A DNA stretch of 64,000 bases, taken from a virus (Duplodnaviria > Heunggongvirae > Uroviricota > Caudoviricetes). The stretch is taken from the IMG/VR virus record IMGVR_UViG_3300042348_001285; one strand, 5' to 3'. This document shows, piece by piece, positions 1 to 64,000 of the stretch; position 1 is the stretch's first letter; the number at the start of each line of letters is the position of its first letter. The notes below the pieces were generated by a model, which saw only the letters and a list, made by a program, of their open reading frames with translations, ran no database searches and had not been told where the DNA came from. Both the position numbers and the translations under genes were made by a program.

Positions 1-7
1 CCGCACG

Positions 8-519
8 TCAAGCATTGGCCCTCAGCATGTTGCAAAAAATACGGCCTTGCTCAATGGCATCATCAAGGGCTATATGGGTATGCTTAGACTTTGGGGGAAA
101 CCACGCCTTTGGATAATTACGTTTTGTAGATTGCCTGTACGGTCTCTTCAAGAGAGCCATAGCATATGTCTTGCCATCTAGGGCAGAGAAGCTAAATGGG
201 GATTCCCCTGCGAATTTAATCATATACCAATACACGAACAGGAAGTCAAAGCCTGCGGGAAACGCAACAAATACAGGTTTGCCACTCCCTGTACGTTCTC
301 CCGGCACGCCGCCCAAGCCCCAGGTTGAGACCTCCACCACTCGGCAGTTTGGGGATCTGGTTTTGCCCCTGGCAATGTTTTTAAGTTAATACTAAATGTC
401 CCTAACAAAACACCATCCGAACTAAAAGCAGCTGACCCCAAAGATAACATACTGTGTGGGCCCGGGATTGGCCCGTCAGTTTCTATGTCGGTTGAGAAGT
501 AGATTTCATGGTTTGTCAT
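8..519 (-). pseudogene. DnaQ-like DEDDh 3'-5' exonuclease with the reading frame split by a frameshift near 220-340
   Basis: The ORF at 220..519 carries the Exo I motif 'FSTDIETDG'. The overlapping ORF at 8..340, in another minus frame, carries Exo II-like '[10 protein letters not shown]' and Exo III 'HIALDDAIE'. Together they make one exonuclease domain, so this is a frameshift, a sequencing error, or programmed. Confidence 0.55.
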
Positions 520-579
520 GGGTCGAGTCAGGTGTTTACCGTGGGTGATATAGATGGTGTAGATAACCCCAAACAGCGA

Positions 580-882
580 TTAGCGAGGCAAAATAAGGCG
601 GGACTCTGGTTCGTCTTCGATTCGAATAGCCTCCTTGACGGTTAGATCGTTAGTCCCCTCAATCCGAGTGAATGATAAGGCATAGTTTCCTTCTTCAGCT
701 TGAGATGCTACGGAGTAGAGACCAAGTGAGCGCATGAATAATTCATCTCGGGTCAGTCCCTCTCGTTCTGAGAGCGAATTAAAAGCTTCGGCAAAGTTGG
801 TTGGTAAATTGATTGTGACTGCGGTTTGCTGTGGTTGCTTTGAGTTTTCTGCCGAATAGTCAGGTGGTTCTACAGTTGTCAT
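580..882 (-). CDS. small DNA-binding protein, ribbon-helix-helix (CopG/Arc-like) candidate
   Basis: 'VTINLPTNFAEAFNSLSEREGLTRDELFMRSL' fits the beta-strand plus two-helix RHH pattern. Confidence 0.35.
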   Translation of the reverse strand: MTTVEPPDYSAENSKQPQQTAVTINLPTNFAEAFNSLSEREGLTRDELFMRSLGLYSVASQAEEGNYALSFTRIEGTNDLTVKEAIRIEDEPESRLILPR

Positions 883-1029
883 TTGCTATTTGCGATTTGC
901 GAATGGGTGTTGTTGTTGCCTAGGGTTGTTGTTGCGATGCGTTAAGGACTTTTTCGTTGGCCCTATCAATGTAACTAAGCGTGATTGCCGTTAGCATAGG
1001 GGTCAAGTTTCGGCGTGCGACCACTCATT

Positions 1030-1410
1030 TCAGTTCACGCCTGCAATGTCACCGAAAGTTCTAACTTTCTTGACCGCAGGGGTAGTGGCATTAAACTCAT
1101 CAATGGCTTTTGATAATGACTGCGTTATAATGGTGGTTAGTTCTGCGTGGGTCAAAGCTGTCGAGTCGGAAAATTTGATGGCAGGTTCGATAACAACCGG
1201 TGCGGCAACAACTGGGCTACCCGATGCAGCCTTCATTGCGCGGATAGCATCGAGAGCAGTATTATGATCGGTGGCACCTAGGCACTCCAGAAGTTCACCA
1301 TAGTTCGTCTGAATCTCCTCAGCCTCATCGCGCATATTGCAAACCCGCCTTCTTAAGTCAATGTTTGCATTCTCAATGCCCTGAAGAATCGAATCAAAAT
1401 TAATGGTCAT
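1030..1410 (-). CDS. hypothetical protein (126 aa)
   Basis: Intact ORF. Its ATG is immediately preceded on the minus strand by an A18 tract and a TTGACT-N18-TACAAT promoter. Confidence 0.5.
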   Translation of the reverse strand: MTINFDSILQGIENANIDLRRRVCNMRDEAEEIQTNYGELLECLGATDHNTALDAIRAMKAASGSPVVAAPVVIEPAIKFSDSTALTHAELTTIITQSLSKAIDEFNATTPAVKKVRTFGDIAGVN

Positions 1411-1428
1411 TTTTTTTTTTTTTTTTTG
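1411..1428. repeat. homopolymer T18 (A18 on the coding strand) abutting the start codon of 1030..1410
   Basis: Direct reading of 'ttttttttttttttttttgag'. Confidence 0.9.
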
Positions 1429-1439
1429 AGAAAGTCATT

Positions 1440-1485
1440 GTCATTACCATTGTAACTACTCCCCCCCTACAAAGTCAAGGTTCGG
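1440..1485 (-). promoter_or_regulatory. sigma70-type promoter TTGACT-N18-TACAAT
   Basis: Reverse complement reads 'TTGACTttgtagggggggagtagtTACAAT'. Confidence 0.5.
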
Positions 1486-2029
1486 TTTCCACCCGGCAAA
1501 CGATCAGTCGCTTGCCCCTAACTGCGATGATAGACGCCCGCTCTGATTTTACCAGGTCCCTAAACCATTCCTTGACTTTTGCGGTTGGTAGCTGATGAGT
1601 TTTCGCGAATGTGGTTGCATTTACCCGGTGTGGTAACCCGAAGATACCTTCAAACATAGCAGGCAAACCCTTTGCATTGACTCTGAATAAGTCCTCAGGT
1701 TGCCGTATACCTAGCACAGAGTTATAATATCGAATGGTGCTTGATTTTAGGTTAGGGTTCTTTAAACCTAATCTAGCCCGGATGAGTTCAGGGTATGTCG
1801 CCACTTTGGTTCTGCGGGGCCCTGGCCTAAACATTCCTCCACCACGATGGAATCTAACCACATATTCATTTTCAACCAACCAATTTAATGCGCAGGGCGT
1901 ATACCCCTTGAGTTTACCAATTTGATTGGCATTTAGGGTAGAGTCTGCCAGTGGTGATCTAACCCATTCGAGTAATAGCGCCAGGGGGGCTAAGGGGGCC
2001 TCTATTATTTTCGGGCCGTCCTGCCCCAT
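1475..2029 (-). CDS. hypothetical protein (184 aa)
   Basis: Long ORF with no recognised motifs. Confidence 0.5.
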   Translation of the reverse strand: MGQDGPKIIEAPLAPLALLLEWVRSPLADSTLNANQIGKLKGYTPCALNWLVENEYVVRFHRGGGMFRPGPRRTKVATYPELIRARLGLKNPNLKSSTIRYYNSVLGIRQPEDLFRVNAKGLPAMFEGIFGLPHRVNATTFAKTHQLPTAKVKEWFRDLVKSERASIIAVRGKRLIVCRVETEP

Positions 2030-2150
2030 GCTGCTTGTCTGCCGTGCAATTAGGGTTTACCCTGCACCCTGCTTCGAGGTTGCCGTCGGGATTGATCACC
2101 GCTGGTTAGGCTTCACATTAAGTATCAGTTACAAGCCTTTCATAGTATGG

Positions 2151-2630
2151 TCAATCATGCTCCCCCGAAAAGTCATTCACCTGGAACCCTTCCCGTGTTG
2201 CAATTACAGTGTTGTCTGACCCGAAGGTTGCCTCCATAATCGGTTCCATCACCTTTGAGGTTAAAAGAGAAGAAAGAGATTTTGTTGAGACGGGGTCTAC
2301 TCCTTCGGGGATAATAACCTCTCCATATTTACATGTGAACGAATACTCAGACCAAATGTCCTCTTTTTCCCCGTCGTATTCACCCCACGAGGTGATATCC
2401 TCAAGATCTTTTCCTTCGGCATTCGTGAAGTAAGGATCATTCACACTGAATTCGCATGGGTCTCCATCGTTGAAGTAAGGTGCATATTGGTTCCAAGTTA
2501 CGGCTTTAATAGCAGGGTTCTCTTCCCAGAATTTTACGAAGAACTCTTTAAGTTTTTCCGTAGCTAATTTCCTGAATTGCTCTTGGTAAGAGATAAAATC
2601 TTGAATAAGGGAGTCAAGGGATTGAGTCAT
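2151..2630 (-). CDS. hypothetical acidic protein (159 aa)
   Basis: Intact ORF. Confidence 0.5.
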   Translation of the reverse strand: MTQSLDSLIQDFISYQEQFRKLATEKLKEFFVKFWEENPAIKAVTWNQYAPYFNDGDPCEFSVNDPYFTNAEGKDLEDITSWGEYDGEKEDIWSEYSFTCKYGEVIIPEGVDPVSTKSLSSLLTSKVMEPIMEATFGSDNTVIATREGFQVNDFSGEHD

Positions 2631-2633
2631 GGT

Positions 2634-3053
2634 TTAATCTCCGATTGGGATGAATTTAGTCTGTTTGTTTGGTGATTTGTTAGTTCCTGACATCCATGGT
2701 TGGACAACCATATTGTTCAGGTATTTCTCGACTGTGGGAATAAACCCCAGATCCTGAATAATGTGATCCTCAGCAATGTCTCGCGGAGAGTAAGTTACCC
2801 CCGCAGAGTTTACACGAGTGCGTCCGAACATTTGCTCGACGACGAAACACCCGAAAGAAGAGTGCAACAACGCACGGTGCCGAATGTCGGGGAACGCAAT
2901 TTTACTACTGTCGATAAAGTCGTCGATGTCAGCGTAATCGTCTGGTAATCCGCCGTACTTCTTGGCATGTTTTCGCCCATGTAGAAAAGGTTTCATTTTG
3001 CTTTTGGGTCTAGGGTGTGTATGTATCCAGGTTTCATTGGTACCGCTCATCAC
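2634..3053 (-). CDS. hypothetical protein (139 aa)
   Basis: Intact ORF, 4 nt downstream of the previous gene. Confidence 0.5.
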   Translation of the reverse strand: MMSGTNETWIHTHPRPKSKMKPFLHGRKHAKKYGGLPDDYADIDDFIDSSKIAFPDIRHRALLHSSFGCFVVEQMFGRTRVNSAGVTYSPRDIAEDHIIQDLGFIPTVEKYLNNMVVQPWMSGTNKSPNKQTKFIPIGD

Positions 3054-3076
3054 GGTCTACAAAAGCAGGGACTGAT

Positions 3077-3820
3077 TTACCACACGACCTTATAACGAGT
3101 TGGGCTAATTACCTTGGGGGCACTGACCACATCTAAGGCAGCAACAAAGTTGGCTATGGCATCCTTGCAATACTCAGTTACCTTGCCGATATCGCAACAC
3201 CCATCGATTGTAACATGCGGATACTCCTTAATAAAAGGTAACTTACTTGCATTGTCGTAACCTTCAATAACCCTATCCATAAATGGTCTCCCTTGGGACT
3301 CGAACCGATCTTTGACATCGGATTTCCTGCCATGTTCTTGCCTCAATTGTTTATTCCTCCTTTCAATCCTCAACGCAGCTTCATCGGCAGGAACATCAAA
3401 GTAAATCTCAAAGTCTGGATAAAACAAACCGCACGCAAGTTCATGTGCTTGCTTAACGGCTTGCCACCCTAAGGCTCTACCCCACCCTTGGTATGCCATG
3501 GTGCTGGTATAGAATCGGTCGCATAATACCCAATTGCCTCTTTCAAGTTCAGGCTTAATTACAGTTTCCACATGTTGGGCTCGATCAGCCATCATCAATA
3601 GGAGTTCGGCCCTTGGGGTTAATGCGGTGGCAGGATCTTTAAGTAGGGATCTAACTGCTGGTAGACATCCGGGTTCGCGAGTCTCTACAACCTGTGCTCC
3701 TTCTGGCAATAAACCACTTGACCATAGCCAATCAGCGATAGTTGCTAGTTGAGTTGTCTTTCCGCACCCATCTATGCCTTCGAAGGTTATGAATTTTCCT
3801 TTCTTTGCTTTAGTTTTCAT
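3077..3820 (-). CDS. tmk: thymidylate kinase
   Basis: P-loop 'FEGIDGCGKTTQ', 'TREPG', 'CDRFYTSTMAYQG' and 'LLMMADRAQH' match the dTMP-kinase family signature. Confidence 0.85.
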   Translation of the reverse strand: MKTKAKKGKFITFEGIDGCGKTTQLATIADWLWSSGLLPEGAQVVETREPGCLPAVRSLLKDPATALTPRAELLLMMADRAQHVETVIKPELERGNWVLCDRFYTSTMAYQGWGRALGWQAVKQAHELACGLFYPDFEIYFDVPADEAALRIERRNKQLRQEHGRKSDVKDRFESQGRPFMDRVIEGYDNASKLPFIKEYPHVTIDGCCDIGKVTEYCKDAIANFVAALDVVSAPKVISPTRYKVVW

Positions 3821-3857
3821 TGCTTGTATGTTGTTGATTGGCGTTAGTTGGCGTCCC

Positions 3858-4196
3858 TCAAAGCCACTGCTTGGCTAGTTTTTCAAAGTTCTCCCCGTTC
3901 TCAAAGTCAGCCTCTCCCAGAATCTCAGACGACCCGTCACTGTAGAAGTTCACCATGATGTATCTCTGGTACCCGCAACTGATTCTCCATGAACATTCTT
4001 TAAACTCTTCAGTTTCTTTTTCGGGGTACTTTGGGGTAAAGCGACCATCATCACCCCGAGCATTACAGTCTATGTCGCCCAAAAAGTGCAAATTAACTGC
4101 TTTTCTCAGTTCTCTCTGAGTTTTATCACTAAAGCCATAGCTGATGAAGACCGGGAAGGTCCCCAATAGGGCCTTATTGCGGGGTTCAGATTGCAT
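3858..4196 (-). CDS. hypothetical protein (112 aa)
   Basis: Intact ORF. Confidence 0.45.
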   Translation of the reverse strand: MQSEPRNKALLGTFPVFISYGFSDKTQRELRKAVNLHFLGDIDCNARGDDGRFTPKYPEKETEEFKECSWRISCGYQRYIMVNFYSDGSSEILGEADFENGENFEKLAKQWL

Positions 4197-4379
4197 GTTT
4201 TATCGAATGATTGTCTTTAAATAGGCTTGATATCGCATAAACCTCCCAACCGATGGGTTAACACCTAGGCTCCGACAAACTTCGCAATACGACAAGAATT
4301 CATACCACGGGGTTGTAGGATCTAAGGCTTCTAGGGATCTTGGGACTTTTGACTTTACAGCTGAACTAAGCATTAACAC

Positions 4380-4943
4380 CTATGGAATAATACGATGAAC
4401 CCATGCCCTTCCGACATCAGGTTGAACTTTCTCGGAGTAATAACGAATTGAATCCCATCGGTTTGTCCCAACAACGCAAGAAGCATAGATGATGCGGTCG
4501 CTATAGAACCCATCGAAGAAGTTTACCGAGGGTTTATTATAGCTCCATGTGGGACCATCAAATTCACTCCAAGGGTCCTTTACATTGAAAGCGTGCCCCT
4601 TAGAAGATGCTCCTGTGGTCTTCACTCCATCAAGAGCAATAACGTGACCACTATCAGTAAACCAACCATGAGTTATCAAAAACTCACCATTTTTCAGGTA
4701 GCCAACCATATCATTGATGGAAGCACTTTCGTCATAGATATACTTTTCCCCTTTGTAACGCCTAAGAATCTGCCCCATATTTGATGGGTGGCCTGCATCC
4801 CCTAGTTTCAAAAGCTGAGACCGGATACCATAGATGTCATTACTGCCGATTGCCATTGCGATGCAAGTTGCTTGACATGTGCTGCCATCGGGTTGGGATA
4901 GGTTTAAGGCTCGTACTTTAGTGCCCCATTCTGTTTGTGTCAT
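4380..4943 (-). CDS. papain-like (C39-like) cysteine peptidase candidate
   Basis: 'SQPDGSTCQATC' has a Gln six residues before a Cys. Downstream 'SGHVIALDG' could supply the His. This fits a Cys/His papain-like fold. Confidence 0.35.
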   Translation of the reverse strand: MTQTEWGTKVRALNLSQPDGSTCQATCIAMAIGSNDIYGIRSQLLKLGDAGHPSNMGQILRRYKGEKYIYDESASINDMVGYLKNGEFLITHGWFTDSGHVIALDGVKTTGASSKGHAFNVKDPWSEFDGPTWSYNKPSVNFFDGFYSDRIIYASCVVGTNRWDSIRYYSEKVQPDVGRAWVHRIIP

Positions 4944-5012
4944 GGTATGATAATTATGTAATTGAGTTCTAGTCTATGGCTATTTATTTAATGGTGGTTA
5001 GGACAAAGGCCA

Positions 5013-5321
5013 TCAATCGTTCCTCAACCATGGGGGTGCCTTAAAGAAGTTTGCCAGATCGTCTGGACTTTGGGGGCCAATTAGGTGCCGCTCGGGGTCA
5101 GAAAAGCCGAGATTCATGCTGTCAATGAGTTCATCCATGGATCCCGGCTCAGGCTTTCCCGATATTGCTCTCCGCCTTGCTTTTTCCAGGATTTCATAAG
5201 CATGGCGGTTGTGAGTTGCCCACTTCTGTATAAATGACGCCTCTTCAAATGAAACTTCGTCGCCAGTTGCAATCCTAGCCGCTATATCTTCGAGTCGTAG
5301 CCTAGTTTGGGTTGATATCAT
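5013..5321 (-). CDS. hypothetical protein (102 aa)
   Basis: Intact ORF. Confidence 0.45.
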   Translation of the reverse strand: MISTQTRLRLEDIAARIATGDEVSFEEASFIQKWATHNRHAYEILEKARRRAISGKPEPGSMDELIDSMNLGFSDPERHLIGPQSPDDLANFFKAPPWLRND

Positions 5322-5342
5322 GTTAGGGGGGGAGTTTTGTTA

Positions 5343-5537
5343 CTAGGGCCCCGTAATCAAGGGACGATCACCTTTACCCACCAAAGACTTTACCATGAGT
5401 TCAGTAAATCGCTCTTGCCTGCTGGGGCAAACTGACTGGGGGTAGCCGTCAATTGCTTTTTTCAAGGTAGCAAGCTCTTGCCATTCTGCCAGGCTAATGG
5501 GGGCTGGGCCAATGGGTGCAACTTGTTGTGAATTCAT
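5343..5537 (-). CDS. small hypothetical protein (64 aa), start overlaps the upstream stop (ATGA)
   Basis: 'AAA TGA' stop overlaps 'ATG AAT' start, giving MNSQQVAPIGPA... This indicates translational coupling. Confidence 0.5.
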   Translation of the reverse strand: MNSQQVAPIGPAPISLAEWQELATLKKAIDGYPQSVCPSRQERFTELMVKSLVGKGDRPLITGP

Positions 5538-5863
5538 TTTGAGGTGGATGGTGTTAGAGGTTCGGGGATTACCACAGCGGGTGCCATAACCTTGGGAGCA
5601 TACACAGTTAGGGCACGATCGACGGCAATGATCATACCGACCGGGGGAATACAAGCTGCGAGTTTCCACCAAAACCATGGCGCAATCGCTATCCCAGCAA
5701 ACCACCATGCCATCGTGAGTATAGACAGGGCCTTCGTGATACCGAAATCTACCTTGAGTTCGATGGTCGGTTGGTTGGTGGCGGTTTCGATTGCCTTTAA
5801 TGCAGTGTTGTCATTGGCGGGTTGTCTAGATGCGGAGCTAATTGATGCGGAGCTATCAGTCAT
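5534..5863 (-). CDS. small membrane protein (109 aa)
   Basis: Trp-rich hydrophobic segment 'LTMAWWFAGIAIAPWFWWKLAACIPPV'. Confidence 0.5.
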   Translation of the reverse strand: MTDSSASISSASRQPANDNTALKAIETATNQPTIELKVDFGITKALSILTMAWWFAGIAIAPWFWWKLAACIPPVGMIIAVDRALTVYAPKVMAPAVVIPEPLTPSTSK

Positions 5864-5929
5864 TTTAGTGGGTGTCGTTGGATCGGGTGAGTATCACTGG
5901 GAACTAGAAGCGACGGGCAATCTGATTCT

Positions 5930-5966
5930 GTTCTATTGTAGGGAGTTTACCCCCGAAAGTCAATGG
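5930..5966 (-). promoter_or_regulatory. sigma70-type promoter TTGACT-N17-TACAAT
   Basis: Reverse complement reads 'TTGACTttcgggggtaaactcccTACAAT'. Confidence 0.5.
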
Positions 5967-6365
5967 GTGCCGTTGGGATTACCAGTCACCCTCCCGCGAA
6001 CAACGAACTAGGATCGAACCAGGGCCCGCGAGTTCTAACGCAGTAGTAATTGCGTGAGTTGAGTTGTGGGCCAGTATGTTGTGGGTTTGCGGTCCAATGG
6101 ATGAGTAGGTTGAGTTTGAAGTTATTTCGGTTATGACTCGATACGGGAGAAGTTTGAAGTTTGACATTTGTTGCTCGGGGTTTAATATCGGTGTTGCGCT
6201 TCGGGTGTTGCGCTTCGGGTGAGTTAGCCACCGGGTATCAACACAAAACTTAACATTCCGATGGCAGTTTGACGGCAATGAGTTAGCTACCAGATAGCAA
6301 CACAAAACTTAACATTCCGGTAGTAACCGGGTGCAATGAGTTTGATGACAATTAGTTAAAGTTCC

Positions 6366-6392
6366 AAACGACAAAACCCCCGTTTCCGGGGG
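6366..6392 (-). terminator. Rho-independent terminator
   Basis: Minus strand reads CCCCCGGAAACGGGGG followed by UUUUGUCGUUU, just after the stop of 6414..6629. Confidence 0.7.
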
Positions 6393-6413
6393 CGCTGTGG
6401 GAAGGTATGAGCC

Positions 6414-6629
6414 TCATCCAACCCGGCGAAGGTGGGGGGCGCTGTAGCCGTCACACCAATGCCCTTCAGGTGTGCGGCGGTAGCCCGTAATGCTCTTCGG
6501 ATTGACATAGCGGACGGGGCCCTGATGTCCGCCATCATTCTGCATACAACACCAGATGACAGCCTGTGCGGCGTCGTCGGTGACGTACTCCCAGGTACGG
6601 CCGGTAGCGTCGTCGGTAACGGTGGTCAC
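6414..6629 (-). CDS. small cassette ORF (71 aa) with a GTG start in the conserved start position
   Basis: The promoter cassette TGCTACAAT...CGGAACACACC is followed by GTG ACC ACC. Confidence 0.45.
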   Translation of the reverse strand: MTTVTDDATGRTWEYVTDDAAQAVIWCCMQNDGGHQGPVRYVNPKSITGYRRTPEGHWCDGYSAPHLRRVG

Positions 6630-7055
6630 GGTGTGTTCCGGTGCGGTACTTGCATATTGTAGCACCCTGAGGTGAGGACTGTGGCTCCTGGTACCTAGGC
6701 TCGGGAAATCGTTACGGTTCGTCACATTGCCGTGGATGTCGAAACCATGGGAAAAGCCCCGGAAACCGGGGCGGTAGTGGCGGACCCGGAAAGTTACCAG
6801 CGGGCGGCCCAGACCTTAAGCTCAGCCAGGTTGTAAGTGGCCATTGCGGTCCGGTGCGGATGACTCTGTAATTATAGCATGGTTGCCAGGGGTGCTGACG
6901 GGTCTGTGAACATTCGGTAAGTTTGCGCCTCGGGTGTGATGTTACAAAACTTAACACATCAAGGCAGGGAGTTTAACGGCAAGGAGTTTACCACGAGAGT
7001 AATACACTTGTACTAGCTCACCTAGTGGCATTACCCGGTGGCAATACCCAAACAG

Positions 7056-7079
7056 CAAAAAGCCCCGGCGAACCGGGGC
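7056..7079 (-). terminator. Rho-independent terminator (UUCG-loop hairpin plus U-run)
   Basis: Minus strand reads GCCCCGGTTCGCCGGGGC followed by UUUUU, just after the stop at 7092. Confidence 0.7.
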
Positions 7080-7091
7080 AGGGCCAGATAC

Positions 7092-7277
7092 TCAGCGGCG
7101 GTAGCAAAGTTCCCGGTGGAGTGCATTGGACTTTGCGACGCAGCCCCCAAGGCTCTCGGGGCGGATCCTGGCCTCGATGCCAAGACGACGGATGGCCCGG
7201 TGGATTTCAGGGTCCGTCATCAGGGTGGCCTCTTTCTGCCAAGCGGTGAGATCAGCGATGGTAGCGACGGCGGGCAT
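7092..7277 (-). CDS. small cassette ORF (61 aa)
   Basis: The cassette 'TATAATATGTAAGTACCGCACCGGAACGCACC' is followed by ATG. Confidence 0.5.
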   Translation of the reverse strand: MPAVATIADLTAWQKEATLMTDPEIHRAIRRLGIEARIRPESLGGCVAKSNALHRELCYRR

Positions 7278-7556
7278 GGTGCGTTCCGGTGCGGTACTTA
7301 CATATTATATGCCAGGGATGGATGGGTGTCAAGGCGCTGGGCGGTTTTGTTTGCGCCCTGTAACAATGCCGGTCGGTGAGTTTACGCTTCGGGTGTCGCG
7401 CTTCGGGTGAGTTGACTATCGGGTGCGATGTTACAAAACTTAACATTCCGATGCCAATGAGTTCGACCGCAATGAGTTAAGGGTCCAAGTAGCAAGAACC
7501 CGGATAGCAAAAAGCCCCGGCAAGGCCAGGGCAAGGCAGGCAATGGGCCGGAGCCC

Positions 7557-7808
7557 TTAGGTAAGTGCCTCGATAGACTCGATAGACTGGCTCAGCATTC
7601 CCCTCAGCAGACGCAGGGTCTCAAGGGTTTCAGGGGCAGGACGGAAGATAGCCTCGCCATCGGGCCGGTACACTTCCCTCAGGGACCCAATCAGGTTGGC
7701 CAGGGCGATTCCCTCGGTGACGGCCTTGTTCATAATCCGGTCTACCTCAGCGGCGACGGGTGTGGCGGCAGTGGTTGCCGTGAATGTGATGCCGGTTGCG
7801 GTTGCCAT
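7557..7808 (-). CDS. small cassette ORF (83 aa, begins MATAT)
   Basis: Cassette-derived Met at 7808. The ORF-track N-terminal extension is promoter read-through ('CATITESPT'). Confidence 0.5.
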   Translation of the reverse strand: MATATGITFTATTAATPVAAEVDRIMNKAVTEGIALANLIGSLREVYRPDGEAIFRPAPETLETLRLLRGMLSQSIESIEALT

Positions 7809-8194
7809 TGGTGCGGTGTCGGTTGGTGACTCTGTAATTGTAGCACAGGGCCAAGGGTGCTGTGGGTTTGCCGTTGGTTTGCCGTTGGTTTTGTTTACGT
7901 TCGGTAACAATGCCGTTGAGGGTTGGCCGCTAGGAGTAATACACTTGTACTAGCTTGCCCGGTGTTGCTCTCCGGTGTTGCTCTCCGGTGAGTTAACTAT
8001 CATGTGACAACACAAAACTTTACATATCAGGGCAGGGAGTTTGGCGGCAATGAGTTTACTGTCAGGTGGCGACACAAAACTTAACACACCATGGCAGGGA
8101 GTAATACACTTGTACTAGCTCACCCGGTGAGTTTACGCTTCGTGACGATAGGCATGGCAAGGGGGCCCGGCAGGCAAGACCCCCCTAGGCACCC

Positions 8195-8329
8195 TCAGGC
8201 CTCGCCAACGACTTTCCAGCCCTTGGGTTTCAGGCTAAGGGGACCAGTGTAGACGACTTGCTCAAGGAAACCATCGCGGTTGGTGCGCTCAAGCAGCCAC
8301 TGGCTGGAGGTGGTGGTTTTGGTGGCCAT
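8195..8329 (-). CDS. small cassette ORF (44 aa, MATKTTTSSQWLLER...)
   Basis: The cassette at 8335-8380 is followed by ATG GCC ACC. This ORF is below the track threshold. Confidence 0.4.
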   Translation of the reverse strand: MATKTTTSSQWLLERTNRDGFLEQVVYTGPLSLKPKGWKVVGEA

Positions 8330-8403
8330 TGCGGTTCGGTGGGTGACTCCCGGTTAGTGACTCTGAGATTATAGCACGGATAGGCAGGGGGGCGCAAGCC
8401 CCC

Positions 8404-8616
8404 TCAGGCAGGCATCGTGAAGTATGTATCCTCTTCGTCCCATCCTTGCTCGATAAGTTCTGCGATGCCCAGCTCCCCATCTTCCTTGGAAGGGTGCAGC
8501 CAATTCAGCTCCCAGCTCCCATCGTAGCCAACCCGGAAAGTGGCACAGACGGTACCGGGTAGGAGGTGGTAGGGGTGGCCCTCAGGGCAGTAGCAGATGG
8601 AAGGGATGGTTGCCAT
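8404..8616 (-). CDS. small cassette ORF (70 aa, begins MAT)
   Basis: Cassette at 8620-8660. Confidence 0.5.
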   Translation of the reverse strand: MATIPSICYCPEGHPYHLLPGTVCATFRVGYDGSWELNWLHPSKEDGELGIAELIEQGWDEEDTYFTMPA

Positions 8617-8700
8617 GGTGCGTTGCGGTGTCGGTTGGTGACTCTGTGATTATAGCAGGGATGGGCCAGGGAACACAAGCCCCCCCAATCCCCGTCACCC

Positions 8701-9153
8701 TCAGCCAGCAACCACAGCACCCTTGGCAACCTTACGGGGGGCACGCTTGCGGGCGGGGGCCGGTGCATCGGCGGTCACAGTGGCCTTGGTTGCCTTGGTT
8801 GCCTTGGTTGCCTTAGTCCGTTTCCGTGGTGCCGGGGCCGGTGCAGCAGCCAGCAGGGCGATAGGGCCACTTGCGGCCATCAGGACGGGAACCTCAGCGG
8901 GCACGACAATTTCCTGGAACTCAATAGCGATGCCATCGATGGCTTCAACCGTGGCCCTAGCCAGGGCAGCTAATTGGTCGTTGCGGGCATCGATTGCCTC
9001 GCGGGTTTGACAACCCAGATCATAGGCAGTGTCTGCCGTGATGGTGGCCACGGTGATGATGTAGGCGATCACAATGCCAGCAATGCGGGCAGCCTTCTCA
9101 AGGGTGGGGGCCCAATCGGCCTTCAGGATGGTTGCGATGGTGGTGGTGGCCAT
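8701..9153 (-). CDS. hypothetical protein (150 aa) with a KAT-tripeptide repeat and a basic C-terminus
   Basis: Begins MATTT. A 9-bp 'ggccttggt' DNA repeat run at 8775-8810 encodes KATKATKATKAT. Confidence 0.5.
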   Translation of the reverse strand: MATTTIATILKADWAPTLEKAARIAGIVIAYIITVATITADTAYDLGCQTREAIDARNDQLAALARATVEAIDGIAIEFQEIVVPAEVPVLMAASGPIALLAAAPAPAPRKRTKATKATKATKATVTADAPAPARKRAPRKVAKGAVVAG

Positions 9154-9200
9154 GGTGCGTTGCGGTGTCGGTTGGTTGACTCTGTAATTGTACCATACGG
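9154..9200 (-). promoter_or_regulatory. representative copy of the conserved promoter-leader cassette
   Basis: Reverse complement reads 'TGGTACAATTACAGAGTCAACCAACCGACACCGCAACGCACC ATG GCC ACC'. More than 50 near-identical copies lie between 6.3 and 31.4 kb. Confidence 0.7.
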
Positions 9201-9233
9201 CAGGCAGGGGGCGCAAGCCCCCCGTACCCGCAA

Positions 9234-9425
9234 TCACTCTGCGTCGTAACCGTCGAACCATGGGCCCCTTTGCCGTGTGCGGCGACGGGCGGTAGCACTG
9301 ATGGCGGTCTTGTAGGAAGTCTCAGGGCTTTTGCAGTGGGCTTGGGCCTCAGTCAGGGTTAGACCACGGGCAATGGTGCGATCGGGGCCGTTCATGAAGG
9401 AGCGAACGATCTTGTAGGTGGTCAT
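9234..9425 (-). CDS. small cassette ORF (63 aa)
   Basis: A TACAAT -10 box at about 9445 is followed by ATG. Confidence 0.45.
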   Translation of the reverse strand: MTTYKIVRSFMNGPDRTIARGLTLTEAQAHCKSPETSYKTAISATARRRTRQRGPWFDGYDAE

Positions 9426-9867
9426 GATGCGTTCCGGTTCGGGACCCCCATATTGTATGCCATGGGTGGCCAGGTGTCAAGGTGCCGGGTTGTTTGTTTG
9501 CATTTCGTAATAATGCTAGTGGGAGTAATACAAACGTACTAGCTTACCCGGTGAGTTTGCGCTTCGGGTGTCGCGGTCCGGTGAGTTTGCGCTTCGGGTG
9601 TCGCGGTCCGGTGAGTTTGCCGGTCGGTGAGTTTGCCGGTCGGTGAGTTAACTATCGGGTGCGATGTTACAAAACTTTACATACCGGGGCAGGGAGTTTA
9701 ACCGTAATGAGTTAGCCACCCGGTGACAACACAAAACTTAACATTCCGGTGGTAGCTTCACGGCAATGAGTTAGCCACTCGGTGTCAGCACACCATGGCA
9801 GGGGGCATGTGAAACCAGCATAAAGAAAGGCCGCCGATTGGCAGCCCTTTACTATGCGGACTTTCGT

Positions 9868-10257
9868 TCACAAAGGGTTGAGATTATCATCCACATCATC
9901 CATTCTTTCAAAGGAAGGGCAATGGAGCAGATTGCCGCTTTCCGCATACCCATCGATCACATATTGTGCGTACTGCTTAATCTTCTGCACAGCCACTTTG
10001 CTGTCTACTGTCTCCACGAACTCGCCCATGTTATAGTATGAAATCCGATCACCATTGTGGAAGTGATAAACCCTCTTTAGAATGAGGCGCATCCCGCTAA
10101 CAAAAAACTCCATATCGACTTGACATTCGTCCCCTACCCCAAAGAATACGGGAAATGTATACAAATCGTTAGGGGAGGGATTAGCCCAGGGGCTGGAATT
10201 TTCCCACTGAAGGGTAACTGAAGTCGTCCCACGAGAAATGATCGAGGAGGTGGGCAT
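9868..10257 (-). CDS. hypothetical protein (129 aa)
   Basis: Cassette at 10262-10295. Lower-GC gene body. Confidence 0.5.
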   Translation of the reverse strand: MPTSSIISRGTTSVTLQWENSSPWANPSPNDLYTFPVFFGVGDECQVDMEFFVSGMRLILKRVYHFHNGDRISYYNMGEFVETVDSKVAVQKIKQYAQYVIDGYAESGNLLHCPSFERMDDVDDNLNPL

Positions 10258-10562
10258 GGTGCGTTCCGGTTGACTCTGTAATTATAGCATGGGGCGGGAG
10301 CCTGCTGTGGGTTTCCGGGGGTTTTGTTTGCATTCCGTAATAATGCCGGGTCGGTGAGTTTGCGGTTCGGTGAGTTGACCATCGGGTGAGATGTTACAAA
10401 ACTTAACACACCGGGGCAGGGGGTTTGACCGTAATGAGTTAGCCACTCGGTGTCAACACAAAACTTAACACATCATGGCAGGGGGTTTGACCGTAATGAG
10501 TTAAACCCCCAAACAGCAAGCCCCAGCAAAGCCAGGGCAGTAGCAACAACCTGATGCAACCC

Positions 10563-10766
10563 TCAACCTCGCGCAGCCCGAGAAAAGTCCAACTCAGGGT
10601 AAACCACCAACTCCCTAGGCAGGCTGCGGGCACGACGGGCCCATGCGTACTCATCGGAATACATCGCCTCGATGCGGGCATTATCACAGGCAACGGCAGC
10701 GGTGATACGTTCACGGGCGGCAGCACGACGGTCGGAGGCGATCTGGGTGCGGTAGGTGGTGGCCAT
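10563..10766 (-). CDS. small cassette ORF (67 aa, begins MATT)
   Basis: Cassette at 10775-10800. Confidence 0.5.
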   Translation of the reverse strand: MATTYRTQIASDRRAAARERITAAVACDNARIEAMYSDEYAWARRARSLPRELVVYPELDFSRAARG

Positions 10767-10954
10767 CGGGGCGTTTCGCTTGGGACCCCCTAATTATAGC
10801 ATGGTGGGGCCTGCTGTGGGTTACTAATGGTTTTGTTTGCGTTTTGTGACAGTGCCGTGGGCAATGAGTTTGCTATCGGGTGAGTTGTAACAAAACTTTA
10901 CACACCAGGGCAATGAGTTTGACGGCAATGAGTTAAACCCCGGACAGCAAACAG

Positions 10955-10977
10955 CAAAAAACCCCAGCGAACCGGGG
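10955..10977 (-). terminator. Rho-independent terminator
   Basis: Minus strand reads CCCCGGTTCGCTGGGG followed by UUUUUU. Confidence 0.65.
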
Positions 10978-10998
10978 CGAGATGGAAAGGTCGCGGTA

Positions 10999-11307
10999 TC
11001 ATGCGCAGCGGTAGAGCCAGCCAGTCGTCGGCTGAACCGGGCTAGGATCGGCCAAAATTGAAGCCAGCCATGCCCGAACACCTTTAGCGGGGGCTTTCCA
11101 GCTATCGGCTTTCAAGATGGCCCCGTCTGTCAGGCGTATAAAGCAGTAGACCGAACGCTGCGACTCGCAGGGAACACCACTGTGGATAGGCGCCATTGAT
11201 ACCTTGGCATTGCTGCGGCCCATTTGGTAGGCGTAGGCGTAGGCGCCAGCGCTCTTACTGGTCAAAATGGCGATAAAGGCATCGATCTGGGATGTGGTGG
11301 TGGCCAT
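10999..11307 (-). CDS. hypothetical protein (102 aa) of the WKAPAKG(V/I)R family, paralogous to 30961..31365
   Basis: Begins MATTT. 'FIRLTDGAILKADSWKAPAKGVRAWL' compares with 'FVDRVTGDVYKVANWKAPAKGIRYNL' in the paralogue. Confidence 0.5.
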   Translation of the reverse strand: MATTTSQIDAFIAILTSKSAGAYAYAYQMGRSNAKVSMAPIHSGVPCESQRSVYCFIRLTDGAILKADSWKAPAKGVRAWLASILADPSPVQPTTGWLYRCA

Positions 11308-11384
11308 CGGGGCGTCTCGGGTGGGGACTCTGTAATTGTACCATGGATGGGCTAGGGAACGCAAGCCCCCTAACCCCGTGGCGG

Positions 11385-11546
11385 TCAGGCGACTCTAACG
11401 TGGAGGCCCCGAGCGATCTCTTTAAGTTCGGATTCAGTGCGGAAGATCAGCATGAGCCAGAATTCTCCGGTGACTTCAAGATTGTTGGCCCTGATGACGT
11501 TCATGATGTCGTGGCGGAGGGCTTGCTTGCGTTGGGTGGCGGTCAT
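11385..11546 (-). CDS. small cassette ORF (53 aa)
   Basis: Cassette-derived start MTATQRK. Confidence 0.4.
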   Translation of the reverse strand: MTATQRKQALRHDIMNVIRANNLEVTGEFWLMLIFRTESELKEIARGLHVRVA

Positions 11547-11596
11547 GGGTGGCTCCCGGTTGGTTGACTCTGTAATTATAGCACGGGGCCGTAGAG

Positions 11597-11830
11597 TCAG
11601 CAATAAGCGTTTAGAGATCCGTATGGATTGGACGAAAGATCGAAAAAACCCTCCCAGCTTTCTGCTTCAGCGCGTGCCATTGGCATCAATGGAGAGGGTG
11701 ACTGAGAAGTGCCCCACTGGTGGCGATCATTTGCTCTAGCGAGGTGATGGTGGTGCTTAATCCTGGAGCGTGTTTCACTCCAGTAGCAAGCGGTTCCATG
11801 AAAGTAGCCGTAGCCGGTTGCATTGGTCAT
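11597..11830 (-). CDS. small cassette ORF (77 aa) with a HHHH run
   Basis: Cassette at 11845-11880. Confidence 0.45.
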   Translation of the reverse strand: MTNATGYGYFHGTACYWSETRSRIKHHHHLARANDRHQWGTSQSPSPLMPMARAEAESWEGFFDLSSNPYGSLNAYC

Positions 11831-11971
11831 GGCGGGGCGGGTGGTGGTGGTTGGTGACAGGTGAATTGTAGCATGGGTGCCGGGGCAAAGTCAGCCCCCC
11901 TGGATTCTGCGGTAAGCACGGGGGCCCGAACGGCATCCGCCGAACAGCAACCCCCCCCCCGTTCATACCCC

Positions 11972-12259
11972 TTAAAGCCCCGCAACCCTAGCAAGCTCCT
12001 GCATGGTGCAGGGGGAAGAACCCATCAGGGGCAAGATAGCAACCTCAAAATCCGAATGCAGATTCTGCCAGCGGATAGCAGCAGCGGCGGCATCTTCGAT
12101 GGACCAGCCTTCTACGGGGCCACCCTGCAGGAACCAGCGGCGCTGATGGGCGGTGGGGGTCTCAGGCTTGACGCGAGCCCACAGGCGGTAGGTTGTTGCT
12201 GGGGCGGGGGGTTGCATCGGGGCGGGGGGTTGCATCGGGGCGGCGGTTGCAGTAGCCAT
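11972..12259 (-). CDS. small cassette ORF (95 aa, begins MATATAAPMQPPAPMQPPAP)
   Basis: The cassette and a tandem 15-bp repeat encode the duplicated PMQPPA. Confidence 0.5.
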   Translation of the reverse strand: MATATAAPMQPPAPMQPPAPATTYRLWARVKPETPTAHQRRWFLQGGPVEGWSIEDAAAAAIRWQNLHSDFEVAILPLMGSSPCTMQELARVAGL

Positions 12260-12336
12260 CGTTGCGGTGTCGGTTGGTTGACTTCGGTATTATAGCACAG
12301 GGGGCCAGAGAACACAATCCCTAACCCCCCCGGTCA

Positions 12337-12546
12337 TCAGGCGGCAGCCAGGGCCAGCCAGTCGGCGGGTAGACACGTCGGATAGGGGCAGCGGCTGGTC
12401 CAGCGGACTTCTGCCCGCAGCTCGCCGCAGTCTTCCCACATGTCAACTACTTGCCCCCGCAGGCGGTTCCAGTGGAGGACGCGACCGGCGGTGTCTTCGC
12501 CGTTGTTGGCGGGGCGGACGGTGGCTCCAATGGTGATGGTGGTCAT
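12337..12546 (-). CDS. small cassette ORF (69 aa)
   Basis: Cassette at 12560-12595. Confidence 0.45.
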   Translation of the reverse strand: MTTITIGATVRPANNGEDTAGRVLHWNRLRGQVVDMWEDCGELRAEVRWTSRCPYPTCLPADWLALAAA

Positions 12547-12887
12547 CGCTGGTTGGGGGGGGGGGTGCGTTACCCTGAAATTATAGCACAGGGCCGAGGG
12601 TGCTGGGGTTGCCGGGTGTGCCGTTGGTTTTGTTTACGTTTGGTAACAATGCCGTTGGGAGTAATGCACTTGTACTAGCTTGCCTGTGGTTTGTTTGCGC
12701 TCCGGGTGCGATGTTACAAAACTTAACATTCCGATGGCAGGAAGTTTGACGGCAAGGAGTAATACACTTGTACTAGCTTGCCCGGTAAGTCTACGCTTCG
12801 TGACGGCAGGCAAGGGGCCAACATAGTGTCAACCCCATGGCATTGTCAACCCCATGGCATTGTCAACCCCTGGGCATCGTCAACCCC

Positions 12888-13127
12888 TCAAGCAGCAGCC
12901 AAGGCATCCAGGGCGGTAGCCAGGGCAGTAGCAGGGAAATAGCGGTCCTCACCTTCGCAGATGTCAGACAGGCACCAGCGGAAGCCGTTACGGGTCGCAT
13001 CAGCGGTCAGGATGTAGTCGGCACCTTTGAAGAAGGCACGGGATCCTTCACTGAATTCCACACCGGCAGGGAGGCCTTTGCGGAGAGCAGCGTTAATCAT
13101 GGTGGATGGGGTGGTTGCCGGGCCCAT
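12888..13127 (-). CDS. small cassette ORF (79 aa)
   Basis: Cassette at 13135-13170. Confidence 0.45.
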   Translation of the reverse strand: MGPATTPSTMINAALRKGLPAGVEFSEGSRAFFKGADYILTADATRNGFRWCLSDICEGEDRYFPATALATALDALAAA

Positions 13128-13398
13128 GTTGTCGTTTGGTGCGTTACCTAGTAATTATAGCATGGGGTCGAGGGTACTGTGGGTTGCCGGTGGGTGTCGA
13201 TGGTTTTGTTTACGTTTGGTAACAATGCCGGTCAATGAGTTTGCAGTTCGGTGAGTTAACTAACGGGTGCGATGTTACAAAACTTTACATATCGGGGCAG
13301 GGAGTTTGGCGGCAATGAGTTTACTGCCAGGTGGCGACACAAAACTTAACACATTGAGGCAGGGAGTTTGACGACAAAGAGTTATCGCACCGGCCAAC

Positions 13399-13422
13399 AA
13401 AAAAAACCCCGGCGAACCGGGG
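13399..13422 (-). terminator. Rho-independent terminator (UUCG loop plus U8)
   Basis: Minus strand reads CCCCGGTTCGCCGGGG followed by UUUUUUUU. Confidence 0.75.
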
Positions 13423-13449
13423 CAGGGGCAGGGCAGTATTGGGTGGGTG

Positions 13450-13662
13450 TCAGCCTACGCCTTGTCCCCAGACGGTTAAGCAGCGGTCTCGGGCGACCCG
13501 GTAGGATTCAAGCTCCCTGCGGTTAAGATCCAACATGGGGCGATAACCGTTGATACCGGCTGCACATGCCGCTTTCCAAGCAGCCTCAGCACGGTCAATA
13601 GCACATTGGGCGATATTAGCCCAAGAATCGGCGGAGATGGTTGCGGTGGTGGTGGGAGCCAT
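13450..13662 (-). CDS. small cassette ORF (70 aa, begins MAPTTTAT)
   Basis: Cassette at 13670-13700. Confidence 0.5.
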   Translation of the reverse strand: MAPTTTATISADSWANIAQCAIDRAEAAWKAACAAGINGYRPMLDLNRRELESYRVARDRCLTVWGQGVG

Positions 13663-14281
13663 TTGCCGTTTGGTGCGGTACCCTGTAATTATAGCATGGT
13701 GCAGGGGCAATTGCGGGGTGCCGTTTGATGGCGTTTGGTAACAATGCCGTTCGAGTAGTAGGTTTGTACTAGCGGACTTCGGCGGCAATTTTCGGTTCGA
13801 ACTATCGGGTGTGATGTTACAAAACTTAACATTCCGATGGCAGTTTGACGGCAATGAGTTTACCACAGGAGTAATACAAACGTACTAGCTGACTCCGGCG
13901 GCAATTTGCGGTTGAGAGTGGTACTAACGTACTACCTAACCCGGTGTCAAAATGGGGGCCACGAGGATCGGACTCGTCTTCTATTTGTTATGAGCAAATT
14001 GCATTCACCAGATTGCTAGACCCCCGTGAGTATTACATTACCCTGGCAAGTAAGTTCCGGTCACTATTCCTAGCAGCCATGGCAACCAGCACAGGCAAGC
14101 AAGCCCCTGTAGGCATGGTGCGTCCCAACCGTGCAATGAGTTTGGGGTCCTCACCAGGGAGAACGACCGGTTTCCATGGGCCCGGTGGAAAGGTGGTTTC
14201 GGTGGTCATAAGCCTGGGGGGTGACAGGTTGATTATAGCATAGGGGCCAACACAGTGTCAACCCCTCGGCAACCCCGACCA

Positions 14282-14540
14282 TCAATAACCCAGCCAAACC
14301 AGGGCCTGACCAGCATGGTTAGGGTTGACTTCAGGGTGGGAATCAGCCTTAAGGTCCGCAACATTTGCCTCATGCTGCCGTAGAAGCCGCCCAAGCTCGC
14401 GGTCAGTCAGGATCAGAGACTCGCTGCGGTCCCAAGCTGCGGCCAGAACGCTAGCGGCATAATTGTCGGGATCTTGACCCAGTGCATAATCAAAGCAGTC
14501 GGCCCACTGCTCGTCGGTGAAGGCAACCTGCTCGGCGCTG
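14282..14540 (-). CDS. cassette ORF whose conserved ATG position is lost; start uncertain
   Basis: The cassette 'TGCTACAATTACAGAGTCACTACCTGGACCGCCACC' is present, but I find no in-frame ATG before the body (...HIISAEQVAFTDEQW...). This is either a non-canonical start or a decayed gene. Confidence 0.25.
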
Positions 14541-14689
14541 ATGATGTGGCTGGTAGCGGTGACAGCGGTTGCCGTGGGTGGCGGTCCAGGTAGTGACTCT
14601 GTAATTGTAGCACACGGGGGTAGGGTGCCGTGGGTTCTGTTACGCTTCGTGATGATGGGCACGGCAAGGGGCCAACACAGTGTCAACCA

Positions 14690-14869
14690 TCACCCGATGC
14701 CTTCCCGATCGTATTCCCCGTAAGTCGATTCATATACGGCACGGTCATCGTAGAATTCAGCCTCAGCATTAGGATCGCCGTCAGCCAGTGCTTGGAGGAA
14801 TTTTAGGGTATCTTCGTCAGTGGGGGTAGCGGCGAAGGCGGCGGTAATGGTTGCTGATGTGGGGGCCAT
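14690..14869 (-). CDS. small cassette ORF (59 aa, MAPTSATITAAF...)
   Basis: A TACAAT box at about 14895 is followed by ATG GCC CCC. The ORF is below the track threshold. Confidence 0.4.
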   Translation of the reverse strand: MAPTSATITAAFAATPTDEDTLKFLQALADGDPNAEAEFYDDRAVYESTYGEYDREGIG

Positions 14870-15065
14870 TTTTTCTCCGGGGTGTCCGTCTATTGTAGCA
14901 TAGTGCTGGGGGGGGGGTTGGGGTTTGCGGGTCGGTGTTGTGCTTCGGGTGTTAGGCTTCGGTGAGGTTGCCGGTCGGTGAGTTTGCAGTCCGGTAAGTT
15001 GACTATCGGGTGCGATGTTACAAAACTTAACATTTCATTGGCATCGAGTTTGTGGTATGAGTTAC

Positions 15066-15372
15066 TTAAATGTAATTATAGGGTGCTTTTTGCGAGTAAT
15101 GTAGAATTCCGGGGTGTGTTTTCGGAGTAATGTAGAACGCCCCAAAATAAAAACCCAAAATTCAATCCTTGAGATCGATTGCAGGGGAACGGAGTTACTC
15201 CTAAAAAAATTAAAAATTTTAGGACCTTTTCAAAAACAGCATGAAAAATTCTATATTTGAATGCAAATTCTGCACCCTACTACTATAATCGCATATAAAT
15301 TATTTAATAGAAGACTCTTATCAATGAGTTATGATACATAAGAGTTCCTTATCAATAGGTAATAGCAGTAAA
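15066..15372. repeat. complex intergenic module, copy A (iterons, hairpins, AT-rich tail with IHF-like site)
   Basis: Carries 2x 'GGGTGCTTTTTGCGAGTAATGTAGAA'-type iterons, the hairpin TCCTAAAA-N10-TTTTAGGA, and TTGAAT...TATAAT. Related to the copies at 17.1, 19.9, 21.5, 22.2, 25.2, 25.7 and 29.4 kb. Confidence 0.8.
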
Positions 15373-15430
15373 GCAACAAAAAAAAGGGAGGGTTACCCCT
15401 ACCCATTCTTTGCGCTAAGTTTATCGCCAA

Positions 15431-15781
15431 TCAATCATTCTTGGCACCCCATGCACGCAACCGGCTAATCGCCTCCTCTATGCTGCTGGCATTAGACTTA
15501 CGGAATTTGGCCGTTTTGCTATAGGAGAACATTTCGATCTTCCCACCCCCGACGGAAAACATTGCGTAGCGGGAATTGTGGAAAATTCCGTTAATCCATT
15601 CTTCCTTGGGGTCTAGGGATACCTTGACGATTAGGGAAGCGTTTTGCTCACCGCCAAGTGTGGACCTTTGCACAGAAGAAACCGGGAAGGTGGCATTAAG
15701 GGCAGCAGCCAGGGTCTCACGGTCGGCTTCGGTCGGGATGAAGGCGGTTGCAAGGGTTGCGGTAGTTGCCGGGGCCATCAT
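15431..15781 (-). CDS. hypothetical protein (116 aa, begins MMAPATTAT)
   Basis: Cassette at 15790-15820. Confidence 0.5.
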   Translation of the reverse strand: MMAPATTATLATAFIPTEADRETLAAALNATFPVSSVQRSTLGGEQNASLIVKVSLDPKEEWINGIFHNSRYAMFSVGGGKIEMFSYSKTAKFRKSNASSIEEAISRLRAWGAKND

Positions 15782-15940
15782 TGCCGGTGGTTGGTTGGCT
15801 TCGTAATTATAGCACAGGGCCGAGGGTACTGTGGGTGATGTTACAAGGAGTGACAACAGGCACGGCAGGGTGCCGTCACGGCCTGCAACAACAGGCAAGG
15901 CAGGGGCTACCGGCAGGCAACCCCCCCCCCTGGCCATCAC

Positions 15941-16237
15941 TCACACAGCCGGAACCTGGCAGCCGGCAGCGATCACCCCTTTGCCTTCCATCTCATCCAG
16001 CAGGGTGACGTAAGCGGCAGCGATGGCGTTCTTGGTGGCACGGCCGGTTAGCTCAACCCGGAAACTCCGGCAGCTGAAGGGTAGGCATGTGAACGTGCTG
16101 TAGCCGGTGCTGGTCTCTACAGTGCCCTCACTGGCAGTGACCCTGGCAGGGCGGCCATTGGGTTTGTAGTAGGAGACTTGGAAAACCTTGCCGGGCTGGT
16201 CAAGGCTGTTCACGTAGAAGGAATTGGGGGTTGCCAT
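15941..16237 (-). CDS. hypothetical protein (98 aa, begins MATPNS)
   Basis: Cassette at 16245-16285. Confidence 0.5.
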   Translation of the reverse strand: MATPNSFYVNSLDQPGKVFQVSYYKPNGRPARVTASEGTVETSTGYSTFTCLPFSCRSFRVELTGRATKNAIAAAYVTLLDEMEGKGVIAAGCQVPAV

Positions 16238-16326
16238 TGCGGTTCGGGGTGGTTGCCGTTGGTTGGTTGCTCTGTGATTATAGAATGGAATGGAAGGGGG
16301 CGCAAGCCCCCCTCAACTCCTAGCAA

Positions 16327-16578
16327 TCACACAGCAGGCAGGTAAATTTCCAATGTGTAGGTAACCTCAGCCTCATTATAGGCAGCCAGCGTATCGGCTA
16401 GTTCCCCAAGCGTCACATAGTCGCTGTAGTCTCCATCGTCAATCAGGAATTCCATCTCATCGCCTTCGGCGGGTTCTTCCGATAGGTAGGGGGCACAGAA
16501 GGGGGCCAGTCCGGTGGGCATGGCGACGGGCAATGCAGCGAGGATTTCAGCTAGGGTAGGGGCGGTTGCGGTAGCCAT
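16327..16578 (-). CDS. small acidic cassette ORF (83 aa, begins MATATAPT)
   Basis: Cassette at 16585-16620. Confidence 0.5.
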   Translation of the reverse strand: MATATAPTLAEILAALPVAMPTGLAPFCAPYLSEEPAEGDEMEFLIDDGDYSDYVTLGELADTLAAYNEAEVTYTLEIYLPAV

Positions 16579-16771
16579 GGTGGTCTCGGTGGGTGACGAC
16601 AGGTAAATTGTAGCACACGGGGTCCTGGAACGCAAGGCCCCCCCTACTATTAGTTGCCAACTTTCGGTAGTATAGTCCCATACGTCAAATAGCCATACCT
16701 TTCGATGCCGTACTTGTGCAAAATATGCACACTGGACCATGGTACACCTTGTCCCCAAGTACCTGACTGAC

Positions 16772-16888
16772 TCATACGCTCAAAAGCACATTCAACGCTG
16801 TTACGCAGCCAGGAATGATCAATACGGGATGCTGATGCCGCTTGGTTGCTGCGGTAGTTGCGGTACTTGGGGGGGTGGGGAATGCCAT
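16772..16888 (-). CDS. tiny cassette ORF (38 aa, MAFPTPPSTATTAATKRHQHPVLIIPG...)
   Basis: Cassette at 16895-16925. The remainder of track ORF 16772..17197 is read-through. Confidence 0.3.
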   Translation of the reverse strand: MAFPTPPSTATTAATKRHQHPVLIIPGCVTALNVLLSV

Positions 16889-17027
16889 TGTTGCCGGTGG
16901 TTGGTTGGCTCCGTAATTATAGCACATTGCCTCGGGGGTTGGGGCCCCGGATTGCTGACTCCCAAGGTGTGGTGGACAGTTTGTAAACTGTCTATTTGAC
17001 TTCGTGAGTTTGACTTTTAGGGTTTGA

Positions 17028-17318
17028 TTCTGGGGTGTGTTTTCGGGGTCAATGTGGAATCTCAGAGTGCTTTTTGCAGGTAATGCAGAAACCCCAATTT
17101 GAAAAGTTCGAAAGTCAACCGCTGAGATCGACTGCAGGGGAACGGAGTTACTCCTAAAAAAATTAAAAATTTTAGGACCTACTGAAAAACCATCCAAAAA
17201 ATTCTACATTTGAATGCAAATTCTGCACCCTACTATCATATACTCGCGTAAAAATTATTTAATAGAAGACTCTTATCTAAATGTCTAGACAGATAAGTAA
17301 TTCTTATCAATCTAATCC
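17028..17318. repeat. complex intergenic module, copy B
   Basis: Same iteron, hairpin and AT-rich architecture as copy A. Confidence 0.8.
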
Positions 17319-17449
17319 CCCATCAAACCGCAATGTTGTGGGCTATTCGAGGATGCTAACCGGAGTCTCACACCAAATAGCAAAGGGGGCGATGCCGTAG
17401 CACCAACCCCCAAACATTAAACTAAGGTCAATCTAAGGCCAAACCAAGG

Positions 17450-17638
17450 TCAAACATAGAGACGAACCTGAGCCAGGAAGCACTCCCGGTGTTGCTTGCG
17501 AAGGATGGTGCGGATTCGCTTAGCCTGCTCAAGACTCCATACCCGGTTGCCCCCTACGGGCTCAGACCATGGTTTGCGGGTGATTTCCTGAACAGTGTAG
17601 AAGATTCGGGTTTTCTTGGTTGCGGTTGCGGTGGCCAT
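17450..17638 (-). CDS. small basic cassette ORF (62 aa, begins MATATATKK)
   Basis: Cassette at 17645-17690. Confidence 0.5.
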   Translation of the reverse strand: MATATATKKTRIFYTVQEITRKPWSEPVGGNRVWSLEQAKRIRTILRKQHRECFLAQVRLYV

Positions 17639-17809
17639 TGGTGCGTGTCGGTTGGTTGGTGACAAGTGAATTGTAGCACGGTCGCCGGGGGCTGTCAATG
17701 CTTTTGGGGTAGGGACCCGGCTTCCAAATTTTCGGAGGGGGCGCAAGCCCCTTGCCATCTGGTCATCATTCCCTAGGTATCAATGCCCTTGCAGTAGGAT
17801 CCAGTTCTC

Positions 17810-17880
17810 AAAATTTTCGGAGGGGGCGTTAGCCCCCGACTGGTTCGGGCGCCGTAGGCGGTAACCCGAACCCAATCCCA
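17810..17880. repeat. 71-bp GC-rich structured element, copy 1 (second copy at 39816..39885)
   Basis: Near-identical 'AATTTTCGGAGGGGGCGTTAGCCCCCGACTGGTTCGGGCGCCGTAGGCGGTAACCCGAACCCAATCCCA'. It holds hairpin GGGGGC-GTTA-GCCCCC and a perfect 8-bp stem GGTTCGGG/CCCGAACC that encloses CGCC-GTAG-GCGG. Confidence 0.75.
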
Positions 17881-17930
17881 GGGCATCAATCCCAGGGCAT
17901 CAATCCCAGGGCATCAATCCCATGGGCAAA
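17876..17930. repeat. microsatellite (gggcatcaatccca)x4 directly after the structured element
   Basis: Direct tandem reading. Confidence 0.85.
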
Positions 17931-18012
17931 GTTGCCAGTGGCTGATAACAATGGTAGTATAACAAAAAAGGCCAGGAAGCACAAGCCCCCTGACCATGGT
18001 AGCTAATCCCTA

Positions 18013-18315
18013 TCAGGAACACTGATTTAATGGGGTAGGATCAAAGTGAATATCCCGCTCGATGCGTAGTCCAGCTGGGCCCCGAGTAGCTTCTAGGTCC
18101 CTGAGGTCGAAGTACCCAAGTTCCCGCTCCAGACCGATAACCAACCCAAAGCATAACCCTGTCGCAGGATCCATCTCCGTGAGATACCATGTCCAGTTTG
18201 ACCAGGGGGTGAAAAATTTGGTATAGGCGATTGCTGCCATACCTTTACCGTCCTGTGCGTACAGGGCAGGAACCTTGGTGGCGATTGCCTTGGTTAGTAG
18301 CTTGGTGTTGGCCAT
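18013..18315 (-). CDS. hypothetical protein (100 aa, begins MANT)
   Basis: Cassette at 18320-18360. Confidence 0.5.
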   Translation of the reverse strand: MANTKLLTKAIATKVPALYAQDGKGMAAIAYTKFFTPWSNWTWYLTEMDPATGLCFGLVIGLERELGYFDLRDLEATRGPAGLRIERDIHFDPTPLNQCS

Positions 18316-18695
18316 GGTTGCCGGTGGGTGACGACAGGGTAATCATAGCACAGGCAGGAAGGGGGGGCGCAAGCCCCTTGCCCCCCGGTTTTGTCCCTCA
18401 GTCTGGAATTGATTGGCCGTAGCGGAGGGGTTCGGCTTCTTTCATTACCTAATAGCTGCATGAATGTTTAATAGCCCCATGGTAAACCACGCTCACATTC
18501 TCATATATTCTTTGTTGAAAACAAAGACTTGGCATCATTCATGCAGGTTTTCGGCTCTTACTTCACCTCATTTAACTCTCGCTGAGACAATGCGAGTAGC
18601 CCCGTTGACTTTGCGGTTTGGGTGGTGGTGGTGGGTGACTTCGGTAGTATAGCACTAATGGGAAGGGAACGCAAGCCCCCCCGACATGCCAATAA

Positions 18696-18869
18696 TCACT
18701 TGCTATCGGTCACTTCCCAAGCAGTGATTTCTTGGTCTACCAAGTTGCCTTGACCGGGATGCGGAAAGAAGTTGTAGTCCATATCGCACAGGGCATCTTC
18801 CATGTTCACACCCTCTTTAAGGTCAAAGGTGACCTTCACAGTGACGGTGGCGGTGACTTTGCGGCTCAT
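18696..18869 (-). CDS. small cassette ORF (57 aa) behind two tandem cassettes
   Basis: Two promoter cassettes at 18895-18910 and 18945-18970 have no ORF between them. The Met sits at 18869. Confidence 0.4.
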   Translation of the reverse strand: MSRKVTATVTVKVTFDLKEGVNMEDALCDMDYNFFPHPGQGNLVDQEITAWEVTDSK

Positions 18870-18999
18870 GGCGGTTCGGTGGTTGGTGACAGGGTAATCA
18901 TAGCACGGGCAGGCAGGGGGGCAAGCCCCCTCAACCGCCCGACAAGTTGACTTCGGTATTATAGCACAGGTAGGCAGGCAGGTAGGCAGGCAGGCAGGG

Positions 19000-19248
19000 T
19001 CACTCCTCCCACAGTGGGCCAGCCGACATTGCGCCAACGGGGTCACCTAAGTTTTCTGCGCTAACCGGGACGGCGGCAACATCATAGCTGGGGTGGATTT
19101 CGCCGGCTGCATTACATACCCAGCAATCGACCGTCCAAAAGCGGCCCGTGTAAATCGGGTTATAGCAATCATACTCTGGACGGTTTTCATCGTGCGGAGC
19201 ATCAGCCTGATAGATCAAGCGAGCGGAAACGGTTTTAGCGTCAGCCAT
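19000..19248 (-). CDS. small Cys/Trp-containing cassette ORF (82 aa, begins MADAKT)
   Basis: A variant cassette with a TAATAAT -10 box and a C-run leader lies at 19250-19290. Confidence 0.45.
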   Translation of the reverse strand: MADAKTVSARLIYQADAPHDENRPEYDCYNPIYTGRFWTVDCWVCNAAGEIHPSYDVAAVPVSAENLGDPVGAMSAGPLWEE

Positions 19249-19291
19249 GGTTGGGGGGGGGTGGCGGTTGGTTGGTGTTGTCGAGTAATTA

Positions 19292-19582
19292 TTAGCGTTT
19301 GGCAAGTTTGCCAGTGGCCAGCATTCCATCACCTTGGCCGCGACAATTAAAAACACGACCATCAGGCAAGCGCACAACAAAGGAATACATCCTTGTTGCG
19401 TAAGGGCCGGTACGCCATGATCCAGTTACGGCACCAGTCCCTATTTGATTACCATGCCAATCCGTAAAGGTCCAATGAGAAGTCTGGAAGAAACCTTTTA
19501 CGTTTGACCCATTGGCTGGACGCTTGGCGTAACAAGCAATGCTGTCATTAGCCTTACAATTGGTTTCAACTAAAGTGACCAT
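19292..19582 (-). CDS. hypothetical protein (96 aa)
   Basis: Cassette at 19630-19660. Confidence 0.45.
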   Translation of the reverse strand: MVTLVETNCKANDSIACYAKRPANGSNVKGFFQTSHWTFTDWHGNQIGTGAVTGSWRTGPYATRMYSFVVRLPDGRVFNCRGQGDGMLATGKLAKR

Positions 19583-19744
19583 TGCATAATCCGGCTATCT
19601 GCCGGTGGGAGGAGGGGGCCGGGTTTGTCCCGATGGGTGAATTATAGCACATTGTCGGTGGTGCTGGGGGTCCAGGATTGTTGACTCCTGGGGTGTGGTG
19701 GACAGTTTGTAAACTGTCTATTTGCGTTGGGAGTTATGACTCTG

Positions 19745-20060
19745 GGGTTGGGTGCCGAGGGTGCATTTTGTGAGTAATGTGGAACCTTAGGGTGCGTTTT
19801 CAGGGCAATGTGGAAACTCTGAAATCAAAAACCGAAAATTCAATCCCTGAGATCCGTTGCAGGGCAACGGAGTTACTCCTAAAATTTTTGAATTTTTTAG
19901 GACCTAGTGAAAAATGAGTAAGAAAATTCTACATTTGAATGCATATTCTGCACCCTACTATCATATACTCGCGTAAAAATTATTTATAGTACACTCTTAT
20001 CTAAATATCTAAACAGATAAGAAATTCTTATCCATAAGCACAATCAATGAGTTAAGAACC
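19745..20060. repeat. complex intergenic module, copy C
   Basis: Iterons 'GGGTGCATTTTGTGAGTAATGTGGAA' and 'GGGTGCGTTTTCAGGGCAATGTGGAA'. Also the hairpins, a palindrome CTTATCT-N12-AGATAAG, and 'TTATCCATA', which is DnaA-box-like. Confidence 0.8.
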
Positions 20061-20065
20061 AGGAG

Positions 20066-20093
20066 ACAAAAAAAGGGGGGGCAACCCCCCCCC
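20066..20093 (-). terminator. Rho-independent terminator G7-CAA-C9 plus U7
   Basis: Minus strand reads GGGGGGGGGUUGCCCCCCC followed by UUUUUUU, just after the stop at 20099. Confidence 0.8.
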
Positions 20094-20098
20094 GACCA

Positions 20099-20530
20099 TC
20101 ACAGCTCCTGAACTTCAACCCCGATGCGATCTGCTGCAGCAAGCAGAAGTTCCCGGTAGGAGTCGAACTTGTTGGGAGTTGGCACCCAGAACCTCAAGAC
20201 ACCTGGATCACTAGGAATACCACTGGACCACCCCTGGTAATCGGGAGTTGGGATACCGTCGCTTACTACAACGATTCCATCAGTTGGGTTGTAAGAAATA
20301 TTCGTCTTCACCATTCGGCCAGCAATATAATCGCCACGCAATTCGATAAAGCCATCATTGGCATAAGTAGGGTAATTGTGAACTTGGTCCAGGATTGTAA
20401 GCTCATTGAGACCACGAACAGCCTGAAGGAAACCCATACCAGTTTCAGTGCCACATGCTTCATAAGCAATTAGCAGGTATGTTGCAGCGAGTTTGGCAGT
20501 TTGTGACGGGTCGGATACTTGGAATTTCAT
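20099..20530 (-). CDS. hypothetical protein (143 aa)
   Basis: Intact ORF. Confidence 0.5.
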   Translation of the reverse strand: MKFQVSDPSQTAKLAATYLLIAYEACGTETGMGFLQAVRGLNELTILDQVHNYPTYANDGFIELRGDYIAGRMVKTNISYNPTDGIVVVSDGIPTPDYQGWSSGIPSDPGVLRFWVPTPNKFDSYRELLLAAADRIGVEVQEL

Positions 20531-20591
20531 GGAGTTTGAGAGTGTGTGGTTACAGAGTAGATGGGCCCAGATCGCAACCCCTGACTAACAA

Positions 20592-20789
20592 TCAAGTAGC
20601 CGCCAACGCAGCTTCAGCCTCGACAATACGGGCAGCTTTGTTGTGTGCCATTTCAGCCTGGAGTGCCTTAAGGAGGTCCGTAGATGCTTTCAAGTCCTCA
20701 GCACCGATGACTCCTTGATTGTAAAGGTCGATAGCACCCCCTGCGGCGAAGTGGGAGCGATAGGCTCGTTGGTAACGTGTTTGGGCCAT
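20592..20789 (-). CDS. small helical cassette ORF (65 aa, begins MAQTRYQRAYR)
   Basis: Cassette at 20795-20840. Confidence 0.45.
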   Translation of the reverse strand: MAQTRYQRAYRSHFAAGGAIDLYNQGVIGAEDLKASTDLLKALQAEMAHNKAARIVEAEAALAAT

Positions 20790-20915
20790 TTTGCTGTGGG
20801 GCGGTTGCCCTCGGTTGGTTGTTTGGTGATGGGTGAATTGTAGCATGGTGCCACTGGTTCCGTCAACCCCCTGGATTCTGCGGCAGGAAGGGGACCCGGC
20901 AGGCAAGGACTCCCC

Positions 20916-21116
20916 TCAGTAAGCCCCCAGGGCAATAGGAGAGCTGAAGGTACCATTCCCGTACTGGAAGATAGCATAGAGCTTACGCCCCCTGTGGCGC
21001 TTCACTACATAACGTGTACGGGATTCTTTGATACCACCAAAGCATTCAGCTTCAAACTGTCGGGTACTTACGACGTTGTAGGTGATGCTGTCGATTGTGA
21101 GGGTTGCTGGGGTCAT
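20916..21116 (-). CDS. small cassette ORF (66 aa)
   Basis: Cassette at 21125-21160. Confidence 0.45.
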   Translation of the reverse strand: MTPATLTIDSITYNVVSTRQFEAECFGGIKESRTRYVVKRHRGRKLYAIFQYGNGTFSSPIALGAY

Positions 21117-21439
21117 CGTTGCCGTTTGGTGCGGTTGACTCTGAAATTATAGCACGGTTGCTGGGTCCTGTCGATGCCTTCGTATTGTTGCCTATGGGTC
21201 GTGGTCTCATTGGTCTCAGTTGGGTATCAAGGTGAAATTGCCGGGCAGTGAGTTTGCCGGTCGGTGAGTTGACTATCGGGTGCGGTGTTACAAAACTTAA
21301 CATTTTGGCGACAATTCGCGGCCCAGTGAGTTTACCATCGGGGACAACACAAAACTTAACATTTTATTGTCAATGAGTTTGATGCAATAGTTCCCTATTA
21401 TGGGGGAATTGTGGCTACTTTTTTATTCATTGCCCATTG

Positions 21440-21716
21440 TAATGAGTTTGATTTCGGTTTGACTTTAGGTGTTATGGCACTAGGGTTGAGTGCTAGGGGT
21501 GCATTTTGCAAGTAATGTAGAAACCCCAAAATCAAAAACCCGAAAGTCAATCCCTGAGATCCATTGCAGCGGAACGGAGTTACTCCTAAAAAAATCAAAA
21601 ATTTTAGGACCTAGATGAAATCCATCCAAAAAATTCTACATTTGAATGCATATTATGCACCCTGGGGCTCTTTATATACACTTTTTCGCGAATATATGAA
21701 TAATAAGTGTTTATCT
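21440..21716. repeat. complex intergenic module, copy D (subfamily with 'atgcaccctggggctctttatatacactttttcgcgaatatatg')
   Basis: Shares its core with the other copies but has a distinct right arm, which copy F also has. Confidence 0.8.
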
Positions 21717-21724
21717 TATGTTGT

Positions 21725-22050
21725 TGGACCCGAGTAGTAAACAACTGGGCGTGGTTCCACCAGTCTTAGTTAAGTATCGCAATGAGTCTACATCGAGTAG
21801 TTTACAGTTGGCATCAGTCCCAACAGTCTCGTTTCAGTCCCACAATGAGACCCACCCAAGTAGTAAACAACTGGGATACAGTCCCAACAGTCTCGTTTCA
21901 GTCCCACAATGAGACCCACCCAAGTAGTAAACAACTGGGATACAGTCCCAACAGTCTCGTTTCAGTCCCACAATGAGACCCACCCAAGTAGTAAACAACT
22001 GGGATACGGTCTCAACAGTTTCGTTTCAGTCCCATAATGAGACCACACCT
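21725..22050. repeat. tandem array of a 64-bp unit (about 5 units, 3 near-perfect)
   Basis: Unit 'cccaacagtctcgtttcagtcccacaatgagacccacccaagtagtaaacaactgggatacagt'. The array is sandwiched between modules D and E. Confidence 0.85.
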
Positions 22051-22054
22051 CAGG

Positions 22055-22445
22055 GTAAACATGGCAGGTATTTTCGGAGTTAATGTGGAACCTTGGGGTG
22101 CTTTTTGCCAGCAATGTAGAATACCAGGGTGCGTTTTCCGGTTAATGCAGAAACCACAAAATCAAAAAACCAAAATCCATTCCTTGAAATCGACTGCAGG
22201 GGAACGGAGTTACTTCTAAAATTTTTGAATTTTTTAGGACCTAGTTGAAAACAGCATGAAAAATTCTACATTTGAATGCAAATTCTGCACCCTACTATCA
22301 TATACTCGCGTAAAAATTATTTATAGTACACTCTTATCTAAATATCCATAATCAATAAGTTATCCTTATCTATGTACCAACCAATAGGTAATAGCAGTAA
22401 AGCAACAAAAAAGGGAGGGCCACCTTTCGGCAGCCCCCTTATCAG
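22055..22445. repeat. complex intergenic module, copy E (three iterons)
   Basis: Three 29-31-bp iterons are followed by the conserved hairpins and the AT-rich tail. Confidence 0.8.
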
Positions 22446-22539
22446 TAAATATTTATACTTACGGGGTTAAATTAGACCCCTGAGCCAACGACCCCGGAGC
22501 CAACAACCCCGGAGTCAACAACCCCGGCAGCCTTCACCC

Positions 22540-22863
22540 TCAATAGTCAGCAAAGTCATATCTATCGAAAGGTACTGAATCCCGCTTAATTTCAGATTCG
22601 ACAATTTTGCGTGATTCGCTGTCATAATGGCGCACAATGACAGACTCGGTGGCAAAACCCCAATTTTCATCAGGTTGCCGGGTATAATGGACCCTGGCAT
22701 CATCCAGGCTGGCCCATGCGAATTTTTCCTGAGAGCCGACTACATTCTCCACCGCATCCATGGTTTGGCAGAGGGTAGTGCCATTGGCTCCCCTAACAGT
22801 ATAACCAGCAATGCGCTTGCCAACTTCATCGGTCGTGACGTAGTAGTAGTCGATGGTTGCCAT
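22540..22863 (-). CDS. hypothetical protein (107 aa, begins MATIDYYY)
   Basis: Cassette at 22870-22900. Confidence 0.5.
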   Translation of the reverse strand: MATIDYYYVTTDEVGKRIAGYTVRGANGTTLCQTMDAVENVVGSQEKFAWASLDDARVHYTRQPDENWGFATESVIVRHYDSESRKIVESEIKRDSVPFDRYDFADY

Positions 22864-23007
22864 TGTTGCGGTGCTGGTTGGTTGACTTCGGTATTATAGC
22901 ACAAGGGGCCAGGGTGCGGGGGGGTGATGTTACAAGGGGTAACAACAGGCACGGCAAGGGGCCACCGGATGGCAACCCCCCCCCCCAGCCATCAGACCGT
23001 AATGGCA

Positions 23008-23193
23008 TCAACTCAAACAGACGACAGATTCCCCTACCCGGCCTTCACAATTTCCACAATCGTCTGCCTGTTGTTCGGTGATTTCTGAGGTAGAGCAACA
23101 ATCAACATCAGCTAAACCTCCCCAATTCTCATAAAACATAACCTCAAGATCAGGTCCGGCAAGAAGTTCCTTAGCGAGTTCGTGTGCTTTCAT
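23008..23193 (-). CDS. small acidic Cys-rich cassette ORF (61 aa)
   Basis: Cassette at 23225-23260. Met at 23193. Confidence 0.4.
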   Translation of the reverse strand: MKAHELAKELLAGPDLEVMFYENWGGLADVDCCSTSEITEQQADDCGNCEGRVGESVVCLS

Positions 23194-23323
23194 TGTTGCT
23201 AGCGTAGATGGTCGGAAAGTTGATAACGATGGTAGTATAGCACAGATGGTTAGGGGGCCGTGGTTGCCGTTATGGTTGGTGACGCTTCGTAACGACAGGC
23301 ACGGCAAGTTGCCGGGGGCAGGG

Positions 23324-23566
23324 TCAGCCTGCGTTAAAACTTGCTAGCATTACTCCCTGACGGGTTCCGGGAGCAGCGGTTCCAATTAGCTCAACTGTTA
23401 CTTGGTCTGGGCTATTGCACCATGTTGAAGAATAGGGGGGGTAATCCCAATCACGATCCTCAGGGTGAATGTTCCTGGCCTCTTCCTCATCTTTGGCGCA
23501 AACTATGGCGCTGTCGTAAGTGTCGTACCCTCTGTTTAAGGTTTGGCTGATTTTGTAGAGTTTCAT
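23324..23566 (-). CDS. small cassette ORF (80 aa)
   Basis: Cassette at 23590-23620. Confidence 0.45.
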   Translation of the reverse strand: MKLYKISQTLNRGYDTYDSAIVCAKDEEEARNIHPEDRDWDYPPYSSTWCNSPDQVTVELIGTAAPGTRQGVMLASFNAG

Positions 23567-23730
23567 TGTTGCTTGCGTTTTGGTTGGTGGACTTCGGTAC
23601 TATAGCACAAGGAGGTTAGGGTTACAAGGGGAAACAACAGGCACGGCAAGTTGCCGATGGGTTTTGGGTTTTGTTGCATTTCGCAACAACAGGCAAGGAA
23701 GGGCCACCGGCAGGCAACCCCCCCCCAAGA

Positions 23731-24000
23731 TCATGCCATGAACTTAGCAATAGCCTCTTCGGCATCGGCACCATCGGCACCATGATTTACCATAAACTCC
23801 CACATAAGGTTAGTATCACCATCGAATCGCATCAGAAGGGAATCCAACAGTTCATCTTGACTGATACCACCAGAGGCATTCTGAAGCTCTGACATCCTGC
23901 TGTCCATGGCTGCATTCCTAAGCTCATCAAGGCTCATCGAATCGACATCACGTTGGCAATGGGCCTCGGCGATCTTACGAATCAAGGATTGGTCGATCAT
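23731..24000 (-). CDS. small acidic cassette ORF (89 aa)
   Basis: Cassette at 24010-24045. Confidence 0.45.
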   Translation of the reverse strand: MIDQSLIRKIAEAHCQRDVDSMSLDELRNAAMDSRMSELQNASGGISQDELLDSLLMRFDGDTNLMWEFMVNHGADGADAEEAIAKFMA

Positions 24001-24126
24001 GGTTGCGTGTGCGGTTGGCTGACTTCGGTATTATAGCATGGATAGGCAGGGTGCGAGGGATGTTACAGGGGGGTAACAACAGGCGCGGCAAGGGGCCAGG
24101 GTTCACAACCCCGACCCCCAGGACAG

Positions 24127-24501
24127 TCAACCAAAAGCCACAATGGCCTTTAGACTGGTGCGCCACGTTCCCGGCAGCTTCTCACCACGACGACCTACGA
24201 TCACGGGCAATTCCCCGACCATCTCAACCACGGTAACAATCTCAAATACCTGCAAGGTCGCAGCCAGCCAGGTTCCAAACCAGCGAGTCCGACCCGTGGC
24301 CTTGGCAATGTAACGGCAGCCATGGGGGCCTTCCAAGGCAAACTCTCCTTCCTCAAGGCAAAGATCATGGGGCGCATCAGCCAGGACATCCCAGTGCCCC
24401 CACCAGCCTTTACGGACGCCACCAGGGGCCTTCTCGCAGGGTTCAGCGGTGTGGGAACCGGTGCGGTTGATGGGTGAGGTGGCGGCGGTTGCGAAGGCCA
24501 T
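24127..24501 (-). CDS. hypothetical protein (124 aa, begins MAFATAATS)
   Basis: Cassette at 24510-24540. Confidence 0.45.
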   Translation of the reverse strand: MAFATAATSPINRTGSHTAEPCEKAPGGVRKGWWGHWDVLADAPHDLCLEEGEFALEGPHGCRYIAKATGRTRWFGTWLAATLQVFEIVTVVEMVGELPVIVGRRGEKLPGTWRTSLKAIVAFG

Positions 24502-24593
24502 TTGCCGGGGGGTGCGATACCTTGAAATTATAGCATGTTGCCAATGGGGTCGGGGTGCATCCCAACCACAAAACTGCCTACTAGCAACAAAAC

Positions 24594-24929
24594 TTAACCC
24601 ATAATGCCCCCAGGCCAACGTCCTCCCGGCGGGGTGCGCTCTGATGGGGATAGTTCGGGTGTTTCATCATAATAGCTAGGACGCAACTTGGCGAGGCGCT
24701 CTGCGTCGGAGACGCATTGGCAGTGTGGATTGTGCCCATTTTCCGCCATATAATTAGCGCCGCGCTTTGTTCTGGATGGTCCGATAACTGCCATGTAGTA
24801 CGGGGTATTGGCTTCGGTAGGGGTAACTACCGATTTGAAAACTTCCCGGTTACCTTGGTCGTATAACAAACCCACATAGAATTTTGCCCGTTGGGGTGTG
24901 TTAGTGGTTGAGGGGGTTGCGGTAGCCAT
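24594..24929 (-). CDS. hypothetical protein (111 aa, begins MATATPSTT)
   Basis: Cassette at 24935-24965. Confidence 0.5.
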   Translation of the reverse strand: MATATPSTTNTPQRAKFYVGLLYDQGNREVFKSVVTPTEANTPYYMAVIGPSRTKRGANYMAENGHNPHCQCVSDAERLAKLRPSYYDETPELSPSERTPPGGRWPGGIMG

Positions 24930-25039
24930 CGTTGCGGTGTCGGTTGGTTGGCTTCGTAATTATAGCACATGGCCGGGTGTGGATGCGGTTCGGCATGTTG
25001 ACCCCGGGGTGTGGTGGACAGTTTGTTAAGTGTCTATTT

Positions 25040-25330
25040 GCGTTGGGAGTTTGACTTTAGGGGTTTGATTCCGGGGTGTATTTTCGGAGTTAATGTGGAA
25101 CCTTAGGGTGCGTTTTCAGGGCAATGTGGAAACTCTGAAATCAAAAACCCGAAAGTCAATCCCTGAGATCCATTGCAGGGGAACGGAGTTACTCCTAAAA
25201 AAATTAAAAATTTTAGGACCTAGTTGAAAACCATCCAAAAAATTCTACATTTGAATGCATATTATGCACCCTGGGGTCTTTATATATATACTTTTTCGCG
25301 AATATATGTATAATAAGTGTTTACCTTATG
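25040..25330. repeat. complex intergenic module, copy F
   Basis: Same subfamily as copy D. Confidence 0.8.
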
Positions 25331-25537
25331 TTGTTGGTGAGTTGAATAGTTGACGACTGGGTGTGATCTCGTCGGTCTCAGTTGAGTATCGGAATGAGTT
25401 CACATCGAGTAGTTTACAGTTGGGATACAGTCTCGTTTCAGCCCCACAATAAGACTCATCCAAATAGTCAACAACTAGGGTACGGTCTCAACAGTCTCAC
25501 TTCAATCTCACAATGAGATCACACTTCAAGAGCAAAC
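25331..25537. repeat. degenerate copies of the 64-bp unit between modules F and G
   Basis: Reads '...gatacagtctcgtttcagccccacaataagactcatccaaatagtcaacaactagggtacggtctcaacagtctcac...'. Confidence 0.6.
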
Positions 25538-25865
25538 AGATGGGTGCATTTTAGGAGTAATGTGGAATCTCAGGGTGCATTTTAGGAGTAATGTAGAATG
25601 CCCCAAATCGAAAATCGAAAATCCATTCCTTGAAATCGACTGCAGGGGAACGGAGTTACTCCTAAAAAAATTAAAAATTTTAGGACCTAGTTGAAAACCA
25701 TCCAAAAAATTCTACATTTGAATGCATATTCTGCACCCTACTACTATAATCGCATATAAATTATTTAATAGAAGACTCTTATCAATGAGTTACGATATAT
25801 AAGAGTTCCTTATCAATAGGTAATAGCAGTAAGGCAACAAAAAAAGGGGGGGTAATCACCCTAAG
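25538..25865. repeat. complex intergenic module, copy G
   Basis: Two near-identical iterons 'GGGTGCATTTTAGGAGTAATGT(G/A)GAAT'. The right arm is nearly identical to copy A. Confidence 0.8.
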
Positions 25866-25890
25866 GCAATCCCTCCCCTAAAAACAGCAC

Positions 25891-26076
25891 TTATGCCCAA
25901 ATAGTATCAACCTGTGCCTGATACCCTTTCTGCTTCATCGCTTCGGCAATCCGCTGGGCCACGTTCCGATCATGGTAATCGGCCCTGGTGGTATAACCCG
26001 AAGCCCCAGAACCAGTGGCAATCAAACCAGTGGCAATCGGACTGGGGGCAATGGTGACACGGTGTAGTTGGGCCAT
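25891..26076 (-). CDS. small cassette ORF (61 aa)
   Basis: Cassette at 26085-26115. Confidence 0.45.
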   Translation of the reverse strand: MAQLHRVTIAPSPIATGLIATGSGASGYTTRADYHDRNVAQRIAEAMKQKGYQAQVDTIWA

Positions 26077-26151
26077 GGTGCGGTTTGGTGTGGTACCACG
26101 TAATTATAGCATTATGCCGTGGCATTGGCAAGCATGGGGCCGGGGGGAACG

Positions 26152-26526
26152 TCAACCCCGCCCATACTGGCGAACCCTCTCCAAATAGGTCCCCCAAACC
26201 GACGGATCCATGGCACCTGCCGTTGTCTTAAAGTGATGGGAGAAAAACGTAATGGCAAGCTCCATATTGCGCCTACCAACAGGATTAGCAGAATGAATGA
26301 CCACAGCCGGTGGAATAAACCCACCATCAAAACCATTCTCATACACAATTTGCTCAATCCACTTGCAAACATCCATGCCAGTTCCCCTAGCGTCATCCCC
26401 GAGATCATGATCCAAGGATACAACTTCGACATTGCCAGTCTTCAGCAATTCGATAACCTCATCAGGCCAATAGCAACGGACCCATCCATCAGGGGTAGGC
26501 CTGATATCATCGAGAAATACTTTCAT
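26152..26526 (-). CDS. receiver-fold-like small protein (CPR/REC-like signature LDDxR...DHDLG)
   Basis: 'MKVFLDDIRPTPDGW...VVSLDHDLGDD'. The start overlaps the stop of the cassette mini-ORF (ATGA). Confidence 0.35.
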   Translation of the reverse strand: MKVFLDDIRPTPDGWVRCYWPDEVIELLKTGNVEVVSLDHDLGDDARGTGMDVCKWIEQIVYENGFDGGFIPPAVVIHSANPVGRRNMELAITFFSHHFKTTAGAMDPSVWGTYLERVRQYGRG

Positions 26527-26564
26527 TGCCTTGGGGTTAGGTAGACTGTGGGCGTGGTTGCCAT
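26523..26564 (-). CDS. cassette-encoded mini-ORF (13 aa, MATTPTVYLTPRQ), translationally coupled to 26152..26526
   Basis: ATG GCC ACC in the conserved cassette position. Its stop TGA overlaps the ATG of the next gene. Confidence 0.3.
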   Translation of the reverse strand: MATTPTVYLTPRQ

Positions 26565-26886
26565 TGGGGAGGTCCGGTGGGTTACGGCAGGGGAATCATA
26601 GCATGGCCCTGGCAGGTTAGTTGGTGGCCCCGTAATTATAGCACAGGGGGGCCAGGCTACGGGTGCCGTTACATTCCGTAACAACAGGTACGGCAAGGAG
26701 TCACTGGATGGCAACCCCTGTAAAGAATTGGCCAGGTTGTGGGGTTATGCTTTCGCTCCTGAAGGGTAGCCAGGCGAAGAAGGGCAGCCCTGCGGCTGAT
26801 AGTCCTACTTCCATTTCCCACTATTTGCCTTCACGTCTACCTGTATTTTGGGTTGTGACCCTATTGTAGCATGGGCCGAGGCAGAG

Positions 26887-27081
26887 TCAACCCTCAGGGT
26901 CCTTGGGGCTGCTGTCATCAAGTAAAGCCATTGCGACTATGGATCCAATGAAAAGTAGAAACCATAACGTACTCAATATAGATAATAGCCCTAGGTTTCC
27001 CTTAGCTACCCAATAAGCAGCAGAGAATATGTGACATTGGGTGATAATAAACTTGGTGTTACGTTTGAGGTTTGACAGCAT
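26887..27081 (-). CDS. small membrane cassette ORF (64 aa)
   Basis: Hydrophobic 'LLSILSTLWFLLFIGSIVAMALL'. Confidence 0.4.
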   Translation of the reverse strand: MLSNLKRNTKFIITQCHIFSAAYWVAKGNLGLLSILSTLWFLLFIGSIVAMALLDDSSPKDPEG

Positions 27082-27208
27082 GGTGCGGTTGGGGGTTGGC
27101 GACAGGTGTATTATACCACAGGTCCGGCAGACAGTGGAAAGGGGCCAATGCCAACGGCACCAACCCCCCAAGCAATCGGCCAATGCCAACAGCAGCCAGC
27201 GGCACCAA

Positions 27209-27463
27209 TCAGCTAGCCACTGCAAGCAGCCGATCAGCCACCCTGCCTTTCGCAGTACGCTTCCCATCGAGATAATACAAGGTATAGACCCGCCCCGGCT
27301 TCACACTGGGGGTGACTGTGATGGCTAGGGCCTTGCCGTTGATGCGGATGGCAGTTTCGGCCTTGTTGCCAGCAGCAGCAGCAGCCACGGTATCGGCTTC
27401 GATGGTGGCGAGACGGGTAGCCAGAGTCTCAGGCTTACGGATGGTGAGAGGGGGAGTAGCCAT
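27209..27463 (-). CDS. hypothetical protein (84 aa, begins MATPPLT)
   Basis: Lies downstream of three tandem consensus promoters. Confidence 0.5.
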   Translation of the reverse strand: MATPPLTIRKPETLATRLATIEADTVAAAAAGNKAETAIRINGKALAITVTPSVKPGRVYTLYYLDGKRTAKGRVADRLLAVAS

Positions 27464-27499
27464 GGTTGTGGGTGGGTTGTGTTGTGGGGTGAATCCCTG

Positions 27500-27672
27500 G
27501 GACCTTGCTATTATAGGGTAGGCAATGGATGTTGTCAATACCCGGTTAATGGTGGCGGTGGTCTGGACCTTGCCATTATAGGCGAGACAATAGGTGTTGT
27601 CAATACCCGGTTAATGGTGGGGGCATCGGGAATAGAGCCACTATAGGCAAGGCAATGTGGGGTGCCAATACC
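27500..27672 (-). promoter_or_regulatory. three tandem near-consensus sigma70 promoters (TTGACA-N17-TATAAT) with a 65-bp period
   Basis: Reverse complement of each unit reads 'GTATTGACAACATCCATTGCCTACCCTATAATAGC'. The third copy reads TTGGCA...TATAGT. Confidence 0.7.
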
Positions 27673-28102
27673 AGACGGCAGGATCCCTCAGGGTCACCAT
27701 ATTATGGCATATTGCCCGTGTTATTGCAACCCCTTGGCCCCGGTTTATACCTTGGCTTGTTCGCCCCCGCCACGATGTGTTAAGTTTTGTAACGATCTGG
27801 GGGGGGGTAATTAAGTTTTGTTACGATTCGGAGTTTGTTACCCCGTGGCATCGACTCGGAGTTTGCCATCCGGGGCGTCTACCCATCTCCAAGGCATTGA
27901 CAGCTGCCGGAATCCACGCTATAATACGCAGACAACCAAACGAGGGGCGAGGTAGCCCTGCTGACGAAAAAGGTCGCCACGGAACCTGCCTGCTTATAGT
28001 TATTACCGGATAGTAAAAAAAGGGGGGGGGTTAGCCCCGAGTTTATCCCAGAGTCATAACCCTGGAGTCATAACCCCGAAGCCATAACCCCCAATTCCAA
28101 AG

Positions 28103-28576
28103 TCATACCGCAGCCAACTGCCGACCCCTGGAATAGAACTGCTTACAGCCATACTTGGCCGCAATTTCATCCAAACTACCCGGATTGGAGCGGCTCCGGC
28201 CCAGCCCAGCAGGCTTCCAGAACCAGCATTTCCGGCCACTATGCCAGCGGCACCCTAGCGCCTTCAGGTCTTCCTTAACGGGCTTGGTATCACCCGTGAC
28301 CCATACCCATAACCCAATCAGGTTAATGTCCAGGTTAGGAATCTTAAGCAATTCTGCAATCTGATCCATGATAGCCTGCTCGGTTTTTTCCGTATAGCGA
28401 TAGGTGCGCCCATCGTCCTCTTGACCGTTGCAGCTTGCGAGAGCGGCATGGTAGGCAGCATTAAGGGCCTTCATGGTTTCCAGATCGCCACCAAGATCAG
28501 GGTGGTGCTTGCGAGCCAGATCACGATAGGTGCCTTTAATGGTTTCGACAGTGGTGAGGCCAGTGAAGAATGTCAT
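28103..28576 (-). CDS. J-domain (DnaJ-like) protein
   Basis: 'YRDLARKHHPDLGGD' carries the HPD motif. Confidence 0.7.
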   Translation of the reverse strand: MTFFTGLTTVETIKGTYRDLARKHHPDLGGDLETMKALNAAYHAALASCNGQEDDGRTYRYTEKTEQAIMDQIAELLKIPNLDINLIGLWVWVTGDTKPVKEDLKALGCRWHSGRKCWFWKPAGLGRSRSNPGSLDEIAAKYGCKQFYSRGRQLAAV

Positions 28577-28721
28577 TGCCGGTTCCAGGTGGTGTGTGGG
28601 AACGATGTTAGTGTAGCATGGTTGCCGGTGGGTCGTCAACCCCCCTTTTTTAGGGGAAAGGTTAAAACCGCTACCTGCTGACTCTGGAATTATAGCACAC
28701 TGCACTAAAGGCTGTGGCCCC

Positions 28722-28991
28722 TCAAGGGTAGGTAAATTTTTTGTGCAGAACAAGGGCGCATTTGGAACCCTGTGCCTTCAATGTAAGATAGTATCCGTCA
28801 TCTTTTCTGGAGCAACGAATACCTGTCCACCCGAATATCTTCTTTGCCTTTTGTACAATTTGTCTATTTGTCATACCGCCACAAGCAAACTCATCATATC
28901 TATGGCATTGGCTCACATCTTTGCCAACAAGAGTAACCTCCTCTACGCAAGCCATTTCTTTGGTTCTAAAAACAGATGGGGATGTACTCAT
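28722..28991 (-). CDS. small Cys-containing ORF (89 aa) behind two tandem cassettes
   Basis: Cassettes at 29010-29050 and 29085-29110. Confidence 0.4.
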   Translation of the reverse strand: MSTSPSVFRTKEMACVEEVTLVGKDVSQCHRYDEFACGGMTNRQIVQKAKKIFGWTGIRCSRKDDGYYLTLKAQGSKCALVLHKKFTYP

Positions 28992-29261
28992 GGTGGGACC
29001 CGGTGCGTTTAGTTGGTGGGTGACTTTGGTAGTGTAGCATGGGGCCAGGGGCAATGTCAACACCCTGGTTTTGGTCCCTTGCTTGCTGACCCATGAATTA
29101 TAGCATGTCCGGGGGCCAACTGTGGATGGCCGGGAGTTAATGCTCATGGGCCGACACATTGCCGAAGGGATTGACAAGGCTGGGGGGAGTCGCCCTATAA
29201 TGGGCAAACAATCAGAGAAGGGGCCTTGCCCACAGGTAATAGGTTATGCCACGGGGCTATG

Positions 29262-29545
29262 CCATGGTGCGTTTTGCCGTTAATGTAGAATTTTGGGGTG
29301 TGTTTTCGGGGTTAATGTGGAATCGTCAAAATCAAAAACCCAATTTTCATTTCCCCAAATCCATTGCAAGGGAACGGAGTTACTCCTAAAATTTTTGAAT
29401 TTTTTAGGACCTAATGAAAAACGATCCAAAAAATTCTACATTTGAATGCAAATTCTGCACCCTACTATCATATATTCGCGAAAAATTTATTTATAGTACA
29501 CTCTTATCTAAATACCTATATAGATAAGTTTTGTTTATCAATGAG
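29262..29545. repeat. complex intergenic module, copy H
   Basis: Iterons 'GGTGCGTTTTGCCGTTAATGTAGAAT' and 'GGGGTGTGTTTTCGGGGTTAATGTGGAAT', plus the hairpins and the AT-rich tail. Confidence 0.8.
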
Positions 29546-29653
29546 TTTGCTGTTAGTTCTCATCAGCCATCTAACTATCGTCAAGCCAATTTAAATACCA
29601 TGCCATTTTATTCCCCGAAAGATATAGTCAGTAGGTCATCACCCTATCAGCAA

Positions 29654-29860
29654 TCAGCAATCAATCCCCATAGCCAAGCACCAATTATCAAGGGCACTGT
29701 CCCAAATCCAATGGGTCTCATCTTGGAGCCATCCCTTAGGAAGCCCCAAAATATCAATAGCAGCCTCTGCCAAGGCGGTAGCACAATTGTACTCCCGAGC
29801 GTTGCCATACATCCAGCTTGAGATCGAACGTTGGTTGAAGCTTGAGATTGAGCGAGCCAT
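29654..29860 (-). CDS. small cassette ORF (68 aa)
   Basis: Cassette at 29865-29900. Confidence 0.4.
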   Translation of the reverse strand: MARSISSFNQRSISSWMYGNAREYNCATALAEAAIDILGLPKGWLQDETHWIWDSALDNWCLAMGIDC

Positions 29861-29924
29861 GGTTTCCTCCGTTAGTGACAGGGAAATTGTAGCACGGTGT
29901 CGGCGGGTTGTCAACTTATTGGCA

Positions 29925-30158
29925 TCAATCCCCTTCGGAAACAACCTCGAAGTCCACCTCAAAGGGGCCATCCCACTCCTGAGCCCACTGGGGGGCACAC
30001 TCGCCCATGAAGCGAAGATCATCCGACTGATGAGAGAATGGTTCAGGAACCGTGTCAACTACACAGACCCAAGTTGGAAGATTCCCCCGACGCACAGGGT
30101 GGGCAGTGTCCCCGACCCATTCTTGAGCCAGGAAGGTGCAGCGTAGGGTGTGTGCCAT
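29925..30158 (-). CDS. small acidic cassette ORF (77 aa)
   Basis: Cassette at 30190-30230. Confidence 0.45.
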   Translation of the reverse strand: MAHTLRCTFLAQEWVGDTAHPVRRGNLPTWVCVVDTVPEPFSHQSDDLRFMGECAPQWAQEWDGPFEVDFEVVSEGD

Positions 30159-30324
30159 TGTGAGGTCGGTGGGTTGGTTGCGTTTGGTATGAACCTATTG
30201 TAGCATGGGGCTAGCGGGACCGTCAACCCTTGAGTCTCAGGGACTGGCAATCATGGTTGCCGGTGGGTTGTCTACCGGCTGGCTTTAGCTGCCTGGCTTC
30301 GACCATCGGGCCCCGACCGGAAGC

Positions 30325-30780
30325 CTAATCAATGCAGGCAGATAGCCACCATTGGGGTTCTCCCGTGGTTTCAATCCCGAACTTTCGTACAAATTCTACC
30401 AATCTCCGATGTTCTTCCCCTGAAATTGATAGGGAATCAGGGCCCAATGATACAGGGTCACAATCGCTGCTACTTCTCAACTCCTGCACAGCTAGGATGA
30501 TACAAGGGTTCTGAGCCCATCCATATGCCACTACCTTAACAGGGACCGGATTAGATTTCAGCCATTCCCTCTGATTACGCCACCGAGCATCGGCATCTGC
30601 GCATGTAAAACCATCCTTATATTCACCTTTATCATCAAAGGGGCACTCAACAGGGTTAACGTACCCATTTACATCAACCCACCATTCTTCAATATCGCAG
30701 TCTTCATCATCAGACCAGGGGAATTCAAACCCTTCTTCAAACATGAAGCCGTAACTTAGGCCAGCAGTGGCAGAGGTCAT
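30325..30780 (-). CDS. hypothetical acidic protein (151 aa, begins MTSATAGLSYGF)
   Basis: Cassette at 30810-30850. Confidence 0.5.
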   Translation of the reverse strand: MTSATAGLSYGFMFEEGFEFPWSDDEDCDIEEWWVDVNGYVNPVECPFDDKGEYKDGFTCADADARWRNQREWLKSNPVPVKVVAYGWAQNPCIILAVQELRSSSDCDPVSLGPDSLSISGEEHRRLVEFVRKFGIETTGEPQWWLSACID

Positions 30781-30960
30781 TGGGGGGGTGCGTTTGGTTG
30801 CGGTTGGTTGGTACGGACTTATCTTAGCATGGTGCCGGGGTGGTGTCAACCCCCTAGCTTCAAGGGCTGGCAAGCACGGGGCCGATGGGAACGTCAACCC
30901 TTGGGCTTCGGGGATTGGAAACCTATCGGCAACAACCTATCGGCACCAACCCCACGGCCC

Positions 30961-31365
30961 CTATCGACTGGCATACAAATATCCCCCAGCCCAATCTGCC
31001 CGCTGATAGCAACTTTCCGGGTCTTCCAACAAATTGTAACGAATACCCTTGGCCGGGGCCTTCCAATTAGCTACCTTGTAAACATCCCCGGTTACCCGGT
31101 CCACAAAAGCATGAGCAGAGCGATTGCCGGACGTTGCCATTATGATTTTCAGATACTTGCGCCCTTCCTCCACTGAGAATGTCGGGGCATAATCCTTGCC
31201 AACCCCATTAGGATTAAACCGCGCATAGTTATCAGCCAGAACCGCGCATAGCTTGAGGGTGGCGGTGAGAACCGGGCTAGGAGCCTCAGGGGTGGTAGCC
31301 TCAGGGGTGGTAGCTTCGGGGTTGGCAGTGCCAGGGCCAGCAACCGGGTTAATCATAGCAATCAT
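30961..31365 (-). CDS. WKAPAKG(V/I)R-family protein (134 aa), paralogue of 10999..11307
   Basis: Shared motif. An N-terminal direct repeat PEATTPEATTPEA arises from a 15-bp DNA repeat. Confidence 0.5.
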   Translation of the reverse strand: MIAMINPVAGPGTANPEATTPEATTPEAPSPVLTATLKLCAVLADNYARFNPNGVGKDYAPTFSVEEGRKYLKIIMATSGNRSAHAFVDRVTGDVYKVANWKAPAKGIRYNLLEDPESCYQRADWAGGYLYASR

Positions 31366-32008
31366 GGCGGGTCGGGAACGGTGGTGTTTGGTTCCTGCCT
31401 ATTATACGCCTTAGGGGCTCAAACTGTCAAGGCATCGTCAAGAGGCCACCAGGGGAATTGCCGAGGTATTGTCAAGGCATCGTCAAGGGGCCATCAGGGG
31501 ACTTACCATAGGGAACCAATGGGCATACCAAGGGGCCACCAGGGGGCCAGAATGGCAAAAAAAAGCAAAAAGCCAAGGGACCCCCACCGAGCCGAGGCTC
31601 AGAAACCCAGTCACTGTCAGGGATTTTCCCTTACTGTGGTTGTCTTCATTTGAGAATGCCCTAGGTGGGTGTTCCTAATTGTTGTTACCAAAGTTTCAAA
31701 CCTGAAAAATTGAAAAATTTGAATTTATTATATTTTTCTAAAATACTAACACACTATAATGTCATAATGCCATAACAGTATAACACTATCGTTATACGAT
31801 CATAGAGTCATTTTGATCTTGGGGGGCACCTTGACACTACGGAACCTTAACCTCATAGTACCAACATATCGTGGCACCGTCTCACAGTAACATCATTGCG
31901 CTAACACACTATAATGCCATAACAGTATAACACTATCGTTATACGATCATAGAGTCATTAACCCTGGGGACTAAAGCGTGTCTGGGCAGGCACAGGCAGG
32001 CCCGGCAA
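31366..32008. other. about 640 bp of AT-rich non-coding region at the compositional boundary: direct repeats, palindromes, TTGACA-N18-TATAAT promoter at its left edge
   Basis: Contains 2x 32-bp 'tgtcaaggcatcgtcaag(a/g)ggccaccagggga', 2x about 60-bp 'ctaacacactataatg..ccataacagtataacactatcgttatacgatcatagagtcatt', and the palindrome GTATAAC-N6-GTTATAC. There are no ORFs. Confidence 0.7.
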
Positions 32009-32218
32009 TCAAACAATAGCCAAGACTTCACATCGGCTTCCATCCGTGTTTCCCCATGTGTCACCAATGCTTACACCTTGGCGGAAGACGAAGCCGATTG
32101 AATAACGACGCGGGCTATACCAAAGTTTGGTAATAGCTGCCGGGAGCTGATACCCGTGCATAGCTTTGACTTCCAATGCCCGGTAGATTTGCTCTTGAAT
32201 TTGATCGTTATTGGCCAT
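32009..32218 (-). CDS. hypothetical protein (69 aa)
   Basis: Intact ORF. Confidence 0.45.
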   Translation of the reverse strand: MANNDQIQEQIYRALEVKAMHGYQLPAAITKLWYSPRRYSIGFVFRQGVSIGDTWGNTDGSRCEVLAIV

Positions 32219-32242
32219 AACTTGCGATGCGGTGGGGTCGAT

Positions 32243-32473
32243 TTAATTAAAGCCTTCAATAAACTCGCGCACCTTCCAGCTCGTGGTCAGGTCTCCAAAC
32301 GACATCATGCCCACCCCAAGCGCGATACCTGAGTGATCTACGGTCTCGGGGTGCTTTCTGAGGTCGCTAAACATGGAACTCAGCGCTTGTTGCAAGTAGC
32401 CTTGATCGCAGTAGGCCAATGCTCGCTTCTTGCACCATTCCAGGTGCTGTGCTCGGGTTTGTATGGTTTGCAT
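32243..32473 (-). CDS. hypothetical protein (76 aa)
   Basis: Intact ORF. Confidence 0.45.
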   Translation of the reverse strand: MQTIQTRAQHLEWCKKRALAYCDQGYLQQALSSMFSDLRKHPETVDHSGIALGVGMMSFGDLTTSWKVREFIEGFN

Positions 32474-32592
32474 GGTTTGAATGTGGGTGAAGTTGTGAGT
32501 ATAGGTTATGGATTGAAGCAGTGGTGGCCCTAGTGTGCCAATTTTCTAGGTGTCACTTTAATCTAACTAATCCAACTATTATTATCTGGAAG

Positions 32593-33012
32593 TCAACCAT
32601 CCCTCAAATAAGACGTAACAATGACGGGCACCCTATCGGGCCACATATAAGCTCCATTATCCTCCAGACCTTCCATCACACAGGTAACTTCTACTTCACC
32701 GTCGTCTGGGGTTTCATAGATCTTAGTGTCACACTCTTCTGCTGCGGATGGGCTATAAAATGCTAGTCGTTGCTTGGTAGAGCAAGAGTAGATGAAGCTC
32801 AAAAACTTTGACAGTTTGGCATCATCGTAGAAGCAATCTGCCTCTGCGGGGATAATAATGTAAGGGTACTTTTCCCCTAATCGGGCACTAAGAAACTGCC
32901 CGTATCTTAGACCCCCTTTATGCGCAAGCCATGCAGAGTTTGCATCTCTCAAAAACAATTCGGGGCAGAATGAATCCATTGGGGGTTGCGGTTTGTGGAA
33001 TCTGACTCCCAT
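32593..33012 (-). CDS. hypothetical protein (139 aa)
   Basis: Intact ORF. Confidence 0.5.
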   Translation of the reverse strand: MGVRFHKPQPPMDSFCPELFLRDANSAWLAHKGGLRYGQFLSARLGEKYPYIIIPAEADCFYDDAKLSKFLSFIYSCSTKQRLAFYSPSAAEECDTKIYETPDDGEVEVTCVMEGLEDNGAYMWPDRVPVIVTSYLRDG

Positions 33013-33137
33013 AGTCTAGCACACGGGAGACCTAGCCAGACCCCCCCTATGCCAGTTCTCAGGGTGTCACTACCATCCTGCGTGCGTGCAATAACCGGGA
33101 AGGCAAGTCCCCATAAGATAGGCCCAAGGCCCAAGAC

Positions 33138-33827
33138 TCAATAAGAAACGCACCGGAAAGCTCGCACATTGTAAGTATTGCTTTTGATGCCGGAGCTGCT
33201 CTGGACACCTCCAGCGAAACAGACGGGACAAGCCATGGACCCAATAAACTCGCTAGAACTCCAATACCAGACCCCATTGAACTCACCAGGAATGACCCCA
33301 TACGCTAGCATCAGTTGCTCTACCGTGGGAACAAACCACTGAGAAGGAATAAAACCTAGTTCTGCAAGCCTATCAAAGACTTCCGAAAATTCCTTAGACC
33401 ATTGGCAAGAAACTTCCGTCGATTTCGGTGCAACCACCAGGGCAAGACCGTTCCCTTTCTTTAGAACAATAGAACCATCCCCCAAGGTATCTCCTACTTC
33501 CGCATCTTGAATGTTAGGTGCCGGTTCGGACTCAAGTTGTTCTTTCAGTTTTACCAGTTGTTCTTCTGTGTCCTTAATGGACTGGAGTAATTGCCTGTTG
33601 ATACTCATTGTTTCTACGATCCTCTCGATCTTCACAATATCCTTTGAGTGTTGGCAATCATAGGAAAGATAATATCCCCCAGGGCCCCACATACAATCAC
33701 TAAGTTTGAATGGATAGTAACCACTCTTCAAATTTAATTCAATAGTGCCCGTAAGAACATCACCATTACGCAACGTAACCGTTACTTCTTTGCCGACAAA
33801 TTGTTCAAGATTGATAGAGGTTGCCAT
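33138..33827 (-). CDS. protein with an N-terminal 'NLxQFVGKEVxVxLRxG' beta-barrel-like domain (paralogous to 45959..46648 and 46724..47419) and a coiled-coil middle
   Basis: 'MATSINLEQFVGKEVTVTLRNGDV' compares with 'MTLKLNLSQFVGKEVDVELRDGEI' in the paralogue. Confidence 0.55.
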   Translation of the reverse strand: MATSINLEQFVGKEVTVTLRNGDVLTGTIELNLKSGYYPFKLSDCMWGPGGYYLSYDCQHSKDIVKIERIVETMSINRQLLQSIKDTEEQLVKLKEQLESEPAPNIQDAEVGDTLGDGSIVLKKGNGLALVVAPKSTEVSCQWSKEFSEVFDRLAELGFIPSQWFVPTVEQLMLAYGVIPGEFNGVWYWSSSEFIGSMACPVCFAGGVQSSSGIKSNTYNVRAFRCVSY

Positions 33828-33958
33828 TTAATTGGTTGGTGGTGGATGCCGGTTGGTGGTGGTTTACTCCGGCTATGCACCAATTGTAGCATGATGACGG
33901 GGTAGTGTCAACTCCCCATAGCTTTAACCAAATGGCAAGCATAGGGCCAACGGCAACG

Positions 33959-34234
33959 TCAACCCCCTGGCTCCAAACCCGTATTAAAACACCGGGGCGG
34001 AAACATTTGAACGTAACGGCGAACATCAGCCAAATAAATTGACCTAGACATAACGGTTATGCCGTTCCCCCCATTTAGTCGAAATTGATAGGCCAATTGA
34101 ACAGGATTCCACAGCGGGTTGATAACTTTTCCTGATTCACAATCAACATAAACCCCTATGCCAGGTGTTACAAATTCAACCTCTCTCCAACCATGGGCTA
34201 AAGCTTCTTGAAGGCTATTAAAAGAGTTAATCAT
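33959..34234 (-). CDS. hypothetical protein (91 aa)
   Basis: Intact ORF. Confidence 0.45.
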   Translation of the reverse strand: MINSFNSLQEALAHGWREVEFVTPGIGVYVDCESGKVINPLWNPVQLAYQFRLNGGNGITVMSRSIYLADVRRYVQMFPPRCFNTGLEPGG

Positions 34235-34310
34235 GTTGATGTTGGTTAATATTGGTCAATATTGGTCAATGTCAGTTAATGGGGTGGTGACTGGTCAATG
34301 TTAACACAGA

Positions 34311-34517
34311 TTAGGTCCAAAAAGAAGACTCCGAAATTATAATAACAACCACCTTCAAATCATAAAAATACCTAACCTGACAAACATCGTAAGATACCCC
34401 ACCAATAATAATCATTTCGCCCTTTCGCGGAATAATGCTAGAAAAATAATTTATGTCCAAGATAGGGCCACCATGGATCTTAAAATGAAGTTGAAATTGG
34501 TTAACGATGGAGTTCAT
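34311..34517 (-). CDS. hypothetical protein (68 aa)
   Basis: The stop of the upstream gene overlaps this start (ATGA at 34514-34517). Confidence 0.4.
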   Translation of the reverse strand: MNSIVNQFQLHFKIHGGPILDINYFSSIIPRKGEMIIIGGVSYDVCQVRYFYDLKVVVIIISESSFWT

Positions 34518-35254
34518 TGGTTGCGAGGAGAGTTAATTCCAGTAGTCAGACCAATGACCAGCTGATACATCATGTCACGATGCTTTGTTGTCCATTGTTC
34601 ATCAGAATAAGACGTTCCAACCTTATGCACCCTTCCAGCACCAAGTTCCTTATTAAGATAATTCAACCATGCAGTGCAAAAATTCAATGCGACTCCTCGC
34701 ACACATTCCGGTGATTTACTGCTAAGTAAGTAAACCTTAGAATACTCCTCAGAGAGTGGATAAGGTCTTACATATTTGTACTCGTCGCCACCACCATGCT
34801 CGGTTCTCATTGGGTTATCCTCTTCGTTCACCAGCTGCTGATACAGACTGTCAACCGAAAGGTCATCCGGTGTAATCTCAGGAAAGACATACTTTGCAAG
34901 TTCCCCCTCAATGAATGCCTCTTTGTTCCAGTTACACTCCCTTTCTCTGCCTACTTTTTTGTATATTTTTTCCAGCTCAAGTTCCCATTCTTCTTTCTCT
35001 TCTGCTCTTTTTTCAACCTTCTCTCTCCATCGCGGCACCATCTCTTTCGTCATTTCTTCCTTATTGAAATCAGGAAACAAATGAATTGGGTACCTATCTC
35101 CAATGCCAATAGGCGACTGAGTTTCTTCATCCATCTCATAACCATTACCAATGGTAAAGAAAATGTGACCAAGAACACTTGCAGCACTAGGGAAGATACT
35201 GTGATATTCACCCATTTGGTATGAAATAAAATTACAAATTGATTGGATTGTCAT
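34514..35254 (-). CDS. hypothetical protein (246 aa)
   Basis: Long ORF with a Glu/Lys-rich central segment. Confidence 0.55.
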   Translation of the reverse strand: MTIQSICNFISYQMGEYHSIFPSAASVLGHIFFTIGNGYEMDEETQSPIGIGDRYPIHLFPDFNKEEMTKEMVPRWREKVEKRAEEKEEWELELEKIYKKVGRERECNWNKEAFIEGELAKYVFPEITPDDLSVDSLYQQLVNEEDNPMRTEHGGGDEYKYVRPYPLSEEYSKVYLLSSKSPECVRGVALNFCTAWLNYLNKELGAGRVHKVGTSYSDEQWTTKHRDMMYQLVIGLTTGINSPRNQ

Positions 35255-35330
35255 GGTAGTTGATTAGGGTCAGTTTATAGGGTAGGTTGATGCGGTTGTG
35301 GTTCTATTGTGCCAGGTTTCCAATTGCCTC

Positions 35331-35690
35331 TCACAAATACAACCCGGGGTGAAAATGATCATTGCTATAGGACCTTACTTTCTGATTATCTGACATAAGA
35401 AAATAAGTCAAATTATCAATGAGATTTTTCGTAACCCTGGTAATCATCATCTGCCGATTAAGTTTGTAGTTCAAGTCCTTAAGAAGATCCCTAACAGCAA
35501 CTGCAGAAAGAGTAACTTCAAAACCCCATTGCTTACGGACTGATTCTTGCAAGTTGCTATAAACAAACTCACCTATATCAGTATAAACATAACCAACTTC
35601 TAATACAATCCTAAAGTCGGACAAAAATGCAGCCGCTTCTTGACGTTCAAGAAAAACCGTAAGAGACGATTCCCGTTTTTTGAAGTTCAT
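35331..35690 (-). CDS. hypothetical protein (119 aa)
   Basis: Met follows the promoter at about 35745-35770. Confidence 0.45.
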   Translation of the reverse strand: MNFKKRESSLTVFLERQEAAAFLSDFRIVLEVGYVYTDIGEFVYSNLQESVRKQWGFEVTLSAVAVRDLLKDLNYKLNRQMMITRVTKNLIDNLTYFLMSDNQKVRSYSNDHFHPGLYL

Positions 35691-35820
35691 AGGTGGTAGG
35701 TGGTGGGGGCGGTTGGTTGGTTGGTCCCGGCTGGTCCCGGTGATGAACCCACTATAGCACAATGCCAAGGCAGCGTCAACTCCCGGGAATAAGTAAGTAT
35801 AAATACCTACCACACCCCCC

Positions 35821-36087
35821 CTATAGTGGAAGAGGGGGCAACCATTCCGATTCGGAAGACAGTAAAAACGCAGCCAAACTTAAAACTGCATCCTCTACAT
35901 ATTTAAACTCTTCTGGAGAAACAGAATTAGGTCTAAATACTTTAGCATAGCCTTGAATATCCAAAATAACCCAGCGCCAAATTCTCCCCCTGGTAACATC
36001 CCCACAAGTCGAATCATCCATAACCCGAAATGACCAACCTACAGGCAATCTCTCTCCTATTACAACCAAGGCATCAGGTAATTCCAT
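35821..36087 (-). CDS. hypothetical protein (88 aa)
   Basis: Intact ORF. Confidence 0.45.
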   Translation of the reverse strand: MELPDALVVIGERLPVGWSFRVMDDSTCGDVTRGRIWRWVILDIQGYAKVFRPNSVSPEEFKYVEDAVLSLAAFLLSSESEWLPPLPL

Positions 36088-36131
36088 AGTAAACCATCAA
36101 CAAAAAATAAGCAATCAAACGACACCAAATA

Positions 36132-36401
36132 TCAATTAGCAGGCTCAACCCCACCGGCAGTCACAAGCTCCCGCCAGCGTAAATCCGATGCCTTACCCAC
36201 AAGATAATCCACACACTCCCACCAATCCCCTTCCCTAACCCCATGACTCAACAATCTCTGCAATGCCACAGCTAAAACCTCAGAAGTCGGCAACGGCCTT
36301 CCACTTTCCTTCCGAGACCTTACCAATAAGGATATATCCCGGCAGGCTTCATTGCAGGCGGCTTCAATTTTGCGCGGTTGGTTGGTTGCGGTGGTATCCA
36401 T
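36132..36401 (-). CDS. hypothetical protein (89 aa)
   Basis: Intact ORF. Confidence 0.45.
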   Translation of the reverse strand: MDTTATNQPRKIEAACNEACRDISLLVRSRKESGRPLPTSEVLAVALQRLLSHGVREGDWWECVDYLVGKASDLRWRELVTAGGVEPAN

Positions 36402-36458
36402 GGTTGTTTGCAGTTTGGTAGCGGTTTGGTAGCAGTTTGGTAGCGGTTCGGCACGGGC

Positions 36459-36647
36459 TTAGAATGGCATACCGCCAGATGCCAACAGCCAGTCGCTAAA
36501 GTCGCTAAACTTGATCTTGGGTTCCAATTCGGGGGATTCCGAGCCAAATGCCAACTCATCTTTCGGACCATAAAATCCACGACCACTAGAAAGGGCAACT
36601 TGCATAGCGCCTTCTTTGACCAGAAAGATAAAACCACCTAGTCGCAT
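36459..36647 (-). CDS. hypothetical protein (62 aa)
   Basis: Intact ORF. A further short minus-strand ORF may begin near 36802. Confidence 0.35.
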   Translation of the reverse strand: MRLGGFIFLVKEGAMQVALSSGRGFYGPKDELAFGSESPELEPKIKFSDFSDWLLASGGMPF

Positions 36648-36897
36648 AACAACACGTGTGAACCGGGGGTATCACCATCACCTTTTTCTTGCTGGATATA
36701 GGCAATTAGAGACGGGTCCAGAAAAATTGACTCGCCTGTTTGACTATCGGTCAAAGACAGGAATTCATTTTTGCGCGATTGGTTGCTGGTTGCGGTGTTC
36801 ATTGGTTATCGGGTAGTTGACTTTTAAAGTTTAGGTTACGAGTTGGGAACAGTGGCGGTTCTAGGGTTCCAGTTGATCAAGTGGTTTCAGCTAAAGT

Positions 36898-37086
36898 TTA
36901 TTTCAACATCTCAGTATAATCAAGTTGGCATACAGAAAAAGCGCCTGTATTCATTAACTCCCTAAACGAGTATCTGTAAAAACAGGTAGGCATATTCAAT
37001 TTATTATTATCCCCTGTATATGTACCGTCTTCGTTGCGTGAAAATCTTTCACCATCATCTCTCCATAAGTGGGGAACTTTATTCAT
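36898..37086 (-). CDS. hypothetical protein (62 aa)
   Basis: Start and stop overlap the neighbouring gene (ATGA at 37083-37086). Confidence 0.4.
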   Translation of the reverse strand: MNKVPHLWRDDGERFSRNEDGTYTGDNNKLNMPTCFYRYSFRELMNTGAFSVCQLDYTEMLK

Positions 37087-37301
37087 AATTTCGTTGGTAT
37101 AAGATCACGATCTTCCAAGTGTTCTTCAAAAGACTTATCAGTATATCTCGCCAAGTCATAAGCAGCATCCAATAGGTCATTGAGCATTTCTTGAAGCTCC
37201 CCCTTTGGGTTCGATTTGTGAACCGATGTGATAATCGTAGTTGAACCATCTTCTACAATAATTTCTACATCATCGTAGTGACACTTTGTTGTAAGTTTCA
37301 T
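37083..37301 (-). CDS. hypothetical protein (72 aa)
   Basis: Intact ORF. Confidence 0.45.
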   Translation of the reverse strand: MKLTTKCHYDDVEIIVEDGSTTIITSVHKSNPKGELQEMLNDLLDAAYDLARYTDKSFEEHLEDRDLIPTKL

Positions 37302-37372
37302 TGGCGGTCTGGTTGTTTACTTAGTAATGGTAACAGAGAGCGGGGTCGTTCGGTTGGCTGGGGCACCAGTTC

Positions 37373-37795
37373 TCAGGTTGTTTCCCCCGCAATACTAGAC
37401 ATCAATTCTCTGGCTTGTGAAACAAACTCTTTCGTCTCTTCTTCGTGCCAGTAGTAGTTACCCTGCCAATCGTGAGTTTCCAGAAAAAACAACATTTCCT
37501 TGGCATTAAACCACTTGATTTTATTAACCAAGTCTTGACGAAGCTCTTCTACTTCTTCATATGAATTACAACCTTGGAGCCAATCGCAGCCGCTGCAACT
37601 TCCCCAGCCAAAAATAAGAAAGCCATAACTTTCCCCTTTCTTGAGGATGAGACGGCTATCCCCCTGATAATCACTGTCGTCTACTTGAAGAAGAATTTCG
37701 CCAAAACTCTCAAGTAGGGGTTGATAGTCACAGAAACTGAAATAATCCGATTCATTGTCTAGGGGATACAAACTTTTAACGATGGATAGTTCCAT
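37373..37795 (-). CDS. hypothetical protein (140 aa)
   Basis: Intact ORF. Confidence 0.5.
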   Translation of the reverse strand: MELSIVKSLYPLDNESDYFSFCDYQPLLESFGEILLQVDDSDYQGDSRLILKKGESYGFLIFGWGSCSGCDWLQGCNSYEEVEELRQDLVNKIKWFNAKEMLFFLETHDWQGNYYWHEEETKEFVSQARELMSSIAGETT

Positions 37796-37887
37796 AATGA
37801 ATTTTTCAAGGATAAAGATAGTATGGTCGGTTAAATGGTCGTTTGGTTGGTCAGAAGGGTTAATGGGCCAGTTGTTAAAGTGTCACG

Positions 37888-38619
37888 TCATTTCGATTGA
37901 TTCTCAAGAAAGGGCGCAATTCCTAGCCAATCGTTATGCGTTTCTGGGTAGAACACATGAAGATAACTGCTAATGTGCTCAGAAATTCTACTGGAAAAAT
38001 ACTTATCGGCTTTCACCAATTCGTAAATTTTTGCGTAGGTTTCTTGGTCGGGACGAATGATAACCCTGCTGATGCATTGATCATAATCATATTCACAGTT
38101 ATAATAAGGAATATCTTCAATCTCCAAATCTTCTTTATTAAGAACCCAAGGATGCCCTTTGAGGTACTTCAAAAGTTCGGGGAGATTGCAGTGTTTGTTA
38201 CTGAAGGGGGAGCCAATATAATCAAACCCACGCGGAAGAGTATATGGAACAGCATTTGAATCAAAAATTATATGGCCAGAACTGTAAAACCAAATAAGAT
38301 TCTTTTCAGAAATGTTACCTTCAAGAATCTCTCCATCACTCATTTCGTGGCATTCACAGTCCCAAAATGGATTATTAGTTTTAATGCGTTCAAAGAATGA
38401 GTCCTTAACAAATGTAGGTCGGCACCCCTTAAGAACTTTCAGGTTCCTATCTTTGACCGCATTGATAACTTCAACTACTGCGGAAGTCTTACCTGATGGC
38501 TCCACCGTGGAAGTCGTCACTTGAAGATAGGCAAGACTCTTATCCACACCGGGAATAATGTAAGATGCAATCTCCGTAAATGTTGTGTGACGAGTGATTT
38601 CAATTGATGAAAGTTTCAT
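37888..38619 (-). CDS. hypothetical protein (243 aa); the track ORF 37888..38994 is over-extended
   Basis: The upstream part of the track ORF overlaps gene 38672..39052 in another frame. The likely start is MKLSSIEI at 38619. Confidence 0.45.
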   Translation of the reverse strand: MKLSSIEITRHTTFTEIASYIIPGVDKSLAYLQVTTSTVEPSGKTSAVVEVINAVKDRNLKVLKGCRPTFVKDSFFERIKTNNPFWDCECHEMSDGEILEGNISEKNLIWFYSSGHIIFDSNAVPYTLPRGFDYIGSPFSNKHCNLPELLKYLKGHPWVLNKEDLEIEDIPYYNCEYDYDQCISRVIIRPDQETYAKIYELVKADKYFSSRISEHISSYLHVFYPETHNDWLGIAPFLENQSK

Positions 38620-38671
38620 GGTTGGTTTTGCGAGTTTGGCAGATTTTGCGAGGCCGTCCGAGTACAGCAAC

Positions 38672-39052
38672 TTACTTGATAAGCTCAACAAGGTCTGAAA
38701 ACTTACTATAAATTTCACTAAATCCGTAAGCGTGGCCATCAGCATAGGCAATCGAATAGCAGAGTCCCTTTTTGGGATTATCAGTGACGCCAAATTCTTC
38801 AAAAAGGTCTTGAATAAATTCATTTTCCTTTTTGGCCATGGCACCTCTATGCGCCCCAACCCTTTCCCCATAAGCCTCTTTATCAAAATGACTTTCAATA
38901 AGCGCATCGGGATACTGTTTCCGAACTTCGGCCAAATTCTCTCCCCTACCTTGCCATAAAATTTCACCTTTGCTATACACATAGATGGTGACATATTCAG
39001 ATTTTACCGGGTAAGGAATGTCAGCGGTTCCGTAATAATCAAAGGGTTTCAT
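38672..39052 (-). CDS. hypothetical protein (126 aa)
   Basis: Promoter at 39120-39140. Confidence 0.5.
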   Translation of the reverse strand: MKPFDYYGTADIPYPVKSEYVTIYVYSKGEILWQGRGENLAEVRKQYPDALIESHFDKEAYGERVGAHRGAMAKKENEFIQDLFEEFGVTDNPKKGLCYSIAYADGHAYGFSEIYSKFSDLVELIK

Positions 39053-39183
39053 TTTGGTTTTGGGGTTGGTTGCGGATGGGGTTGGTTTGAAGAAAGTCGG
39101 GGTTGGTGGCAGTTTGGCTTAACCCCACTATAACATGGTGCCAGGTCGTGAACCCGTGCAACCACGTAACCCTATGATTGGTG

Positions 39184-39408
39184 TCAATCTGACCTAAGAC
39201 CATTATAGCACGGTGCCAGAGCAGGGGCAATCCCTTCCCCCACTACATCTAACAACATATCCCTAAGACGGCTCATTTCTTCACGATCACCAGCCATCAA
39301 CCACCCATAGCAAACATAATTCTTACTATATTCCTCATCCAAAATTGTGAACAGAACTTTAGCCGTCCTCTCTGGGAGGACAATTGTAACACCTTTAGAA
39401 ACTTCCAT
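39184..39408 (-). CDS. hypothetical protein (74 aa); 3' end overlaps the next promoter
   Basis: The C-terminal '..APCYNGLRSD' is a translation of a promoter cassette. Confidence 0.4.
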   Translation of the reverse strand: MEVSKGVTIVLPERTAKVLFTILDEEYSKNYVCYGWLMAGDREEMSRLRDMLLDVVGEGIAPALAPCYNGLRSD

Positions 39409-39499
39409 GAACCCTCCGGGGTTGTGATTTGAGGTTGAACAGGCACACACTATAGCACAATGCTAAGGCCCTGTCAATGCGGTCGGGTGTTGTTGGCTG

Positions 39500-39795
39500 T
39501 GTGGGGTTGGTGAGTATTTATACCTAGTGCTTGGCTAGGATGAGAGCCACTAGAAGTCGTTGACTCCTATAAGTTGGTGAGTATTTATACCTAGTGCTGA
39601 TTAGGTTAGGGGCCGTCTAGTGTTGTTGACTCCTGGGGCCCGTAAGTATTTATACTTAGTGCTGGTTAGGTTAGGGGCCGTTTTGTGTCGTTGACTCCTG
39701 AGGGGTCCGTAAGTATTTATACTCACTGCCGGCTAAGTCGGAGTCCCCCCGGTGTCGTTGGCTCCACACAAGTCAGTAAGTATTTATACTCACTG
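39500..39795. repeat. tandem array of about 65 bp, five units, each carrying AAGTATTTATAC (TATAAATA on the minus strand)
   Basis: Units begin at about 39512, 39578, 39642, 39708 and 39772. The inter-unit segments are mutually similar, so this is not CRISPR. Confidence 0.85.
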
Positions 39796-39815
39796 TTTTA
39801 AAACAAAAATCCCAC

Positions 39816-39885
39816 AATTTTCGGAGGGGGCGTTAGCCCCCGACTGGTTCGGGCGCCGTAGGCGGTATCCCGAACCCAATCCCAA
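39816..39885. repeat. 71-bp GC-rich structured element, copy 2
   Basis: Near-identical to 17810..17880. Confidence 0.75.
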
Positions 39886-39927
39886 GGCAATCAACCCTCA
39901 GGCAACTAACCCATCGATCACCAACCC

Positions 39928-39990
39928 ATCGGCAACCATCGGCAACCATCGGCAACCATCGGCAACCATCGGCAACCATCGGCAACCACC
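39928..39990. repeat. microsatellite (ggcaaccatc)x6
   Basis: Direct tandem reading. It sits directly after the structured element, as the microsatellite does at copy 1. Confidence 0.85.
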
Positions 39991-39995
39991 AACAA

Positions 39996-41381
39996 TCACA
40001 AAACCTCAGGTAAAACATAGCCTTTAATCTTCGCAACCCGCTTATTCAAAATAGCCCAATCATCCAAATCCTTAAACCTAAAGTGAGCAGACCCCTTCAG
40101 GAATACCTTAAACTCAAAGAATCCCCAATCTTGCCATACCCCTGGTTCCAATCGGTCTTTGCCACAAACAGGGTCCTTAACGGCATCATAATCTTTGCCA
40201 GTCAAAGTAGATAGGACCTTAATTAGATCCGCCACCTTATGGTAATTAGACTGATAAGATTTAACAGATACAGTGCCCCCACTCCAATCTTTCTCCGCAA
40301 AGTACGGCAAAATAAACTTCTTACCGAATAAATACTGCTCATTGGTTTTCCACCCTTCTACACCATGCCTATTATCGTGATAATGCTTAGTGAAAGCATC
40401 GAAAACTTGCTCTACAGTCCTATCTAATCGCTGATCCTGAGTTGCAATAACGATCTCTAACATCCTGTAGATATTCCGCATTGTAAACGGAACCCTACTT
40501 TGTTGCTCTACAAACCTGTTAATATCTTTAAGCAATTCCGTAGTTGCTAATTTCTCCATTCCCATCTTACTAAATACAAATTCCCACGCTGATCTTTGCA
40601 GGTCTATTTGAAAGTCATTCCTTGCTTTTGCCTGGCCATTTTCCGTACAGACAAATGCGATATTTGATTTGTAAAATCCTTTCAGAACCCTATTTATACC
40701 AACTGCAGACTCAATTTGTTTGTCATAAATCCTGCAGGCTTCCACGTATCGGTTGACAATATCCCTAACGAAATTGTAAGGAATAAGCCCCTCCCCTTCA
40801 GCTTCAATTGCATCGGGACCCATAAAGAACCCATTAAACTCATCATCAGAATCCGGGGCAGGCTTCCTTAGGGTAACTAATCCTATTGCCACATCCGTAG
40901 AACGCTCCGCACCCTTAAAGACCTCACCCAAGTTCTCAACATACCCGTAGTTCCTAATTAGGGACCCCAATTGCCTACGAGCCAAGGAATATTCATTCCG
41001 CACAGTCTCCCAATTACATAAAGACACAATTTGACACCCTGGTGGTGCAATCTCGAAGGCATAGTTAATATGTTTTTCGTCCCCACTGAAAGGGGGATTC
41101 ATTATGATGAAGTCCACATGGCTTATTGCTTCCGGTTTGATATCTAGGAAGTCGGTGCCAATTAGTTTACATTGTTTTGTTGTCAGGATTGCCCTGAGGT
41201 TATCATCAATTTCACACGCCAGAACTTCACTAGCCCCATATTGCAAACAACCTTCTACCAAATTGCCAGAACCTGCGGATGGCTCCAGAATGACTTTATC
41301 AGCCAAATCGAATGGCCCCAGCATTGCGCCTATAACTTGGTCGGGAGTCGGATAATAGTCCTTGTTGTTATAGGATGGCAT
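39996..41381 (-). CDS. DNA methyltransferase domain protein (gamma-class N6-adenine/N4-cytosine type) with an about 300-aa C-terminal extension
   Basis: Motif I 'ILEPSAGSGNL' precedes motif IV 'IIMNPPF'. There is an N-terminal 'YYPTP'. I see no cognate restriction enzyme. Confidence 0.6.
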   Translation of the reverse strand: MPSYNNKDYYPTPDQVIGAMLGPFDLADKVILEPSAGSGNLVEGCLQYGASEVLACEIDDNLRAILTTKQCKLIGTDFLDIKPEAISHVDFIIMNPPFSGDEKHINYAFEIAPPGCQIVSLCNWETVRNEYSLARRQLGSLIRNYGYVENLGEVFKGAERSTDVAIGLVTLRKPAPDSDDEFNGFFMGPDAIEAEGEGLIPYNFVRDIVNRYVEACRIYDKQIESAVGINRVLKGFYKSNIAFVCTENGQAKARNDFQIDLQRSAWEFVFSKMGMEKLATTELLKDINRFVEQQSRVPFTMRNIYRMLEIVIATQDQRLDRTVEQVFDAFTKHYHDNRHGVEGWKTNEQYLFGKKFILPYFAEKDWSGGTVSVKSYQSNYHKVADLIKVLSTLTGKDYDAVKDPVCGKDRLEPGVWQDWGFFEFKVFLKGSAHFRFKDLDDWAILNKRVAKIKGYVLPEVL

Positions 41382-41528
41382 TAGGTTTCGGGGTGGTTGG
41401 TAGCGGGGGGTACGGTGGAAAAGGCAGGGTGCCGGTTAGTTGCGGTGGGAATGATTGATAACGACGATGGCCACAAGCGGTCAGACCCCAATTCCTAGCC
41501 TAAACCAAACAGCAATATTAAAGCAAGG

Positions 41529-42302
41529 TCAAACCCAATCCTCAGCCTCTTTACGAGTCATAAAGAAATGAATACCATTAGTACACTCAATCCGAATATC
41601 GTCATCATAGCTATCTGCAACCACAATCTCGCCTTCCTTGTATTCAAGGGCATTCTGAGTATGGGTAGGGGAGTTGCCGGACCCTTCCAAGACTAGGACA
41701 TAAGATGCTCGGCACTTCCTACCCACCAATGTAGAAGTTCTCTTGGCATCTTCCGGGATCAGGATTTTGATAACCCCTGTATCAACTTTTTTGAACGCAA
41801 TAAATGACCCCTCCTCTGGGACTATTTGAAAGGGGGGAAGAGTTGCACCCTGGAGATTAGCACCCCAGAGATTAGCACCCCGGAGAATTGCACCCTGGAG
41901 ATTAGCACCCCGGAGATTAGCATCCTGGAGATTAGCATCCTGGAGATTAGCACCCCGGAGATCAGCATCCTGGAGATTAGCATCCTGGAGATCAGAATCC
42001 TGGAGATTAGCACCCCGGAGATCAGCACCCCGGAGAATAGCACCCCGGAGATTAGCATCCTGGAGATTAGCATCCTGGAGATTAGCACCCCAGAGATTAG
42101 CATCCTGGAGATTAGCACCCCAGAGATTAGCATCCTGGAGATTAGCACCCCAGAGATTAGCATCCTGGAGATTAGCATCCTGGAGATCAGAAAACGGCCC
42201 AATAACGTACTCAGACCCGTTGATTAGCATTGTTTTGGAAGACATTGTTTTTGGAAAATGGGTATTGGTGGTGGGTTGATTGGGAGCGGTTTGCCGTGGC
42301 AT
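41529..42302 (-). CDS. pentapeptide-repeat protein
   Basis: About 35 consecutive A(N/D)L(Q/R/W)(D/G) pentapeptides. The underlying DNA is a 15/30-bp tandem repeat. The start could instead be at 42245. Confidence 0.85.
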   Translation of the reverse strand: MPRQTAPNQPTTNTHFPKTMSSKTMLINGSEYVIGPFSDLQDANLQDANLWGANLQDANLWGANLQDANLWGANLQDANLQDANLRGAILRGADLRGANLQDSDLQDANLQDADLRGANLQDANLQDANLRGANLQGAILRGANLWGANLQGATLPPFQIVPEEGSFIAFKKVDTGVIKILIPEDAKRTSTLVGRKCRASYVLVLEGSGNSPTHTQNALEYKEGEIVVADSYDDDIRIECTNGIHFFMTRKEAEDWV

Positions 42303-42345
42303 CGGGCCCCACTATCTCACTATAGCATGGTGCCGGGGCAGTGTC
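42303..42345 (-). promoter_or_regulatory. representative second-half promoter TTGACA-N17-TATAGT
   Basis: Reverse complement reads 'GTTGACACTGCCCCGGCACCATGCTATAGTGAGATAG'. This family 'gtcaacc...agcatgg' recurs before most genes from 30 to 62 kb. Confidence 0.65.
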
Positions 42346-42421
42346 AACCCCCATAGCTTCAACCCCTAGGTCAGATAAGTATAAATACCTACCCACCCAA
42401 ACAGTATAAGCACTAAGGCCA

Positions 42422-42856
42422 TCAGTCTATCCTAACAACAATAACCGCACTCTCCAGCAAGGTACCATCTGGCAACCTGCAAACTACAGAGCTAGTATAA
42501 GCCTTGCGCTTGCGATTACCAATCGAAACCACACCTTCCAGCCGATGCCCAGTAGGAAAACAACCCTGCAATTGCCTTTCCCCATACAACGTATAAGACT
42601 CAATGAGTCCACCCTCGCTATGGCAAATCGAAACCGCCGGAGCTTTGAATCCGATAATAGTATCATGGACTCCAACCTTATGACAAATACCCCGACAATC
42701 TTCAAGATTCGGCGAAATGTATTGTTGCCATTGCCCTACAGTTAGAGCCAAGGCGTTTTCTTTCCAGTGGGCTGTAATCGGCGGTTCCCGCTTTTGTGAC
42801 TTTGGGGGTTTTGTGGTTTTTGTGGTCTTGGGGGTGCGAAGGCTAAATGTTTGCAT
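42422..42856 (-). CDS. hypothetical protein (144 aa)
   Basis: Met follows the tandem promoters at 42880-42960. Confidence 0.45.
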   Translation of the reverse strand: MQTFSLRTPKTTKTTKPPKSQKREPPITAHWKENALALTVGQWQQYISPNLEDCRGICHKVGVHDTIIGFKAPAVSICHSEGGLIESYTLYGERQLQGCFPTGHRLEGVVSIGNRKRKAYTSSVVCRLPDGTLLESAVIVVRID

Positions 42857-43009
42857 GGGTGCAGTTTGGTTGCTGTTTGGTTGTGTACCTACCCTAGCAT
42901 GATGCCGTGGCAGTGTCAACCCCCATAGCTTCAACCAAACAGCAAGCATGGGGCCGTGGTATCGTCAACCCCCCCCCGGGTTAAGTAAGTATTTATATTC
43001 AGGCCCCTC

Positions 43010-43693
43010 CTAATCAACCCCCAAAATACCCAAATTCCTTATATCCTGTGGAGTCAACCCCACGGACTTCCTGACCCTGATGTGAACAGTCTCAAACCCC
43101 CTCTTACCTTCTACAATGTGCCGCACTTTATCGGACGGGTCATTATAGAGAACTTCTAAAATTCTATCCGAAACATCCTTACGCCTAGCAATCTCAATAC
43201 GAACTCTCTCTTCACTATCTTTATATAACGCTTCAATGAGCCCCAAAGGGAGATTCGGCTTCTTAGCAACATGAAACCTAACCATTTCATAGCCATACAG
43301 AGCCAACTTCCATAAAATAAAATCAGGAAGATCTGACTTCAGAGCAAGTTCCATTTGAATATGATTGTTGTGCCCTAATTTATCAAAAACAGCAAAATAC
43401 CATTTCTTAGCGTCTCCCCTTTTAAGGATGGCCATTGCGAACTTGAATGCCTTTTTATGGTTAAATGCCTGCTTAATTACATCCTCCGTTAATTCCCTTG
43501 GTGATTTAATAGCCGAAAGAATACGACCCTCAGAGAGTACATTAGGGTCATAGGCACATTTCTGATAACTAAACGTAACCAATTCCTTATCACTCAACCC
43601 ATCCAAAACGCTAATTAACTTATCAGCCTCTTCCTCACTCATTAGGTCGGAATACTCTGAACCCTCATACCAGATGCGAAAAAGTTTGTCCAT
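43010..43693 (-). CDS. hypothetical protein (227 aa)
   Basis: Intact ORF behind tandem promoters at 43720-43800. Confidence 0.55.
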   Translation of the reverse strand: MDKLFRIWYEGSEYSDLMSEEEADKLISVLDGLSDKELVTFSYQKCAYDPNVLSEGRILSAIKSPRELTEDVIKQAFNHKKAFKFAMAILKRGDAKKWYFAVFDKLGHNNHIQMELALKSDLPDFILWKLALYGYEMVRFHVAKKPNLPLGLIEALYKDSEERVRIEIARRKDVSDRILEVLYNDPSDKVRHIVEGKRGFETVHIRVRKSVGLTPQDIRNLGILGVD

Positions 43694-43847
43694 GTTGGTT
43701 GGTTGCTGTTTGGTTGTGGTCCTACCCTAGCATAATGCCGGGGTAGTGTCAACCCCTTGTAGCTTTAACCAAATGGCAAGCATGATGCCGTGGCAGTGTC
43801 AACCCGCCATAATTGCTAACTACTGCGGGTCAAATAAGTATAAATAC

Positions 43848-45290
43848 TTACCCCGAAACCCTGCCATCACTAATCATTATGCCTTCACTTACCAATAACT
43901 CCCGAATCCTATCTGCTTCCTTAAAATCACGATTAGCCCTTGCGATGTTGCGCATTTCAATTAGTGCCTGAATTTCATCACTTTTTGGTTTTTGAGGCTC
44001 GGAAACCTCGTGAACCAGCCCCAAAATCCCAGCTAATTCATGTAAAAGCCCCCAACGATTTAGAATTTCCCTATTTTCATCGCCTGCCGATACAATGGGA
44101 CGAGCCAAATAGAATAATTCGCTGATGGCTACAGACGTATTAAGATCATCATTGATTGCCGAAATGAAGCGGTCTCGGCTATTTTTTAAGTCTGTAGTTA
44201 AAATCAAGGGTTCATTCGTTTGCTGACTAATCCCGTGCCGACTAATTCCATGCTGACTAATTCCATTCCGGCTAGCCCCATGCCAACTATACCCATGCCG
44301 ACTATCACCCCGCCAACCAAACCCCAATGCAGCATTTAATACTTTCCAACCATTGATCGCGGGTATCATTGCCTCTGAATTAAAATCTATCGGCTTCCTG
44401 TAATGGGCTTGTAATACGAATAACCTAATGGTCATGGGACTAATGCCGGATCCAATTAGGTCCCTGATGGTTGTAAAATTCCCTAAGGATTTAGCCATTT
44501 TTTCTTCGCCAACCGTGACAAACCCGTTATGAAGCCAATACCTGGCTAGTTCAGCCCCATTGGCAGCCTCAGATTGGGCTATCTCATTTTCGTGGTGGGG
44601 AAAGATCAGATCGGCTCCACCCAAATGAATGTCAATTGTCTCACCTAGTTCTTCCCTAATCATAGCCGAACATTCAATGTGCCATCCGGGTCGGCCCCAC
44701 CCCCATGGTGACGGAAAGCCGGGTTCACTCGCCATGGCACCCTTCCAGAGGGCAAAATCAAAAGGGTGGCCCTTCTTTGAGTCGCTATTAACCTGTTGTT
44801 GGCCAAGGTTGCGACCACTTAGTTTCCCATACCCCTTAAACCCCATAACCGAGAAGTACATATCACCACCCATAGAATAAGCAAATCCCTTATCGGCAAG
44901 GTCCTGAATCATGGTGCGGATTGCATCAAGACTACGGGTAACCCTTGGCATTTTGTCGGCGGGCAGGATGTTCAATGCACCCATATCCCCCTCAAAGGCC
45001 CTGATATTACGCTCACTGACGGCTTCGATTGTTGTTCCTTCAGAGTTGGCTTTGGCTAGAATTTTATCGTCGATATCCGTATAATTCTGAACAAACGTAA
45101 CCTCATACCCATGCCACATAAAATTACGCCTTAAAACATCCCACACAATATAACTGCGGGCGTGCCCTAAGTGGCATAAATCATAAACGGTAACACCGCA
45201 ACAATACATCGACACTTTGCCTGGAACCAGCGGAGTAAACTTTTCCTTGGCTTTAGTAAGGGTGTTGGTTAGGGTAATGTCGTTAATCAT
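43848..45290 (-). CDS. cysS: cysteinyl-tRNA synthetase with an internal HGIS repeat insertion
   Basis: HIGH region '[15 protein letters not shown]' and KMSKS region 'KMAKSLGNF'. The insertion '..[27 protein letters not shown]..' is encoded by a 15-bp tandem DNA repeat at about 44215-44290. Confidence 0.85.
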
Positions 45291-45423
45291 TGTATTTGCA
45301 GTGGGGGGGGCTGGGGGCTGCGTCAATTACTTATGTGTCCTTGTTAAATGGAGAAATTGCCAACTGAATCGCAAAGTGCTGCAATAAGTGCGGGCACATA
45401 TGAAATATAAATAACCCCCCTTG

Positions 45424-45843
45424 TCAATCCTTGTCAATCTCCCCTTGAGACGAAAGAATCACCAATTTTTGCAGATAAAGAATGTCATCTTCCGTGAGAG
45501 GTTCCAATCCTTCGTAGATTTTCCGCCAATAGCCCTCTCCTTGAGGGGTTTCAAACCAAGCGAAGGCATATATTAAAGATAGGAGATCACCATTCAGAAC
45601 TTCAATGATCACTTCCCGATCTAAACTCGTAGGGAAGTTAGTTTCTTTCGTTTCTTTCATATCTTTTGCCATCTCACTCTTTTCTTCGTCCTTAAGACGC
45701 TCCACTTCTTTTTGGAGATCAGCGAGTTTATGGCCAAATTTTGTGAGATCAACCATTTTCCAAGTTGGTATTGATGTAAAACATTCACCGATTAGAGTCC
45801 GAAATTCCTCAATTTTGGTTTCCAGTTGTTCGTACTTTCTCAT
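45424..45843 (-). CDS. hypothetical coiled-coil protein (139 aa)
   Basis: Intact ORF. Confidence 0.5.
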   Translation of the reverse strand: MRKYEQLETKIEEFRTLIGECFTSIPTWKMVDLTKFGHKLADLQKEVERLKDEEKSEMAKDMKETKETNFPTSLDREVIIEVLNGDLLSLIYAFAWFETPQGEGYWRKIYEGLEPLTEDDILYLQKLVILSSQGEIDKD

Positions 45844-45958
45844 GGGGGGTCGATAGTTGGGTTTGTGGTTGCTGTTTGGTTATGGGCCGATCGTAAATCC
45901 AATGTGGGCCCAATGTAGACTCAATGTGTACCCATTATAGCATGGTTCCGAAGCAAAG

Positions 45959-46648
45959 TCAATCCCTGCCTTTGGCAAGATACACCCGGTCAAAAATCAT
46001 AAACGGCAATTCACCATTTGCATTGCCAAGATTCTTCTCTACATACTCAATAATAAGGGCCTGCATTACTTTGGCGTACTCCGGGTGAGACTCCACAAAC
46101 TTGATTGCCCCTGGTGTTAATGCCGATGCAATCGTGGATAGGGCTTCGGGTTCCAAGGAATTAGCTTCTTTCGGTGTTTGTTGTGGCCCCTGTTCGGGGT
46201 CGGAGGAGTCTGGATCCGCATCCAGAATTTCAATTTCCCTAATATTACGTCCTGTAGAACAATAGTTTTCTCCATTATTGTAATAAAGCAATGTTCCCCT
46301 ACCCTCCGGGTAGAACACATACGAGTTAGTAACATATGGGCGAAGCTTCCCAGTGTAAACTTCATTATGACAAGTAGTTACTTTGACTACATTATCGACA
46401 TACTTAGAAAGGTCAATCATTGGTTGCGGTTTGGGGGTTGATAGTTGGATTTTCACAATGTCATTACCATGGGGGGTCCAGCCTTCGTAGTAACAGCCAT
46501 CTATTTTATAGGATAATCCGCCGATAGTGTAAGGATATGATTCGGGGCCATTGGCTAATAACAGGGTATTAAGAATAATTTCCCCGTCACGAAGCTCAAC
46601 ATCAACTTCTTTGCCGACAAATTGTGAGAGATTTAGTTTCAGTGTCAT
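45959..46648 (-). CDS. protein with two tandem 'FVGKxVxVxLRxG'-type beta-barrel-like domains
   Basis: 'LNLSQFVGKEVDVELRDG' and 'IDLSKYVDNVVKVTTCHN'. Paralogous to 33138..33827 and 46724..47419. Confidence 0.55.
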   Translation of the reverse strand: MTLKLNLSQFVGKEVDVELRDGEIILNTLLLANGPESYPYTIGGLSYKIDGCYYEGWTPHGNDIVKIQLSTPKPQPMIDLSKYVDNVVKVTTCHNEVYTGKLRPYVTNSYVFYPEGRGTLLYYNNGENYCSTGRNIREIEILDADPDSSDPEQGPQQTPKEANSLEPEALSTIASALTPGAIKFVESHPEYAKVMQALIIEYVEKNLGNANGELPFMIFDRVYLAKGRD

Positions 46649-46723
46649 AGTAAAAAAAAGGGGGGGATGATCTGAATGGTTGCTATTTAGCTTTAATCTG
46701 GGGTACGGTTACTGGGGGGTCCA

Positions 46724-47419
46724 TCAATCGTCCATAACCTCAAAAGTTACCTTAATGCGGGAACCCGGTGAAAGATTTCCTTCCATATCAAAATATTCCT
46801 TTGGGATTAAATTTTTGGAGTGGTCAAACATGGTCTCCAGATTCCCTAGGAATTGCAATTTTTCCCTGGTTTCTTCATCATCCCACATCTTAAGGAAAAA
46901 GGAGCTTTTTTTGACTGATGGTTTTACTGATGGTTCGTCCATGGTTGTTATGAGTGGTTCAGGAATTAAGACTTCAATTTTTACAATATCAAAGGGTGAT
47001 AATCCTGAAAAAGGGTCAATTGGATCCAGATAATGGCCGGCATAATGACCACATTGTGTATAACGCGACCCTCCTACAGAGTAAGGATAAAGCGGATTAT
47101 TAGGGGTAGTTTCAACTACACGACAATAGGAAGTCTCTGCATTACGATATGTAACAAAAACGGTTTTTCCAACAAACTTTGAAAGGTCAATAGGCATTGA
47201 TGGCCATGAGCAGTTGTGGTTCTGAACCAATTCCCTCAACTTATCCACAGTAAAACGCTCCCGGCCATACTTAGCGATGTCCCTACCCTCCAGCAGCTTC
47301 CACATCCTACGCTTGGCGCAATCCCAACTCCCATAGGCCCACGCATGGCAAGCAAGCCCGTACTGAGATCGCAGGGAGTCGGTTAGGGGGTTAAGGGGAT
47401 GGTCGAATGGTGTGGGCAT
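46724..47419 (-). CDS. protein with the same 'IDLSKFVGKTVFVTYRN' domain
   Basis: Third member of the paralogue family. Confidence 0.55.
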   Translation of the reverse strand: MPTPFDHPLNPLTDSLRSQYGLACHAWAYGSWDCAKRRMWKLLEGRDIAKYGRERFTVDKLRELVQNHNCSWPSMPIDLSKFVGKTVFVTYRNAETSYCRVVETTPNNPLYPYSVGGSRYTQCGHYAGHYLDPIDPFSGLSPFDIVKIEVLIPEPLITTMDEPSVKPSVKKSSFFLKMWDDEETREKLQFLGNLETMFDHSKNLIPKEYFDMEGNLSPGSRIKVTFEVMDD

Positions 47420-47827
47420 TGGGTTGGTTGGTTGGTTGGTCGGGGTTGGTGGGGGGTACTATAGCACGGATGCGCCACAGGTATGCCCGTGTTGTTAACA
47501 CCCCCGAAGTCAATAAGTATAAATACTTACTTAACCCTGGGGCCAATAACACCCTTCCGTACCAATCCTGGAGTCAATACCCCGAAGTCAACTACCACGC
47601 AGCGCCAACCTACCGCCACCACCACCAACCTGAGTATTCAATCCCACTCCATTGGCCGCCTGAGCACCCATTCGAGTTCCACGGAGATCATTTTGATTGT
47701 CGGGGGGACAGGGATGCTCGGGGCACCAAAGCAGCGCCCTCACCCCGTTATTATACCATGCTGGGGAGACCTTGGCAAGATGCTATCGGGAGTCGTTGAC
47801 TGTTACGGGTGAGATAAGTATTTATAC

Positions 47828-48109
47828 TCAGTGACGTTTCTTTGAGTTTCTGCCACTGTACCCACTGACTGGGATTGGGTTACCGTTTAGCTCTCTTTCA
47901 TCTGCTAAATGCCACGCTATGGCCTCTGCTATTGCGGCTAATTTTTTACGTGCTGGTTTAGTGTAGAGGTATAATCCTTCCGTTTCTTTGTTATTTGGGT
48001 CTCCTTCAATTTCGGATGTCAATTGGACAAGTTCCTGCTTAGAGTATTTTTTATAGTATGTGTTTGAAGTTGGCATTATGTTGGGGGAAAAAGAAGGGGC
48101 CATCGCCAT
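47828..48109 (-). CDS. hypothetical protein (82-93 aa)
   Basis: The start is either 48109 or 48076. Confidence 0.45.
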   Translation of the reverse strand: MAMAPSFSPNIMPTSNTYYKKYSKQELVQLTSEIEGDPNNKETEGLYLYTKPARKKLAAIAEAIAWHLADERELNGNPIPVSGYSGRNSKKRH

Positions 48110-48148
48110 GCAGCAACGACCCTACAAGTATCAATACTTAGGGCAAAA

Positions 48149-48766
48149 TCAAGGGAGCATTACAGCTTTGGTAACTGCCATGTTATGTAGAATGTCCTTA
48201 GCAATTTCCCCACAATGTGGGCACAAAGTAGCATGTTTGATCCTAGATTTGAAAATCGAAGTATTGGTATTGCTATCGCCAGAAATCAAATCTCGATTAT
48301 ACCTATAGACCGCAGTTACCAATTTAAGAACTTGACGGTGCTTGACATTATCCTTATACTTAAGGTGAACTCCCGTCATGTTTTGTAGGTTGTTAGTAAT
48401 CCGAACCTTGGGGAAAATAAAGCTGATCTCATCAATCATTTCCTGGGGAACAAAGTCCCGAATAGACTCAATAATAGCAATCTCAAGTTTGACAATTTGT
48501 TTTACTTTGGTCAGCCTATTCCTAAACTGCTCGACCCTGGATTGCTCAATGGGGTCCCACTGATTGGTTAGAGTTTCTGTAATAACTTCCGTGATTGGCT
48601 TAGCTTGTTCCAGCTCTGATTTACGTGCCAGAAGTTGTTTGTAGATGGATTCAATCTGTGTGGCTTGTGTGGTTTCCATTTTGGAGTTAGTGTGGTTGGA
48701 GCGGTTGGTGTGACCTAGTGTCTTGGGTTGAAGTTTGTTAACCTGGGGTTTAAACCCAGAAGTCAA
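48149..48766 (-). CDS. hypothetical protein with a C-terminal Cys pair (CPHC)
   Basis: The start is either 48766, overlapping the upstream stop (ATGA), or 48679. Confidence 0.5.
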   Translation of the reverse strand: MTSGFKPQVNKLQPKTLGHTNRSNHTNSKMETTQATQIESIYKQLLARKSELEQAKPITEVITETLTNQWDPIEQSRVEQFRNRLTKVKQIVKLEIAIIESIRDFVPQEMIDEISFIFPKVRITNNLQNMTGVHLKYKDNVKHRQVLKLVTAVYRYNRDLISGDSNTNTSIFKSRIKHATLCPHCGEIAKDILHNMAVTKAVMLP

Positions 48767-50142
48767 TCAATGAGGTTAAGTTGCCTAAACTGTGAGACGA
48801 CATTCCTAACAGTCTTGCTATCACTTTTAGCCACATCCCTGATAGTTTCCCGAAGAGATGATGGCTTACCAAAATAGTCATCCCCAAGGATAGCCCGCTT
48901 GTTGAGGCGATAAACAGCAAACGATACTTTAGCAATTTCACGAACTTCGTAGAATTCGGGCCCTTTTACTTTCTGGAAGAATGTTTGGGTCCCTTTGAAA
49001 TTTTTAGTCTCTTGGCAGTGATTAACTGTTCGGAAGAAATCCTTAGCAACATCTTCACCGACTGACTTACTGAGGATAGAATTAATAGAAGTTTTCAGGA
49101 AGAAGTTTCTCTTGTCTTTGTTCAAATTGTCCTCAAACTCCCGCTGCATGGAACCTTCAATTTCGGGCCATTCCTCCCTAAAAGTCTCATCAACTACATC
49201 TTGAATGGGGCGCTTTTTAGACGCTTCCATGGAAGCCTGAAGTTGTGGCAGTAGCTTCTCAATTTCTTCAAGAGAAAGGTTGTCGATTGTTTCCAGGATT
49301 GTGATAGCCGGAATTTTTTCAATCGGTTTCGCAACTACTTTCGGAACATAAATGGTTTGTTTGGGCATTGTTGATGGTTGAGGTTGTGGATGGTCTAGGG
49401 CTGGTGTTAGATGGCTATTAGTTGCTCCCTGTAACCTGAGGAACTCGTTATGCACAAAAGTTGGTAACTCCTCGCCAGAATACACTTTGACTTGCGGGAC
49501 TTCGATAGATGGCTCAGAGTCGGAAATTAGTTCGGGGGGTACTTGGGGAATCTGGCCATTAGGGTCGTAATCAGGTACAGTATCCGGATTGTAAACTCTA
49601 ATTATACACTTTTTAGTTGGTCTATCAGTTTGGGGTAATTCATTAATGATATGGACATCCCGGGTGTCCCAGATTCCAAACCCGCGATTAGAGTGAATTT
49701 TCCACCCGTTATCGAAACTAATCAGCTTACGAAAGTCTAAAGGAGATCCATCTACTTCCCAGGAAAAATTAACATTCAAACTCCCAGAAGCCCTGAAAGC
49801 CCTAACTAGAACATTCAAATTATCTGCTTGTTGCTTTAGTTTTTCTTCTTCGGAGAAATCACAGTCACGTTCATCGGGGCCGTCCACTCTTGTAACTAAG
49901 TGAACTTCTACTTTATTGGTAACCTCTCGATTTACCATCCTCAGGAAATCTGTCAGATTGCTAACTTGGAGGCGAGTGCGAATGTAGGGGTCACGAATAA
50001 TAATGCAACTACACCCTTCCAGGTATTCAGCAAAAATCCTTTTGTAACTCCATCCGGTAGAACCCTCAGGGATGTCAATAGTTTTAATGTGGTCGAGGAA
50101 ACTAGGGATGTCAATAGTTTTAATGTGGTCGAGGAAACTCAT
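48763..50142 (-). CDS. hypothetical protein (459 aa) with a duplicated N-terminal dodecapeptide
   Basis: 'SFLDHIKTIDIP' occurs twice, from a 36-bp tandem duplication at 50083-50140. Confidence 0.55.
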   Translation of the reverse strand: MSFLDHIKTIDIPSFLDHIKTIDIPEGSTGWSYKRIFAEYLEGCSCIIIRDPYIRTRLQVSNLTDFLRMVNREVTNKVEVHLVTRVDGPDERDCDFSEEEKLKQQADNLNVLVRAFRASGSLNVNFSWEVDGSPLDFRKLISFDNGWKIHSNRGFGIWDTRDVHIINELPQTDRPTKKCIIRVYNPDTVPDYDPNGQIPQVPPELISDSEPSIEVPQVKVYSGEELPTFVHNEFLRLQGATNSHLTPALDHPQPQPSTMPKQTIYVPKVVAKPIEKIPAITILETIDNLSLEEIEKLLPQLQASMEASKKRPIQDVVDETFREEWPEIEGSMQREFEDNLNKDKRNFFLKTSINSILSKSVGEDVAKDFFRTVNHCQETKNFKGTQTFFQKVKGPEFYEVREIAKVSFAVYRLNKRAILGDDYFGKPSSLRETIRDVAKSDSKTVRNVVSQFRQLNLID

Positions 50143-50292
50143 GTTGGCCGGTAATTAGGGTTGGGTTTTTGAGTAGGAGTTAAATTCAAGGGGCCATCAC
50201 CATGCAGCAACGACCCCATAGCAATCAGTGGGAGCCCTAGTCAGACCGAGGATTATCACTGTGGCCCCCTAACGGGTATGTCACTTCCTGAT

Positions 50293-51462
50293 TTAAACAG
50301 GCATTACCAAATATGTGTAACATGCCCCATCATTGGAATTAACCGGGGTCAAAACTGCTGGTGTTGTCGGGGCGTTCATTTGAATTTTAACTTTATCTGC
50401 ACCCATAACCTTAGTCTTCAGGACTTCAATTAGGTAACGCACATTAAATGCGATTGTGATTTCCGGACTATTACCAATGACCGTCAAACTCTCATTAAAT
50501 GACATCATTCCTTCGGCTTGAGCACTAATTGTGGCCCCAACCTCAGTAAACTCAAACTTGACTACATTATTATGGGCATTAGCCACAATGGCAGCTTGCT
50601 CAAGTGTAGTCAGCAGAGAAAGACGATCAAAGACAGCAACCGACTTGAAATTATCAGGAATCAACTGCCGATAGTTAGGGTATTGCCCATCTGCCAATCG
50701 GAATTGAACCTTATAGGTGCCGTACACCATGGTAACATCTTGCTTGGATACAGTGAAGGAAACCGGACTAAACTTAGGCTTAGCTCCAATAATCCTGGCA
50801 ATCTCTGCTAGGATCTTAGCGGGCATCGTAAAGTTAAATTCTGTTTCCTCAGTATCAACAATGTCATCCAAAGTCAAAACTGATAACCTGATCCCGTCCG
50901 TAGCAGCAAAAGTCAAAGAATTGCCAGCAAGTTGTAGGTTGACCCCGGTAAGGAGCATCTTGGCCTGGTCCGAACTTGCCGAAAACAGGGTACTTCCCAA
51001 ACCAGAAACAAACTCAGCAGATTGCACACCGAACGTTATTGAATCGGTAGTAATACTGGCTGTGACTGGCACACTCGGAAAATCATCTGCTGAGATCGTA
51101 TTGATCTTAACTGCTGCCCCCTTGTCCGAAGAAACCAACAACTTACCTTCAGAATCACCGGGGTCAAAACTAAGGATGACCGCCGAAGTCTTAGGCATCC
51201 CGTTTACGATATCCTTAAGGGTGGACACCGAAGCAGTAATTGAACCTGGAGACTGCACCGATGCAGCAATATCGACTGATACTTGTTTGATGAAACCGGA
51301 ATTATTTCCCAGATCATACACCGTGGCCACCAACTTACCTGTATCAGGAACAGCGGTAAGCAACACATTGAGGAGAACAGGATGCTTAGCCCGCTTATCA
51401 TAGTTCCGTGCTAGAACTTTCAAGGCTTGGCTGAAATCAGATTGGGCAACTACGGCTTTCAT
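50293..51462 (-). CDS. dnaN: DNA polymerase III beta sliding clamp (bacterial DnaN type, three-domain)
   Basis: 389 aa. 'TDGIRLSV' matches the beta-clamp TDGHRL motif. The C-terminus '..YLVMPV' is typical of DnaN. Confidence 0.8.
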   Translation of the reverse strand: MKAVVAQSDFSQALKVLARNYDKRAKHPVLLNVLLTAVPDTGKLVATVYDLGNNSGFIKQVSVDIAASVQSPGSITASVSTLKDIVNGMPKTSAVILSFDPGDSEGKLLVSSDKGAAVKINTISADDFPSVPVTASITTDSITFGVQSAEFVSGLGSTLFSASSDQAKMLLTGVNLQLAGNSLTFAATDGIRLSVLTLDDIVDTEETEFNFTMPAKILAEIARIIGAKPKFSPVSFTVSKQDVTMVYGTYKVQFRLADGQYPNYRQLIPDNFKSVAVFDRLSLLTTLEQAAIVANAHNNVVKFEFTEVGATISAQAEGMMSFNESLTVIGNSPEITIAFNVRYLIEVLKTKVMGADKVKIQMNAPTTPAVLTPVNSNDGACYTYLVMPV

Positions 51463-51714
51463 GTGACAGGGGGGTAGATGGTTTGGTGACGGTGGGCTTA
51501 AGGGGGGGGGCAGGGGTCCAAAACCCGCTACTCACAAGGTAATTATAGGGGACAGGGGGCCAAATGTCAACCCCCTTGCCCTGGGTATCGGTGTTGGTAT
51601 TGCTGGCATTGCTGGTATTGCTTGCATTGCTGGTATTCGATCAATTCTTAGCCAATTCTTAGCCAACTCGTGGTCAACTATCAATCGGCCATTAGAATTA
51701 ACGCATGGCCACAA

Positions 51715-52026
51715 TCAAACCGCTAGCATAGCCGCTAAACGGGCTGCCTGTTTCTGGCTACGGGTCTGTGCCCGGCGGCGGTATTGGGCCTTTGCAGTTG
51801 CAGCCAAGGTAGTAGCTTCAAGCAAGTTGACTGCAAGGGAGGCAGCACCGATGGCATTGGCCCACTTGAGCAGAGATGCACGATTCATGGCAACCGTGGG
51901 CCAGCCTGGCACATTATACACACCTTTAGCCACAATTTCAAGCGGCTGTTTGAGGATTTCCTGAATTTGGGCGATCGTGGTGATTTTCATGGTTGTTTTC
52001 ATGGTTGTTGCGTTCAATGAATACAA
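51715..52026 (-). CDS. hypothetical protein (103 aa)
   Basis: Intact ORF. Confidence 0.45.
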   Translation of the reverse strand: MYSLNATTMKTTMKITTIAQIQEILKQPLEIVAKGVYNVPGWPTVAMNRASLLKWANAIGAASLAVNLLEATTLAATAKAQYRRRAQTRSQKQAARLAAMLAV

Positions 52027-52408
52027 GTCCGGTGCCGCGTTCCCCGGCGTGATCGGCAGTTGGGTCGAACCGGCGCTTTGCCGATGGGTGCATTATAGGG
52101 TGGATTCCCCGAGGTGTCAACCCCCCATGCCCTGGGCATCGATGTCAACTCCCTGGGCCCCATTTGAGTCACTAGCTCAATTCCTCGAACTCCCCTAATC
52201 CGTCAAAGATGCGAATCTCTAGCGAACTACACAAAAGTAAAATAGCAGCAAAAAGGAACTCACCATGCGCAGCAAGCAGGGCTACCCCAAATCCATGCCC
52301 ATAGGACATCGTTAAAAAGCCACAGATACATGAGGTAAAATTCTGCGCCATTTGTAGCGTACCAAGCTAATGCTCTGGTGGTTTTTTGATTCATTGGGGG
52401 GATAGGGT

Positions 52409-52660
52409 TCAGGGTGCAAGTCGAAGGTAGTTAACCACATGGTTAACGAAGTAGTCATCGGTATGTCCGTTCCCGTTAATCAGAACACACTCACGAAGTC
52501 TATTCCGAATTTCACTGTGAGATACAGTGCCGTTATCGAGAAGATCAATCAGTTCTCCAGCGATGGATACGCAAAGTTCGTTTTCTTCACGAGCACTGAG
52601 GCACTGGATGCTGCCGAAGGAGGTTTCAGTCATTGAAAAGAATTCGTTTTTCATGGTCAT
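52409..52660 (-). CDS. hypothetical protein (83 aa)
   Basis: Intact ORF. Confidence 0.45.
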   Translation of the reverse strand: MTMKNEFFSMTETSFGSIQCLSAREENELCVSIAGELIDLLDNGTVSHSEIRNRLRECVLINGNGHTDDYFVNHVVNYLRLAP

Positions 52661-52853
52661 ATCATAGCATAGGGCGCACGCCTCAGGGTGCCATAGGGTG
52701 CCGCAGCATACCAGTTAGTTAGGTGTCCATCAGCCTGTCAACTTCTTTTTGAGCAAGTTACCTTGATGTCCTGGTCATTCATATCGCAATTATTGAAAAC
52801 CTCTTTGAGAATAAGGTTCCAATACTTTCGGCGGATTCGGCGTTTCATTTTGG

Positions 52854-53201
52854 TTAGATGTATGAAAAGTAAGGATTGTTAACCGAATTAACAAGGTCTA
52901 AATGCGCTTTTACTCTTTCTCTTTCGTACTCAAGGTCTATGCTATTCCATATCCCGTTAGTATGTTGATTTACCCATTGATTATACCTTCGTCGTACTGC
53001 TTCGTGTCCACCATCAGGCTCATTAGTCTCCGGGTTGTAAGACAAACAAATGAAAGTTACCCAAGTTGGTGTTTGCCAAAGAGGAATTTGCGGCCCATCT
53101 TCGCTACTATGTAAAGTAAGATTGAAACTCACTTCAGGAGTCCTCCTGATAACGAAATACTTTGGCAAACTCCTCTGCAGCTTCAAATGATGCTTCTGCA
53201 A
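52854..53201 (-). CDS. hypothetical protein (115 aa)
   Basis: Intact ORF. Confidence 0.45.
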   Translation of the reverse strand: MQKHHLKLQRSLPKYFVIRRTPEVSFNLTLHSSEDGPQIPLWQTPTWVTFICLSYNPETNEPDGGHEAVRRRYNQWVNQHTNGIWNSIDLEYERERVKAHLDLVNSVNNPYFSYI

Positions 53202-53331
53202 TAAACTTGAAGACTAACCTTCGTCCCTCTTCAGTAGTGGATGTGGCATTAGCCATTGAAACTGAACTCAACCACTTAATATAGAGCGTCTGACCCAAAT
53301 CAACAAAGCGGTTTTGAGAAAATTCAGTCAT
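53134..53331 (-). CDS. hypothetical protein (65 aa), overlapping the downstream gene by about 68 nt
   Basis: Intact ORF. Confidence 0.35.
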   Translation of the reverse strand: MTEFSQNRFVDLGQTLYIKWLSSVSMANATSTTEEGRRLVFKFIAEASFEAAEEFAKVFRYQEDS

Positions 53332-53440
53332 TGGTTTTGTGTATGAGGGGGTTGTTCTGGGGACAATAGGTTGAACGGATCCATTATAGCAAGAAGCGTG
53401 TTACTCTGGGGCAACGTGCCAGTTGGTCAAGCGTCTTCAA

Positions 53441-54253
53441 TCACTTAAAGGTATTATCGGAAAGTGAAAGAACGTTAGCGCCGTTAATTAGGATCTTCTG
53501 AATGCTACCATTCTTCATCGCTTCACGAAGAACTTCAAGGCGTTGATACTCAAGAGATTGTGCCGTCACAGTAGATGCTAGTGCCCTGTTTTCCTCTGCT
53601 TTGAGTTGTGCAGTCTGCGTCTTAACTTGCTGTTCTTTATTCGCAGATTGTGCTGCAACCACACGGTTGATAGATTCAACAAGAGTATCAGGAAGGTCTG
53701 CCTTACCTACGATGATGGAATCAATGGTGATCTTACCTTCAAGACCATTTTTCTTCAAGGCATCAGAAAGATTGGCTTTAATTGAGTCTTGAACTTGACC
53801 AAGGCTGCTGTTTACAACCAAAGCCGGGAATTCGTCTACAGATTGGTTTACAGCAGAAGTAATCAGGCGAGCAATGTAACTACTCATAAGTTGAACTTGG
53901 TTACCATCACTAATCGCATGATTAGTCATATCATAACCAGTATAAAACTCATAAAGAGAAGTAGGGTTGATACTGTAGGTTACAGTCACATCCATCTCTT
54001 TCATAATGGTGTTGTCTTTAGTTTTGGGGCGAAGGTCATTTGCCGTTACCGTAATCTTACGTGTATTGAAGACTTTGATGCTACCAAAGCCATCATATTT
54101 AATTCCAGGTGTAAGAACTTCATTCTTCACCTGGCCATCAAAACCTACGAATAGGCCATTTTCACCAGTGCTAATTGTGGTGAATTGTCCTGCCGTAAGT
54201 GCAAGAACAATGACACCAGCGCCAAGACCGATACCGACTTTTGCGAGAGACAT
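53441..54253 (-). CDS. SPFH/band-7 (prohibitin/HflKC-like) membrane protein
   Basis: An N-terminal TM segment 'VGIGLGAGVIVLALTAG' is followed by an about 200-aa SPFH-like region and a C-terminal coiled coil (QQVKTQTAQLKAEENRA). Confidence 0.5.
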   Translation of the reverse strand: MSLAKVGIGLGAGVIVLALTAGQFTTISTGENGLFVGFDGQVKNEVLTPGIKYDGFGSIKVFNTRKITVTANDLRPKTKDNTIMKEMDVTVTYSINPTSLYEFYTGYDMTNHAISDGNQVQLMSSYIARLITSAVNQSVDEFPALVVNSSLGQVQDSIKANLSDALKKNGLEGKITIDSIIVGKADLPDTLVESINRVVAAQSANKEQQVKTQTAQLKAEENRALASTVTAQSLEYQRLEVLREAMKNGSIQKILINGANVLSLSDNTFK

Positions 54254-54292
54254 GATTAAGGGGGGGGTAGTTAAGGGGGGGGTAAAGAACAA

Positions 54293-54598
54293 TTAGTCAG
54301 ATGTTACGCCTGCGTATATAAACGCAATCGCAACAAAGAGTAGAAAAGCGAGAGGAATCATCTTAAGAAAGAACAACACTGGTAGTCCTCTCAAAAGAAG
54401 AATGTAGAGTAGAGAAGCTACTCCGATAGAGATACCTATAATTCGGATTACCATTTTCAATTGTAAGTGCAGAGTTGTGCCATGTGCTTTAGTTGGATGG
54501 AACAAAGATTGCGAATGTTGATTTTCATAAGAGTTCGTGGTTGTTTGGACTGAAGCCAGTATAGCGGGGATTTGGGAGACAAGGTGCCATAACCACAA
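54293..54598 (-). CDS. small two-TM membrane protein adjacent to the SPFH gene
   Basis: 'IIGISIGVASLLYILLL...MIPLAFLLFVAIAFIYAGV'. Confidence 0.45.
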   Translation of the reverse strand: MWLWHLVSQIPAILASVQTTTNSYENQHSQSLFHPTKAHGTTLHLQLKMVIRIIGISIGVASLLYILLLRGLPVLFFLKMIPLAFLLFVAIAFIYAGVTSD

Positions 54599-54601
54599 CA
54601 G

Positions 54602-54811
54602 TCAAGACAACCCCCAGACCCTGCCCACATCCCCAACCATCTTCACAATTGAATCAGCATTGGATTCTTCCGGTGTTAAAATAACGGATGTCCTGCTGTC
54701 AGCAAGTACCAAATCGCCGTCAAAATTGAAAGACAGGTATAAGCCGGGAATCAAACAAAGTTCCCCGTGGTGATCCCCGTGATTCAAAAAGTGTTCAATT
54801 TTGTCTTTCAT
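54602..54811 (-). CDS. hypothetical protein (69 aa)
   Basis: Intact ORF. Confidence 0.4.
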   Translation of the reverse strand: MKDKIEHFLNHGDHHGELCLIPGLYLSFNFDGDLVLADSRTSVILTPEESNADSIVKMVGDVGRVWGLS

Positions 54812-54833
54812 GGCTGGTTGCGGCTAGTTAAAA

Positions 54834-55052
54834 TTACGGTAAGTTCAAAATCTGGAGCAACATCTTTAACTCAATTCGTTCCCCATCATTATAATTACCG
54901 TAGAACCCTTTAAATCTATCGAAAGCACCCATTTGGACTGCAATACTAACAGCAGACAGGTAGGATACTTTACCGTGAGGATCAATAACCATGAGCAATT
55001 GCCCTGGCGGGATCTTATCGGCTTTAACTAAGGGTTGATCGGAAAATTCCAT
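54834..55052 (-). CDS. hypothetical protein (72 aa)
   Basis: Intact ORF. Confidence 0.4.
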   Translation of the reverse strand: MEFSDQPLVKADKIPPGQLLMVIDPHGKVSYLSAVSIAVQMGAFDRFKGFYGNYNDGERIELKMLLQILNLP

Positions 55053-55109
55053 GGTTTTTGAGGTTGTGAACTGAGGTTGTGAACTAATGGCCCCTAATTA
55101 AGCAGGATC

Positions 55110-55379
55110 CTATACGCTACCAACCACCCCTATGTACCGATCAAATTCGTCCATGAAAGCAGTAACGTCATCCTCACAAGAAGAATCAGGATTCACCCAA
55201 TCAAGTTCAACTTTCCGACTGACATTTTCTGAGAAAATCAAATCAAACTTAGCTTCCCAAGATAGGTTAGAGTCGAAGATCTTCCTAGCCTCATTGTAGA
55301 TTAAATGAAGCTCATCGAAGGTTGGTTGGTTTGTCATTGGTTTTGGTAGGGAGTGGTTGTTGGCTGGTAGTGAACCCAT
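55110..55379 (-). CDS. hypothetical protein (89 aa)
   Basis: Intact ORF. Confidence 0.45.
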   Translation of the reverse strand: MGSLPANNHSLPKPMTNQPTFDELHLIYNEARKIFDSNLSWEAKFDLIFSENVSRKVELDWVNPDSSCEDDVTAFMDEFDRYIGVVGSV

Positions 55380-55419
55380 CTTATCACAGTGCCGGGGTCA
55401 GTGTCAACCCCTCATATCT

Positions 55420-56094
55420 TTAACCCAGCAGCAAGCACGATGCCGAAGCATCGTCAACCCATAGGGTTTCCAGATCATAGACAGAATTTGGCTTGCCTTC
55501 TTCCAAGGTAACTCCAAGGTTCCCCGTATAGTAGTTACTGGTTACCCTAGCCACTGTGCCTATGGGCTTTACTGTCTTTTTCTTTTGCCTCCTGTAAACA
55601 GTTTGCCCCTTCAAATATGAATATCCATTAGGATCACATCTGACAGGGCTATCACTAACTTTGGTGTACCCTTCGATATTGACCCCCTTAGTCTCACCAT
55701 CGGCACAATTTGTTTGTTTATTGCCTTTCCTGTTTCTATAGGGTCGGTCACCATTACCCTTCCTAAAGTTACATCCCGCGCACATTGGTTGGAGATTATT
55801 AAGGCTGTCACCACCCCCTTTAGACTTGGGAACAATATGATCAACAGTCAATGGATAAAGATCTTCAGTATAAACATCCCAATGTCTCCCACCACGGCCT
55901 TTACCCAATACTAACCTAGACCCAACTTTGCCGCAAGTTACGCAAGTACACCCTTTGTTTGCAAAAACTCTTAGGCGCGGATGGGAACTAAATGATGGCA
56001 AACTTAATTTCTCAATTGGGGTCTCCCTGAGGACAATATAGTTAAAAATCTGGGTCTTTGCGGTCAGGTTAACCCTTGTGGCTACGGCACCCAT
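55420..56094 (-). CDS. HNH endonuclease
   Basis: 'CTCVTCGK...HWDV...LTVDHIVPKSKGGGDSLNNLQPMCAGCN' carries the Cys and His/Asn residues of the HNH motif. Confidence 0.8.
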   Translation of the reverse strand: MGAVATRVNLTAKTQIFNYIVLRETPIEKLSLPSFSSHPRLRVFANKGCTCVTCGKVGSRLVLGKGRGGRHWDVYTEDLYPLTVDHIVPKSKGGGDSLNNLQPMCAGCNFRKGNGDRPYRNRKGNKQTNCADGETKGVNIEGYTKVSDSPVRCDPNGYSYLKGQTVYRRQKKKTVKPIGTVARVTSNYYTGNLGVTLEEGKPNSVYDLETLWVDDASASCLLLG

Positions 56095-56225
56095 CACTTC
56101 ACCCCCAACTTAACCAGCAGGCAAGTACGGCGAGCCCTAGCGGCCTTAGCCGCCTGTGGCTTACGTTTGCCCTTGGATTTACGACCCTTCTCACGGGGTC
56201 CCAGTTTGCTGTGGTTGCTGGTCAT
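56094..56225 (-). CDS. small basic ORF (43 aa) translationally coupled to the HNH gene (TGATG overlap)
   Basis: A TATAAT promoter at about 56245 is followed by 'MTSNHSKLGPREKGRKSKGKRKPQAAKAARARRTCLLVKLGVK'. Confidence 0.35.
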   Translation of the reverse strand: MTSNHSKLGPREKGRKSKGKRKPQAAKAARARRTCLLVKLGVK

Positions 56226-56348
56226 GGCATTAGCGGTCCGATACTTGTGTATTATAGTGCGTGGGAGTGGCTTTGTCAACCCCCCTGACACTGCGGCAAC
56301 AACCCCTAGCCTTGACCCTGTGGCCACAACTATGGGGGCCAAACCCCA

Positions 56349-56876
56349 TTAGCCGTCCATCAAAATACGATTAGGAACATAAATCCACTTAGCATCATGG
56401 CTAATGTTCGTGTCCAAAATACAAACTTCTAGCTTTTTCCCTTCATTTTTAGACGCAAAATCGGTGAAAGGTTTTTCGTAGGAGCGCATAGTCCCAGCTA
56501 ACTTACCCGTAAACAGATTCCTACTTACATTGTAACCCCTAAAACTTTCTGCAGAAGGGTCAGGCAAGTCAAAATGAGTTTCAATGTAGATACCGCTATC
56601 GGCACACTCAGGTTTGAATTCGCGTTCGATTTTGACCCTGTTAAGGGTGGTCCGATTAAAATGCGAAAGCAAATTCCCAATGTGCCCGATAGCCAATTCA
56701 TCCCTATCAAAAGATGCCTTATATGAGGTCATCCAGTCAACTTGCACCACCTCTTTTCTATGGTTCAAAAGTTCAAAGGCAATAACTGGAATTTGCTGCA
56801 AAGCAGAATAGGGATACGTATTAAGCATTACGATGGCTTCTTTGGGCGCTGTGATGTGAAATTCGTAGGTACTCAT
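56349..56876 (-). CDS. hypothetical protein (175 aa)
   Basis: Intact ORF. Confidence 0.5.
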   Translation of the reverse strand: MSTYEFHITAPKEAIVMLNTYPYSALQQIPVIAFELLNHRKEVVQVDWMTSYKASFDRDELAIGHIGNLLSHFNRTTLNRVKIEREFKPECADSGIYIETHFDLPDPSAESFRGYNVSRNLFTGKLAGTMRSYEKPFTDFASKNEGKKLEVCILDTNISHDAKWIYVPNRILMDG

Positions 56877-56963
56877 GGTTGTTGTTGGTTGTTGCTGGGT
56901 ATGGACATGAGCATGTGCCTGGGACGGTAACTTGTGGTAGACCGTATTGAGGCAAAACCATAT

Positions 56964-57713
56964 TTACATTTTCATTGTAGCATCTAGACGCAAGCCCCCA
57001 GAGAAGATAACCTTAGCCATTGTGTCAGGTAGCGTCCCCAGTAGATGCAGAGAGTCTAAAGTGGAAAACATAAACATTTTGTTAAGCTCCTCCCTTACCC
57101 TTTCTCTGGAGACGCAAGCTAGCATTTCTACTGCCAAGTCACTGCGCAATACGGCATAAGTTTCATCATCGGGGATGAATCCTTTGGTAATTTGGAACCT
57201 GAACCCTCTGAGTACCCTAAGGCCGTCCTCTCTGATTCTGTCAGCAGGGTTCCCAACGAAACGGAGAATTTTGTTCCTAATGTCGAGAACTCCCCCGAAA
57301 GGGTCAATCAGGGATCCATCAATGGCCTTGGCAATTGCCCCACTGGAAAAGTCCCTTCTGGCTAAATCATCATGCAAAGTACCCGGCTTCACCCAATCAG
57401 GGTGACGGCCATCGCTGTAGGGACCATCTTTGCGGGCTAGTACAAAATCTGCGACGGTGGTGCGGGCTTCTAGCGCATGGCCCTTTGGGACCCGCGCACG
57501 GATGGTTAGAAACTCACGGCGAGATTCGAAGATTTGAAAACCTTGTTCAGAGAGTTGAGCTTCCATTGCTAAGAAAGCGCTATCGGCCGTGGCGAAGACA
57601 CCCTTGGGAGCAACAACAGAGAAGTCAATGTCCTTGGATGGAATCCCAAGTAAACTATCCCTGACACAACCCCCTACCTCAAAAAATTGAAATTTTTCCA
57701 CTTGCTTTGCCAT
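56964..57713 (-). CDS. class-II nucleotidyltransferase (CCA-adding enzyme / poly(A) polymerase head-domain family), short form
   Basis: 'FEVGGCVRDSLLGIPSKDIDFSV' matches the GGxVRDxLLGxxxxDxD signature. The protein is only 249 aa, so head and neck domains without the tRNA-binding body. Confidence 0.7.
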   Translation of the reverse strand: MAKQVEKFQFFEVGGCVRDSLLGIPSKDIDFSVVAPKGVFATADSAFLAMEAQLSEQGFQIFESRREFLTIRARVPKGHALEARTTVADFVLARKDGPYSDGRHPDWVKPGTLHDDLARRDFSSGAIAKAIDGSLIDPFGGVLDIRNKILRFVGNPADRIREDGLRVLRGFRFQITKGFIPDDETYAVLRSDLAVEMLACVSRERVREELNKMFMFSTLDSLHLLGTLPDTMAKVIFSGGLRLDATMKM

Positions 57714-58129
57714 TTATGCCTCGGTTTTTGATTACTGGTATTTTAGCATAGGGGGTGGCAAGCTGTCAAGGGGTGGTGCTTATGGGGTAGCCGAGGGTGG
57801 CTGAGGGTGGCCGATGCGGTTGTTTACGCCTACCATGATACATTAAGTTTTGTTACTGTCTTTATTCTGTGGCAAAGTGACGCTTACAAACCTTGAGCAA
57901 CACTAATTCCCCCAAGTATCTATCACTGTGTTCCAAAAATGCACTCATTGCTTCCCCCCTCAGAATTATAACCACCATAGGAATTTAAACGTTTACCAAA
58001 CATAGCCCTATCATCAGGATCTACAAGGCGCCCTTCATCTGTCAATTCTCTCCAAATGTAGGAAGTTGTTATTCTGGTGGCTTTTCTAGATTGATACATT
58101 ATTGGGGGAGGTTAATATACCGAGTACAA

Positions 58130-58924
58130 TCAAATCTTAGGCAATTCAACTACTTTGCCGACAGGTTCTGGGGGTACCATGGCATCAGCCCCACCATCAG
58201 CCCCACCATCGGCCCCACCATCAGCCCCACCATCAGCCCCACCAATCAACTTACTGCCGTCAACCATGGCCGCCATAGCACCTACACCATAACTATGAGC
58301 AGTTTGGATAAAATGGGCTTCAACTTCTGCCTTAGCTTCTTCGACCATGTCTTCAGTTGCCTCCCTAAAGGATTCCACTGCAAAGTTTAGGTCCCCCGGT
58401 AGCTTATTGGCTTCAGATTTTAAATTGCTTACAATTTCCCTTAGTTTAACCTTGCTGATAGACTTATCATTAAGTACCCCCTCTAGTTGGTCTGCAATGT
58501 CATTGATCCCTTGCATAGCCTGTTCAAGTTTAACCCCAAACTCCTCATTGAAACTATCTTTCCGGTTCTTCTCTGGTGGTTTAATCCCAGGAACAGCAAC
58601 CAGTGGCCCCTCAGAAAGGCGATTCAAAGTAATTGGGGTAGCTTGACTTCTACCTGCTCCGCTGACAAATTTCCCCCATTGAGCTTCACTCATTGAGAAC
58701 TCAACAACTTGTCCCCTAGGGAATACCCAATCCCTATGCAAATTCCTTTCCATCTCTGCTGTTTGAATGGTTACCGATATGTAGTGATTATGGCTTAAAT
58801 CAGACCCGAACAAATAAACCCCAGGTGTACATTGCGGGCGAGTAACTGTGATCACCCCATAAGCAGGATGGCTGTAAACTTGGTTGTTGTCTTTGGTGGT
58901 GATGGTAGGTGCTTGATTGCTCAT
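58130..58924 (-). CDS. hypothetical protein (264 aa) with a (GGAD)x5 repeat
   Basis: A 12-bp tandem DNA repeat 'caccatcagccc' lies at 58188-58247. Confidence 0.5.
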   Translation of the reverse strand: MSNQAPTITTKDNNQVYSHPAYGVITVTRPQCTPGVYLFGSDLSHNHYISVTIQTAEMERNLHRDWVFPRGQVVEFSMSEAQWGKFVSGAGRSQATPITLNRLSEGPLVAVPGIKPPEKNRKDSFNEEFGVKLEQAMQGINDIADQLEGVLNDKSISKVKLREIVSNLKSEANKLPGDLNFAVESFREATEDMVEEAKAEVEAHFIQTAHSYGVGAMAAMVDGSKLIGGADGGADGGADGGADGGADAMVPPEPVGKVVELPKI

Positions 58925-59024
58925 TGATTTTGGTGGGGTTGTCTTTGGTGGGGATGTGTGTCGCTGCTGTCGTTGCTGTCGGGTTATATGGAAAGGGCTT
59001 ACATTCACTGCATACTATCGGCGA

Positions 59025-59456
59025 TTAGCGACTAGCAGTAACTTTAGAGCGACTGAGGATCGTAGCAACATAAATGCGCCCCTTTTTAGCCATGGCAGAT
59101 ACTGCTTTGTTACGATTAAATACCGGAACTTTCTTAACGGTGGGCTCCATTTTAGCCTTGGCAGCATCTTCTAGGGCCTTCAGTTTGGCTTTGGCAACTT
59201 CCACCGTTTGGGTAGCCTTTTGGATCTTAGTATTGCCAGAAAAATCATATTCCTTATCCTCCCGCAGAATGAAATTACCAAAAATTGTCTCAATTTTCTT
59301 AAGATCGGCAGCCGTCAGTTTCCCAGCAATGGAAGCTTTAACAGCATTCCTGCGCTCAGTCAGGGCAGCAATACGCTCTTCCAGCGAAGACAAGCGACGG
59401 ACAAGGTTCTCGGTGGTTTGGGCTTGGGTTTGGATTGTAGTTTGGGCGATGGCCAT
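59025..59456 (-). CDS. hypothetical coiled-coil protein (143 aa)
   Basis: Ala/Lys-rich heptad-like sequence. Confidence 0.45.
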   Translation of the reverse strand: MAIAQTTIQTQAQTTENLVRRLSSLEERIAALTERRNAVKASIAGKLTAADLKKIETIFGNFILREDKEYDFSGNTKIQKATQTVEVAKAKLKALEDAAKAKMEPTVKKVPVFNRNKAVSAMAKKGRIYVATILSRSKVTASR

Positions 59457-59578
59457 GGCTTCGGTGTGTGTCAACTGAACCCAGTATAAGGGGTGCCTTG
59501 CCCCCTTGTCAACCCCCCCTAACCAAAACGCAACCATCACCCGTCGTCTTAGTACGGGAGAAGAAGCGACAATGGCTA

Positions 59579-59986
59579 CTAAACCAACTTAGCTTGAATT
59601 TTATCTAACTTTTCCAACAGGGCACCCATGGACTTGGCTTCCTCCACTGCAAGGTCTAATTGCCCCCTGGTCACATAAGTAGCAATCCGCTCACTTTGCC
59701 TTGTGCGAAATACAGAACAAAAAGACTCAGCACATTGTGCTAAGATGCCCCATTCTTCATTACTTAGTTCAATTGAGCGCTTGATTGGGCTATTTGCATC
59801 ATTGTCAAAATCCCTATAGCCCTCAGACTCTATTGCACATGGTTCTAAAAGCAGGCGATGGAGCCTAGGGAGCCGGCGGGGCGGTGCATCAAGGGCGGCA
59901 TTAAATGCGTCCCAATTCGCCGTATCCAAAATAATAGGCTGTTGGTCTCCCTGGTCTCCGCCGGGAAGCCCACTTGGTGTGGTCAT
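59579..59986 (-). CDS. hypothetical protein (135 aa)
   Basis: Intact ORF. Confidence 0.45.
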   Translation of the reverse strand: MTTPSGLPGGDQGDQQPIILDTANWDAFNAALDAPPRRLPRLHRLLLEPCAIESEGYRDFDNDANSPIKRSIELSNEEWGILAQCAESFCSVFRTRQSERIATYVTRGQLDLAVEEAKSMGALLEKLDKIQAKLV

Positions 59987-60279
59987 TTGTTGTTATGCAA
60001 TTTATGTAGTTTATTCAGAAAGAGGAAACCAGCATATTTATGGAAAACCTCAACAGGTCTCCAATCATTGAAGTATTCAGATGACAGAAACCATTTGCCA
60101 CTTTCCGATTTATATACTCTGCCACACTCTGACATTGTATTTGAGCTACGGTAAATGACTAGGGACGGTTTATTTACTGAGATGTAGAGAGGGGATTGGT
60201 ATTTTGTTTGTGGTTTGTCCATGGTGGAGGCGGAAAGGAGGGGGTAGGGTGGATGAGAGTTAAACGAATGTGGTGACAA
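59983..60279 (-). CDS. hypothetical protein (98 aa)
   Basis: Intact ORF. The start overlaps the upstream stop (ATGA). Confidence 0.45.
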   Translation of the reverse strand: MSPHSFNSHPPYPLLSASTMDKPQTKYQSPLYISVNKPSLVIYRSSNTMSECGRVYKSESGKWFLSSEYFNDWRPVEVFHKYAGFLFLNKLHKLHNNK

Positions 60280-60298
60280 TCAACAAATGTAGAGACAA

Positions 60299-61021
60299 TC
60301 AACTAAAGATATCTACTGTTTCTTTTTTCTTAATCTGCCAGTAAGTGTCTCGGGTAGCATTATACGCGGTCAAAATACCTGAAAACACAGCACCAGTATC
60401 AATGCCGATACGGTCCTTGGTTATATCCGGATCTTTACCTACGATAGTATGGCCATGGACAACTTTCTTTATTTTGTCGGTCCATTTATGTAGTTCGGGC
60501 CCCGTGCTCAAAAATGGTTCACGCACCCATAGTAGGTTGTCGGCCTTTTTAGTTTTAATTTGTTCAAAGGGGTCATGCCCAGGAAACACTCCAGCATGAA
60601 TAAACATTGTGTCCCCCACAGTCATGTAGATAGGTAGTTGTTTGATCCATTCATAGTGATTGGCTTTCATGTCTTCAAACTGTTTAAGATTTCCGCCATT
60701 TCTCACCCAAATCGCCAAAGAATTGTATCCCCACATGGTTTCGGATCCTGCAACAACATCGACAAACATACGCTCATGATTGCCCATCAGCACATTGAAA
60801 CTTTCTAGTCCTGCACTTTCGGGGTCATCCATAAGCTCCTTGACTTTGTTAAGGACCTTCATATCTTCCCCGCCACGATCTATCAAGTCCCCCAGCAGAA
60901 TCACTCGCGCCCCAGTTCCATTAAGCCACTTTAATGCGGCAGTTAAAACATCATAACGAGCGTGGATGTCACCAATGGCTACTACATCACCGGCATTTAC
61001 TTTTTTCCTTAGTTTAGTCAT
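60299..61021 (-). CDS. calcineurin-like metallophosphoesterase (lambda-phosphatase/ApaH-type Ser/Thr phosphatase)
   Basis: 'GDIHARYD', 'GDLIDRG' and 'GNHE' motifs. Confidence 0.8.
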   Translation of the reverse strand: MTKLRKKVNAGDVVAIGDIHARYDVLTAALKWLNGTGARVILLGDLIDRGGEDMKVLNKVKELMDDPESAGLESFNVLMGNHERMFVDVVAGSETMWGYNSLAIWVRNGGNLKQFEDMKANHYEWIKQLPIYMTVGDTMFIHAGVFPGHDPFEQIKTKKADNLLWVREPFLSTGPELHKWTDKIKKVVHGHTIVGKDPDITKDRIGIDTGAVFSGILTAYNATRDTYWQIKKKETVDIFS

Positions 61022-61132
61022 TTTACTTCGGGGGTTTTACTTTGGGGGTTAATACTTCGGTATTTACCCTGTGGATATCCTATGGGTAATCCTACAGAGC
61101 CACCCTGCGGGGCCACCCTGCGGGTTCATAAC

Positions 61133-61618
61133 CTAGCAACCAACATATTCTACCATAGAGAAACCTTCCGTGTCAACCCCCCTTAAGGACGCTTGCAAGG
61201 CAGAGTGCATCTTTTCAATAACCAACTCAGGTACATTGCGAACCCTGGCTGAGTTTTGCTTAAGGCAAATGTCTAAGGGTGGGTTCACTACGATGGCCCT
61301 AATGTCAGGGTACCCATAACTCTGGAGCAAAGCAATTGCGTCCTTGCGGTATTTTGCCCTATAATGGGTGCCATCCATAATGAGTACCTTGCCAACATTT
61401 TCCTCAATTAAGTTCTCAATACGGTTCTGAATAACCATCCATTCGCCTTGAATGTTGGCGTCCCCATATAATTCTGCTCGGATTTGGTCCCCGGAAATTA
61501 TTACCGCATTTTCACGCTTAGCAATCCCAGCAGCATAGGTGGATTTACCGGAGCCAGGGGGCCCTACCATGATGTAGGCATAGTTGTGGTTGTGGGTGAG
61601 GGTGTTTATGGGGGCCAT
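61133..61618 (-). CDS. polynucleotide 5'-kinase (T4 Pnk kinase-domain-like P-loop kinase)
   Basis: 'IMVGPPGSGKSTYA', then 'ISGDQIRAEL' (like DxxR), 'LIMDGTH' and 'NSARVRNVPELVIEKM'. These are co-linear with T4 Pnk 'GCPGSGKSTWA / NRDDYR / ISDTNL / NSKRGTKAVPIDV'. Confidence 0.6.
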   Translation of the reverse strand: MAPINTLTHNHNYAYIMVGPPGSGKSTYAAGIAKRENAVIISGDQIRAELYGDANIQGEWMVIQNRIENLIEENVGKVLIMDGTHYRAKYRKDAIALLQSYGYPDIRAIVVNPPLDICLKQNSARVRNVPELVIEKMHSALQASLRGVDTEGFSMVEYVGC

Positions 61619-61727
61619 AATGGGATCCAAGGGGTATAGGTAGGTGCAGGGACCTAAGGACCGGGTGTCAAACCGCATCAATTACACTTAGTATAGCATA
61701 CCGCTAACCAAAGTCAATGCCCTAAGG

Positions 61728-61970
61728 TCAACGCCCCAAAATCAAAAACCTATATCTATCCAACCAATCCTTAAGCAAATCATCATCTTCGACTACTTGG
61801 GAGTTTTGATTTACAAAATCTTCAACTATCCACGCAACCTCTTTAAATTGCAATTCATTGCAGTCGGGTTTGAATGATACTTTGAGATTAGGATATTTCG
61901 GCAGTATCGCAATTAGTTGCGACTTTAGGCTTGATGGTGTGCTCATTTTGCAACTGACGGGATTCAACAA
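61728..61970 (-). CDS. hypothetical protein (80 aa)
   Basis: Intact ORF. Confidence 0.45.
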   Translation of the reverse strand: MLNPVSCKMSTPSSLKSQLIAILPKYPNLKVSFKPDCNELQFKEVAWIVEDFVNQNSQVVEDDDLLKDWLDRYRFLILGR

Positions 61971-61985
61971 ACTTACCCATTGCCA

Positions 61986-62216
61986 TCAAAGGTCAGTCTC
62001 TAAGGCAATTTCCCCCAAGTTAAACTTTTCCATAATATCCAAATAACCAGCATTCAAGATACCTTGAATAAGGTCACCGTCATCTAGTTCCTTCAGATTT
62101 GCAGTCAAGGCTTCGCAATAAACACGAATAAGCTCTTTAACTGGTGCATTTTCTGCAACACGGGACACTAAAATGTCGATCAGTTCGTTGCGATTTTCAA
62201 TAGATTCAGGAGCCAT
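61986..62216 (-). CDS. hypothetical protein (76 aa)
   Basis: Intact ORF. Confidence 0.45.
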   Translation of the reverse strand: MAPESIENRNELIDILVSRVAENAPVKELIRVYCEALTANLKELDDGDLIQGILNAGYLDIMEKFNLGEIALETDL

Positions 62217-62327
62217 TTTTTGTTGGGTTTGCTTGGTCTGTTTGGTTTGCTTGGTCTGTTTGGTCTATCAATGTAATTTTACAATTACCTTAATATAACC
62301 GTGATGTAACCCCCATGGATTACAATA

Positions 62328-62412
62328 AGGAAGAGGGGAGATTCGAACTCCCGGAGGTTTAACCCCCTGCAGTTTTCAAGACTGCTGCTATCAACCACTC
62401 AGCCACTCTTCC
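62328..62412 (-). tRNA. trnS(UGA): tRNA-Ser (anticodon UGA), class II with long variable arm; 3' CCA not encoded
   Basis: Minus strand folds as follows. Acceptor GGAAGAG/CTCTTCC. D-stem GCTG/TAGC with loop AGTGGTTGA. Anticodon stem GCAGT/ACTGC with loop CUUGAAA, anticodon UGA. Variable arm of 16 nt. T-stem GGGAG/CUCCC with loop UUCGAAU. It is followed by UUAU, not CCA. Confidence 0.9.
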
Positions 62413-62422
62413 AATAGCTCAC

Positions 62423-62629
62423 CTAAGGGGCTTTAATGTTGCTCTTTGCAAGGTCTAACCTAATCCAATTTTTCAAGGTTTGAACACTGCGAATTTTTGC
62501 CTGAAGGTGTGATAATCCTTCTTCGGAAAAAGACTCAGGACATAACTCTCGTTCGGCAATTAGTTCCCCCGCATACATTTCAAGGGCTTCGATTGCGAGT
62601 TCTTTATCTTGTTTGGAAATTAGTGACAT
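62423..62629 (-). CDS. hypothetical protein (68 aa)
   Basis: Intact ORF. Confidence 0.45.
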   Translation of the reverse strand: MSLISKQDKELAIEALEMYAGELIAERELCPESFSEEGLSHLQAKIRSVQTLKNWIRLDLAKSNIKAP

Positions 62630-62632
62630 GGC

Positions 62633-63973
62633 CTATGAGTTGAAACCTTTGGGTGCGTTGAATCTGCGGTTTTCATGAATTTTTTCTATTTTACCCGAGA
62701 TAGCCCATTCAGACCCTTCTTTCGAAGATGAATTTTCTAGATTGCAAAATGATAAGGGCTGTACATAATAATCTTGCTTTAGGGCATTCACCAGTTCGTG
62801 GAACTTTTTATCTGCTTCTGTGTCAGGTCCTAGTTTAGGCACTCGGATCCGTAAAGTTCCGAAAAATCTCCCCTTGCCAACTTCGTAGGTTTCCCTAATC
62901 TTCCCCCAAGCCAGTTCGTTTACTATGTCATCTACAGATAGGTCCAATTCACCTTCAACCATTTCCTTTGTGGCCTCTCTTTTTACTTCGGGGTCATTAG
63001 AGAAGCGGCTGAAAATGAAGTTATTAGAGATGCGGTAGAATCGGCTGATAGCGCCTGACACAGATTGTTTATATTCTGTAAGTTTCCGTTGAGCTTTCCT
63101 TAGGGTGTTACCCTTGGTGGGGTCATAACTCAAGAGCTTACAAAAGTATAAATCTTCAAAACTTTTCCCTTCACCCAAGGTTTGGATTTCGTTAGTGGCG
63201 CAGGCGTAAACACTTTTATATCCCCCCATACAGTCATTGGTAGCAATCCAACCGAAGAACGCACGAGAGTAATCCCCTACAATAATAGTGTCATAAAGAT
63301 CATGCTCACCATCTGGGACTGCTAGGTAAAGGGGCCTTTGTTGATTGTTTGTATGAACTATTTTAAATCCAGGATTCGTTTTTAAAGTCTCTTCTTCTGT
63401 CTGTCTTTTCACTCTGGCAATATCTACAGGTTTCGAGGAAACACCAGGTATGTAATACAAGTCTGGAGCTATAATGTCCAAAGACTCTGCCAAAGTTTTT
63501 AACTTTGCCTTTCGATCTTCGAATTCTCTCCAGCACTTTACTTTACTAACCCAATTTTTTTCAAGTGAAGTTTCGTCATCTCTGGATAGAGCACTTAAAA
63601 AGTACCAAAATTCCAAAACTTTATCCCAATTCTTCCCAAGAACTCTTTCAGGCTCGTTAAGTACGATGGCAGGGTTTAGGCTTGAAAGGTCGTTGAACCT
63701 TTTTAAGAGAACAGCGTGAATAAAACTGATCCCAAGGGTTTTAGCGGTGGTGGCGCTTAAACTTGGATTGTTACCTCGGAGTCCATTAGCCGCCCCCATC
63801 CAGAAAGCCTGAAAGTCCATCACCCCCATGCCCTTAGAGAGCATAATCGCTTCACTCTGGGCACAAGGGCTGAGACCTTTTTCTTCTCTCACCAGTTCGT
63901 AACCCTTACCGGGCATACCCCCAGGCTGAGACCATTTTTTAGTTAGTTTGTTTATTAGTCCGGTGTTTGCCAT
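62633..63973 (-). CDS. large hypothetical protein (446 aa); speculative nucleotidyltransferase/RNA-ligase-like
   Basis: No firm motif. 'GFKIVHTNN' weakly recalls Rnl2 motif I KIHGTN but lacks the Gly. The position next to the PNK/phosphatase/tRNA genes is suggestive only. Confidence 0.5.
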   Translation of the reverse strand: MANTGLINKLTKKWSQPGGMPGKGYELVREEKGLSPCAQSEAIMLSKGMGVMDFQAFWMGAANGLRGNNPSLSATTAKTLGISFIHAVLLKRFNDLSSLNPAIVLNEPERVLGKNWDKVLEFWYFLSALSRDDETSLEKNWVSKVKCWREFEDRKAKLKTLAESLDIIAPDLYYIPGVSSKPVDIARVKRQTEEETLKTNPGFKIVHTNNQQRPLYLAVPDGEHDLYDTIIVGDYSRAFFGWIATNDCMGGYKSVYACATNEIQTLGEGKSFEDLYFCKLLSYDPTKGNTLRKAQRKLTEYKQSVSGAISRFYRISNNFIFSRFSNDPEVKREATKEMVEGELDLSVDDIVNELAWGKIRETYEVGKGRFFGTLRIRVPKLGPDTEADKKFHELVNALKQDYYVQPLSFCNLENSSSKEGSEWAISGKIEKIHENRRFNAPKGFNS

Positions 63974-64000
63974 TTTTTTTTGTAGTTGTTAGCGTAGGTT

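Follow-up and report, generated by a model that had tools for sequence, protein, structure and literature searches.

The closest described counterparts of the element analysed here are the PeSLs of T4-type phages, whose hyperplastic regions carry sigma70 promoters and polyG/polyC stem-loops as terminator/promoter cassettes (PMC2839356; PMC4122927). These regions are rich in small ORFans, their intergenic spacers hold the sigma70-consensus early promoters together with the stem-loops, and the motifs mark the limits of the indels and replacements by which close relatives differ (Arbiol et al. 2010, PMC2839356; Comeau et al. 2014, PMC4122927). A reporter assay in phi1/RB49 demonstrated attenuation of transcription by PeSLs, with polyG/polyC stem-loops reducing expression to an extent comparable to rrnB T1, and a strong reduction being seen even where the stem-loop lacks the classic U tract; recombination between PeSLs, moreover, produces indels (PMC2839356). 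Another point of comparison is the putL/putR pair of phage HK022, sites of ~70 nt consisting of two adjacent stem-loops with bulges and present in two similar copies per genome (PMC9378689).

Here, we describe a duplicated double stem-loop in a 64,000-nt stretch of phage DNA (the window), examining its fold, its conservation, its surroundings and its distribution among relatives. Most likely, the element serves to stop or insulate transcription and does not represent a novel type of RNA gene. The reading that we tentatively favour, as a possibility, is that it forms the stem-loop part of a PeSL-like cassette that would attenuate leftward transcripts and protect their 3' ends, and that was duplicated by recombination.

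Genomic setting

The window looks like part of a jumbo phage genome, from an uncultured freshwater phage. Every sizeable ORF is encoded on the minus strand; among the products are CysRS, a DnaN-type clamp, a pentapeptide protein, a DUF4942 methyltransferase-like protein, a DUF2958 protein, a CCA-adding enzyme and a thymidylate kinase. No DNA similarity to cultured phages was found; the best matches of the clamp are from cyanophages, at 26-31% identity, and the closest relative is a 279-kb IMG/VR contig. Unlike the phages in which PeSLs were described, this one has a DnaN-type clamp and no close cultured relative, and it may lie outside the T4 type.

Transcription signals are strongly polarized: the minus strand has 69 extended -10 motifs and the plus strand 6. 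At about 10 of the minus-strand promoters, the -35 position is covered by a GGGGGC-TTGC-GCCCCC stem-loop. The window also contains at least 60 families of direct repeats, mostly promoter and intergenic modules. Between 6 and 26 kb, matches to a terminator-like hairpin followed by a T run number 38 against 22 expected, the best-scoring ones being on the minus strand; at 26-46 kb such matches show no enrichment over shuffled sequence. Canonical terminators are used elsewhere in the phage genome.

Several further features of these spacers were observed. Promoter density is extreme on the minus strand at 6000-30000, and the loop of the promoter-fused stem-loop itself supplies the TTGC -35 (e.g. 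at 8376, 9195, 11343, 16615, 17964, 18350 and 18905). In the GC-richer left part (6914-21320), the intergenic spacers contain at least 10 occurrences of the motif GATGTTACAAAACTTAACAT, an inverted repeat of the form ATGTTA...TAACAT that is probably bound by a regulator. Most ATG starts are preceded by C/A-rich leaders (CAACCAACC...) without a Shine-Dalgarno sequence (e.g. 43693, 47419 and 56876), GGAGG being present before a few genes (e.g. the start near 39409). These leaders hint that the host, which may be a cyanobacterium, initiates translation without relying on Shine-Dalgarno sequences.

A duplicated double stem-loop

A pattern search of the window with the 69-mer AATTTTCGGAGGGGGCGTTAGCCCCCGACTGGTTCGGGCGCCGTAGGCGGTA(A/T)CCCGAACCCAATCCCA returns exactly two matches, both on the plus strand (copies 1 and 2 in Table 1), with none expected in shuffled sequence (100 shuffles). 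The two copies differ by a single base, an A/T difference within a bulge, and lie 22,004 bp apart, in 2-kb windows with a GC content of 0.52 and 0.45. An earlier note on this DNA had described a duplicated GC-rich element whose copies stand 22 kb apart in regions of different composition, and both points are confirmed. It had also reported a third, partial copy, which exists, lying about 4 nt from where it had been placed. This copy contains the H1 module only, reads GGGGC-GCAA-GCCCC on the plus strand, carries the flank AAATTTTCGGA as in the full element, stands in tandem with copy 1, and corresponds to the H1-only allele of relatives (see below). The strand given for the element in Table 1 is that of the genes, which may also be the strand on which the element acts.

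Table 1. Coordinates of the element, its parts and the neighbouring features in the window
Feature	Position	Strand	Remarks
Full element, copy 1	17812..17880	- (gene strand)	Covariance model 103.5 bits
Copy 1, 3' flank UCCGAAAAUU	17812-17821
Copy 1, hairpin H1	17822-17837
Copy 1, hairpin H2	17842-17872		8-bp stem, 4-nt bulge and CGCC/GGCG triloop hairpin
Copy 1, CAATCCCA tail	17873-17880		Overlaps tandem array
Full element, copy 2	39816..39884	- (gene strand)	Covariance model 103.8 bits
Copy 2, hairpin H1	39826-39841
Copy 2, hairpin H2	39846-39876
Partial copy, H1 module only	17727..17757	-	Covariance model 21.8 bits
Array (GGGCATCAATCCCA) x3.9, locus 1	17873..17928	.	TRF; last unit overlaps end of element
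Arrays, locus 2	39886..39988	.	Degenerate 15-nt-period array 39886-39938, then (GGCAACCATC) x6.3 at 39926-39988 (TRF)
Composite of intrinsic terminator and extended -10	17956..17995	-	Terminator 17995→17970 (T run after); extended -10 TGTTATACT 17964→17956
Sigma70-type promoter TTGACA-17-TGcTACAAT	17670..17698	-	Promoter of 62-aa gene 17453-17638; downstream of element
DUF2958 gene	18013..18315	-	Upstream of locus 1
DUF4942 / DNA methyltransferase-like gene	39996..41381	-	Array and element follow its stop, locus 2
Region downstream of copy 2	39449..39795	-	Five 65-67-bp-spaced AGTGAGTATAAATACTTACT-type boxes 39513-39792; promoter 39477→39449

Either strand of the element forms two hairpins: H1, with a 6-bp GGGGGC/GCCCCC stem and a tetraloop, and H2, whose 8-bp stem encloses a small hairpin. 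The folding energy is -36 to -38 kcal/mol (z -2.1 to -2.5 against shuffles). H1 has the form GGGGGC-N4-GCCCCC, that is, a polyG tract followed by a polyC tract in a stable stem-loop. The earlier note's fold stands for H1 and the 8-bp stem; the inner hairpin that it drew as CGCC-GUAG-GCGG does not, because GCGG is not complementary to CGCC, and the actual arrangement is a CGCC-GUA-GGCG triloop followed by a 4-nt bulge. Ranked by folding energy among all 50-nt minus-strand windows, the windows holding the element come third and fourth (-28.1 and -26.8), and in the 26-46 kb region the element is the strongest minus-strand structure found.

Other structural and coding identities were considered for the same stretch. 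An outer helix GAUUGG/CCAGUC, which contains an invariant U.G pair, is doubtful: its 5' strand is the last array unit, and one relative (L119) alters both sides without compensation. A minus-strand G-quadruplex (GGG-ATT-GGG-TTC-GGG plus the GGG of the array) was rejected because L001, L011, L099 and L101 break the middle G run yet keep the hairpins. A coding role was likewise set aside, as the ORFs crossing the element (e.g. 17450-17758 in the window and 240-644 in L011) run through a promoter and the conservation lacks codon periodicity. A tRNA-like or tmRNA-like identity was also rejected, ARAGORN finding only tRNA-Met and tRNA-Ser, both away from the element.

Distribution among relatives

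Exact-pattern scans detect the H1 module in ten metagenome stretches, nine of which are freshwater relatives and one an unrelated bacterial-type terminator. The 279-kb IMG/VR contig contains two copies of the module in these scans, bacterial and archaeal genomes contain no exact copies, and degenerate pattern scans of IMG/VR gave only chance matches, which the covariance model rejected. The model itself, applied to the window and to a set of fetched loci, adds no copies to these. Protein-anchored look-ups, which are independent of the element's sequence, place the element downstream of a 78%-identical methyltransferase homologue (L099/L100) and upstream of homologues of the 62-aa protein (79-92% identical), and find none downstream of methyltransferase loci at 38-54% identity. 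One methyltransferase homologue (54% identity) is labelled as coming from a Cyanobacteriota MAG. From the scans, the look-ups and the covariance model together, the element is therefore confined to one phage clade and two orthologous loci, and the search for further copies proposed in the earlier note yields none beyond these in the window, the 279-kb contig (by exact-pattern scans) or the other collections.

The relatives differ in structure at locus 1. Locus 2 always carries the full element, while locus 1 occurs as H1 only (L002, L015, L103 and L114-L116), as the partial and full copies in tandem (the window, L017 and L112), or, as a third allele, as the full element. The A/T bulge polymorphism is common to both loci. 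In H1-only alleles (L103 831-913 and L002 1141-1185), H2 is replaced by another, less conserved inverted repeat, GGTAACC...GGTTAC (GGTTATAACC), so that a second hairpin of one kind or another may accompany H1 in every module.

Selection and strand

Among five locus-2 orthologues, 3 of the 69 columns of the element vary, compared with 42 of 158 third codon positions in the adjacent gene (p=4.5e-5); in the same set, 57 of 277 columns are variable in the neighbouring repeat region and 20 of 46 in the array. After correction for ascertainment, in which positions fixed by the search pattern are removed, 3 of 44 columns are variable (p=0.004). Compared with L099, whose methyltransferase is 78% identical in amino acids, third-position identity is 54% and element identity 84.5%, and the differing columns fall at 2 of 36 paired and 9 of 35 unpaired positions (p=0.024). 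Contigs whose downstream protein is just 82% identical have the element unchanged at 69 of 69 positions. Loops and unpaired flanks are also nearly invariant within the close clade; the invariance of H1 and the flank is partly due to the search pattern, and protein-anchored orthologues show it too. Strong selection, which had been offered as one explanation for the identity of the copies, is thus supported, both by the contrast in variable columns and by the persistence of the element in protein-anchored orthologues, and at the level of sequence these comparisons show purifying selection acting on the stems.

Covariation is less informative. The 12 distinct sequences contain one compensatory pair, G-C to A-U, with A.C intermediates (G.U on the plus strand), and the signal is neither significant nor decisive, because a single pair is involved and 181 of 500 shuffles do as well. 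Rfam offers no match either: a tRNA alone reaches the gathering threshold in the window, and permissive scans of both loci give chance-level hits or none. The earlier suggestion of an ncRNA or a ribozyme-like motif accordingly finds no specific evidence in the empty Rfam result and the single covarying pair.

The substitutions bear on which strand is functional. Each of the four one-sided stem changes leaves G.U when read on the plus strand and A.C when read on the minus strand; paired cells amount to 100% and 97.2%, respectively. This pattern weakly favours the plus strand, but with about four substitution events and a background C>T bias of about 60% on that strand it is not significant. A functional plus-strand transcript, antisense to all genes, or a small RNA carrying the hairpins would suit these wobble-compatible changes. 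It would also suit the H1 loops, which read GNNA/GNRA on that strand (GUUA, GUAA, GCAA and GCUA), and a weak promoter-like site (TCCACA-16-TATACT, 39763-39790) that lies just upstream of copy 2 and has a similar counterpart in L099. We regard such a molecule as very unlikely, since extended -10 motifs are scarce on the plus strand, locus 1 has no plausible plus-strand promoter, no terminator follows the element on that strand, the handful of substitutions is subject to the bias just described, and the U.G pair that never varies in the possible outer helix speaks for the minus strand.

Anatomy of the two loci

On the gene strand, the order at both loci and in the relatives is gene stop, array, H2-H1 and next sigma70 promoter. 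At locus 2, the stop of the methyltransferase-like gene (39996) is followed by the arrays, H2, H1, UCCGAAAAUU and a U-rich stretch, beyond which lie five near-palindromic TATAAATAC boxes, the promoter and the next gene. At locus 1, the DUF2958 gene is followed by a terminator fused to an extended -10, the array, H2, H1 and the partial H1, and then by the promoter and the 62-aa gene. The terminator/-10 composite, which is conserved in relatives as TGCTATACT, is upstream of both array and element. Relatives carry one or two small genes between this terminator/promoter and the array, so that the element again comes after a gene; the locus 1 of the window is without that small gene. The stop codon upstream of the element therefore belongs to the methyltransferase-like gene at locus 2 and, in relatives, to small genes at locus 1. 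The distance from H1 to the -35 downstream of it is about 30 nt at locus 1; at locus 2 the element lies about 340 nt from the nearest sigma70 promoter, which is again on its downstream side.

The boxes at locus 2 belong to a wider set. The near-palindromic sequence RGTATTTATRCYYA, which appears on the gene strand as AGTGAGTATAAATACTTACT, has 13 occurrences where 0.27 would be expected, at 39513-39792 and also at 22448, 35794, 35928, 42376, 42988, 43835, 47514 and 47817. It reads TATAAATA, resembling the T4 late promoter. It may function as an operator or a phage-specific promoter, or the boxes may form an origin-like iteron cluster; the tandem copy number differs between relatives.

With a stable, GC-rich hairpin pair after a stop codon and before the next promoter, the element resembles intrinsic terminators and 3' stabilizing hairpins. 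Unlike these, it has no U run directly after the stem, and its sequence, loops included, is far more conserved than usual. A terminator scan flags neither copy: the tail after H1 is UCCGAAAAUU, and the U run at locus 2 starts only about 13 nt downstream of H1. The PeSLs are similar in combining sigma70-type promoters with polyG/polyC stem-loops in the spacers of a hyperplastic region rich in small ORFans and in delimiting the indels and replacements between close relatives, and differ in that the H1 described here stands at the above distances from its promoters and in that their description includes neither a conserved second hairpin nor adjoining hypervariable arrays.

The PeSL-like organization of the genome, the fit of H1 and a promoter-bounded indel near locus 2 (described below) together lead us to read the element as a cassette stem-loop. 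By this account, a conserved double stem-loop, H2 then H1 on the gene strand, would sit in the spacer between leftward transcription units, H1 being a probable member of the genome's polyG/polyC stem-loop family that accompanies sigma70-type early promoters. In the minus-strand transcript, the two stable hairpins would attenuate or terminate read-through from the upstream gene and would also protect the 3' end of the upstream mRNA, leaving the next promoter insulated. We infer this terminator or insulator activity by comparison with the PeSLs; against it, a canonical terminator is already present upstream of the element at locus 1, and the loops and flanks are conserved beyond what a generic terminator needs.

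The conservation of H2, loops included, suggests specific recognition. On such a view the element would be a cis-acting regulatory RNA bound by RNA polymerase or by a phage or host protein, not a passive terminator hairpin; it might promote processive antitermination as put does, or might serve in RNase processing or in stability. In outline the element is like HK022 put, as both are about 70 nt long, comprise two adjacent stem-loops (here one of them bulged), occur at two places per genome as similar copies (PMC9378689) and lie in the direction of early transcription. The near-invariant loops and unpaired flanks of the close clade point the same way, as do the candidate promoter TGTTATACT just upstream of the element at locus 1 and the many terminators downstream of it at 6-16 kb. 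The put-like placement of early promoter, element and terminators is thereby compatible with locus 1 and is not evident at locus 2, downstream of which terminator-like sites are not enriched. We nevertheless consider a regulatory RNA unlikely. The best match of covariance model R1 in the HK022 genome scores 7.2 bits (E=2.5), with no sequence or model similarity to put, and Rfam gives no match. Unlike put, the element follows genes and is found neither just downstream of early promoters nor at operon heads, and one copy is dispensable in some genomes, H2 being missing from locus 1 in L002, L015, L103 and L114. Furthermore, nearly every gene has its own promoter, so that read-through is not obviously needed and there is little call for antitermination.

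It is quite unlikely, too, that the element is an undescribed phage cis-regulatory RNA or single-stranded DNA structure specifically recognized by RNA polymerase or a phage protein. Such an element might serve as an antiterminator, anti-pausing or processing signal, and array length might tune its activity in the manner of a contingency locus.

Arrays and recombination

The earlier note had each copy immediately followed by a short tandem repeat of its own. This is correct for locus 1, where the array adjoins the element directly; at locus 2, the degenerate 15-nt-period array intervenes. Nor are the two arrays unrelated microsatellites, as both, to judge directly from the sequences, look like descendants of one GGCAWCAAYCCCA-type unit, the last copy of which overlaps the CAATCCCA end of the element. 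Array length does vary between contigs, as the note had proposed to check. At locus 2 the window and L093 have 6 units each and L094 has 2, the flanks being identical; the locus-1 array has 3 full units in the window and 2 in L097 (L097 and L094 being on one ENA contig) and from 2 to at least 8 across relatives, with more distant relatives having 0 to at least 8 units or different units, and short-read assembly artefacts may lie behind these copy-number differences.

Tandem arrays are common across the window, with 62 TRF rows, and some of them are coding. In the CysRS gene, a 15-nt unit repeated x5.6 in frame (44221-44304) encodes (GISRH)-like repeats and has TGGGATT in common with the intergenic arrays, and an in-frame 12-nt unit x5.2 at 58183-58244 encodes (GGAD)n. 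A 459-aa ORF has a stretch of 36 nt exactly duplicated at its 5' end (50068-50139). The hyperplastic region contains a 64-bp tandem repeat x3.7 (97% matches) at 21815-22049, with a related copy at 25419-25537.

The relatives are mosaics in which cassette indels are bounded by promoter repeats. For example, a cassette of ~270 bp, consisting of a promoter and a small ORF, is present between 39471 and 39472 in L001, L014 and L018 and absent from the window and L020, with the -35 hexamer repeat TGTCAA/TGTCTA on both sides, an arrangement that recombination between promoters would produce. In L105 (element at 1-56) and L119 (element at 437-507), the element and the 61-aa gene, at 1001-1186 in both, are separated by one or two further small genes, another cassette insertion beside the element.

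The structural polymorphism at locus 1 and the shuffling of cassettes between relatives make recombination or gene conversion, one of the origins proposed earlier for the near-identical copies, plausible. In the cassette reading, two copies exist because short shared modules and adjoining arrays are substrates for recombination. Homologous and slipped recombination at these sites would have copied H2 into locus 1 or deleted it there, and the same process would have given rise to the partial-plus-full tandem.

Alternatively, the element might act as DNA, as a hairpin or cruciform that binds protein or as a recombination site marking cassette junctions, its conservation being kept by that role or by frequent exchange between co-circulating phages. 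The indels, the tandem duplication and the presence or absence of H2 all lie at or beside the element, and the same A/T bulge polymorphism is found at both loci. Array copy number differs between otherwise identical contigs, which would fit replication stalling or slippage at a stable hairpin, and the substitution patterns choose no RNA strand clearly. The contrast between paired and unpaired positions is non-discriminating here, because any hairpin, RNA or DNA, fits it. Action at the DNA level is likewise unlikely in our judgement: no recombinase, integrase or nuclease gene was identified beside either locus, and homogenization alone would not account for the conservation of the stems relative to L099.

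Recent transposition, which the earlier note had also raised, draws on the presence of near-identical copies 22 kb apart in regions that differ in composition. A small non-autonomous mobile element, MITE-like or REP-like, is nonetheless most improbable. All relatives have the element at the same two orthologous loci and none turned up elsewhere in the window, in the other collections or, by exact-pattern scans only, in the 279-kb IMG/VR contig, the flanks contain neither terminal inverted repeats nor target-site duplications, and no transposase gene is nearby; a MITE identity was rejected in view of the missing repeats and duplications and of the lack of dispersed copies. The REP/BIME elements of enterobacteria are imperfect palindromes in the spacers of co-directional genes, have been linked to mRNA 3' stabilization and genome rearrangement, and occur in hundreds of copies together with an associated RAYT transposase. 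The element resembles them in being made of imperfect palindromes between co-directional genes and differs in occupying two loci per genome with no RAYT-type gene nearby.

Implications for jumbo phage biology

What emerges is a genuine structural element, kept by selection in a narrow clade of phages. In kind it belongs with the intergenic stem-loop cassettes of phages, which are known in outline; the conserved second hairpin H2 and the hypervariable arrays are new features. A strongly constrained structure of 70 nt offers a concrete target for experiments, and a stable hairpin beside fast-changing arrays would lend itself to studies of how repeats become unstable next to hairpins in phage genomes. 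If the conservation reflects specific recognition, the element would represent a new phage regulatory RNA. If the cassette reading is true, the PeSL principle, by which short stem-loop/promoter modules control early transcription and at the same time serve as recombination handles for cassette shuffling, would reach an unrelated, uncultured lineage of freshwater jumbo phages.

Follow-up and report, generated by a model that had tools for sequence, protein, structure and literature searches.

A 64,000-nucleotide stretch of viral DNA (IMG/VR record IMGVR_UViG_3300042348_001285), referred to here as the window, carries at 21725-22043 on the minus strand a tandem array whose units have been gained and lost in whole 64-bp steps between close relatives, and which is thus a copy-number-variable tandem repeat. 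On balance, and with moderate confidence, we interpret this array as a non-coding minisatellite that varies through slippage or recombination and lies in a probably transcribed leader between two direct copies of a phage-specific cassette. The cassettes, called modules below, themselves act, as a chimera in a close relative shows, as portable stretches of homology where recombination between related phages has swapped adjacent cassettes.

Genomic context

The window looks like part of a novel jumbo phage from freshwater lakes, and includes a promoter-dense region of ORFan genes. All of the identified genes are on the minus strand. The recognisable ones predict a DUF4942 DNA methyltransferase, a beta clamp, CysRS, a pentapeptide-repeat protein, a thymidylate kinase, an HNH endonuclease, the head domain of a CCA-adding/poly(A) polymerase and an AAA_33 kinase plus metallophosphoesterase, and there are also two tRNAs. 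Searches with the array region and with 23 kb of the window found no nucleotide match in 50,697 phage records. At the protein level the matches are distant, 26-31% in the case of the clamp, with cyanophages first and other phage genes also represented. Related DNA, at roughly 75-96% identity, was found in a 279-kb IMG/VR contig (IMGVR_UViG_3300044846_005229) and in about 20 metagenome contigs from freshwater lakes; individual relatives are referred to by L numbers.

The promoter-dense ORFan stretch spans about 6-31 kb. With up to one mismatch, the extended -10 motif TGTGCTATAAT has 24 copies in the window (0.9 expected), always on the minus strand, and 21 of the 24 are at 7.8-28.7 kb. G/C-run terminators are located 3' of small genes, and ten small ORFs gave only two family matches in Pfam, DUF2958 and cREC_REC. 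The array sits, in the spacer between two direct module copies, in an early-type, ORFan-rich region of an uncultivated freshwater jumbo phage. Two tandem promoter arrays were found elsewhere in the window, one with three consensus sigma-70 units (TTGACA-17-TATAAT) at 27510-27670 and the other with five GAGTATAAATACTTAC units at 39515-39795. Both have a period of 65-67 bp, and this genome therefore readily duplicates intergenic segments of such a size.

Structure of the array

An array of about five 64-bp units between modules D and E had been predicted from the sequence, and an iterated nhmmer profile resolved exactly five head-to-tail units of 63-64 bp (array 1, Table 1). Tandem Repeats Finder reported the same repeat at 21815-22049 with a period of 64, 3.7 copies, 97% matches and a score of 433, and its consensus is the unit of the original prediction in a rotated phase. 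Direct-repeat analysis found 21815-21933 and 21879-21997 to be 100% identical, so that three consecutive unit lengths are the same, which indicates a recent expansion. The last two units degenerate step by step. A 21-mer, GTCTCATTGTGGGACTGAAAC, is present five times in the window, with 0.00 occurrences expected from shuffled sequences. Array 1 is therefore a genuine tandem repeat, or minisatellite, with head-to-tail copies far beyond chance. It is preceded by a partial unit, the pre-unit, and CTGTTTGCTCTTGAAGTGTG is the counterpart of this pre-unit 5' of a second array.

Table 1. Positions of the modules, arrays and associated elements in the window. Units are numbered in the minus-strand sense.
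Feature	Position	Strand	Remarks
Module A	15081-15277	-	Solitary
Module B	17033-17230	-	Solitary
Module C	19759-19955	-	Solitary
Unit-like fragment GATACCCAACTGAGACCAATGAGACC	21195-21235	-	Single; just upstream of the sigma-70-like promoter of ORF 21116-20916; nhmmer E=5e-4
Module D	21497-21662	-	3' of array 1; one R unit
Linker CAACAACATAAGATAAACACTTATTATTCATATATTCGCGAAAAAGTGTATATAAAGAGCCCCA	21663-21724 (62 nt)	-	Conserved; array 1 to module D; 91% identical to 25274-25337
Array 1	21725-22043	-	Five units (nhmmer)
Array 1, unit 1	22043-21980	-	Class 1 (GTCTCA-TTR-TGGGAC hairpin, then TGAAAC)
Array 1, unit 2	21979-21916	-	Class 1, as unit 1
Array 1, unit 3	21915-21852	-	Class 1, as unit 1
Array 1, unit 4	21851-21789	-	Class 1, as unit 1; 63 nt
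Array 1, unit 5	21788-21725	-	Class 2 (GACTCATTGCGATACTTAACT), without hairpin
Pre-unit ATGTTTACCCTGAGGTGTG	22044-22062	-	Partial; resembles the 3' end of a unit; links module E to the first full unit
Module E	22063-22292	-	5' of array 1 in the sense of transcription; L arm GGGTGCAGAATTTGCATTCAAATGTAGAA, AT-rich hairpin CCTAAAA..TTTTAGG, block GGAGTAACTCCGTT, three 32-nt R units
Module E upstream control region	22293-22438	-	Intrinsic-terminator-like hairpin 22438-22415, ATAAG..CTTAT palindromes, TATAAATA box 22325-22318
Module F	25073-25271	-	3' of array 2; linker at 25272-25336
Array 2	25337-25519	-	Three degenerate units
Array 2, unit 1	25519-25456	-	Class 1' (ATCTCA-TTG-TGAGAT, then TGAAGT)
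Array 2, unit 2	25455-25401	-	Class 1, shortened
Array 2, unit 3	25400-25337	-	Class 2
Module G	25542-25738	-	5' of array 2
Module H	29265-29462	-	Solitary; 3' half and downstream flank joined to a D-type 5' half in relative L011

Copy number in related genomes

Counted in short-read metagenome assemblies, which can miscount short tandem repeats, the number of units between paired modules is one at two loci in L002 and L015, two in L009, three in the second array of the window and in L011, L016, L014, L015 and L002, four in L024, and five in array 1 and in L024. The closest relatives of the 21.4-22.8 kb region, L011 and L016 (91-96% identity), have three units each where array 1 has five. The module-to-module spacing is 502 bp in L011 and 630 bp in the window, and the difference of 128 bp is exactly two units. 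The original prediction had proposed a check of unit number among strains and had named an invariant number, together with a translated array, as the outcome that would speak against it; across the related loci the number ranges from one to five, and the array is non-coding. Since some relatives have just one unit, and that one without a hairpin, the number of copies is probably a modulating factor and not an essential one.

The duplicated composite

The degenerate version of the unit that had been noticed between modules F and G consists of three units, 69-80% identical to those of array 1. Comparison of the two regions with each other, which had been suggested, revealed two collinear paralogous composites of ~1 kb, with 84% identity between 21497-21939 and 25106-25544 and 74.5% between 21951-22419 and 25427-25851. 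In the minus-strand sense, each composite is made up of a terminator, a 5' module (E or G), the short pre-unit, class-1 units, one class-2 unit, the conserved 62-nt linker and a 3' module (D or F). The whole composite, from terminator to second module, is thus present twice in the window, and the module-array-module architecture was found again in every relative with paired modules.

The arrangement had been described as mirror-like, and this did not hold, because all eight modules share one orientation (minus) and those flanking an array are direct repeats. Only the sub-module arms that adjoin the array, the R units upstream and the L arm downstream, are inverted with respect to each other.

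Structure of the modules

The module is an element of 170-270 bp found in eight copies at about 15.2, 17.2, 19.9, 21.6, 22.2, 25.2, 25.7 and 29.4 kb, always on the minus (gene) strand. Read 5' to 3', a control region is followed by the L arm (GGGTGCAnAATnTGCATTCAAATGTRGAA), ~15 variable nt, an AT-rich hairpin (CCTAAAA..TTTTAGG), the invariant block TTTTAGGAGTAACTCCGTT, a T-rich stretch and one to four tandem R units of 32 nt. The R unit, TTCYACATT..AAAAnGCACCC, is the inverted complement of the L arm. Conserved sequence runs past both arms, into three types of upstream control region on one side and a common palindrome on the other. All three upstream types include an ATAAG..CTTAT palindrome and a TATAAATA-like box. 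TATAAATA is enriched in the window (17 observed, 2 expected) and is located 27 nt upstream of type-1 modules, module E included; by motif matching, a terminator-like hairpin together with a TATAAATA/TATTAAATA box precedes modules of types 1 and 2. No sigma-70 consensus is present inside the module. Inspection by eye for known binding sites revealed no NtcA (GTA-N8-TAC) or LexA-type boxes. Searches of 185,579 cellular species genomes with two module patterns returned zero matches.

An alignment of 41 distinct module copies displays near-invariant blocks and no covariation. RNAalifold found invariant stems only, with a covariation term of -0.12, and the sole variable pair between the L and R arms (columns 30-150) behaves as two independent positions (AU16, AC10, GU10, GC5). 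Variability in the module has no codon periodicity. Folding z-scores against shuffled sequences are -2.6 in the sense and -2.25 in the antisense orientation, as would be expected of any inverted repeat. The module as an RNA gene was therefore not established, as the z-scores are alike on both strands and covariation is absent. A known structured RNA family was likewise rejected for modules and arrays, which have no covariation-supported fold and no match in Rfam 15, either in a gathering-score scan of the whole window or in a scan of 14.8-29.7 kb at E<=5. Several conserved motifs of the module, such as GGAGTAACTCC, TGCATAATATGCA and TTCGCGAA, are palindromes too tight to form RNA hairpins, which points to the module being, at least in part, a DNA-level regulatory element.

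Recombination between modules

In L011, the module 3' of the array is D-like from the array through the TAGGTCCTAAAA block and H-like thereafter (29.46 to 29.09 kb in the window), and the H-type part extends into the downstream flank of module H. This chimera of a 5' D and a 3' H part is the product of a clean homologous crossover within the conserved core, by which cassettes 7.9 kb apart in the window have been joined. It shows that modules recombine and exchange cassettes. L020 and L021 carry an extra ORF of ~150 codons between the two modules, where the other genomes have units only.

Unit classes and the class-1 hairpin

Class-1 units are always 5'-proximal and are the amplified type. They begin with a hairpin (6 bp, loop of 3 nt), and TGAAAC (or TGAAGT) comes next. 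The class-2 unit reads (G/A)ACTCATTSCGATACTYAACT, has no hairpin and is always last, adjoining the linker; where a locus has a single unit, that unit is class 2. The class-1 stems found were GTCTCA/TGGGAC, ATCTCA/TGAGAT, GTCTCA/TGAGAC, GTCTTA/TGGGAC, GTCTTG/TGGGAC, GTCTTA/TGAGAC and GTCTTA/TGGGGC. Nearly all of these variants keep the pairing, through compensatory changes and through G-U wobbles, which are A-C mismatches on the opposite strand. The evidence that the hairpin matters as minus-strand RNA or as single-stranded DNA is modest, given that the variants are in large part inherited and that a formal covariation test was marginal. The covariation signal is weak and largely stems from one inherited event, RNAalifold found no consensus structure across all 32 units, and explicit unit helices have about 75-79% pairing with marginal covariation.

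A model for the array

Array length would change through replication slippage or unequal homologous exchange. The array is probably transcribed in the gene sense within a long untranslated leader, which, going by motif matches, would have its start at the TATAAATA-type box that precedes the 5' module. Each amplified class-1 unit would then add one small RNA hairpin per copy, with processing, stability or a decoy function as candidate roles.

Alternative interpretations

It is unlikely, but deserves to be weighed first, that the units are instead DNA-level iterons, that is, binding sites for a phage or host protein, whether at an origin, in a partition centromere or in an array of operators or enhancers. 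With a period of 64 bp, about six helical turns, such sites would stay on one face of the helix. Each unit contains three direct GRNAC boxes about 10 bp apart as well as an inverted GTCTC, and the double box GAGAC-N4-GAGAC occurs 11 times (1.5 expected), nearly always in the arrays. The best-conserved part of the unit is not the hairpin but the segment GAGACTGTTGRGAC...CCCAGTTGTTKACTA, where direct GRGAC boxes recur every 10 bp or so; its resemblance to phased short DNA boxes would favour a binding role at the DNA level, as would the tight palindromes of the modules. In addition, a single unit-like copy immediately precedes the -35 of an ordinary promoter: the fragment in the window (Table 1) has a counterpart in L008 and L023 (nhmmer E=4e-8), and the fuller copy in L008 adjoins the -35 hexamer TTGACA. 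However, relatives get by with one unit, and the hairpin variants obey RNA wobble rules on one strand only. The original prediction had raised a centromere-like site in particular. Pfam searches of the 40 genuine window ORFs gave no ParA/ParB/ParR- or Rep-like match and no obvious HTH regulator. A partition centromere, which would call for a neighbouring ParA-type NTPase gene and a gene for the protein that binds the centromere, is thus not supported by this set.

We consider it quite unlikely that class-1 units are mimics of CRISPR repeats, in which a 38-nt repeat-like element (GTTTAC...GTCTCATTGTGGGACTGAAAC) would alternate with a conserved 26-nt segment resembling a spacer or guide. The units would be transcribed from the upstream module, acting as a leader, host Cas6 would process their RNA, and the products would act as decoys, like Racr, or as crRNA-like regulators. 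Phage-encoded mimics of CRISPR repeats are documented (Racr; Camara-Wilpert et al. 2023, PMC10651486). In the transcribed orientation, the 11-nt GGGACTGAAAC directly follows the small hairpin and matches, letter for letter, the 3' end of the Synechocystis CRISPR1 (I-D) and CRISPR2 (III) repeats (PMC3575380, Table 1). The candidate repeat has GTTT at its start and AAAC at its end, the last unit has degenerated as it does in CRISPR arrays, and the weak protein similarities are toward cyanophages. Against this, the putative spacer is more conserved than the putative repeat, the reverse of a CRISPR array, and the units are homologous over their full length. The handle varies (TGAAAC in class 1, TGAAGT in class 1', TTAACT in class 2), single-unit loci have neither hairpin nor handle, and no cas gene was found among the scanned window ORFs. 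Plasmid and phage sequences, searched with the unit by BLAST, yielded chance-level matches only. The 11-nt match was noticed after the fact and is a lead only. A CRISPR array with unrelated spacers was ruled out, all units being homologous throughout.

The chance is small that the array is a stack of tandem promoters, or of decayed copies of them, like the arrays at 27.5 kb and 39.5-39.8 kb. The similar period of those arrays in the same genome, and the alignment of GTTGACT/GTTTACT in the unit with the -35 of a real promoter in L008, are consistent with such an origin. However, neither array in the window contains a sigma-70-like site, and relatives display one marginal match (9/12) at chance level. 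The expected -10 position reads TGTGGG, and no unit has TATAAATA.

A composite element had also been mentioned in the original prediction; a mobile one, transposon- or MITE-like with the array as cargo, is very improbable. The inverted L arm and R units do resemble terminal inverted repeats with several binding sites, and the modules are multi-copy and border variable cassettes. However, the two modules around the array are direct repeats, like all eight in orientation, and no target-site duplication is visible in the module flanks inspected. Conservation continues past both arms, no transposase or recombinase is predicted among the scanned window ORFs, the rearrangement documented in L011 took place by homologous crossover within a module, and modules are absent from the cellular genomes searched.

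That the array encodes a repetitive protein is scarcely credible: mechanical ORFs of 48-64 aa do cross it on both strands, but they lack start context, those on the plus strand oppose all other genes, each unit of 64 bp (3x21+1) shifts the frame and every gain or loss of a unit would shift it again, and, because the period is not a multiple of 3 and none of the six mechanical ORFs crossing the array or modules has a Pfam match at E<=1, the array is regarded as non-coding.

Implications

If the minisatellite interpretation holds, a single phage population shows how large phages remodel their accessory-gene regions. A cassette of 170-270 bp would provide portable homology for ORFan swapping in the manner of the PeSL cassettes discussed below, in an unrelated lineage and with a far more elaborate element, and the same cassettes would give rise to minisatellites that grow and shrink from strain to strain. 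The array can serve directly as a marker for typing strains of an uncultivated freshwater jumbo phage. The strand-specific hairpin, taken with the likeness to the 3' end of a cyanobacterial CRISPR repeat, also suggests a hypothesis of RNA-based counter-defence. If the units were indeed CRISPR-repeat mimics, each would have a hairpin and then ACUGAAAC, which is identical to the handle region at the 3' end of type I-D/III repeats in cyanobacteria, tandem units would flood host Cas6 or effector complexes with useless or regulatory crRNA-like RNAs, and variation in copy number would tune the dose of an RNA anti-CRISPR.

Comparison with known systems

Iteron and centromere arrays (ParB/ParR sites, origin iterons) are similar to array 1 in having tandem, helically phased repeats with short direct boxes. 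However, the units described here are three to six times longer than typical iterons, they occur without a cognate par or rep gene among the 40 window ORFs, and their number falls to one in relatives. The likeness to Racr and viral mini-CRISPR arrays is that of a non-coding phage repeat with, in the transcribed orientation, a small hairpin and then a 3' end in ...GGGACTGAAAC. This similarity amounts to 11 nt plus the overall architecture, whereas variable spacers are absent, many units have no handle or hairpin, and no single-unit locus has either.

Bacterial and phage intergenic VNTRs share with array 1 the head-to-tail units, the mixture of perfect and degenerate copies, whole-unit differences between strains and non-coding sequence. 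Array 1 differs in sitting in a fixed architecture that is itself duplicated and kept across the phage population, and in that one unit class keeps a strand-specific hairpin.

The modules are best compared with the PeSL (promoter-early stem-loop) cassettes of T4-type phages, which are repeated promoter/terminator motifs in hyperplastic regions where recombination drives modular shuffling (Arbiol et al. 2010, PMC2839356; Comeau et al. 2014, PMC4122927). The modules are likewise repeated intergenic cassettes in a hyperplastic, ORFan-rich region (eight copies, 15.2-29.4 kb), with promoter motifs and predicted G/C-run stem-loop terminators. In both, recombination between copies gives indels or cassette swaps in close relatives, and here such changes were observed as the D/H chimera of L011 and as the insertion in L020 and L021. 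However, the modules, at 170-270 bp, are much larger than PeSL cassettes. Their conserved core is not a promoter; they carry an inverted L arm as well as R units of 32 nt in tandem runs of one to four, and two pairs of them enclose a 64-bp minisatellite. No T4-type core genes were seen in the window of this phage. The composite is thus a variant of two known kinds of element, the VNTR and the PeSL-like cassette.

The module family

Modules A to H, eight copies of one intergenic cassette, stand out as the more remarkable feature of this region. Their blocks are near-invariant across 41 distinct copies, all drawn from one phage population, and the modules had no match in 185,579 cellular genomes or among the INPHARED phages. 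Within the modules is a small tandem repeat, the R unit, with a period of 32 nt that is half that of the 64-bp arrays, and the number of units varies from 1 in module D to 4 in L001, a related freshwater phage contig.

The loop of the AT-rich module hairpin (CCTAAAA...TTTTAGG) comes in two forms, one matching the reverse complement of the other at 92% over 24 nt in a minus-strand BLAST hit. One form is found in modules C, E and H and the other in A, B, D, F and G. The exchange of forms is a flip/flop inversion of the segment enclosed by short inverted repeats.

Locations of features in the window and in related phage contigs
Feature	Location	Comment
Modules (8)	15081-29462	same orientation; intergenic, 170-270 bp
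Hairpin loop forms compared	22216-22239 vs 25193-25216 and 25660-25683	
R-unit stretches	22063-22160, 25073-25140, 25542-25605; L001 4208-4330	
Chimeric module	L011 1-520	compared with window 21300-21820 and 29000-29560
Palindrome GACAGTTTACAAACTGTC	16975-16992, 19701-19718, 25017-25034	
tRNA-Met	13953-14025	called by ARAGORN only
CysRS	43848-45326	full-length
CCA-adding/poly(A) polymerase	56964-57713	head domain
AAA_33 kinase and metallophosphoesterase	60299-61681	
tRNA-Ser	62328-62412	

Recombination and cassette content in related contigs

The module in contig L011 is chimeric, its 5′ half matching module D of the window and its 3′ half and downstream flank matching module H. The L011 copy gives direct evidence that modules have undergone homologous recombination with one another. 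In two further relatives (L020, 2127-2906; L021, 3690-4495), an ORF of ∼150 codons (MAKVLGNIETPTEF...) lies between two modules. This ORF comes immediately behind the R units, lacks a promoter motif of its own, and is followed by one degenerate copy of the 64-bp array unit and then by the linker, the conserved stretch that precedes the downstream module.

Other repeats

Two further tandem arrays have units of similar length. At 27510-27670 there are three 65-bp units, each with a perfect or near-perfect TTGACA-17-TATAAT promoter, and overlapping BLAST segments suggest that the number of units may differ in contig L010. The second, at 39515-39795, is composed of five units of 65-67 bp that each contain GAGTATAAATACTTAC. 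A 15-bp tandem repeat present in 22.9 copies (41845-42187) is coding, and falls inside a gene for a pentapeptide-repeat protein (41529-42302; PF00805, E = 9e-41).

The sequence AATGTTAAGTTTTGTAAC... is a further dispersed repeat, with 14 copies where 0.13 would be expected and 13 minus-strand sites in 6240-21363; 14-16-bp tandem repeats (AAACTCACCG...) often follow it. This repeat accounts for the 'MLSFVTSHP' fragments that recur among the mechanical ORFs.

Gene content and composition

The window also holds a group of translation- and tRNA-related genes, among which the AAA_33 kinase and metallophosphoesterase are perhaps a PNK-like tRNA repair function. GC content is higher at 6-20 kb (0.52-0.57). 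Plus-strand GC skew changes sign, from positive at ∼4-28 kb to negative at ∼28-46 kb, while gene orientation is constant. The switch at ∼28 kb falls where the modules and the region of small ORFan genes end, and either replication or composition may lie behind it.

Promoter and operator candidates

The extended -10 motif TGTGCTATAAT (≤1 mismatch) was found at 24 sites between 7837 and 39459, all on the minus strand and 21 of them at 7.8-28.7 kb. It appears that every small ORFan is served by a separate promoter. Modules B, C and F are each followed downstream by GACAGTTTACAAACTGTC, a perfect palindrome of 18 bp that looks like an operator; the next TGTGCTATAAT promoter comes ∼50-60 nt after the palindrome. 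A candidate phage-specific promoter is TATAAATA, present 17 times in the window compared with 2 expected, and on the gene strand in 12 cases. The motif resembles the T4 late promoter, TATAAATA.

Follow-up and report, generated by a model that had tools for sequence, protein, structure and literature searches.

Short ORFs that open within repeated promoter cassettes of a phage genome raise the question of whether they are stubs left by cassette insertion and whether the genes behind them have come to rely on termination-reinitiation coupling. The initial annotation proposed this for three mini-ORFs of 13, 43 and 16 codons in the window, by which we mean the whole stretch of 64,000 nucleotides that was analysed. 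All three ORFs, and the two stop/start overlaps ascribed to them, were found where the annotation had placed them. Herein, we examined what each ORF is and how the genes next to it may be translated.

The window originates from an uncultured phage of ~280 kb, and its genes lie on the minus strand throughout. Two contigs, of 282,847 and 284,095 bp, encode exactly the protein found behind the 13-codon ORF, cREC_REC, and a third one of 279,339 bp encodes a 99% variant. The focal region and a 14.5-kb core were compared by megablast with 50,697 phage records, which gave no match, and neither did tblastn of a 446-aa window protein against cultured phages. The sole protein-level link to cultured phages was the clamp, for which there were only weak matches of 26-31% identity, with cyanophages at the top. 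Thus, the phage has no cultured relative in these searches, and its host is uncertain. T4 core genes were not found within the window. Rfam and ARAGORN revealed two tRNAs only and nothing at the mini-ORF loci, and neither cREC_REC nor the HNH endonuclease gene discussed below stood out as foreign in GC or GC3 content. Relatives of 81-90% were reached by protein search, which gave 939 cREC_REC homologues, and were then fetched as DNA.

The repeated promoter, leader and start-codon cassette

The extended -10 box TGCTATAAT had 68 matches in the window when one mismatch or fewer was allowed, against 14.4 expected. Nearly all of them were on the minus strand, where the copies number about 56-68. 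An ATG followed 22-40 nt past the -10 box in 42 cassettes. The cassette leader is CA-rich (74% A+C, 8% T), and the start consists of ATG-GCN-ACN and a few CA-rich codons, the consensus being ...caccaaccgacaccgcaaCaATGgCcaCCgCaaCC. Copies at 24967, 12297 and 22901 are near-identical up to ...caaccaaccgacaccgcaacgATGGCTACCGCAACC, and many copies stay near-identical into the first five codons, so that the N-termini read MATAT..., MATTT... or MAPAT.... This bears out the earlier proposal that the start codon is itself part of the repeat. A start-context matrix was built from 35 cassette-led gene starts (mean 12.7 bits) and used to score ATGs.

Shine-Dalgarno (SD)-like 4-mers were present in front of 4 of the 35 cassette genes and approximately 3 of 34 other genes. 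Gene-start regions were weakly folded, with a mean minimum free energy (MFE) of -4.7 kcal/mol compared with -8.5 kcal/mol in random windows. There were 38 terminator-like sites against 22.8 expected, which follow many of the small genes and include a repeated GCCCCGGTTCGCCGGGGC-TTTTT family, and G-tract/C-tract hairpins were seen over some -35 regions of cassettes. When the 70 nt upstream of the promoters were folded, stem-loops were not significantly enriched overall (mean z of -0.58 vs -0.29 in controls).

Comparison with relatives revealed that the blocks of homology that L002, L014 or L018 share with the window repeatedly stop within ~10 nt of a -10 box. The indels and replacements among close relatives are likewise bounded by cassettes, as is the case for a module of ~330 nt next to cREC_REC, a 96-nt insertion in L002 and the replacements in L022 and L048. 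We propose that the small-gene region is made up of ~60 homologous regulatory cassettes. Each would consist, in order, of a terminator or stem-loop in many cases, the extended -10 box, a CA-rich leader of 22-40 nt without an SD motif, and ATG-GCN-ACN. Genes would then have been reshuffled by recombination, duplication and deletion at the cassette repeats, in a manner like that of the PeSL cassettes considered at the end of this article. The direction of some of these rearrangements is inferred.

The 43-codon and 16-codon ORFs

The 43-codon basic ORF (MTSNHSKLGPREKGRKSKGKRKPQAAKAARARRTCLLVKLGVK*, 56094..56225, minus strand) had been described as a cassette-encoded stub upstream of an HNH endonuclease gene (55420..56094, minus strand). 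Its TGA (56096..56094) and the ATG of the HNH gene (56094..56092) overlap as TGATG. An SD-like GGGGG is located 7 nt 5' of the HNH ATG, and an in-frame GTG is present at 56097. The HNH protein matched PF01844 with 42.6 bits (gathering cutoff 21.4), and many HNH PHROG families matched it too. A sigma-70-type promoter, TTGACA-17-TATAAT (56251..56279, minus strand), lies upstream of the 43-codon ORF, whose own ATG scored -1.2 bits on the start-context matrix, a non-cassette context.

The description of this ORF as a stub has to be given up, since it encodes a conserved protein. Nine related proteins were found, six of which are 39-50 aa long and 60-67% identical to it, and an alignment of ten sequences (A2) had 20 invariant columns; SKLGPREKGRK.G.RKPQA is invariant. 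A PHROGs search with the 43-aa protein gave no match. Of the codon changes that separate the gene from that of L046 (93% aa identity), 13 are synonymous and 3 are nonsynonymous but conservative, whereas the same substitutions read in the other two frames would be nonsynonymous in 14-15 cases. Compared with L035, there were 3 synonymous changes and 1 nonsynonymous change. In the two homologues whose contigs were read, the distant ones of L042 and L043, the gene stands alone with no HNH gene downstream, and in L043 it is preceded by an SD motif of its own and followed by a hairpin past its stop codon. The purifying selection seen in the codon changes suggests that the 43-aa gene is translated.

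The HNH gene is frameshifted in L035, and paralogues with 42-44% identity are found elsewhere in L036 and L037, where no ORF of the 43-aa type lies upstream. The basic-protein/HNH pair was kept in all three jumbo-phage relatives examined, with the stop/start overlap taking the form TGATG in L035, as in the window, and ATGA in L046. No HNH-free allele was found at this locus; all recovered relatives that share it (L023-L035 and L046) carry the HNH gene. As far as these comparisons go, the HNH gene has the marks of an element that is mobile or in decay, and it, not a cassette, is the probable newcomer. A free-standing HNH gene may have been inserted at this site, directly behind a real gene for a small basic protein, with stop and start overlapping.

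The 16-codon ORF (MATYNLAELKVWAARW*, 6794..6844, minus strand) had been reported to stand alone and to be another cassette stub. Nothing is coupled downstream of it, and a cassette -10 box TGCTATAAT (6871..6879, minus strand) is located in front of it. It matches the C-terminal 16 codons of a 58-aa protein that is conserved, and is the 3' remnant of a gene, not the outcome of a cassette inserted ahead of another gene. No relatives were recovered when the gene that follows the 16-codon ORF served as the query. A DNA pattern scan with degenerate codons identified L045, a viral contig of 127 kb, in which the 58-aa ORF reads MATLNTSNQILDFFAGHPDVRVTRRFGQYRVHRVENGRLAGC followed by MATYNLAELKVWAARW. 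The final 16 codons are shared with the window except for one synonymous change, and only the stop codon differs besides. Promoter region, ORF tail and terminator are near-identical in the two, but the first 42 codons are absent from the window. The terminator-like hairpin 3' of the remnant (ccccggtttccgggg+ctttt, 6752..6771, minus strand) is also found in L045, while the leader at 6879 in the window differs from the L045 leader. Two further variants of 58 aa, P0130 and P0131, with 86-93% identity, indicate that it is the long form that has been conserved. A deletion of the first 42 codons probably joined the cassette to an internal ATGGCCAC, which mimics a cassette start.

The 13-codon ORF and the start of cREC_REC

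The cREC_REC gene (26152..26526, minus strand) encodes 124 aa and matched Pfam PF20274 with E = 1.2e-26 and 93.6 bits (cutoff 27). Residues 1-92 were aligned with profile positions 1-86 of 88, and residue 1 fell on profile position 1. Its native start, MKVFLDD, is common to bacterial and other phage homologues, and the distant homologues inspected (P0004-P0008, P0011 and P0020) begin with MK[VI][FY]LDD. Against L021, 43 synonymous and 20 nonsynonymous codon changes were counted, indicating purifying selection.

The 13-codon ORF (MATTPTVYLTPRQ*, 26523..26564, minus strand) reads ATG GCA ACC ACG CCC ACA GTC TAC CTA ACC CCA AGG CAA TGA from 26564 to 26523; its second codon is GCA and not GCC as first read. 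The stop codon TGA (26525..26523) overlaps the cREC_REC ATG (26526..26524) as ATGA, and the peptide occurs in one clade only. Farther upstream, a promoter TTGACT-16-TACAAT with a TG extension was found (26863..26890, minus strand), the equivalent of which directly drives cREC_REC in L018. The stretch between its -10 box (26871..26863) and the cREC_REC start is a module of ~330 nt (26862..26527) that contains a 37-codon ORF (26701..26814, minus strand), broken by a stop codon in L022, two promoters and the 13-codon stub. Promoter P1, with the extended -10 box TGCTATAAT (26635..26643, minus strand), has an ATG in the canonical position at 26604, which opens only ATG CTA TGA because the -10 box of the next cassette overlies it. 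That next promoter, P2, has the extended -10 box TGCTATGAT (26595..26603, minus strand), which is TGCTATAAT in the relative L014.

From the P2 -10 box to the stub ATG there are 30 nt, the canonical cassette distance. With 16.2 bits, this ATG ranks at the 99.4th percentile when set against all other minus-strand ATGs and has the best initiation context within the cREC_REC leader. The native cREC_REC ATG scored -9.9 bits on the same matrix. A paralogous source for the 31-nt spacer from the cassette codons to the native ATG was searched for, and none was found.

The junction differs among relatives. The stub region is identical in the nine window-clade assemblies, L001-L007 and L047 among them, and these near relatives are thus uninformative at the stub. 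In L014, with 99% protein identity, a tandem duplication of 16 nt (ATGGCAACCACCCCCA followed by ATGGCAACCACGCCCA) creates a first ATG that is in frame with cREC_REC. The fused product, P0001, is 143 aa long and begins with MATTPNGNHAHSLPKPKA-MKVF; the second ATG still opens the stub frame, with a T10N change. In L021 (81%), the cassette provides an in-frame extension of 10 aa, and the native ATG has become CTC. Three other, independent lineages have the cassette leader directly on the gene: L018-20 (88%) with the native start codon as GTG, and L022 (90%) and L048 with the native ATG, the upstream gene being a different one in L048. Multiple alignment showed that the ~330-nt module between the shared promoter and cREC_REC, present in the window, is absent as a whole from L018. 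L022 has the shared upstream block and then wholly different cassettes, and the 96-nt insertion of L002 is made of partial cassette copies. The region 5' of cREC_REC is therefore a mosaic of different cassettes across relatives.

For this gene, the earlier proposal of a cassette placed upstream of a gene that kept its own start holds good, because relatives with the same gene and no stub exist in the three lineages just named. The stub-less relatives and the conserved native start indicate that cREC_REC pre-dates the cassette configuration. On this comparative evidence, the window lineage must translate cREC_REC from its native start. Conservation of the stub peptide as a real protein would have refuted the proposal, and what we found is a peptide confined to one clade, with one nonsynonymous change in it.

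It could be argued that the 13-codon ORF encodes a micropeptide with a function of its own, or a regulatory leader peptide acting through attenuation or ribosome stalling, given that it is identical across the nine window-clade assemblies. However, these nine are near-identical genomes overall, and the peptide is absent from L018-20, L021, L022 and L048. In addition, its sole variant, that of L014, combines a nonsynonymous change with an in-frame upstream ATG that bypasses the stub, and no alternative RNA structures were found in the leader. We consider such a role very improbable; the 13-codon peptide itself probably has no function. It is still harder to believe that the stub is a sequencing or assembly frameshift in an N-terminally extended cREC_REC of the kind seen in L014. 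The 143-aa fused product of that relative does differ by a 16-nt duplication, but this is a clean tandem unit and not a homopolymer error, and the stub is base-for-base identical in at least eight independent samples and assemblers from both JGI and ENA.

As for the translation of cREC_REC, we suggest the following. The cassette is out of frame with the gene and lies 38 nt farther upstream than it should. Its strong-context ATG would as a result open the 13-codon ORF, which ends on the ATGA of the gene because cREC_REC natively starts with ATG AAA. Ribosomes that initiate at the cassette ATG would stop on the native start and could reinitiate there. Direct loading of ribosomes on the native ATG, which is equally unstructured, would also be possible. 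The 30-nt cassette distance and the 16.2-bit context suggest that the stub is translated, and a contribution of reinitiation to cREC_REC expression is plausible. The loss of the native ATG in L021, where a cassette ATG is in frame, suggests that cassette ATGs are the dominant starts. In a study of overlapping gene pairs, strict coupling was reported for 13 of 14 tested ATGA or TGATG pairs (PMC6728339). Overall, the chance that coupling contributes materially to cREC_REC translation falls slightly short of even.

Folding analyses do not call for such coupling. No significant structure was detected in the RNA around the cREC_REC start (MFE of -22.1 kcal/mol, z = +0.65), which leaves no basis for a masking or attenuator model. 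For 50 nt with the native ATG at the midpoint, the folding energy is only -2.1 kcal/mol, and the sequence 5' of this ATG is CA-rich, so coupling is unnecessary for unmasking the start. Local unfoldedness reportedly suffices for initiation where an SD motif is lacking (PMC3121790). The overlap itself is unremarkable, with odds of ~1 in 3, because an ATG AAA start ends one of the three upstream frames; elsewhere in the window, too, short upstream ORFs end by chance on the ATGA of several real starts. Displaced cassette ATGs were seen at 3 independent junctions, none of them in the third (inhibitory) frame, which is not significant ((2/3)^3 = 0.30).

These results, together with the near absence of SD motifs from the genome and the unstructured start regions described above, speak for translation mainly by direct, SD-independent loading on the ATG at 26526. 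The 13-codon ORF would then be neutral or mildly competing, and the ATGA overlap a coincidence of frame. Nevertheless, the native ATG fits the cassette matrix poorly and the top-scoring ATG is located 38 nt upstream, from which ribosomes translating the stub would repeatedly cover the native ATG and terminate on it, and L021 lost its native ATG once a cassette ATG was in frame. We regard direct loading as the main route as somewhat doubtful, and a step less probable than a material contribution of coupling.

In its strict form, the explanation first proposed takes all three mini-ORFs as cassette-insertion stubs and makes the downstream genes dependent on termination-reinitiation. The 13-codon case agrees with it in its cassette-context ATG, its ATGA overlap and the lack of the stub in relatives, and the coupling data cited above show such pairs to be strictly coupled as a rule. 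But the 43-codon ORF is a conserved protein gene whose ATG is in a non-cassette context, the 16-codon ORF is a truncated 58-codon gene with nothing coupled to it, and the native cREC_REC start is accessible. The comparative data thus already refute two of the three cases, which makes the strict form improbable.

A more speculative possibility, to which we give less weight than to direct loading, is that the cassette is a complete, portable expression module with which the phage captures and expresses foreign ORFs, comprising a terminator, an extended -10 promoter, a CA-rich, SD-less initiation region and the first codons. The cREC_REC variants would then be successive stages of capture, beginning with an out-of-frame stub coupled through ATGA, followed by an in-frame 'MAT...' extension gained by the 16-nt duplication, then by loss of the native start and finally by a precise join of leader and ORF. 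Overlap coupling would be a transitional state in this series and, if the proposal is true, would keep a newly captured gene expressed during the transition.

Probable debris of cassette reshuffling and comparison with known systems

According to the above results, we conclude with a probability of roughly 70% that the three mini-ORFs are three kinds of debris of cassette-driven reshuffling, one of which is a real gene. For annotation, this means that short ORFs behind repeated phage promoter cassettes are not one class: here they comprise one junk ORF, one conserved 43-residue protein of the kind that gene callers often miss, and one gene remnant. The locus reveals no new mechanism, and none is needed, the nearest known kinds being PeSL-type shuffling, overlap coupling and free-standing HNH genes. 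The most interesting residue of the analysis is the series of cREC_REC junctions, whose states form a small natural series for testing how newly juxtaposed genes stay translated.

As with bacterial leader peptides of the trpL/ermCL type, the stub is short and located in the 5' leader of the gene that it precedes. However, it has no regulatory codons, no alternative hairpins and no conservation of its peptide.

The two overlaps resemble the termination-reinitiation pairs described in PMC6728339 in that the ORFs are co-directional and overlap by 4 nt (ATGA) or 1 nt (TGATG). A further point of resemblance is the intragenic SD-like GGGGG at the HNH start. In contrast to such pairs, the upstream ORF at cREC_REC is a non-conserved by-product of 13 codons and not a partner gene, and the genome of the window is largely without SD motifs.

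Free-standing HNH genes that overlap an upstream gene are exemplified by T4 mobE and nrdA (PMC2988022, PMC2790892). Similar to mobE, the HNH gene of the window is located between conserved genes with its start over the upstream stop. It also shares with free-standing HNH genes the occurrence of paralogues at other positions and of a degenerate, frameshifted copy in one relative. Unlike free-standing homing genes, presence/absence polymorphism at this site was not found among the relatives recovered, and unlike mobE, the pair is kept in three relatives with two overlap types, TGATG and ATGA.

The closest parallel to the cassettes themselves is offered by PeSLs (promoter-early stem-loops), the mobile regulatory cassettes of T4-type phages (PMC2839356, PMC4122927). 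As in PeSLs, dozens of repeated sigma-70-like promoter motifs lie immediately 5' of small genes of unknown function, the cassettes extend as far as the start codon, and close relatives differ by insertions, deletions and replacements whose borders fall at the repeats. Terminator-like sites or stem-loops accompany some of the cassettes. The analogy is incomplete, because upstream stem-loops were not significantly enriched overall. Moreover, the phage is not demonstrably T4-like, and its promoter is of the extended -10 type, often with the -35 box missing. In place of a Shine-Dalgarno motif, the window cassette has a CA-rich leader, and unlike in PeSLs, the homology of the repeat extends to the first ~5 codons (ATG GCN ACC GCA ACC). 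The locus represents an apparently non-T4 and SD-independent case of cassette-mediated modular shuffling.

Cassette rearrangements upstream of cREC_REC in relatives

The region upstream of the cREC_REC gene was compared with its counterparts in related phage contigs. In L014, positions 3001-3057 correspond to window 26564..26527 (minus strand), where the cassette (a repeated extended -10 promoter, a CA-rich leader and an ATG-GCN-ACN start) opens the 13-codon stub. L014 has the cassette start duplicated in tandem over 16 nt, ATGGCAACCACCCCCA|ATGGCAACCACGCCCA. Through this duplication the stub, out of frame in the window, becomes an in-frame N-terminal extension of 19 aa on cREC_REC, and the protein annotated by gene callers at this locus is 143 aa long. 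In another contig, L002, a 96-nt insertion built from partial cassette copies was found at ~9565-9660, the counterpart of window 26885..26871. It contains repeated GGCCCCATGCTTGCCA... and a new TTGACA, and it separates the -35 from the -10 element in the promoter that corresponds to window 26890..26863.

The 37-codon ORF that precedes the stacked cassettes (26814..26701, minus strand) is conserved at the nucleotide level in L014 and L022. Codon 12 of the L022 copy is an in-frame TAG, so this block may not be a gene but non-coding or decaying sequence.

Atypical cassettes and a gene missing from a relative

At 14612..14573 (minus strand), a canonical cassette with TGCTACAAT and a leader carries ACG GCA ACC GCT GTC ACC at the start-codon position. 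The ACG lies in the same frame as a long ORF ending at 14282, and its sequence would fit either loss of the start codon by an ATG-to-ACG change or use of a non-AUG start. Another cassette promoter, TGCTATACT followed by a CA-rich leader, is located at 18654..18560 (minus strand); the canonical distance holds no ATG, and the sequence behind the promoter shows no obvious ORF.

A gene for a 175-aa protein (56876..56349, minus strand), flanked by the CCA/polyA-polymerase-family gene and the gene for the conserved 43-aa basic protein, is missing from the 279-kb relative L035. It is a further presence/absence difference bounded by cassettes. The HNH gene of L035 is divided by a frameshift.

Repeated terminators and a dispersed AT-rich repeat

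Many small cassette-led genes end in a repeated family of intrinsic terminators, GCCC(C/T)GG-loop-CCGGGGC then TTTTTGCTGT, with minus-strand members at 7079..7062, 13423..13406, 10978..10961, 7532..7514 and 10538..10520. Therefore, promoter and terminator are both parts of repeated units.

The window also holds a dispersed AT-rich repeat family of eight copies, ~300 nt each, on the minus strand (15060-15400, 17000-17320, 19720-20010, 21480-21680, 22090-22430, 25050-25290, 25520-25860 and 29260-29550), two of which are in tandem. A terminator lies just before the start of every copy, and a cassette promoter follows ~100 nt downstream of each copy's end. Within the repeat, the blocks TAGGGTGCAGAATTTGCATTCAAATGTAGAATTTT and AGGTCCTAAAA..TTTTAGGAGTAACTCCGTTCCCCTGCA do not vary and are followed by 2-3 tandem units of TTCYACATTAC....AAAAYGCACCC. 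The copy number varies among relatives, and a search of Rfam with the repeat returned no match.

Further genes, gene starts and a faint hint of the host

Among the genes of the phage, all on the minus strand, are those for a full cysteinyl-tRNA synthetase (45326..43848), a DNA polymerase III beta clamp (51462..50293), a PolyA_pol/CCA-adding-family enzyme (57713..56964), tRNA-Met (14025..13953) and tRNA-Ser (62412..62328); relatives additionally encode an alanyl-tRNA-synthetase-family (tRNA-synt_2c) gene. At minus-strand gene starts across the whole window, Shine-Dalgarno motifs are almost wholly missing. The start regions are CA-rich and unstructured, and this composition extends into the first codons, giving N-termini of the form MATAT... 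or MATTT.... The phage clamp shows weak similarity to cyanophage clamps, which is no more than a faint hint of a host that makes little use of Shine-Dalgarno motifs.

Follow-up and report, generated by a model that had tools for sequence, protein, structure and literature searches.

A putative conserved control region of 640 bases in an uncultured freshwater jumbo phage

Organization of the locus

The 64,000-nucleotide stretch of phage DNA analysed here (the window) carries all of its large open reading frames (ORFs) on the minus strand. The gap at positions 31366-32008 lies between two minus-strand genes, a DUF7717 gene that starts at 31365 and the gene of a 69-aa protein whose stop is at 32009. 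The gap and its neighbours can be segmented into the following features, listed by coordinate; the genes are read from the bottom of the list to the top.

30961-31365, minus strand: DUF7717 gene, 134 aa (Pfam PF24835, E=4.6e-33; phrog_818)
31401-31430, minus strand: sigma-70-type promoter TTGACA-18-TATAAT, with the -35 at 31425-31430 and the -10 at 31401-31406
31423-31548, no strand assigned: G/C-rich 45-bp tandem repeats, each unit having TTGACG/TTGACA on the minus strand and CAAGGGGCCACCAGGGG on the plus strand
31553-31745, minus strand: conserved core, consisting of an AT-rich tract (31686-31745) and then the domain ACC.ACCT.G..C...CTCAAA...CAGTGACT.GGTTT
31557-31571, minus strand: T-run T5-GC-T8 at the 3' edge of the core
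31577-31675, minus strand: predicted imperfect hairpin domain of ~100 nt in the main clade of relatives, closed by GGAACACCCACC / GGUGGGGGUCC (single-sequence folds)
31746-31812, no strand assigned: proximal palindrome module, with the palindrome at 31778-31797, a plus-strand TATAAT at 31755-31760 and a hypervariable zone at 31746-31777
31813-31899, no strand assigned: inter-module spacer, with a plus-strand TTGACA-17-CATAGT, partly deleted in the relatives L004 and L064
31900-31958, no strand assigned: distal palindrome module, with the palindrome at 31925-31944 and a plus-strand TATAAT at 31910-31915
31959-32008, no strand assigned: distal edge, the junction with variable upstream DNA; the similarity of the relatives begins at ~31985-31996 (GCCCAGACACGCTTTAGTCCCCAGGG)
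32009-32218, minus strand: 69-aa gene of a variable cassette, with a homologue in only one of 13 relatives (L081), at another distance from the core

The phage and its small-gene block

Among the products of the window are a cysteinyl-tRNA synthetase, a DnaN-type sliding clamp, a DUF4942 protein, an SPFH protein, a pentapeptide-repeat protein, an HNH nuclease, a CCA-adding/poly(A)-polymerase-like enzyme, a kinase and phosphoesterase pair and a thymidylate kinase. There are two tRNA genes. A DNA similarity search with positions 30000-34000 against 50,697 deposited phage genomes gave no match, and protein and DNA searches returned no close relative among deposited phages. The lineage is known only from metagenomes. 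Contigs from lake metagenomes carry the same sequence at 99.8-100% identity, and relatives are located on near-complete contigs of 279 kb and 272 kb, which shows that the window belongs to an uncultured freshwater jumbo phage of about 270-280 kb. The best phage matches of the DnaN-type clamp have 24-31% identity and are to unrelated phages, cyanobacterial and others. No T4 core genes were seen in the 64 kb. The cyanobacterial host marker HIP1 (GCGATCGC) has 0 copies in the window; a Microcystis jumbo phage of 273 kb, PhiMa05, is described in the literature.

The stretch from 5 to 31 kb is a block in which small genes alternate with repeated promoter motifs and with other families of repeats, one multi-copy family of promoter motifs having 22 copies. 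Near-consensus sigma-70 promoters are found 39 times on the minus strand of the window versus 10 times on the plus strand. The minus strand also has 27 copies of the extended -10 motif TGCTATAAT, which is absent from the plus strand.

Base composition and coding content of the gap

The gap had been described, in a reading made from the sequence only, as an AT-rich non-coding boundary of ~640 bp at which the GC content drops from ~55-60% to ~40%. The AT-richness is confined to positions 31641-31770, which have 28.5% GC and include the lowest-GC 100-mer of the entire window (21% GC). The region as a whole has 46.3% GC, and its part at 31366-31640 has 56% GC. The compositional boundary itself is confirmed, since by maximum likelihood the window's best single GC change point lies at 31,630, inside the region. 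The step exists, but its size is only from 50.1% (14981-31630) to 44.6% (31631-64000); the segment with 56% GC in the maximum-likelihood segmentation is that from 5.4 to 15 kb. The small-gene block thus has a change point at either end (5,410 and 31,630).

The statement that the gap has no ORF holds in substance only. There are mechanical ORFs of 90, 69 and 43 aa, but no relative preserves their frame or sequence. The candidates that were considered and rejected on these grounds were plus-strand ORFs of 90, 69 and 36 aa and a minus-strand ORF of 43 aa. Another candidate, an ORF of 33 aa (MAKKSKK...), is broken in relatives by run-length changes and a 1-nt deletion. ARAGORN found no tRNA in the region. 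The A-tracts that had been noted are present.

Relatives and the order of the elements

Relatives were collected by means of the DUF7717 protein, by contig look-ups of graded homologues and by the pattern of invariant positions of the core. Together with the window, the 13 distinct related versions make 14 aligned sequences; all of the relatives are metagenomic. They fall into two groups, a main clade and a distant clade. Other DUF7717 homologues, for instance on marine contigs, have no such element upstream. Patterns made from the invariant skeleton of the core found nine metagenome stretches, all in the same two clades, and in viral contigs only the two known ones, plus one chance hit in a bacterial genome. 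The palindrome pattern gave ~50 chance hits in viral contigs. The occurrence of DUF7717 homologues lacking the element, together with scans that returned chance matches only, shows that the element is specific to this lineage.

In the gene direction the variable genes are followed by the distal edge, the palindrome modules, the 8-nt zone and, in most relatives, an extended -10; then come the core, the T-run, the 45-bp units, the promoter and DUF7717. The distance between palindrome and core varies by 8-nt units and that between core and promoter by 0-3 x 45 bp. These spacings vary freely and are not helical, which shows that the modules are independent and do not form one fixed nucleoprotein architecture.

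The promoter, the 45-bp repeats and DUF7717

The strongest signal of the region is on the minus strand and was overlooked by the sequence-only reading. It is the predicted promoter of the DUF7717 gene, which matches the consensus at 12 of 12 positions and is situated 35 nt upstream of the start codon. Its TTGAC and TA.AAT are kept in 14/14 aligned sequences, and the DUF7717 gene lies downstream of the element in 13/13 relatives. DUF7717 was considered as a candidate initiator or regulator and not retained: the AlphaFold2 model is confident (pLDDT 86), but a fold search against the PDB gave no significant match (best E = 0.2) and the secondary-structure prediction shows no evident helix-turn-helix motif.

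The direct repeats of 2 x 32 bp reported earlier are real. The copies, at 31425-31462 and 31470-31507, are 38 nt long with 89% identity, and are 45 bp apart. The 17-mer CAAGGGGCCACCAGGGG occurs three times at 45-bp spacing, and the window has 4 matches to it versus 0.41 expected. The units carry spare -35-like hexamers. The relatives have 0 to 3 of the 45-bp units, and their copy number is thus unconstrained.

The single-copy core

The core is ~190 nt long and has the invariant blocks ACC.ACCT.G, CTCAAA and CAGTGACT.GGTTT. It is single-copy: nhmmer finds one core in the window and the core motifs are unique. Within the main clade the core shares 91-98% identity with the window and is more conserved than the DUF7717 coding sequence (81-91%). 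In the distant clade the identity is 71-73%, and the core is there about as conserved as the coding sequence. No conserved peptide was found in the core among the relatives. Searches of Rfam 15 gave no hit in the region when the window was scanned at the gathering score, and none at E<=5 with positions 31200-32200 or with the L068 homologue. Homology of the AT-rich tract to the 8-copy AT-rich repeat family of the block was ruled out, the two sharing low-complexity matches only (E ~9).

The T-rich tract is found in 13 of the 14 sequences, having been deleted in L072. In the terminator scan the T-run is not a canonical terminator, as there is only a 5-bp stem. In the fold predicted for the main clade, the U5-GC-U8 tract begins 4 nt after the G+C-rich long-range closing helix. 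The hairpin domain includes a 27-bp imperfect palindrome (31612-31638), and a long inverted repeat is also present (nhmmer self-reverse match, E=2e-4). Single-sequence folds of the minus strand are no more stable than those of shuffled sequences (z = +0.23), and the apical hairpin of the main clade is not retained in the distant clade.

The consensus structure of the two clades has 18 pairs, which are 96% paired across the sequences versus <=58% in slid controls. Two GC-to-AU compensatory pairs and three wobble changes are seen, all in one four-sequence clade. The structure was derived from the same sequences on which it was tested and the changes amount to about one evolutionary event, so that the covariation, and with it a shared RNA structure of the core, is suggestive only. 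The G.U pairs of the consensus are valid on the minus (gene) strand only.

The palindrome modules and the distal edge

The palindrome GTATAACACTATCGTTATAC is perfect over 20 bp, with 7-bp arms and a 6-bp spacer, and ~0.13 matches to it with <=2 mismatches would be expected by chance in the window. The two copies seen in the earlier reading, GTATAAC-N6-GTTATAC, are indeed exactly two in 64 kb, at 31778-31797 and, 147 bp away, at 31925-31944. They are situated within the reported repeats of ~60 bp (31746-31812 and 31900-31958), which are identical except for an 8-nt insertion. The plus-strand TATAAT-like boxes noted at the same time were located in these modules as well. There is no gene downstream on the plus strand, and no gene for a cognate regulator of the palindrome was found. 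The module was also considered as a promoter for a phage single-subunit RNA polymerase, as the motif ACACTATA resembles the promoters of SP6 and K11, and this was rejected, the motif occurring nowhere else in the 64 kb.

The number of ~59-nt modules varies from 0 to 2 across the relatives. The proximal module is found in 12 of the 14 sequences and is degraded in L066, whereas the distal module is optional (8 of 14). Two copies are found in eight sequences and one in L079, L081 and L068, which lack both the spacer and the distal module; none is left in L066. In L004 the TATAAT of the distal module has been lost through a 10-nt deletion. The 8-nt units of the hypervariable zone expand in relatives, the zone of L073 being (GCTATGAT)x7.

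Where the AT-rich tract meets the proximal module (~31739-31747), most relatives have the extended -10 TGGTATAAT on the minus strand; in the window its place is taken by TAGTATTTT.

The element as an anchor in a mosaic

Across the 13 relatives, the one conserved element is preceded by at least six different upstream gene contexts; they are fused to it either at the distal edge or directly at the proximal module, and the sequences beyond the distal edge are unrelated to one another. The suggestion of a mosaic boundary or recombination junction is thereby supported. The protein-level comparison shows that the presence and absence of small genes vary on both sides, between the DUF4942 gene (~40 kb) and the block. 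The constant anchor is the element with DUF7717, and the DUF4942 gene is conserved. As the flank beyond DUF7717 is mosaic too, the element is one anchor in a larger mosaic and not a single border.

Many metagenome contigs are interrupted within the 59-nt repeat, and further ones 1-2.4 kb downstream, at the place that in the window is occupied by the first copy (29.2 kb) of the multi-copy AT-rich family. Interruptions of this kind are what repeats and strain variation would lead one to expect.

The 640-base gap is a real and conserved region, and at the level of its sequence the proposal that it is a control region of the phage is supported: the promoter is kept in all relatives and the palindromes are operator-like. 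The suggested role in switching between gene modules is putative.

Alternative explanations

The core might be a separate minus-strand gene for a small RNA of ~175-190 nt, having an extended -10 of its own just before the AT-rich tract, ending at the U-tract and regulated by the protein bound to the upstream palindrome. We regard this as unlikely. Most main-clade relatives do have TGGTATAAT, and L073 has TGCTAAAAT, directly upstream of the AT-rich tract, in the same extended -10 style as the 27 copies of TGCTATAAT elsewhere; however, the -10 of the window itself is mutated to TAGTATTTT, and L066 and L083 are without a convincing one. The window and the main clade have a further TATAAT on the minus strand, at 31727-31732. 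The core is single-copy and conserved, it ends in a T-run and it has no conserved ORF, all of which would suit such a gene, but the T-run is missing in L072 and there is no Rfam family at E<=5. The weak covariation, which is valid on the gene strand only, also favours an RNA. Against this, the fold of that strand is no more stable than those of shuffled sequences and the structure is not cleanly common to the two clades. That the region is a replication origin, as was also suggested at the outset, is quite improbable. The palindromes would be initiator sites, the AT-rich tract an unwinding element and the inverted repeat an auxiliary. The locus is unique, conserved and non-coding, and palindromic repeats flank the AT-rich tract; their number, however, is 0-2 and their distance to the tract shifts by 8-nt units, which is not helical phasing. 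The lowest-GC 100-mer (21%) of the window is here, as is a tie for the least stable 60-mer, but eight other AT-rich elements of the window melt about as easily. The 27-bp imperfect palindrome and the long inverted repeat (self-reverse E=2e-4) could serve in an origin, yet the G.U pairs favour a constraint at the level of RNA. The strongest GC change point, at 31,630, would also agree with an origin. The cumulative GC skew of the 64-kb window goes from plus to minus, a polarity opposite to that of an origin and terminus-like, with a plateau at ~21-33 kb and a maximum at 29,320, off the element; moreover, the sign of the skew flips several times across the window, tracking gene blocks. Of the seven matches to the DnaA box TTWTNCACA in the window, 0 are in 31366-32008, although boxes would be needed only in a DnaA-dependent origin. 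No initiator-like gene is adjacent. The origin reading thus has no support in the tests that were run.

The terminus-like polarity of the skew would fit genome ends that were joined in assembly, and the element could then be a physical terminus of the virion DNA, or the edge of a long terminal repeat carrying early host-takeover small genes, with the core as the region recognized or cut by the terminase. This is very improbable. GC change points bound the small-gene block at 5,410 and 31,630, and the block, which starts right after the element, is full of strong host-type promoters in one orientation. However, the genes upstream of the element are likewise small, variable and sigma-70-driven, so that the early-type region does not start at the element. 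The core is unique and conserved, but there is no terminase gene nearby, and the distance from the element to the contig ends differs greatly between the two near-complete contigs. The 59-nt repeat and strain mosaicism account for the contig breaks near the element, and the first member of the AT-rich repeat family accounts for those 1-2.4 kb downstream.

Proposed function

The best explanation, to which we give about an even chance of being correct, is that the region is a control region made of a promoter, a terminator-like element and operators, which also serves as a recombination anchor in a promoter-rich mosaic of small genes, similar to the PeSL cassettes described below. The alignment demonstrates the sequence elements of such a region: a promoter, a variable number of 45-bp units, a core with a T-run, optional palindromes and cassette junctions. 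As far as its parts can be explained, they are transcription signals of a kind ordinary in phages.

Transcripts of the upstream cassettes would pass the palindromes and the AT-rich tract before entering the core, where the structured domain and the U-tract may attenuate or end them, acting as an insulator. The strong promoter would then restart transcription into DUF7717 and the small-gene block. The palindromes are probably bound by a dimeric DNA-binding regulator. Homologous recombination at the conserved non-coding sequences would swap gene cassettes, as these sequences are conserved and the flanking genes are not; such swapping may have produced both the mosaic and the compositional step.

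For the core in particular, there is a small chance that it is a lineage-specific structured RNA without an Rfam family, having its own extended -10 in most relatives, controlled by the palindromes and playing an early role in the jumbo phage. If so, it might be, for example, a small regulatory RNA or an RNA insulator heading a host-takeover block. Were the core a small RNA or an origin, it would offer a useful landmark in a group of phages of which none has been cultured. The region provides an example, outside the T4-type phages, of non-coding control sequences that are fixed while the surrounding small genes are exchanged, and the composition of the genome shifts exactly at such a conserved anchor. 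The core and the palindromes are concrete handles for experiments.

Comparison with known systems

Phage origins with repeated initiator sites and an AT-rich unwinding element are found in lambda (ori), SPP1 (oriL), and lactococcal and S. thermophilus phages. Like origins of the lambda and SPP1 type, the region is unique, non-coding and conserved, and has dyad repeats beside an AT-rich tract as well as a further palindrome. Unlike them, it has 0-2 sites with variable, non-helical spacing, the wrong skew, no DnaA boxes and no neighbouring initiator.

Repressor operators overlap promoters in, for example, the lambdoid OR/OL. The 20-bp palindrome of the region is similarly placed 10-18 nt downstream of a plus-strand TATAAT and is duplicated. 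The differences are that no cognate regulator gene was found for the palindrome, that the distal -10 is deleted in L004 and that the arrangement is restricted to a single locus.

Early host-takeover clusters with strong host-type promoters are situated at the genome end in SPO1 (terminal redundancy) and T5 (pre-early region). The block resembles them in consisting of dozens of small sigma-70-driven genes in one orientation and in being compositionally distinct. In contrast to these clusters, similar small promoter-driven genes continue upstream of the element, and the sequence gives no evidence of a physical end or a terminal repeat here.

The promoter-early stem-loop (PeSL) cassettes belong to the hyperplastic regions of T4-type phages (Arbiol et al. 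2010, PMC2839356; Comeau et al. 2014, PMC4122927). They combine a sigma-70 promoter with a stable stem-loop, often of polyG/polyC, that is placed in or next to the promoter and serves as a terminator or attenuator; they lie at the junctions of indels and replacements, and are short, with ~50 near-identical copies per genome (PMC2839356; PMC4122927). The present region likewise has a consensus sigma-70 promoter directly before a small gene of unknown function, G/C-tract sequences beside this promoter and an AT-rich stretch further upstream. It lies among many small variable genes with promoters of their own, and the junctions of insertions, deletions and replacements in the relatives fall at its conserved non-coding sequences. 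In contrast to a PeSL, the region is 640 bp long, its core, palindromes and module are found at this single locus only, and its candidate terminator hairpin is non-canonical and not common to the distant clade. Judging by the 64 kb seen, the phage also does not look T4-type, having a DnaN-type clamp. The region is not a strict member of the PeSL class, since it is long and single-copy and its terminator function is only putative. The short multi-copy promoter motifs of the surrounding block match the description of the PeSLs better than the region itself does.

The small-gene block and the genes beyond it are of opposite strand composition (positions 5001-28000 versus 33000-46000), even though both carry genes on the minus strand only. 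In the small-gene block C is the enriched base of the coding strand, and at 33-46 kb it is G, a difference that is explained neither by gene orientation nor by the tests run on the window.

Repeats separating the small genes

The small genes are separated by eight copies of a non-coding, AT-rich element, each about 330 nt long, which is also present in the related phage sequences.

Copies of the AT-rich element
14990-15400
16945-17350
19670-20075
21440-21700
22005-22410
24985-25330
25450-25860
29175-29580

Every copy has a gene stop on one side and the next G/C-rich promoter on the other. The hairpin CCTAAAA...TTTTAGG is found in all eight, and its loop is inverted in some of them. The family further contains a second hairpin, GGAGTAACTCC, a CTTATC/GATAAG palindrome and the direct repeats TTC.ACATTAC...AAAA.GCACCC. 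Members of the family are adjoined by a non-coding 64-nt tandem repeat (21815-22049; 3.7 units, 97% identical), which has an additional diverged copy at a distance of 3.5 kb (25419-25537). The motif GATGTTACAAAACTTAACA, flanked by short tandem units of (C)GGTGAGTTTGC, is repeated ten times between 6900 and 21320 and occurs as a single copy in the inverse orientation at 27764-27793.

Other repeats and possible tRNA-related genes

A second operator-like palindrome, TAAGTATTTATACTTA, lies within tandem repeats of 65-67 nt and at three more intergenic sites, in both orientations. Tandem repetition is also found inside two protein genes, of which the pentapeptide-repeat gene has about 23 units of 15 nt (15-nt repeat at 41845-42187) and the MIT_C/phospholipase-D-like gene has, at its 5' end, a perfect tandem duplication of 36 nt, or 12 codons (50068-50139).

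Palindrome sites and genes with internal repeats
39580-39795, 65-67-nt tandem repeats with the TAAGTATTTATACTTA palindrome
42973-42997, TAAGTATTTATACTTA palindrome
47509-47552, TAAGTATTTATACTTA palindrome
47807-47835, TAAGTATTTATACTTA palindrome
41529-42302, minus, pentapeptide-repeat protein with a DUF5758 C-terminus
48763-50142, minus, MIT_C/phospholipase-D-like protein

The tRNA-Ser gene at 62328-62412 is close to three minus-strand genes, for a CCA-adding/poly(A)-polymerase-like enzyme (56964-57713), a calcineurin-like phosphoesterase (60299-61021) and an AAA_33 kinase (61133-61681), which look like a set for tRNA or RNA repair or maturation. Near the 5.4-kb change point in GC content, the minus-strand stretch ...GGGCCCTGGTTCGATCCTAG... 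(about 5990-6050) resembles a tRNA T-arm and may be the remnant of a tRNA; neither ARAGORN nor Rfam calls a tRNA there.

Promoters of the small genes

A 32-nt promoter motif, ...TGCTATAATACCGAAGTCAAC... on the minus strand, is present in at least 22 copies across positions 6800-29100. The minus strand of the window has 27 copies of TGCTATAAT, the plus strand none.

Promoter features of the small-gene block
12277-12308, 32-nt promoter motif, example copy
18946-18977, 32-nt promoter motif, example copy
22881-22912, 32-nt promoter motif, example copy
27512-27672, 65-nt tandem repeat (2.2 units)
27897-27925, plus, promoter matching the consensus at 12 of 12 positions

Each unit of the 65-nt repeat carries a minus-strand promoter of consensus or near-consensus sequence. 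The promoter at 27897 is the sole perfect plus-strand promoter of the window and is directed against the genes. Almost all small genes between 6800 and 29100 have an extended -10 promoter of their own, and in these individual promoters the region is like the promoter-early stem-loop (PeSL) cassettes of the hyperplastic regions of T4-type phages.
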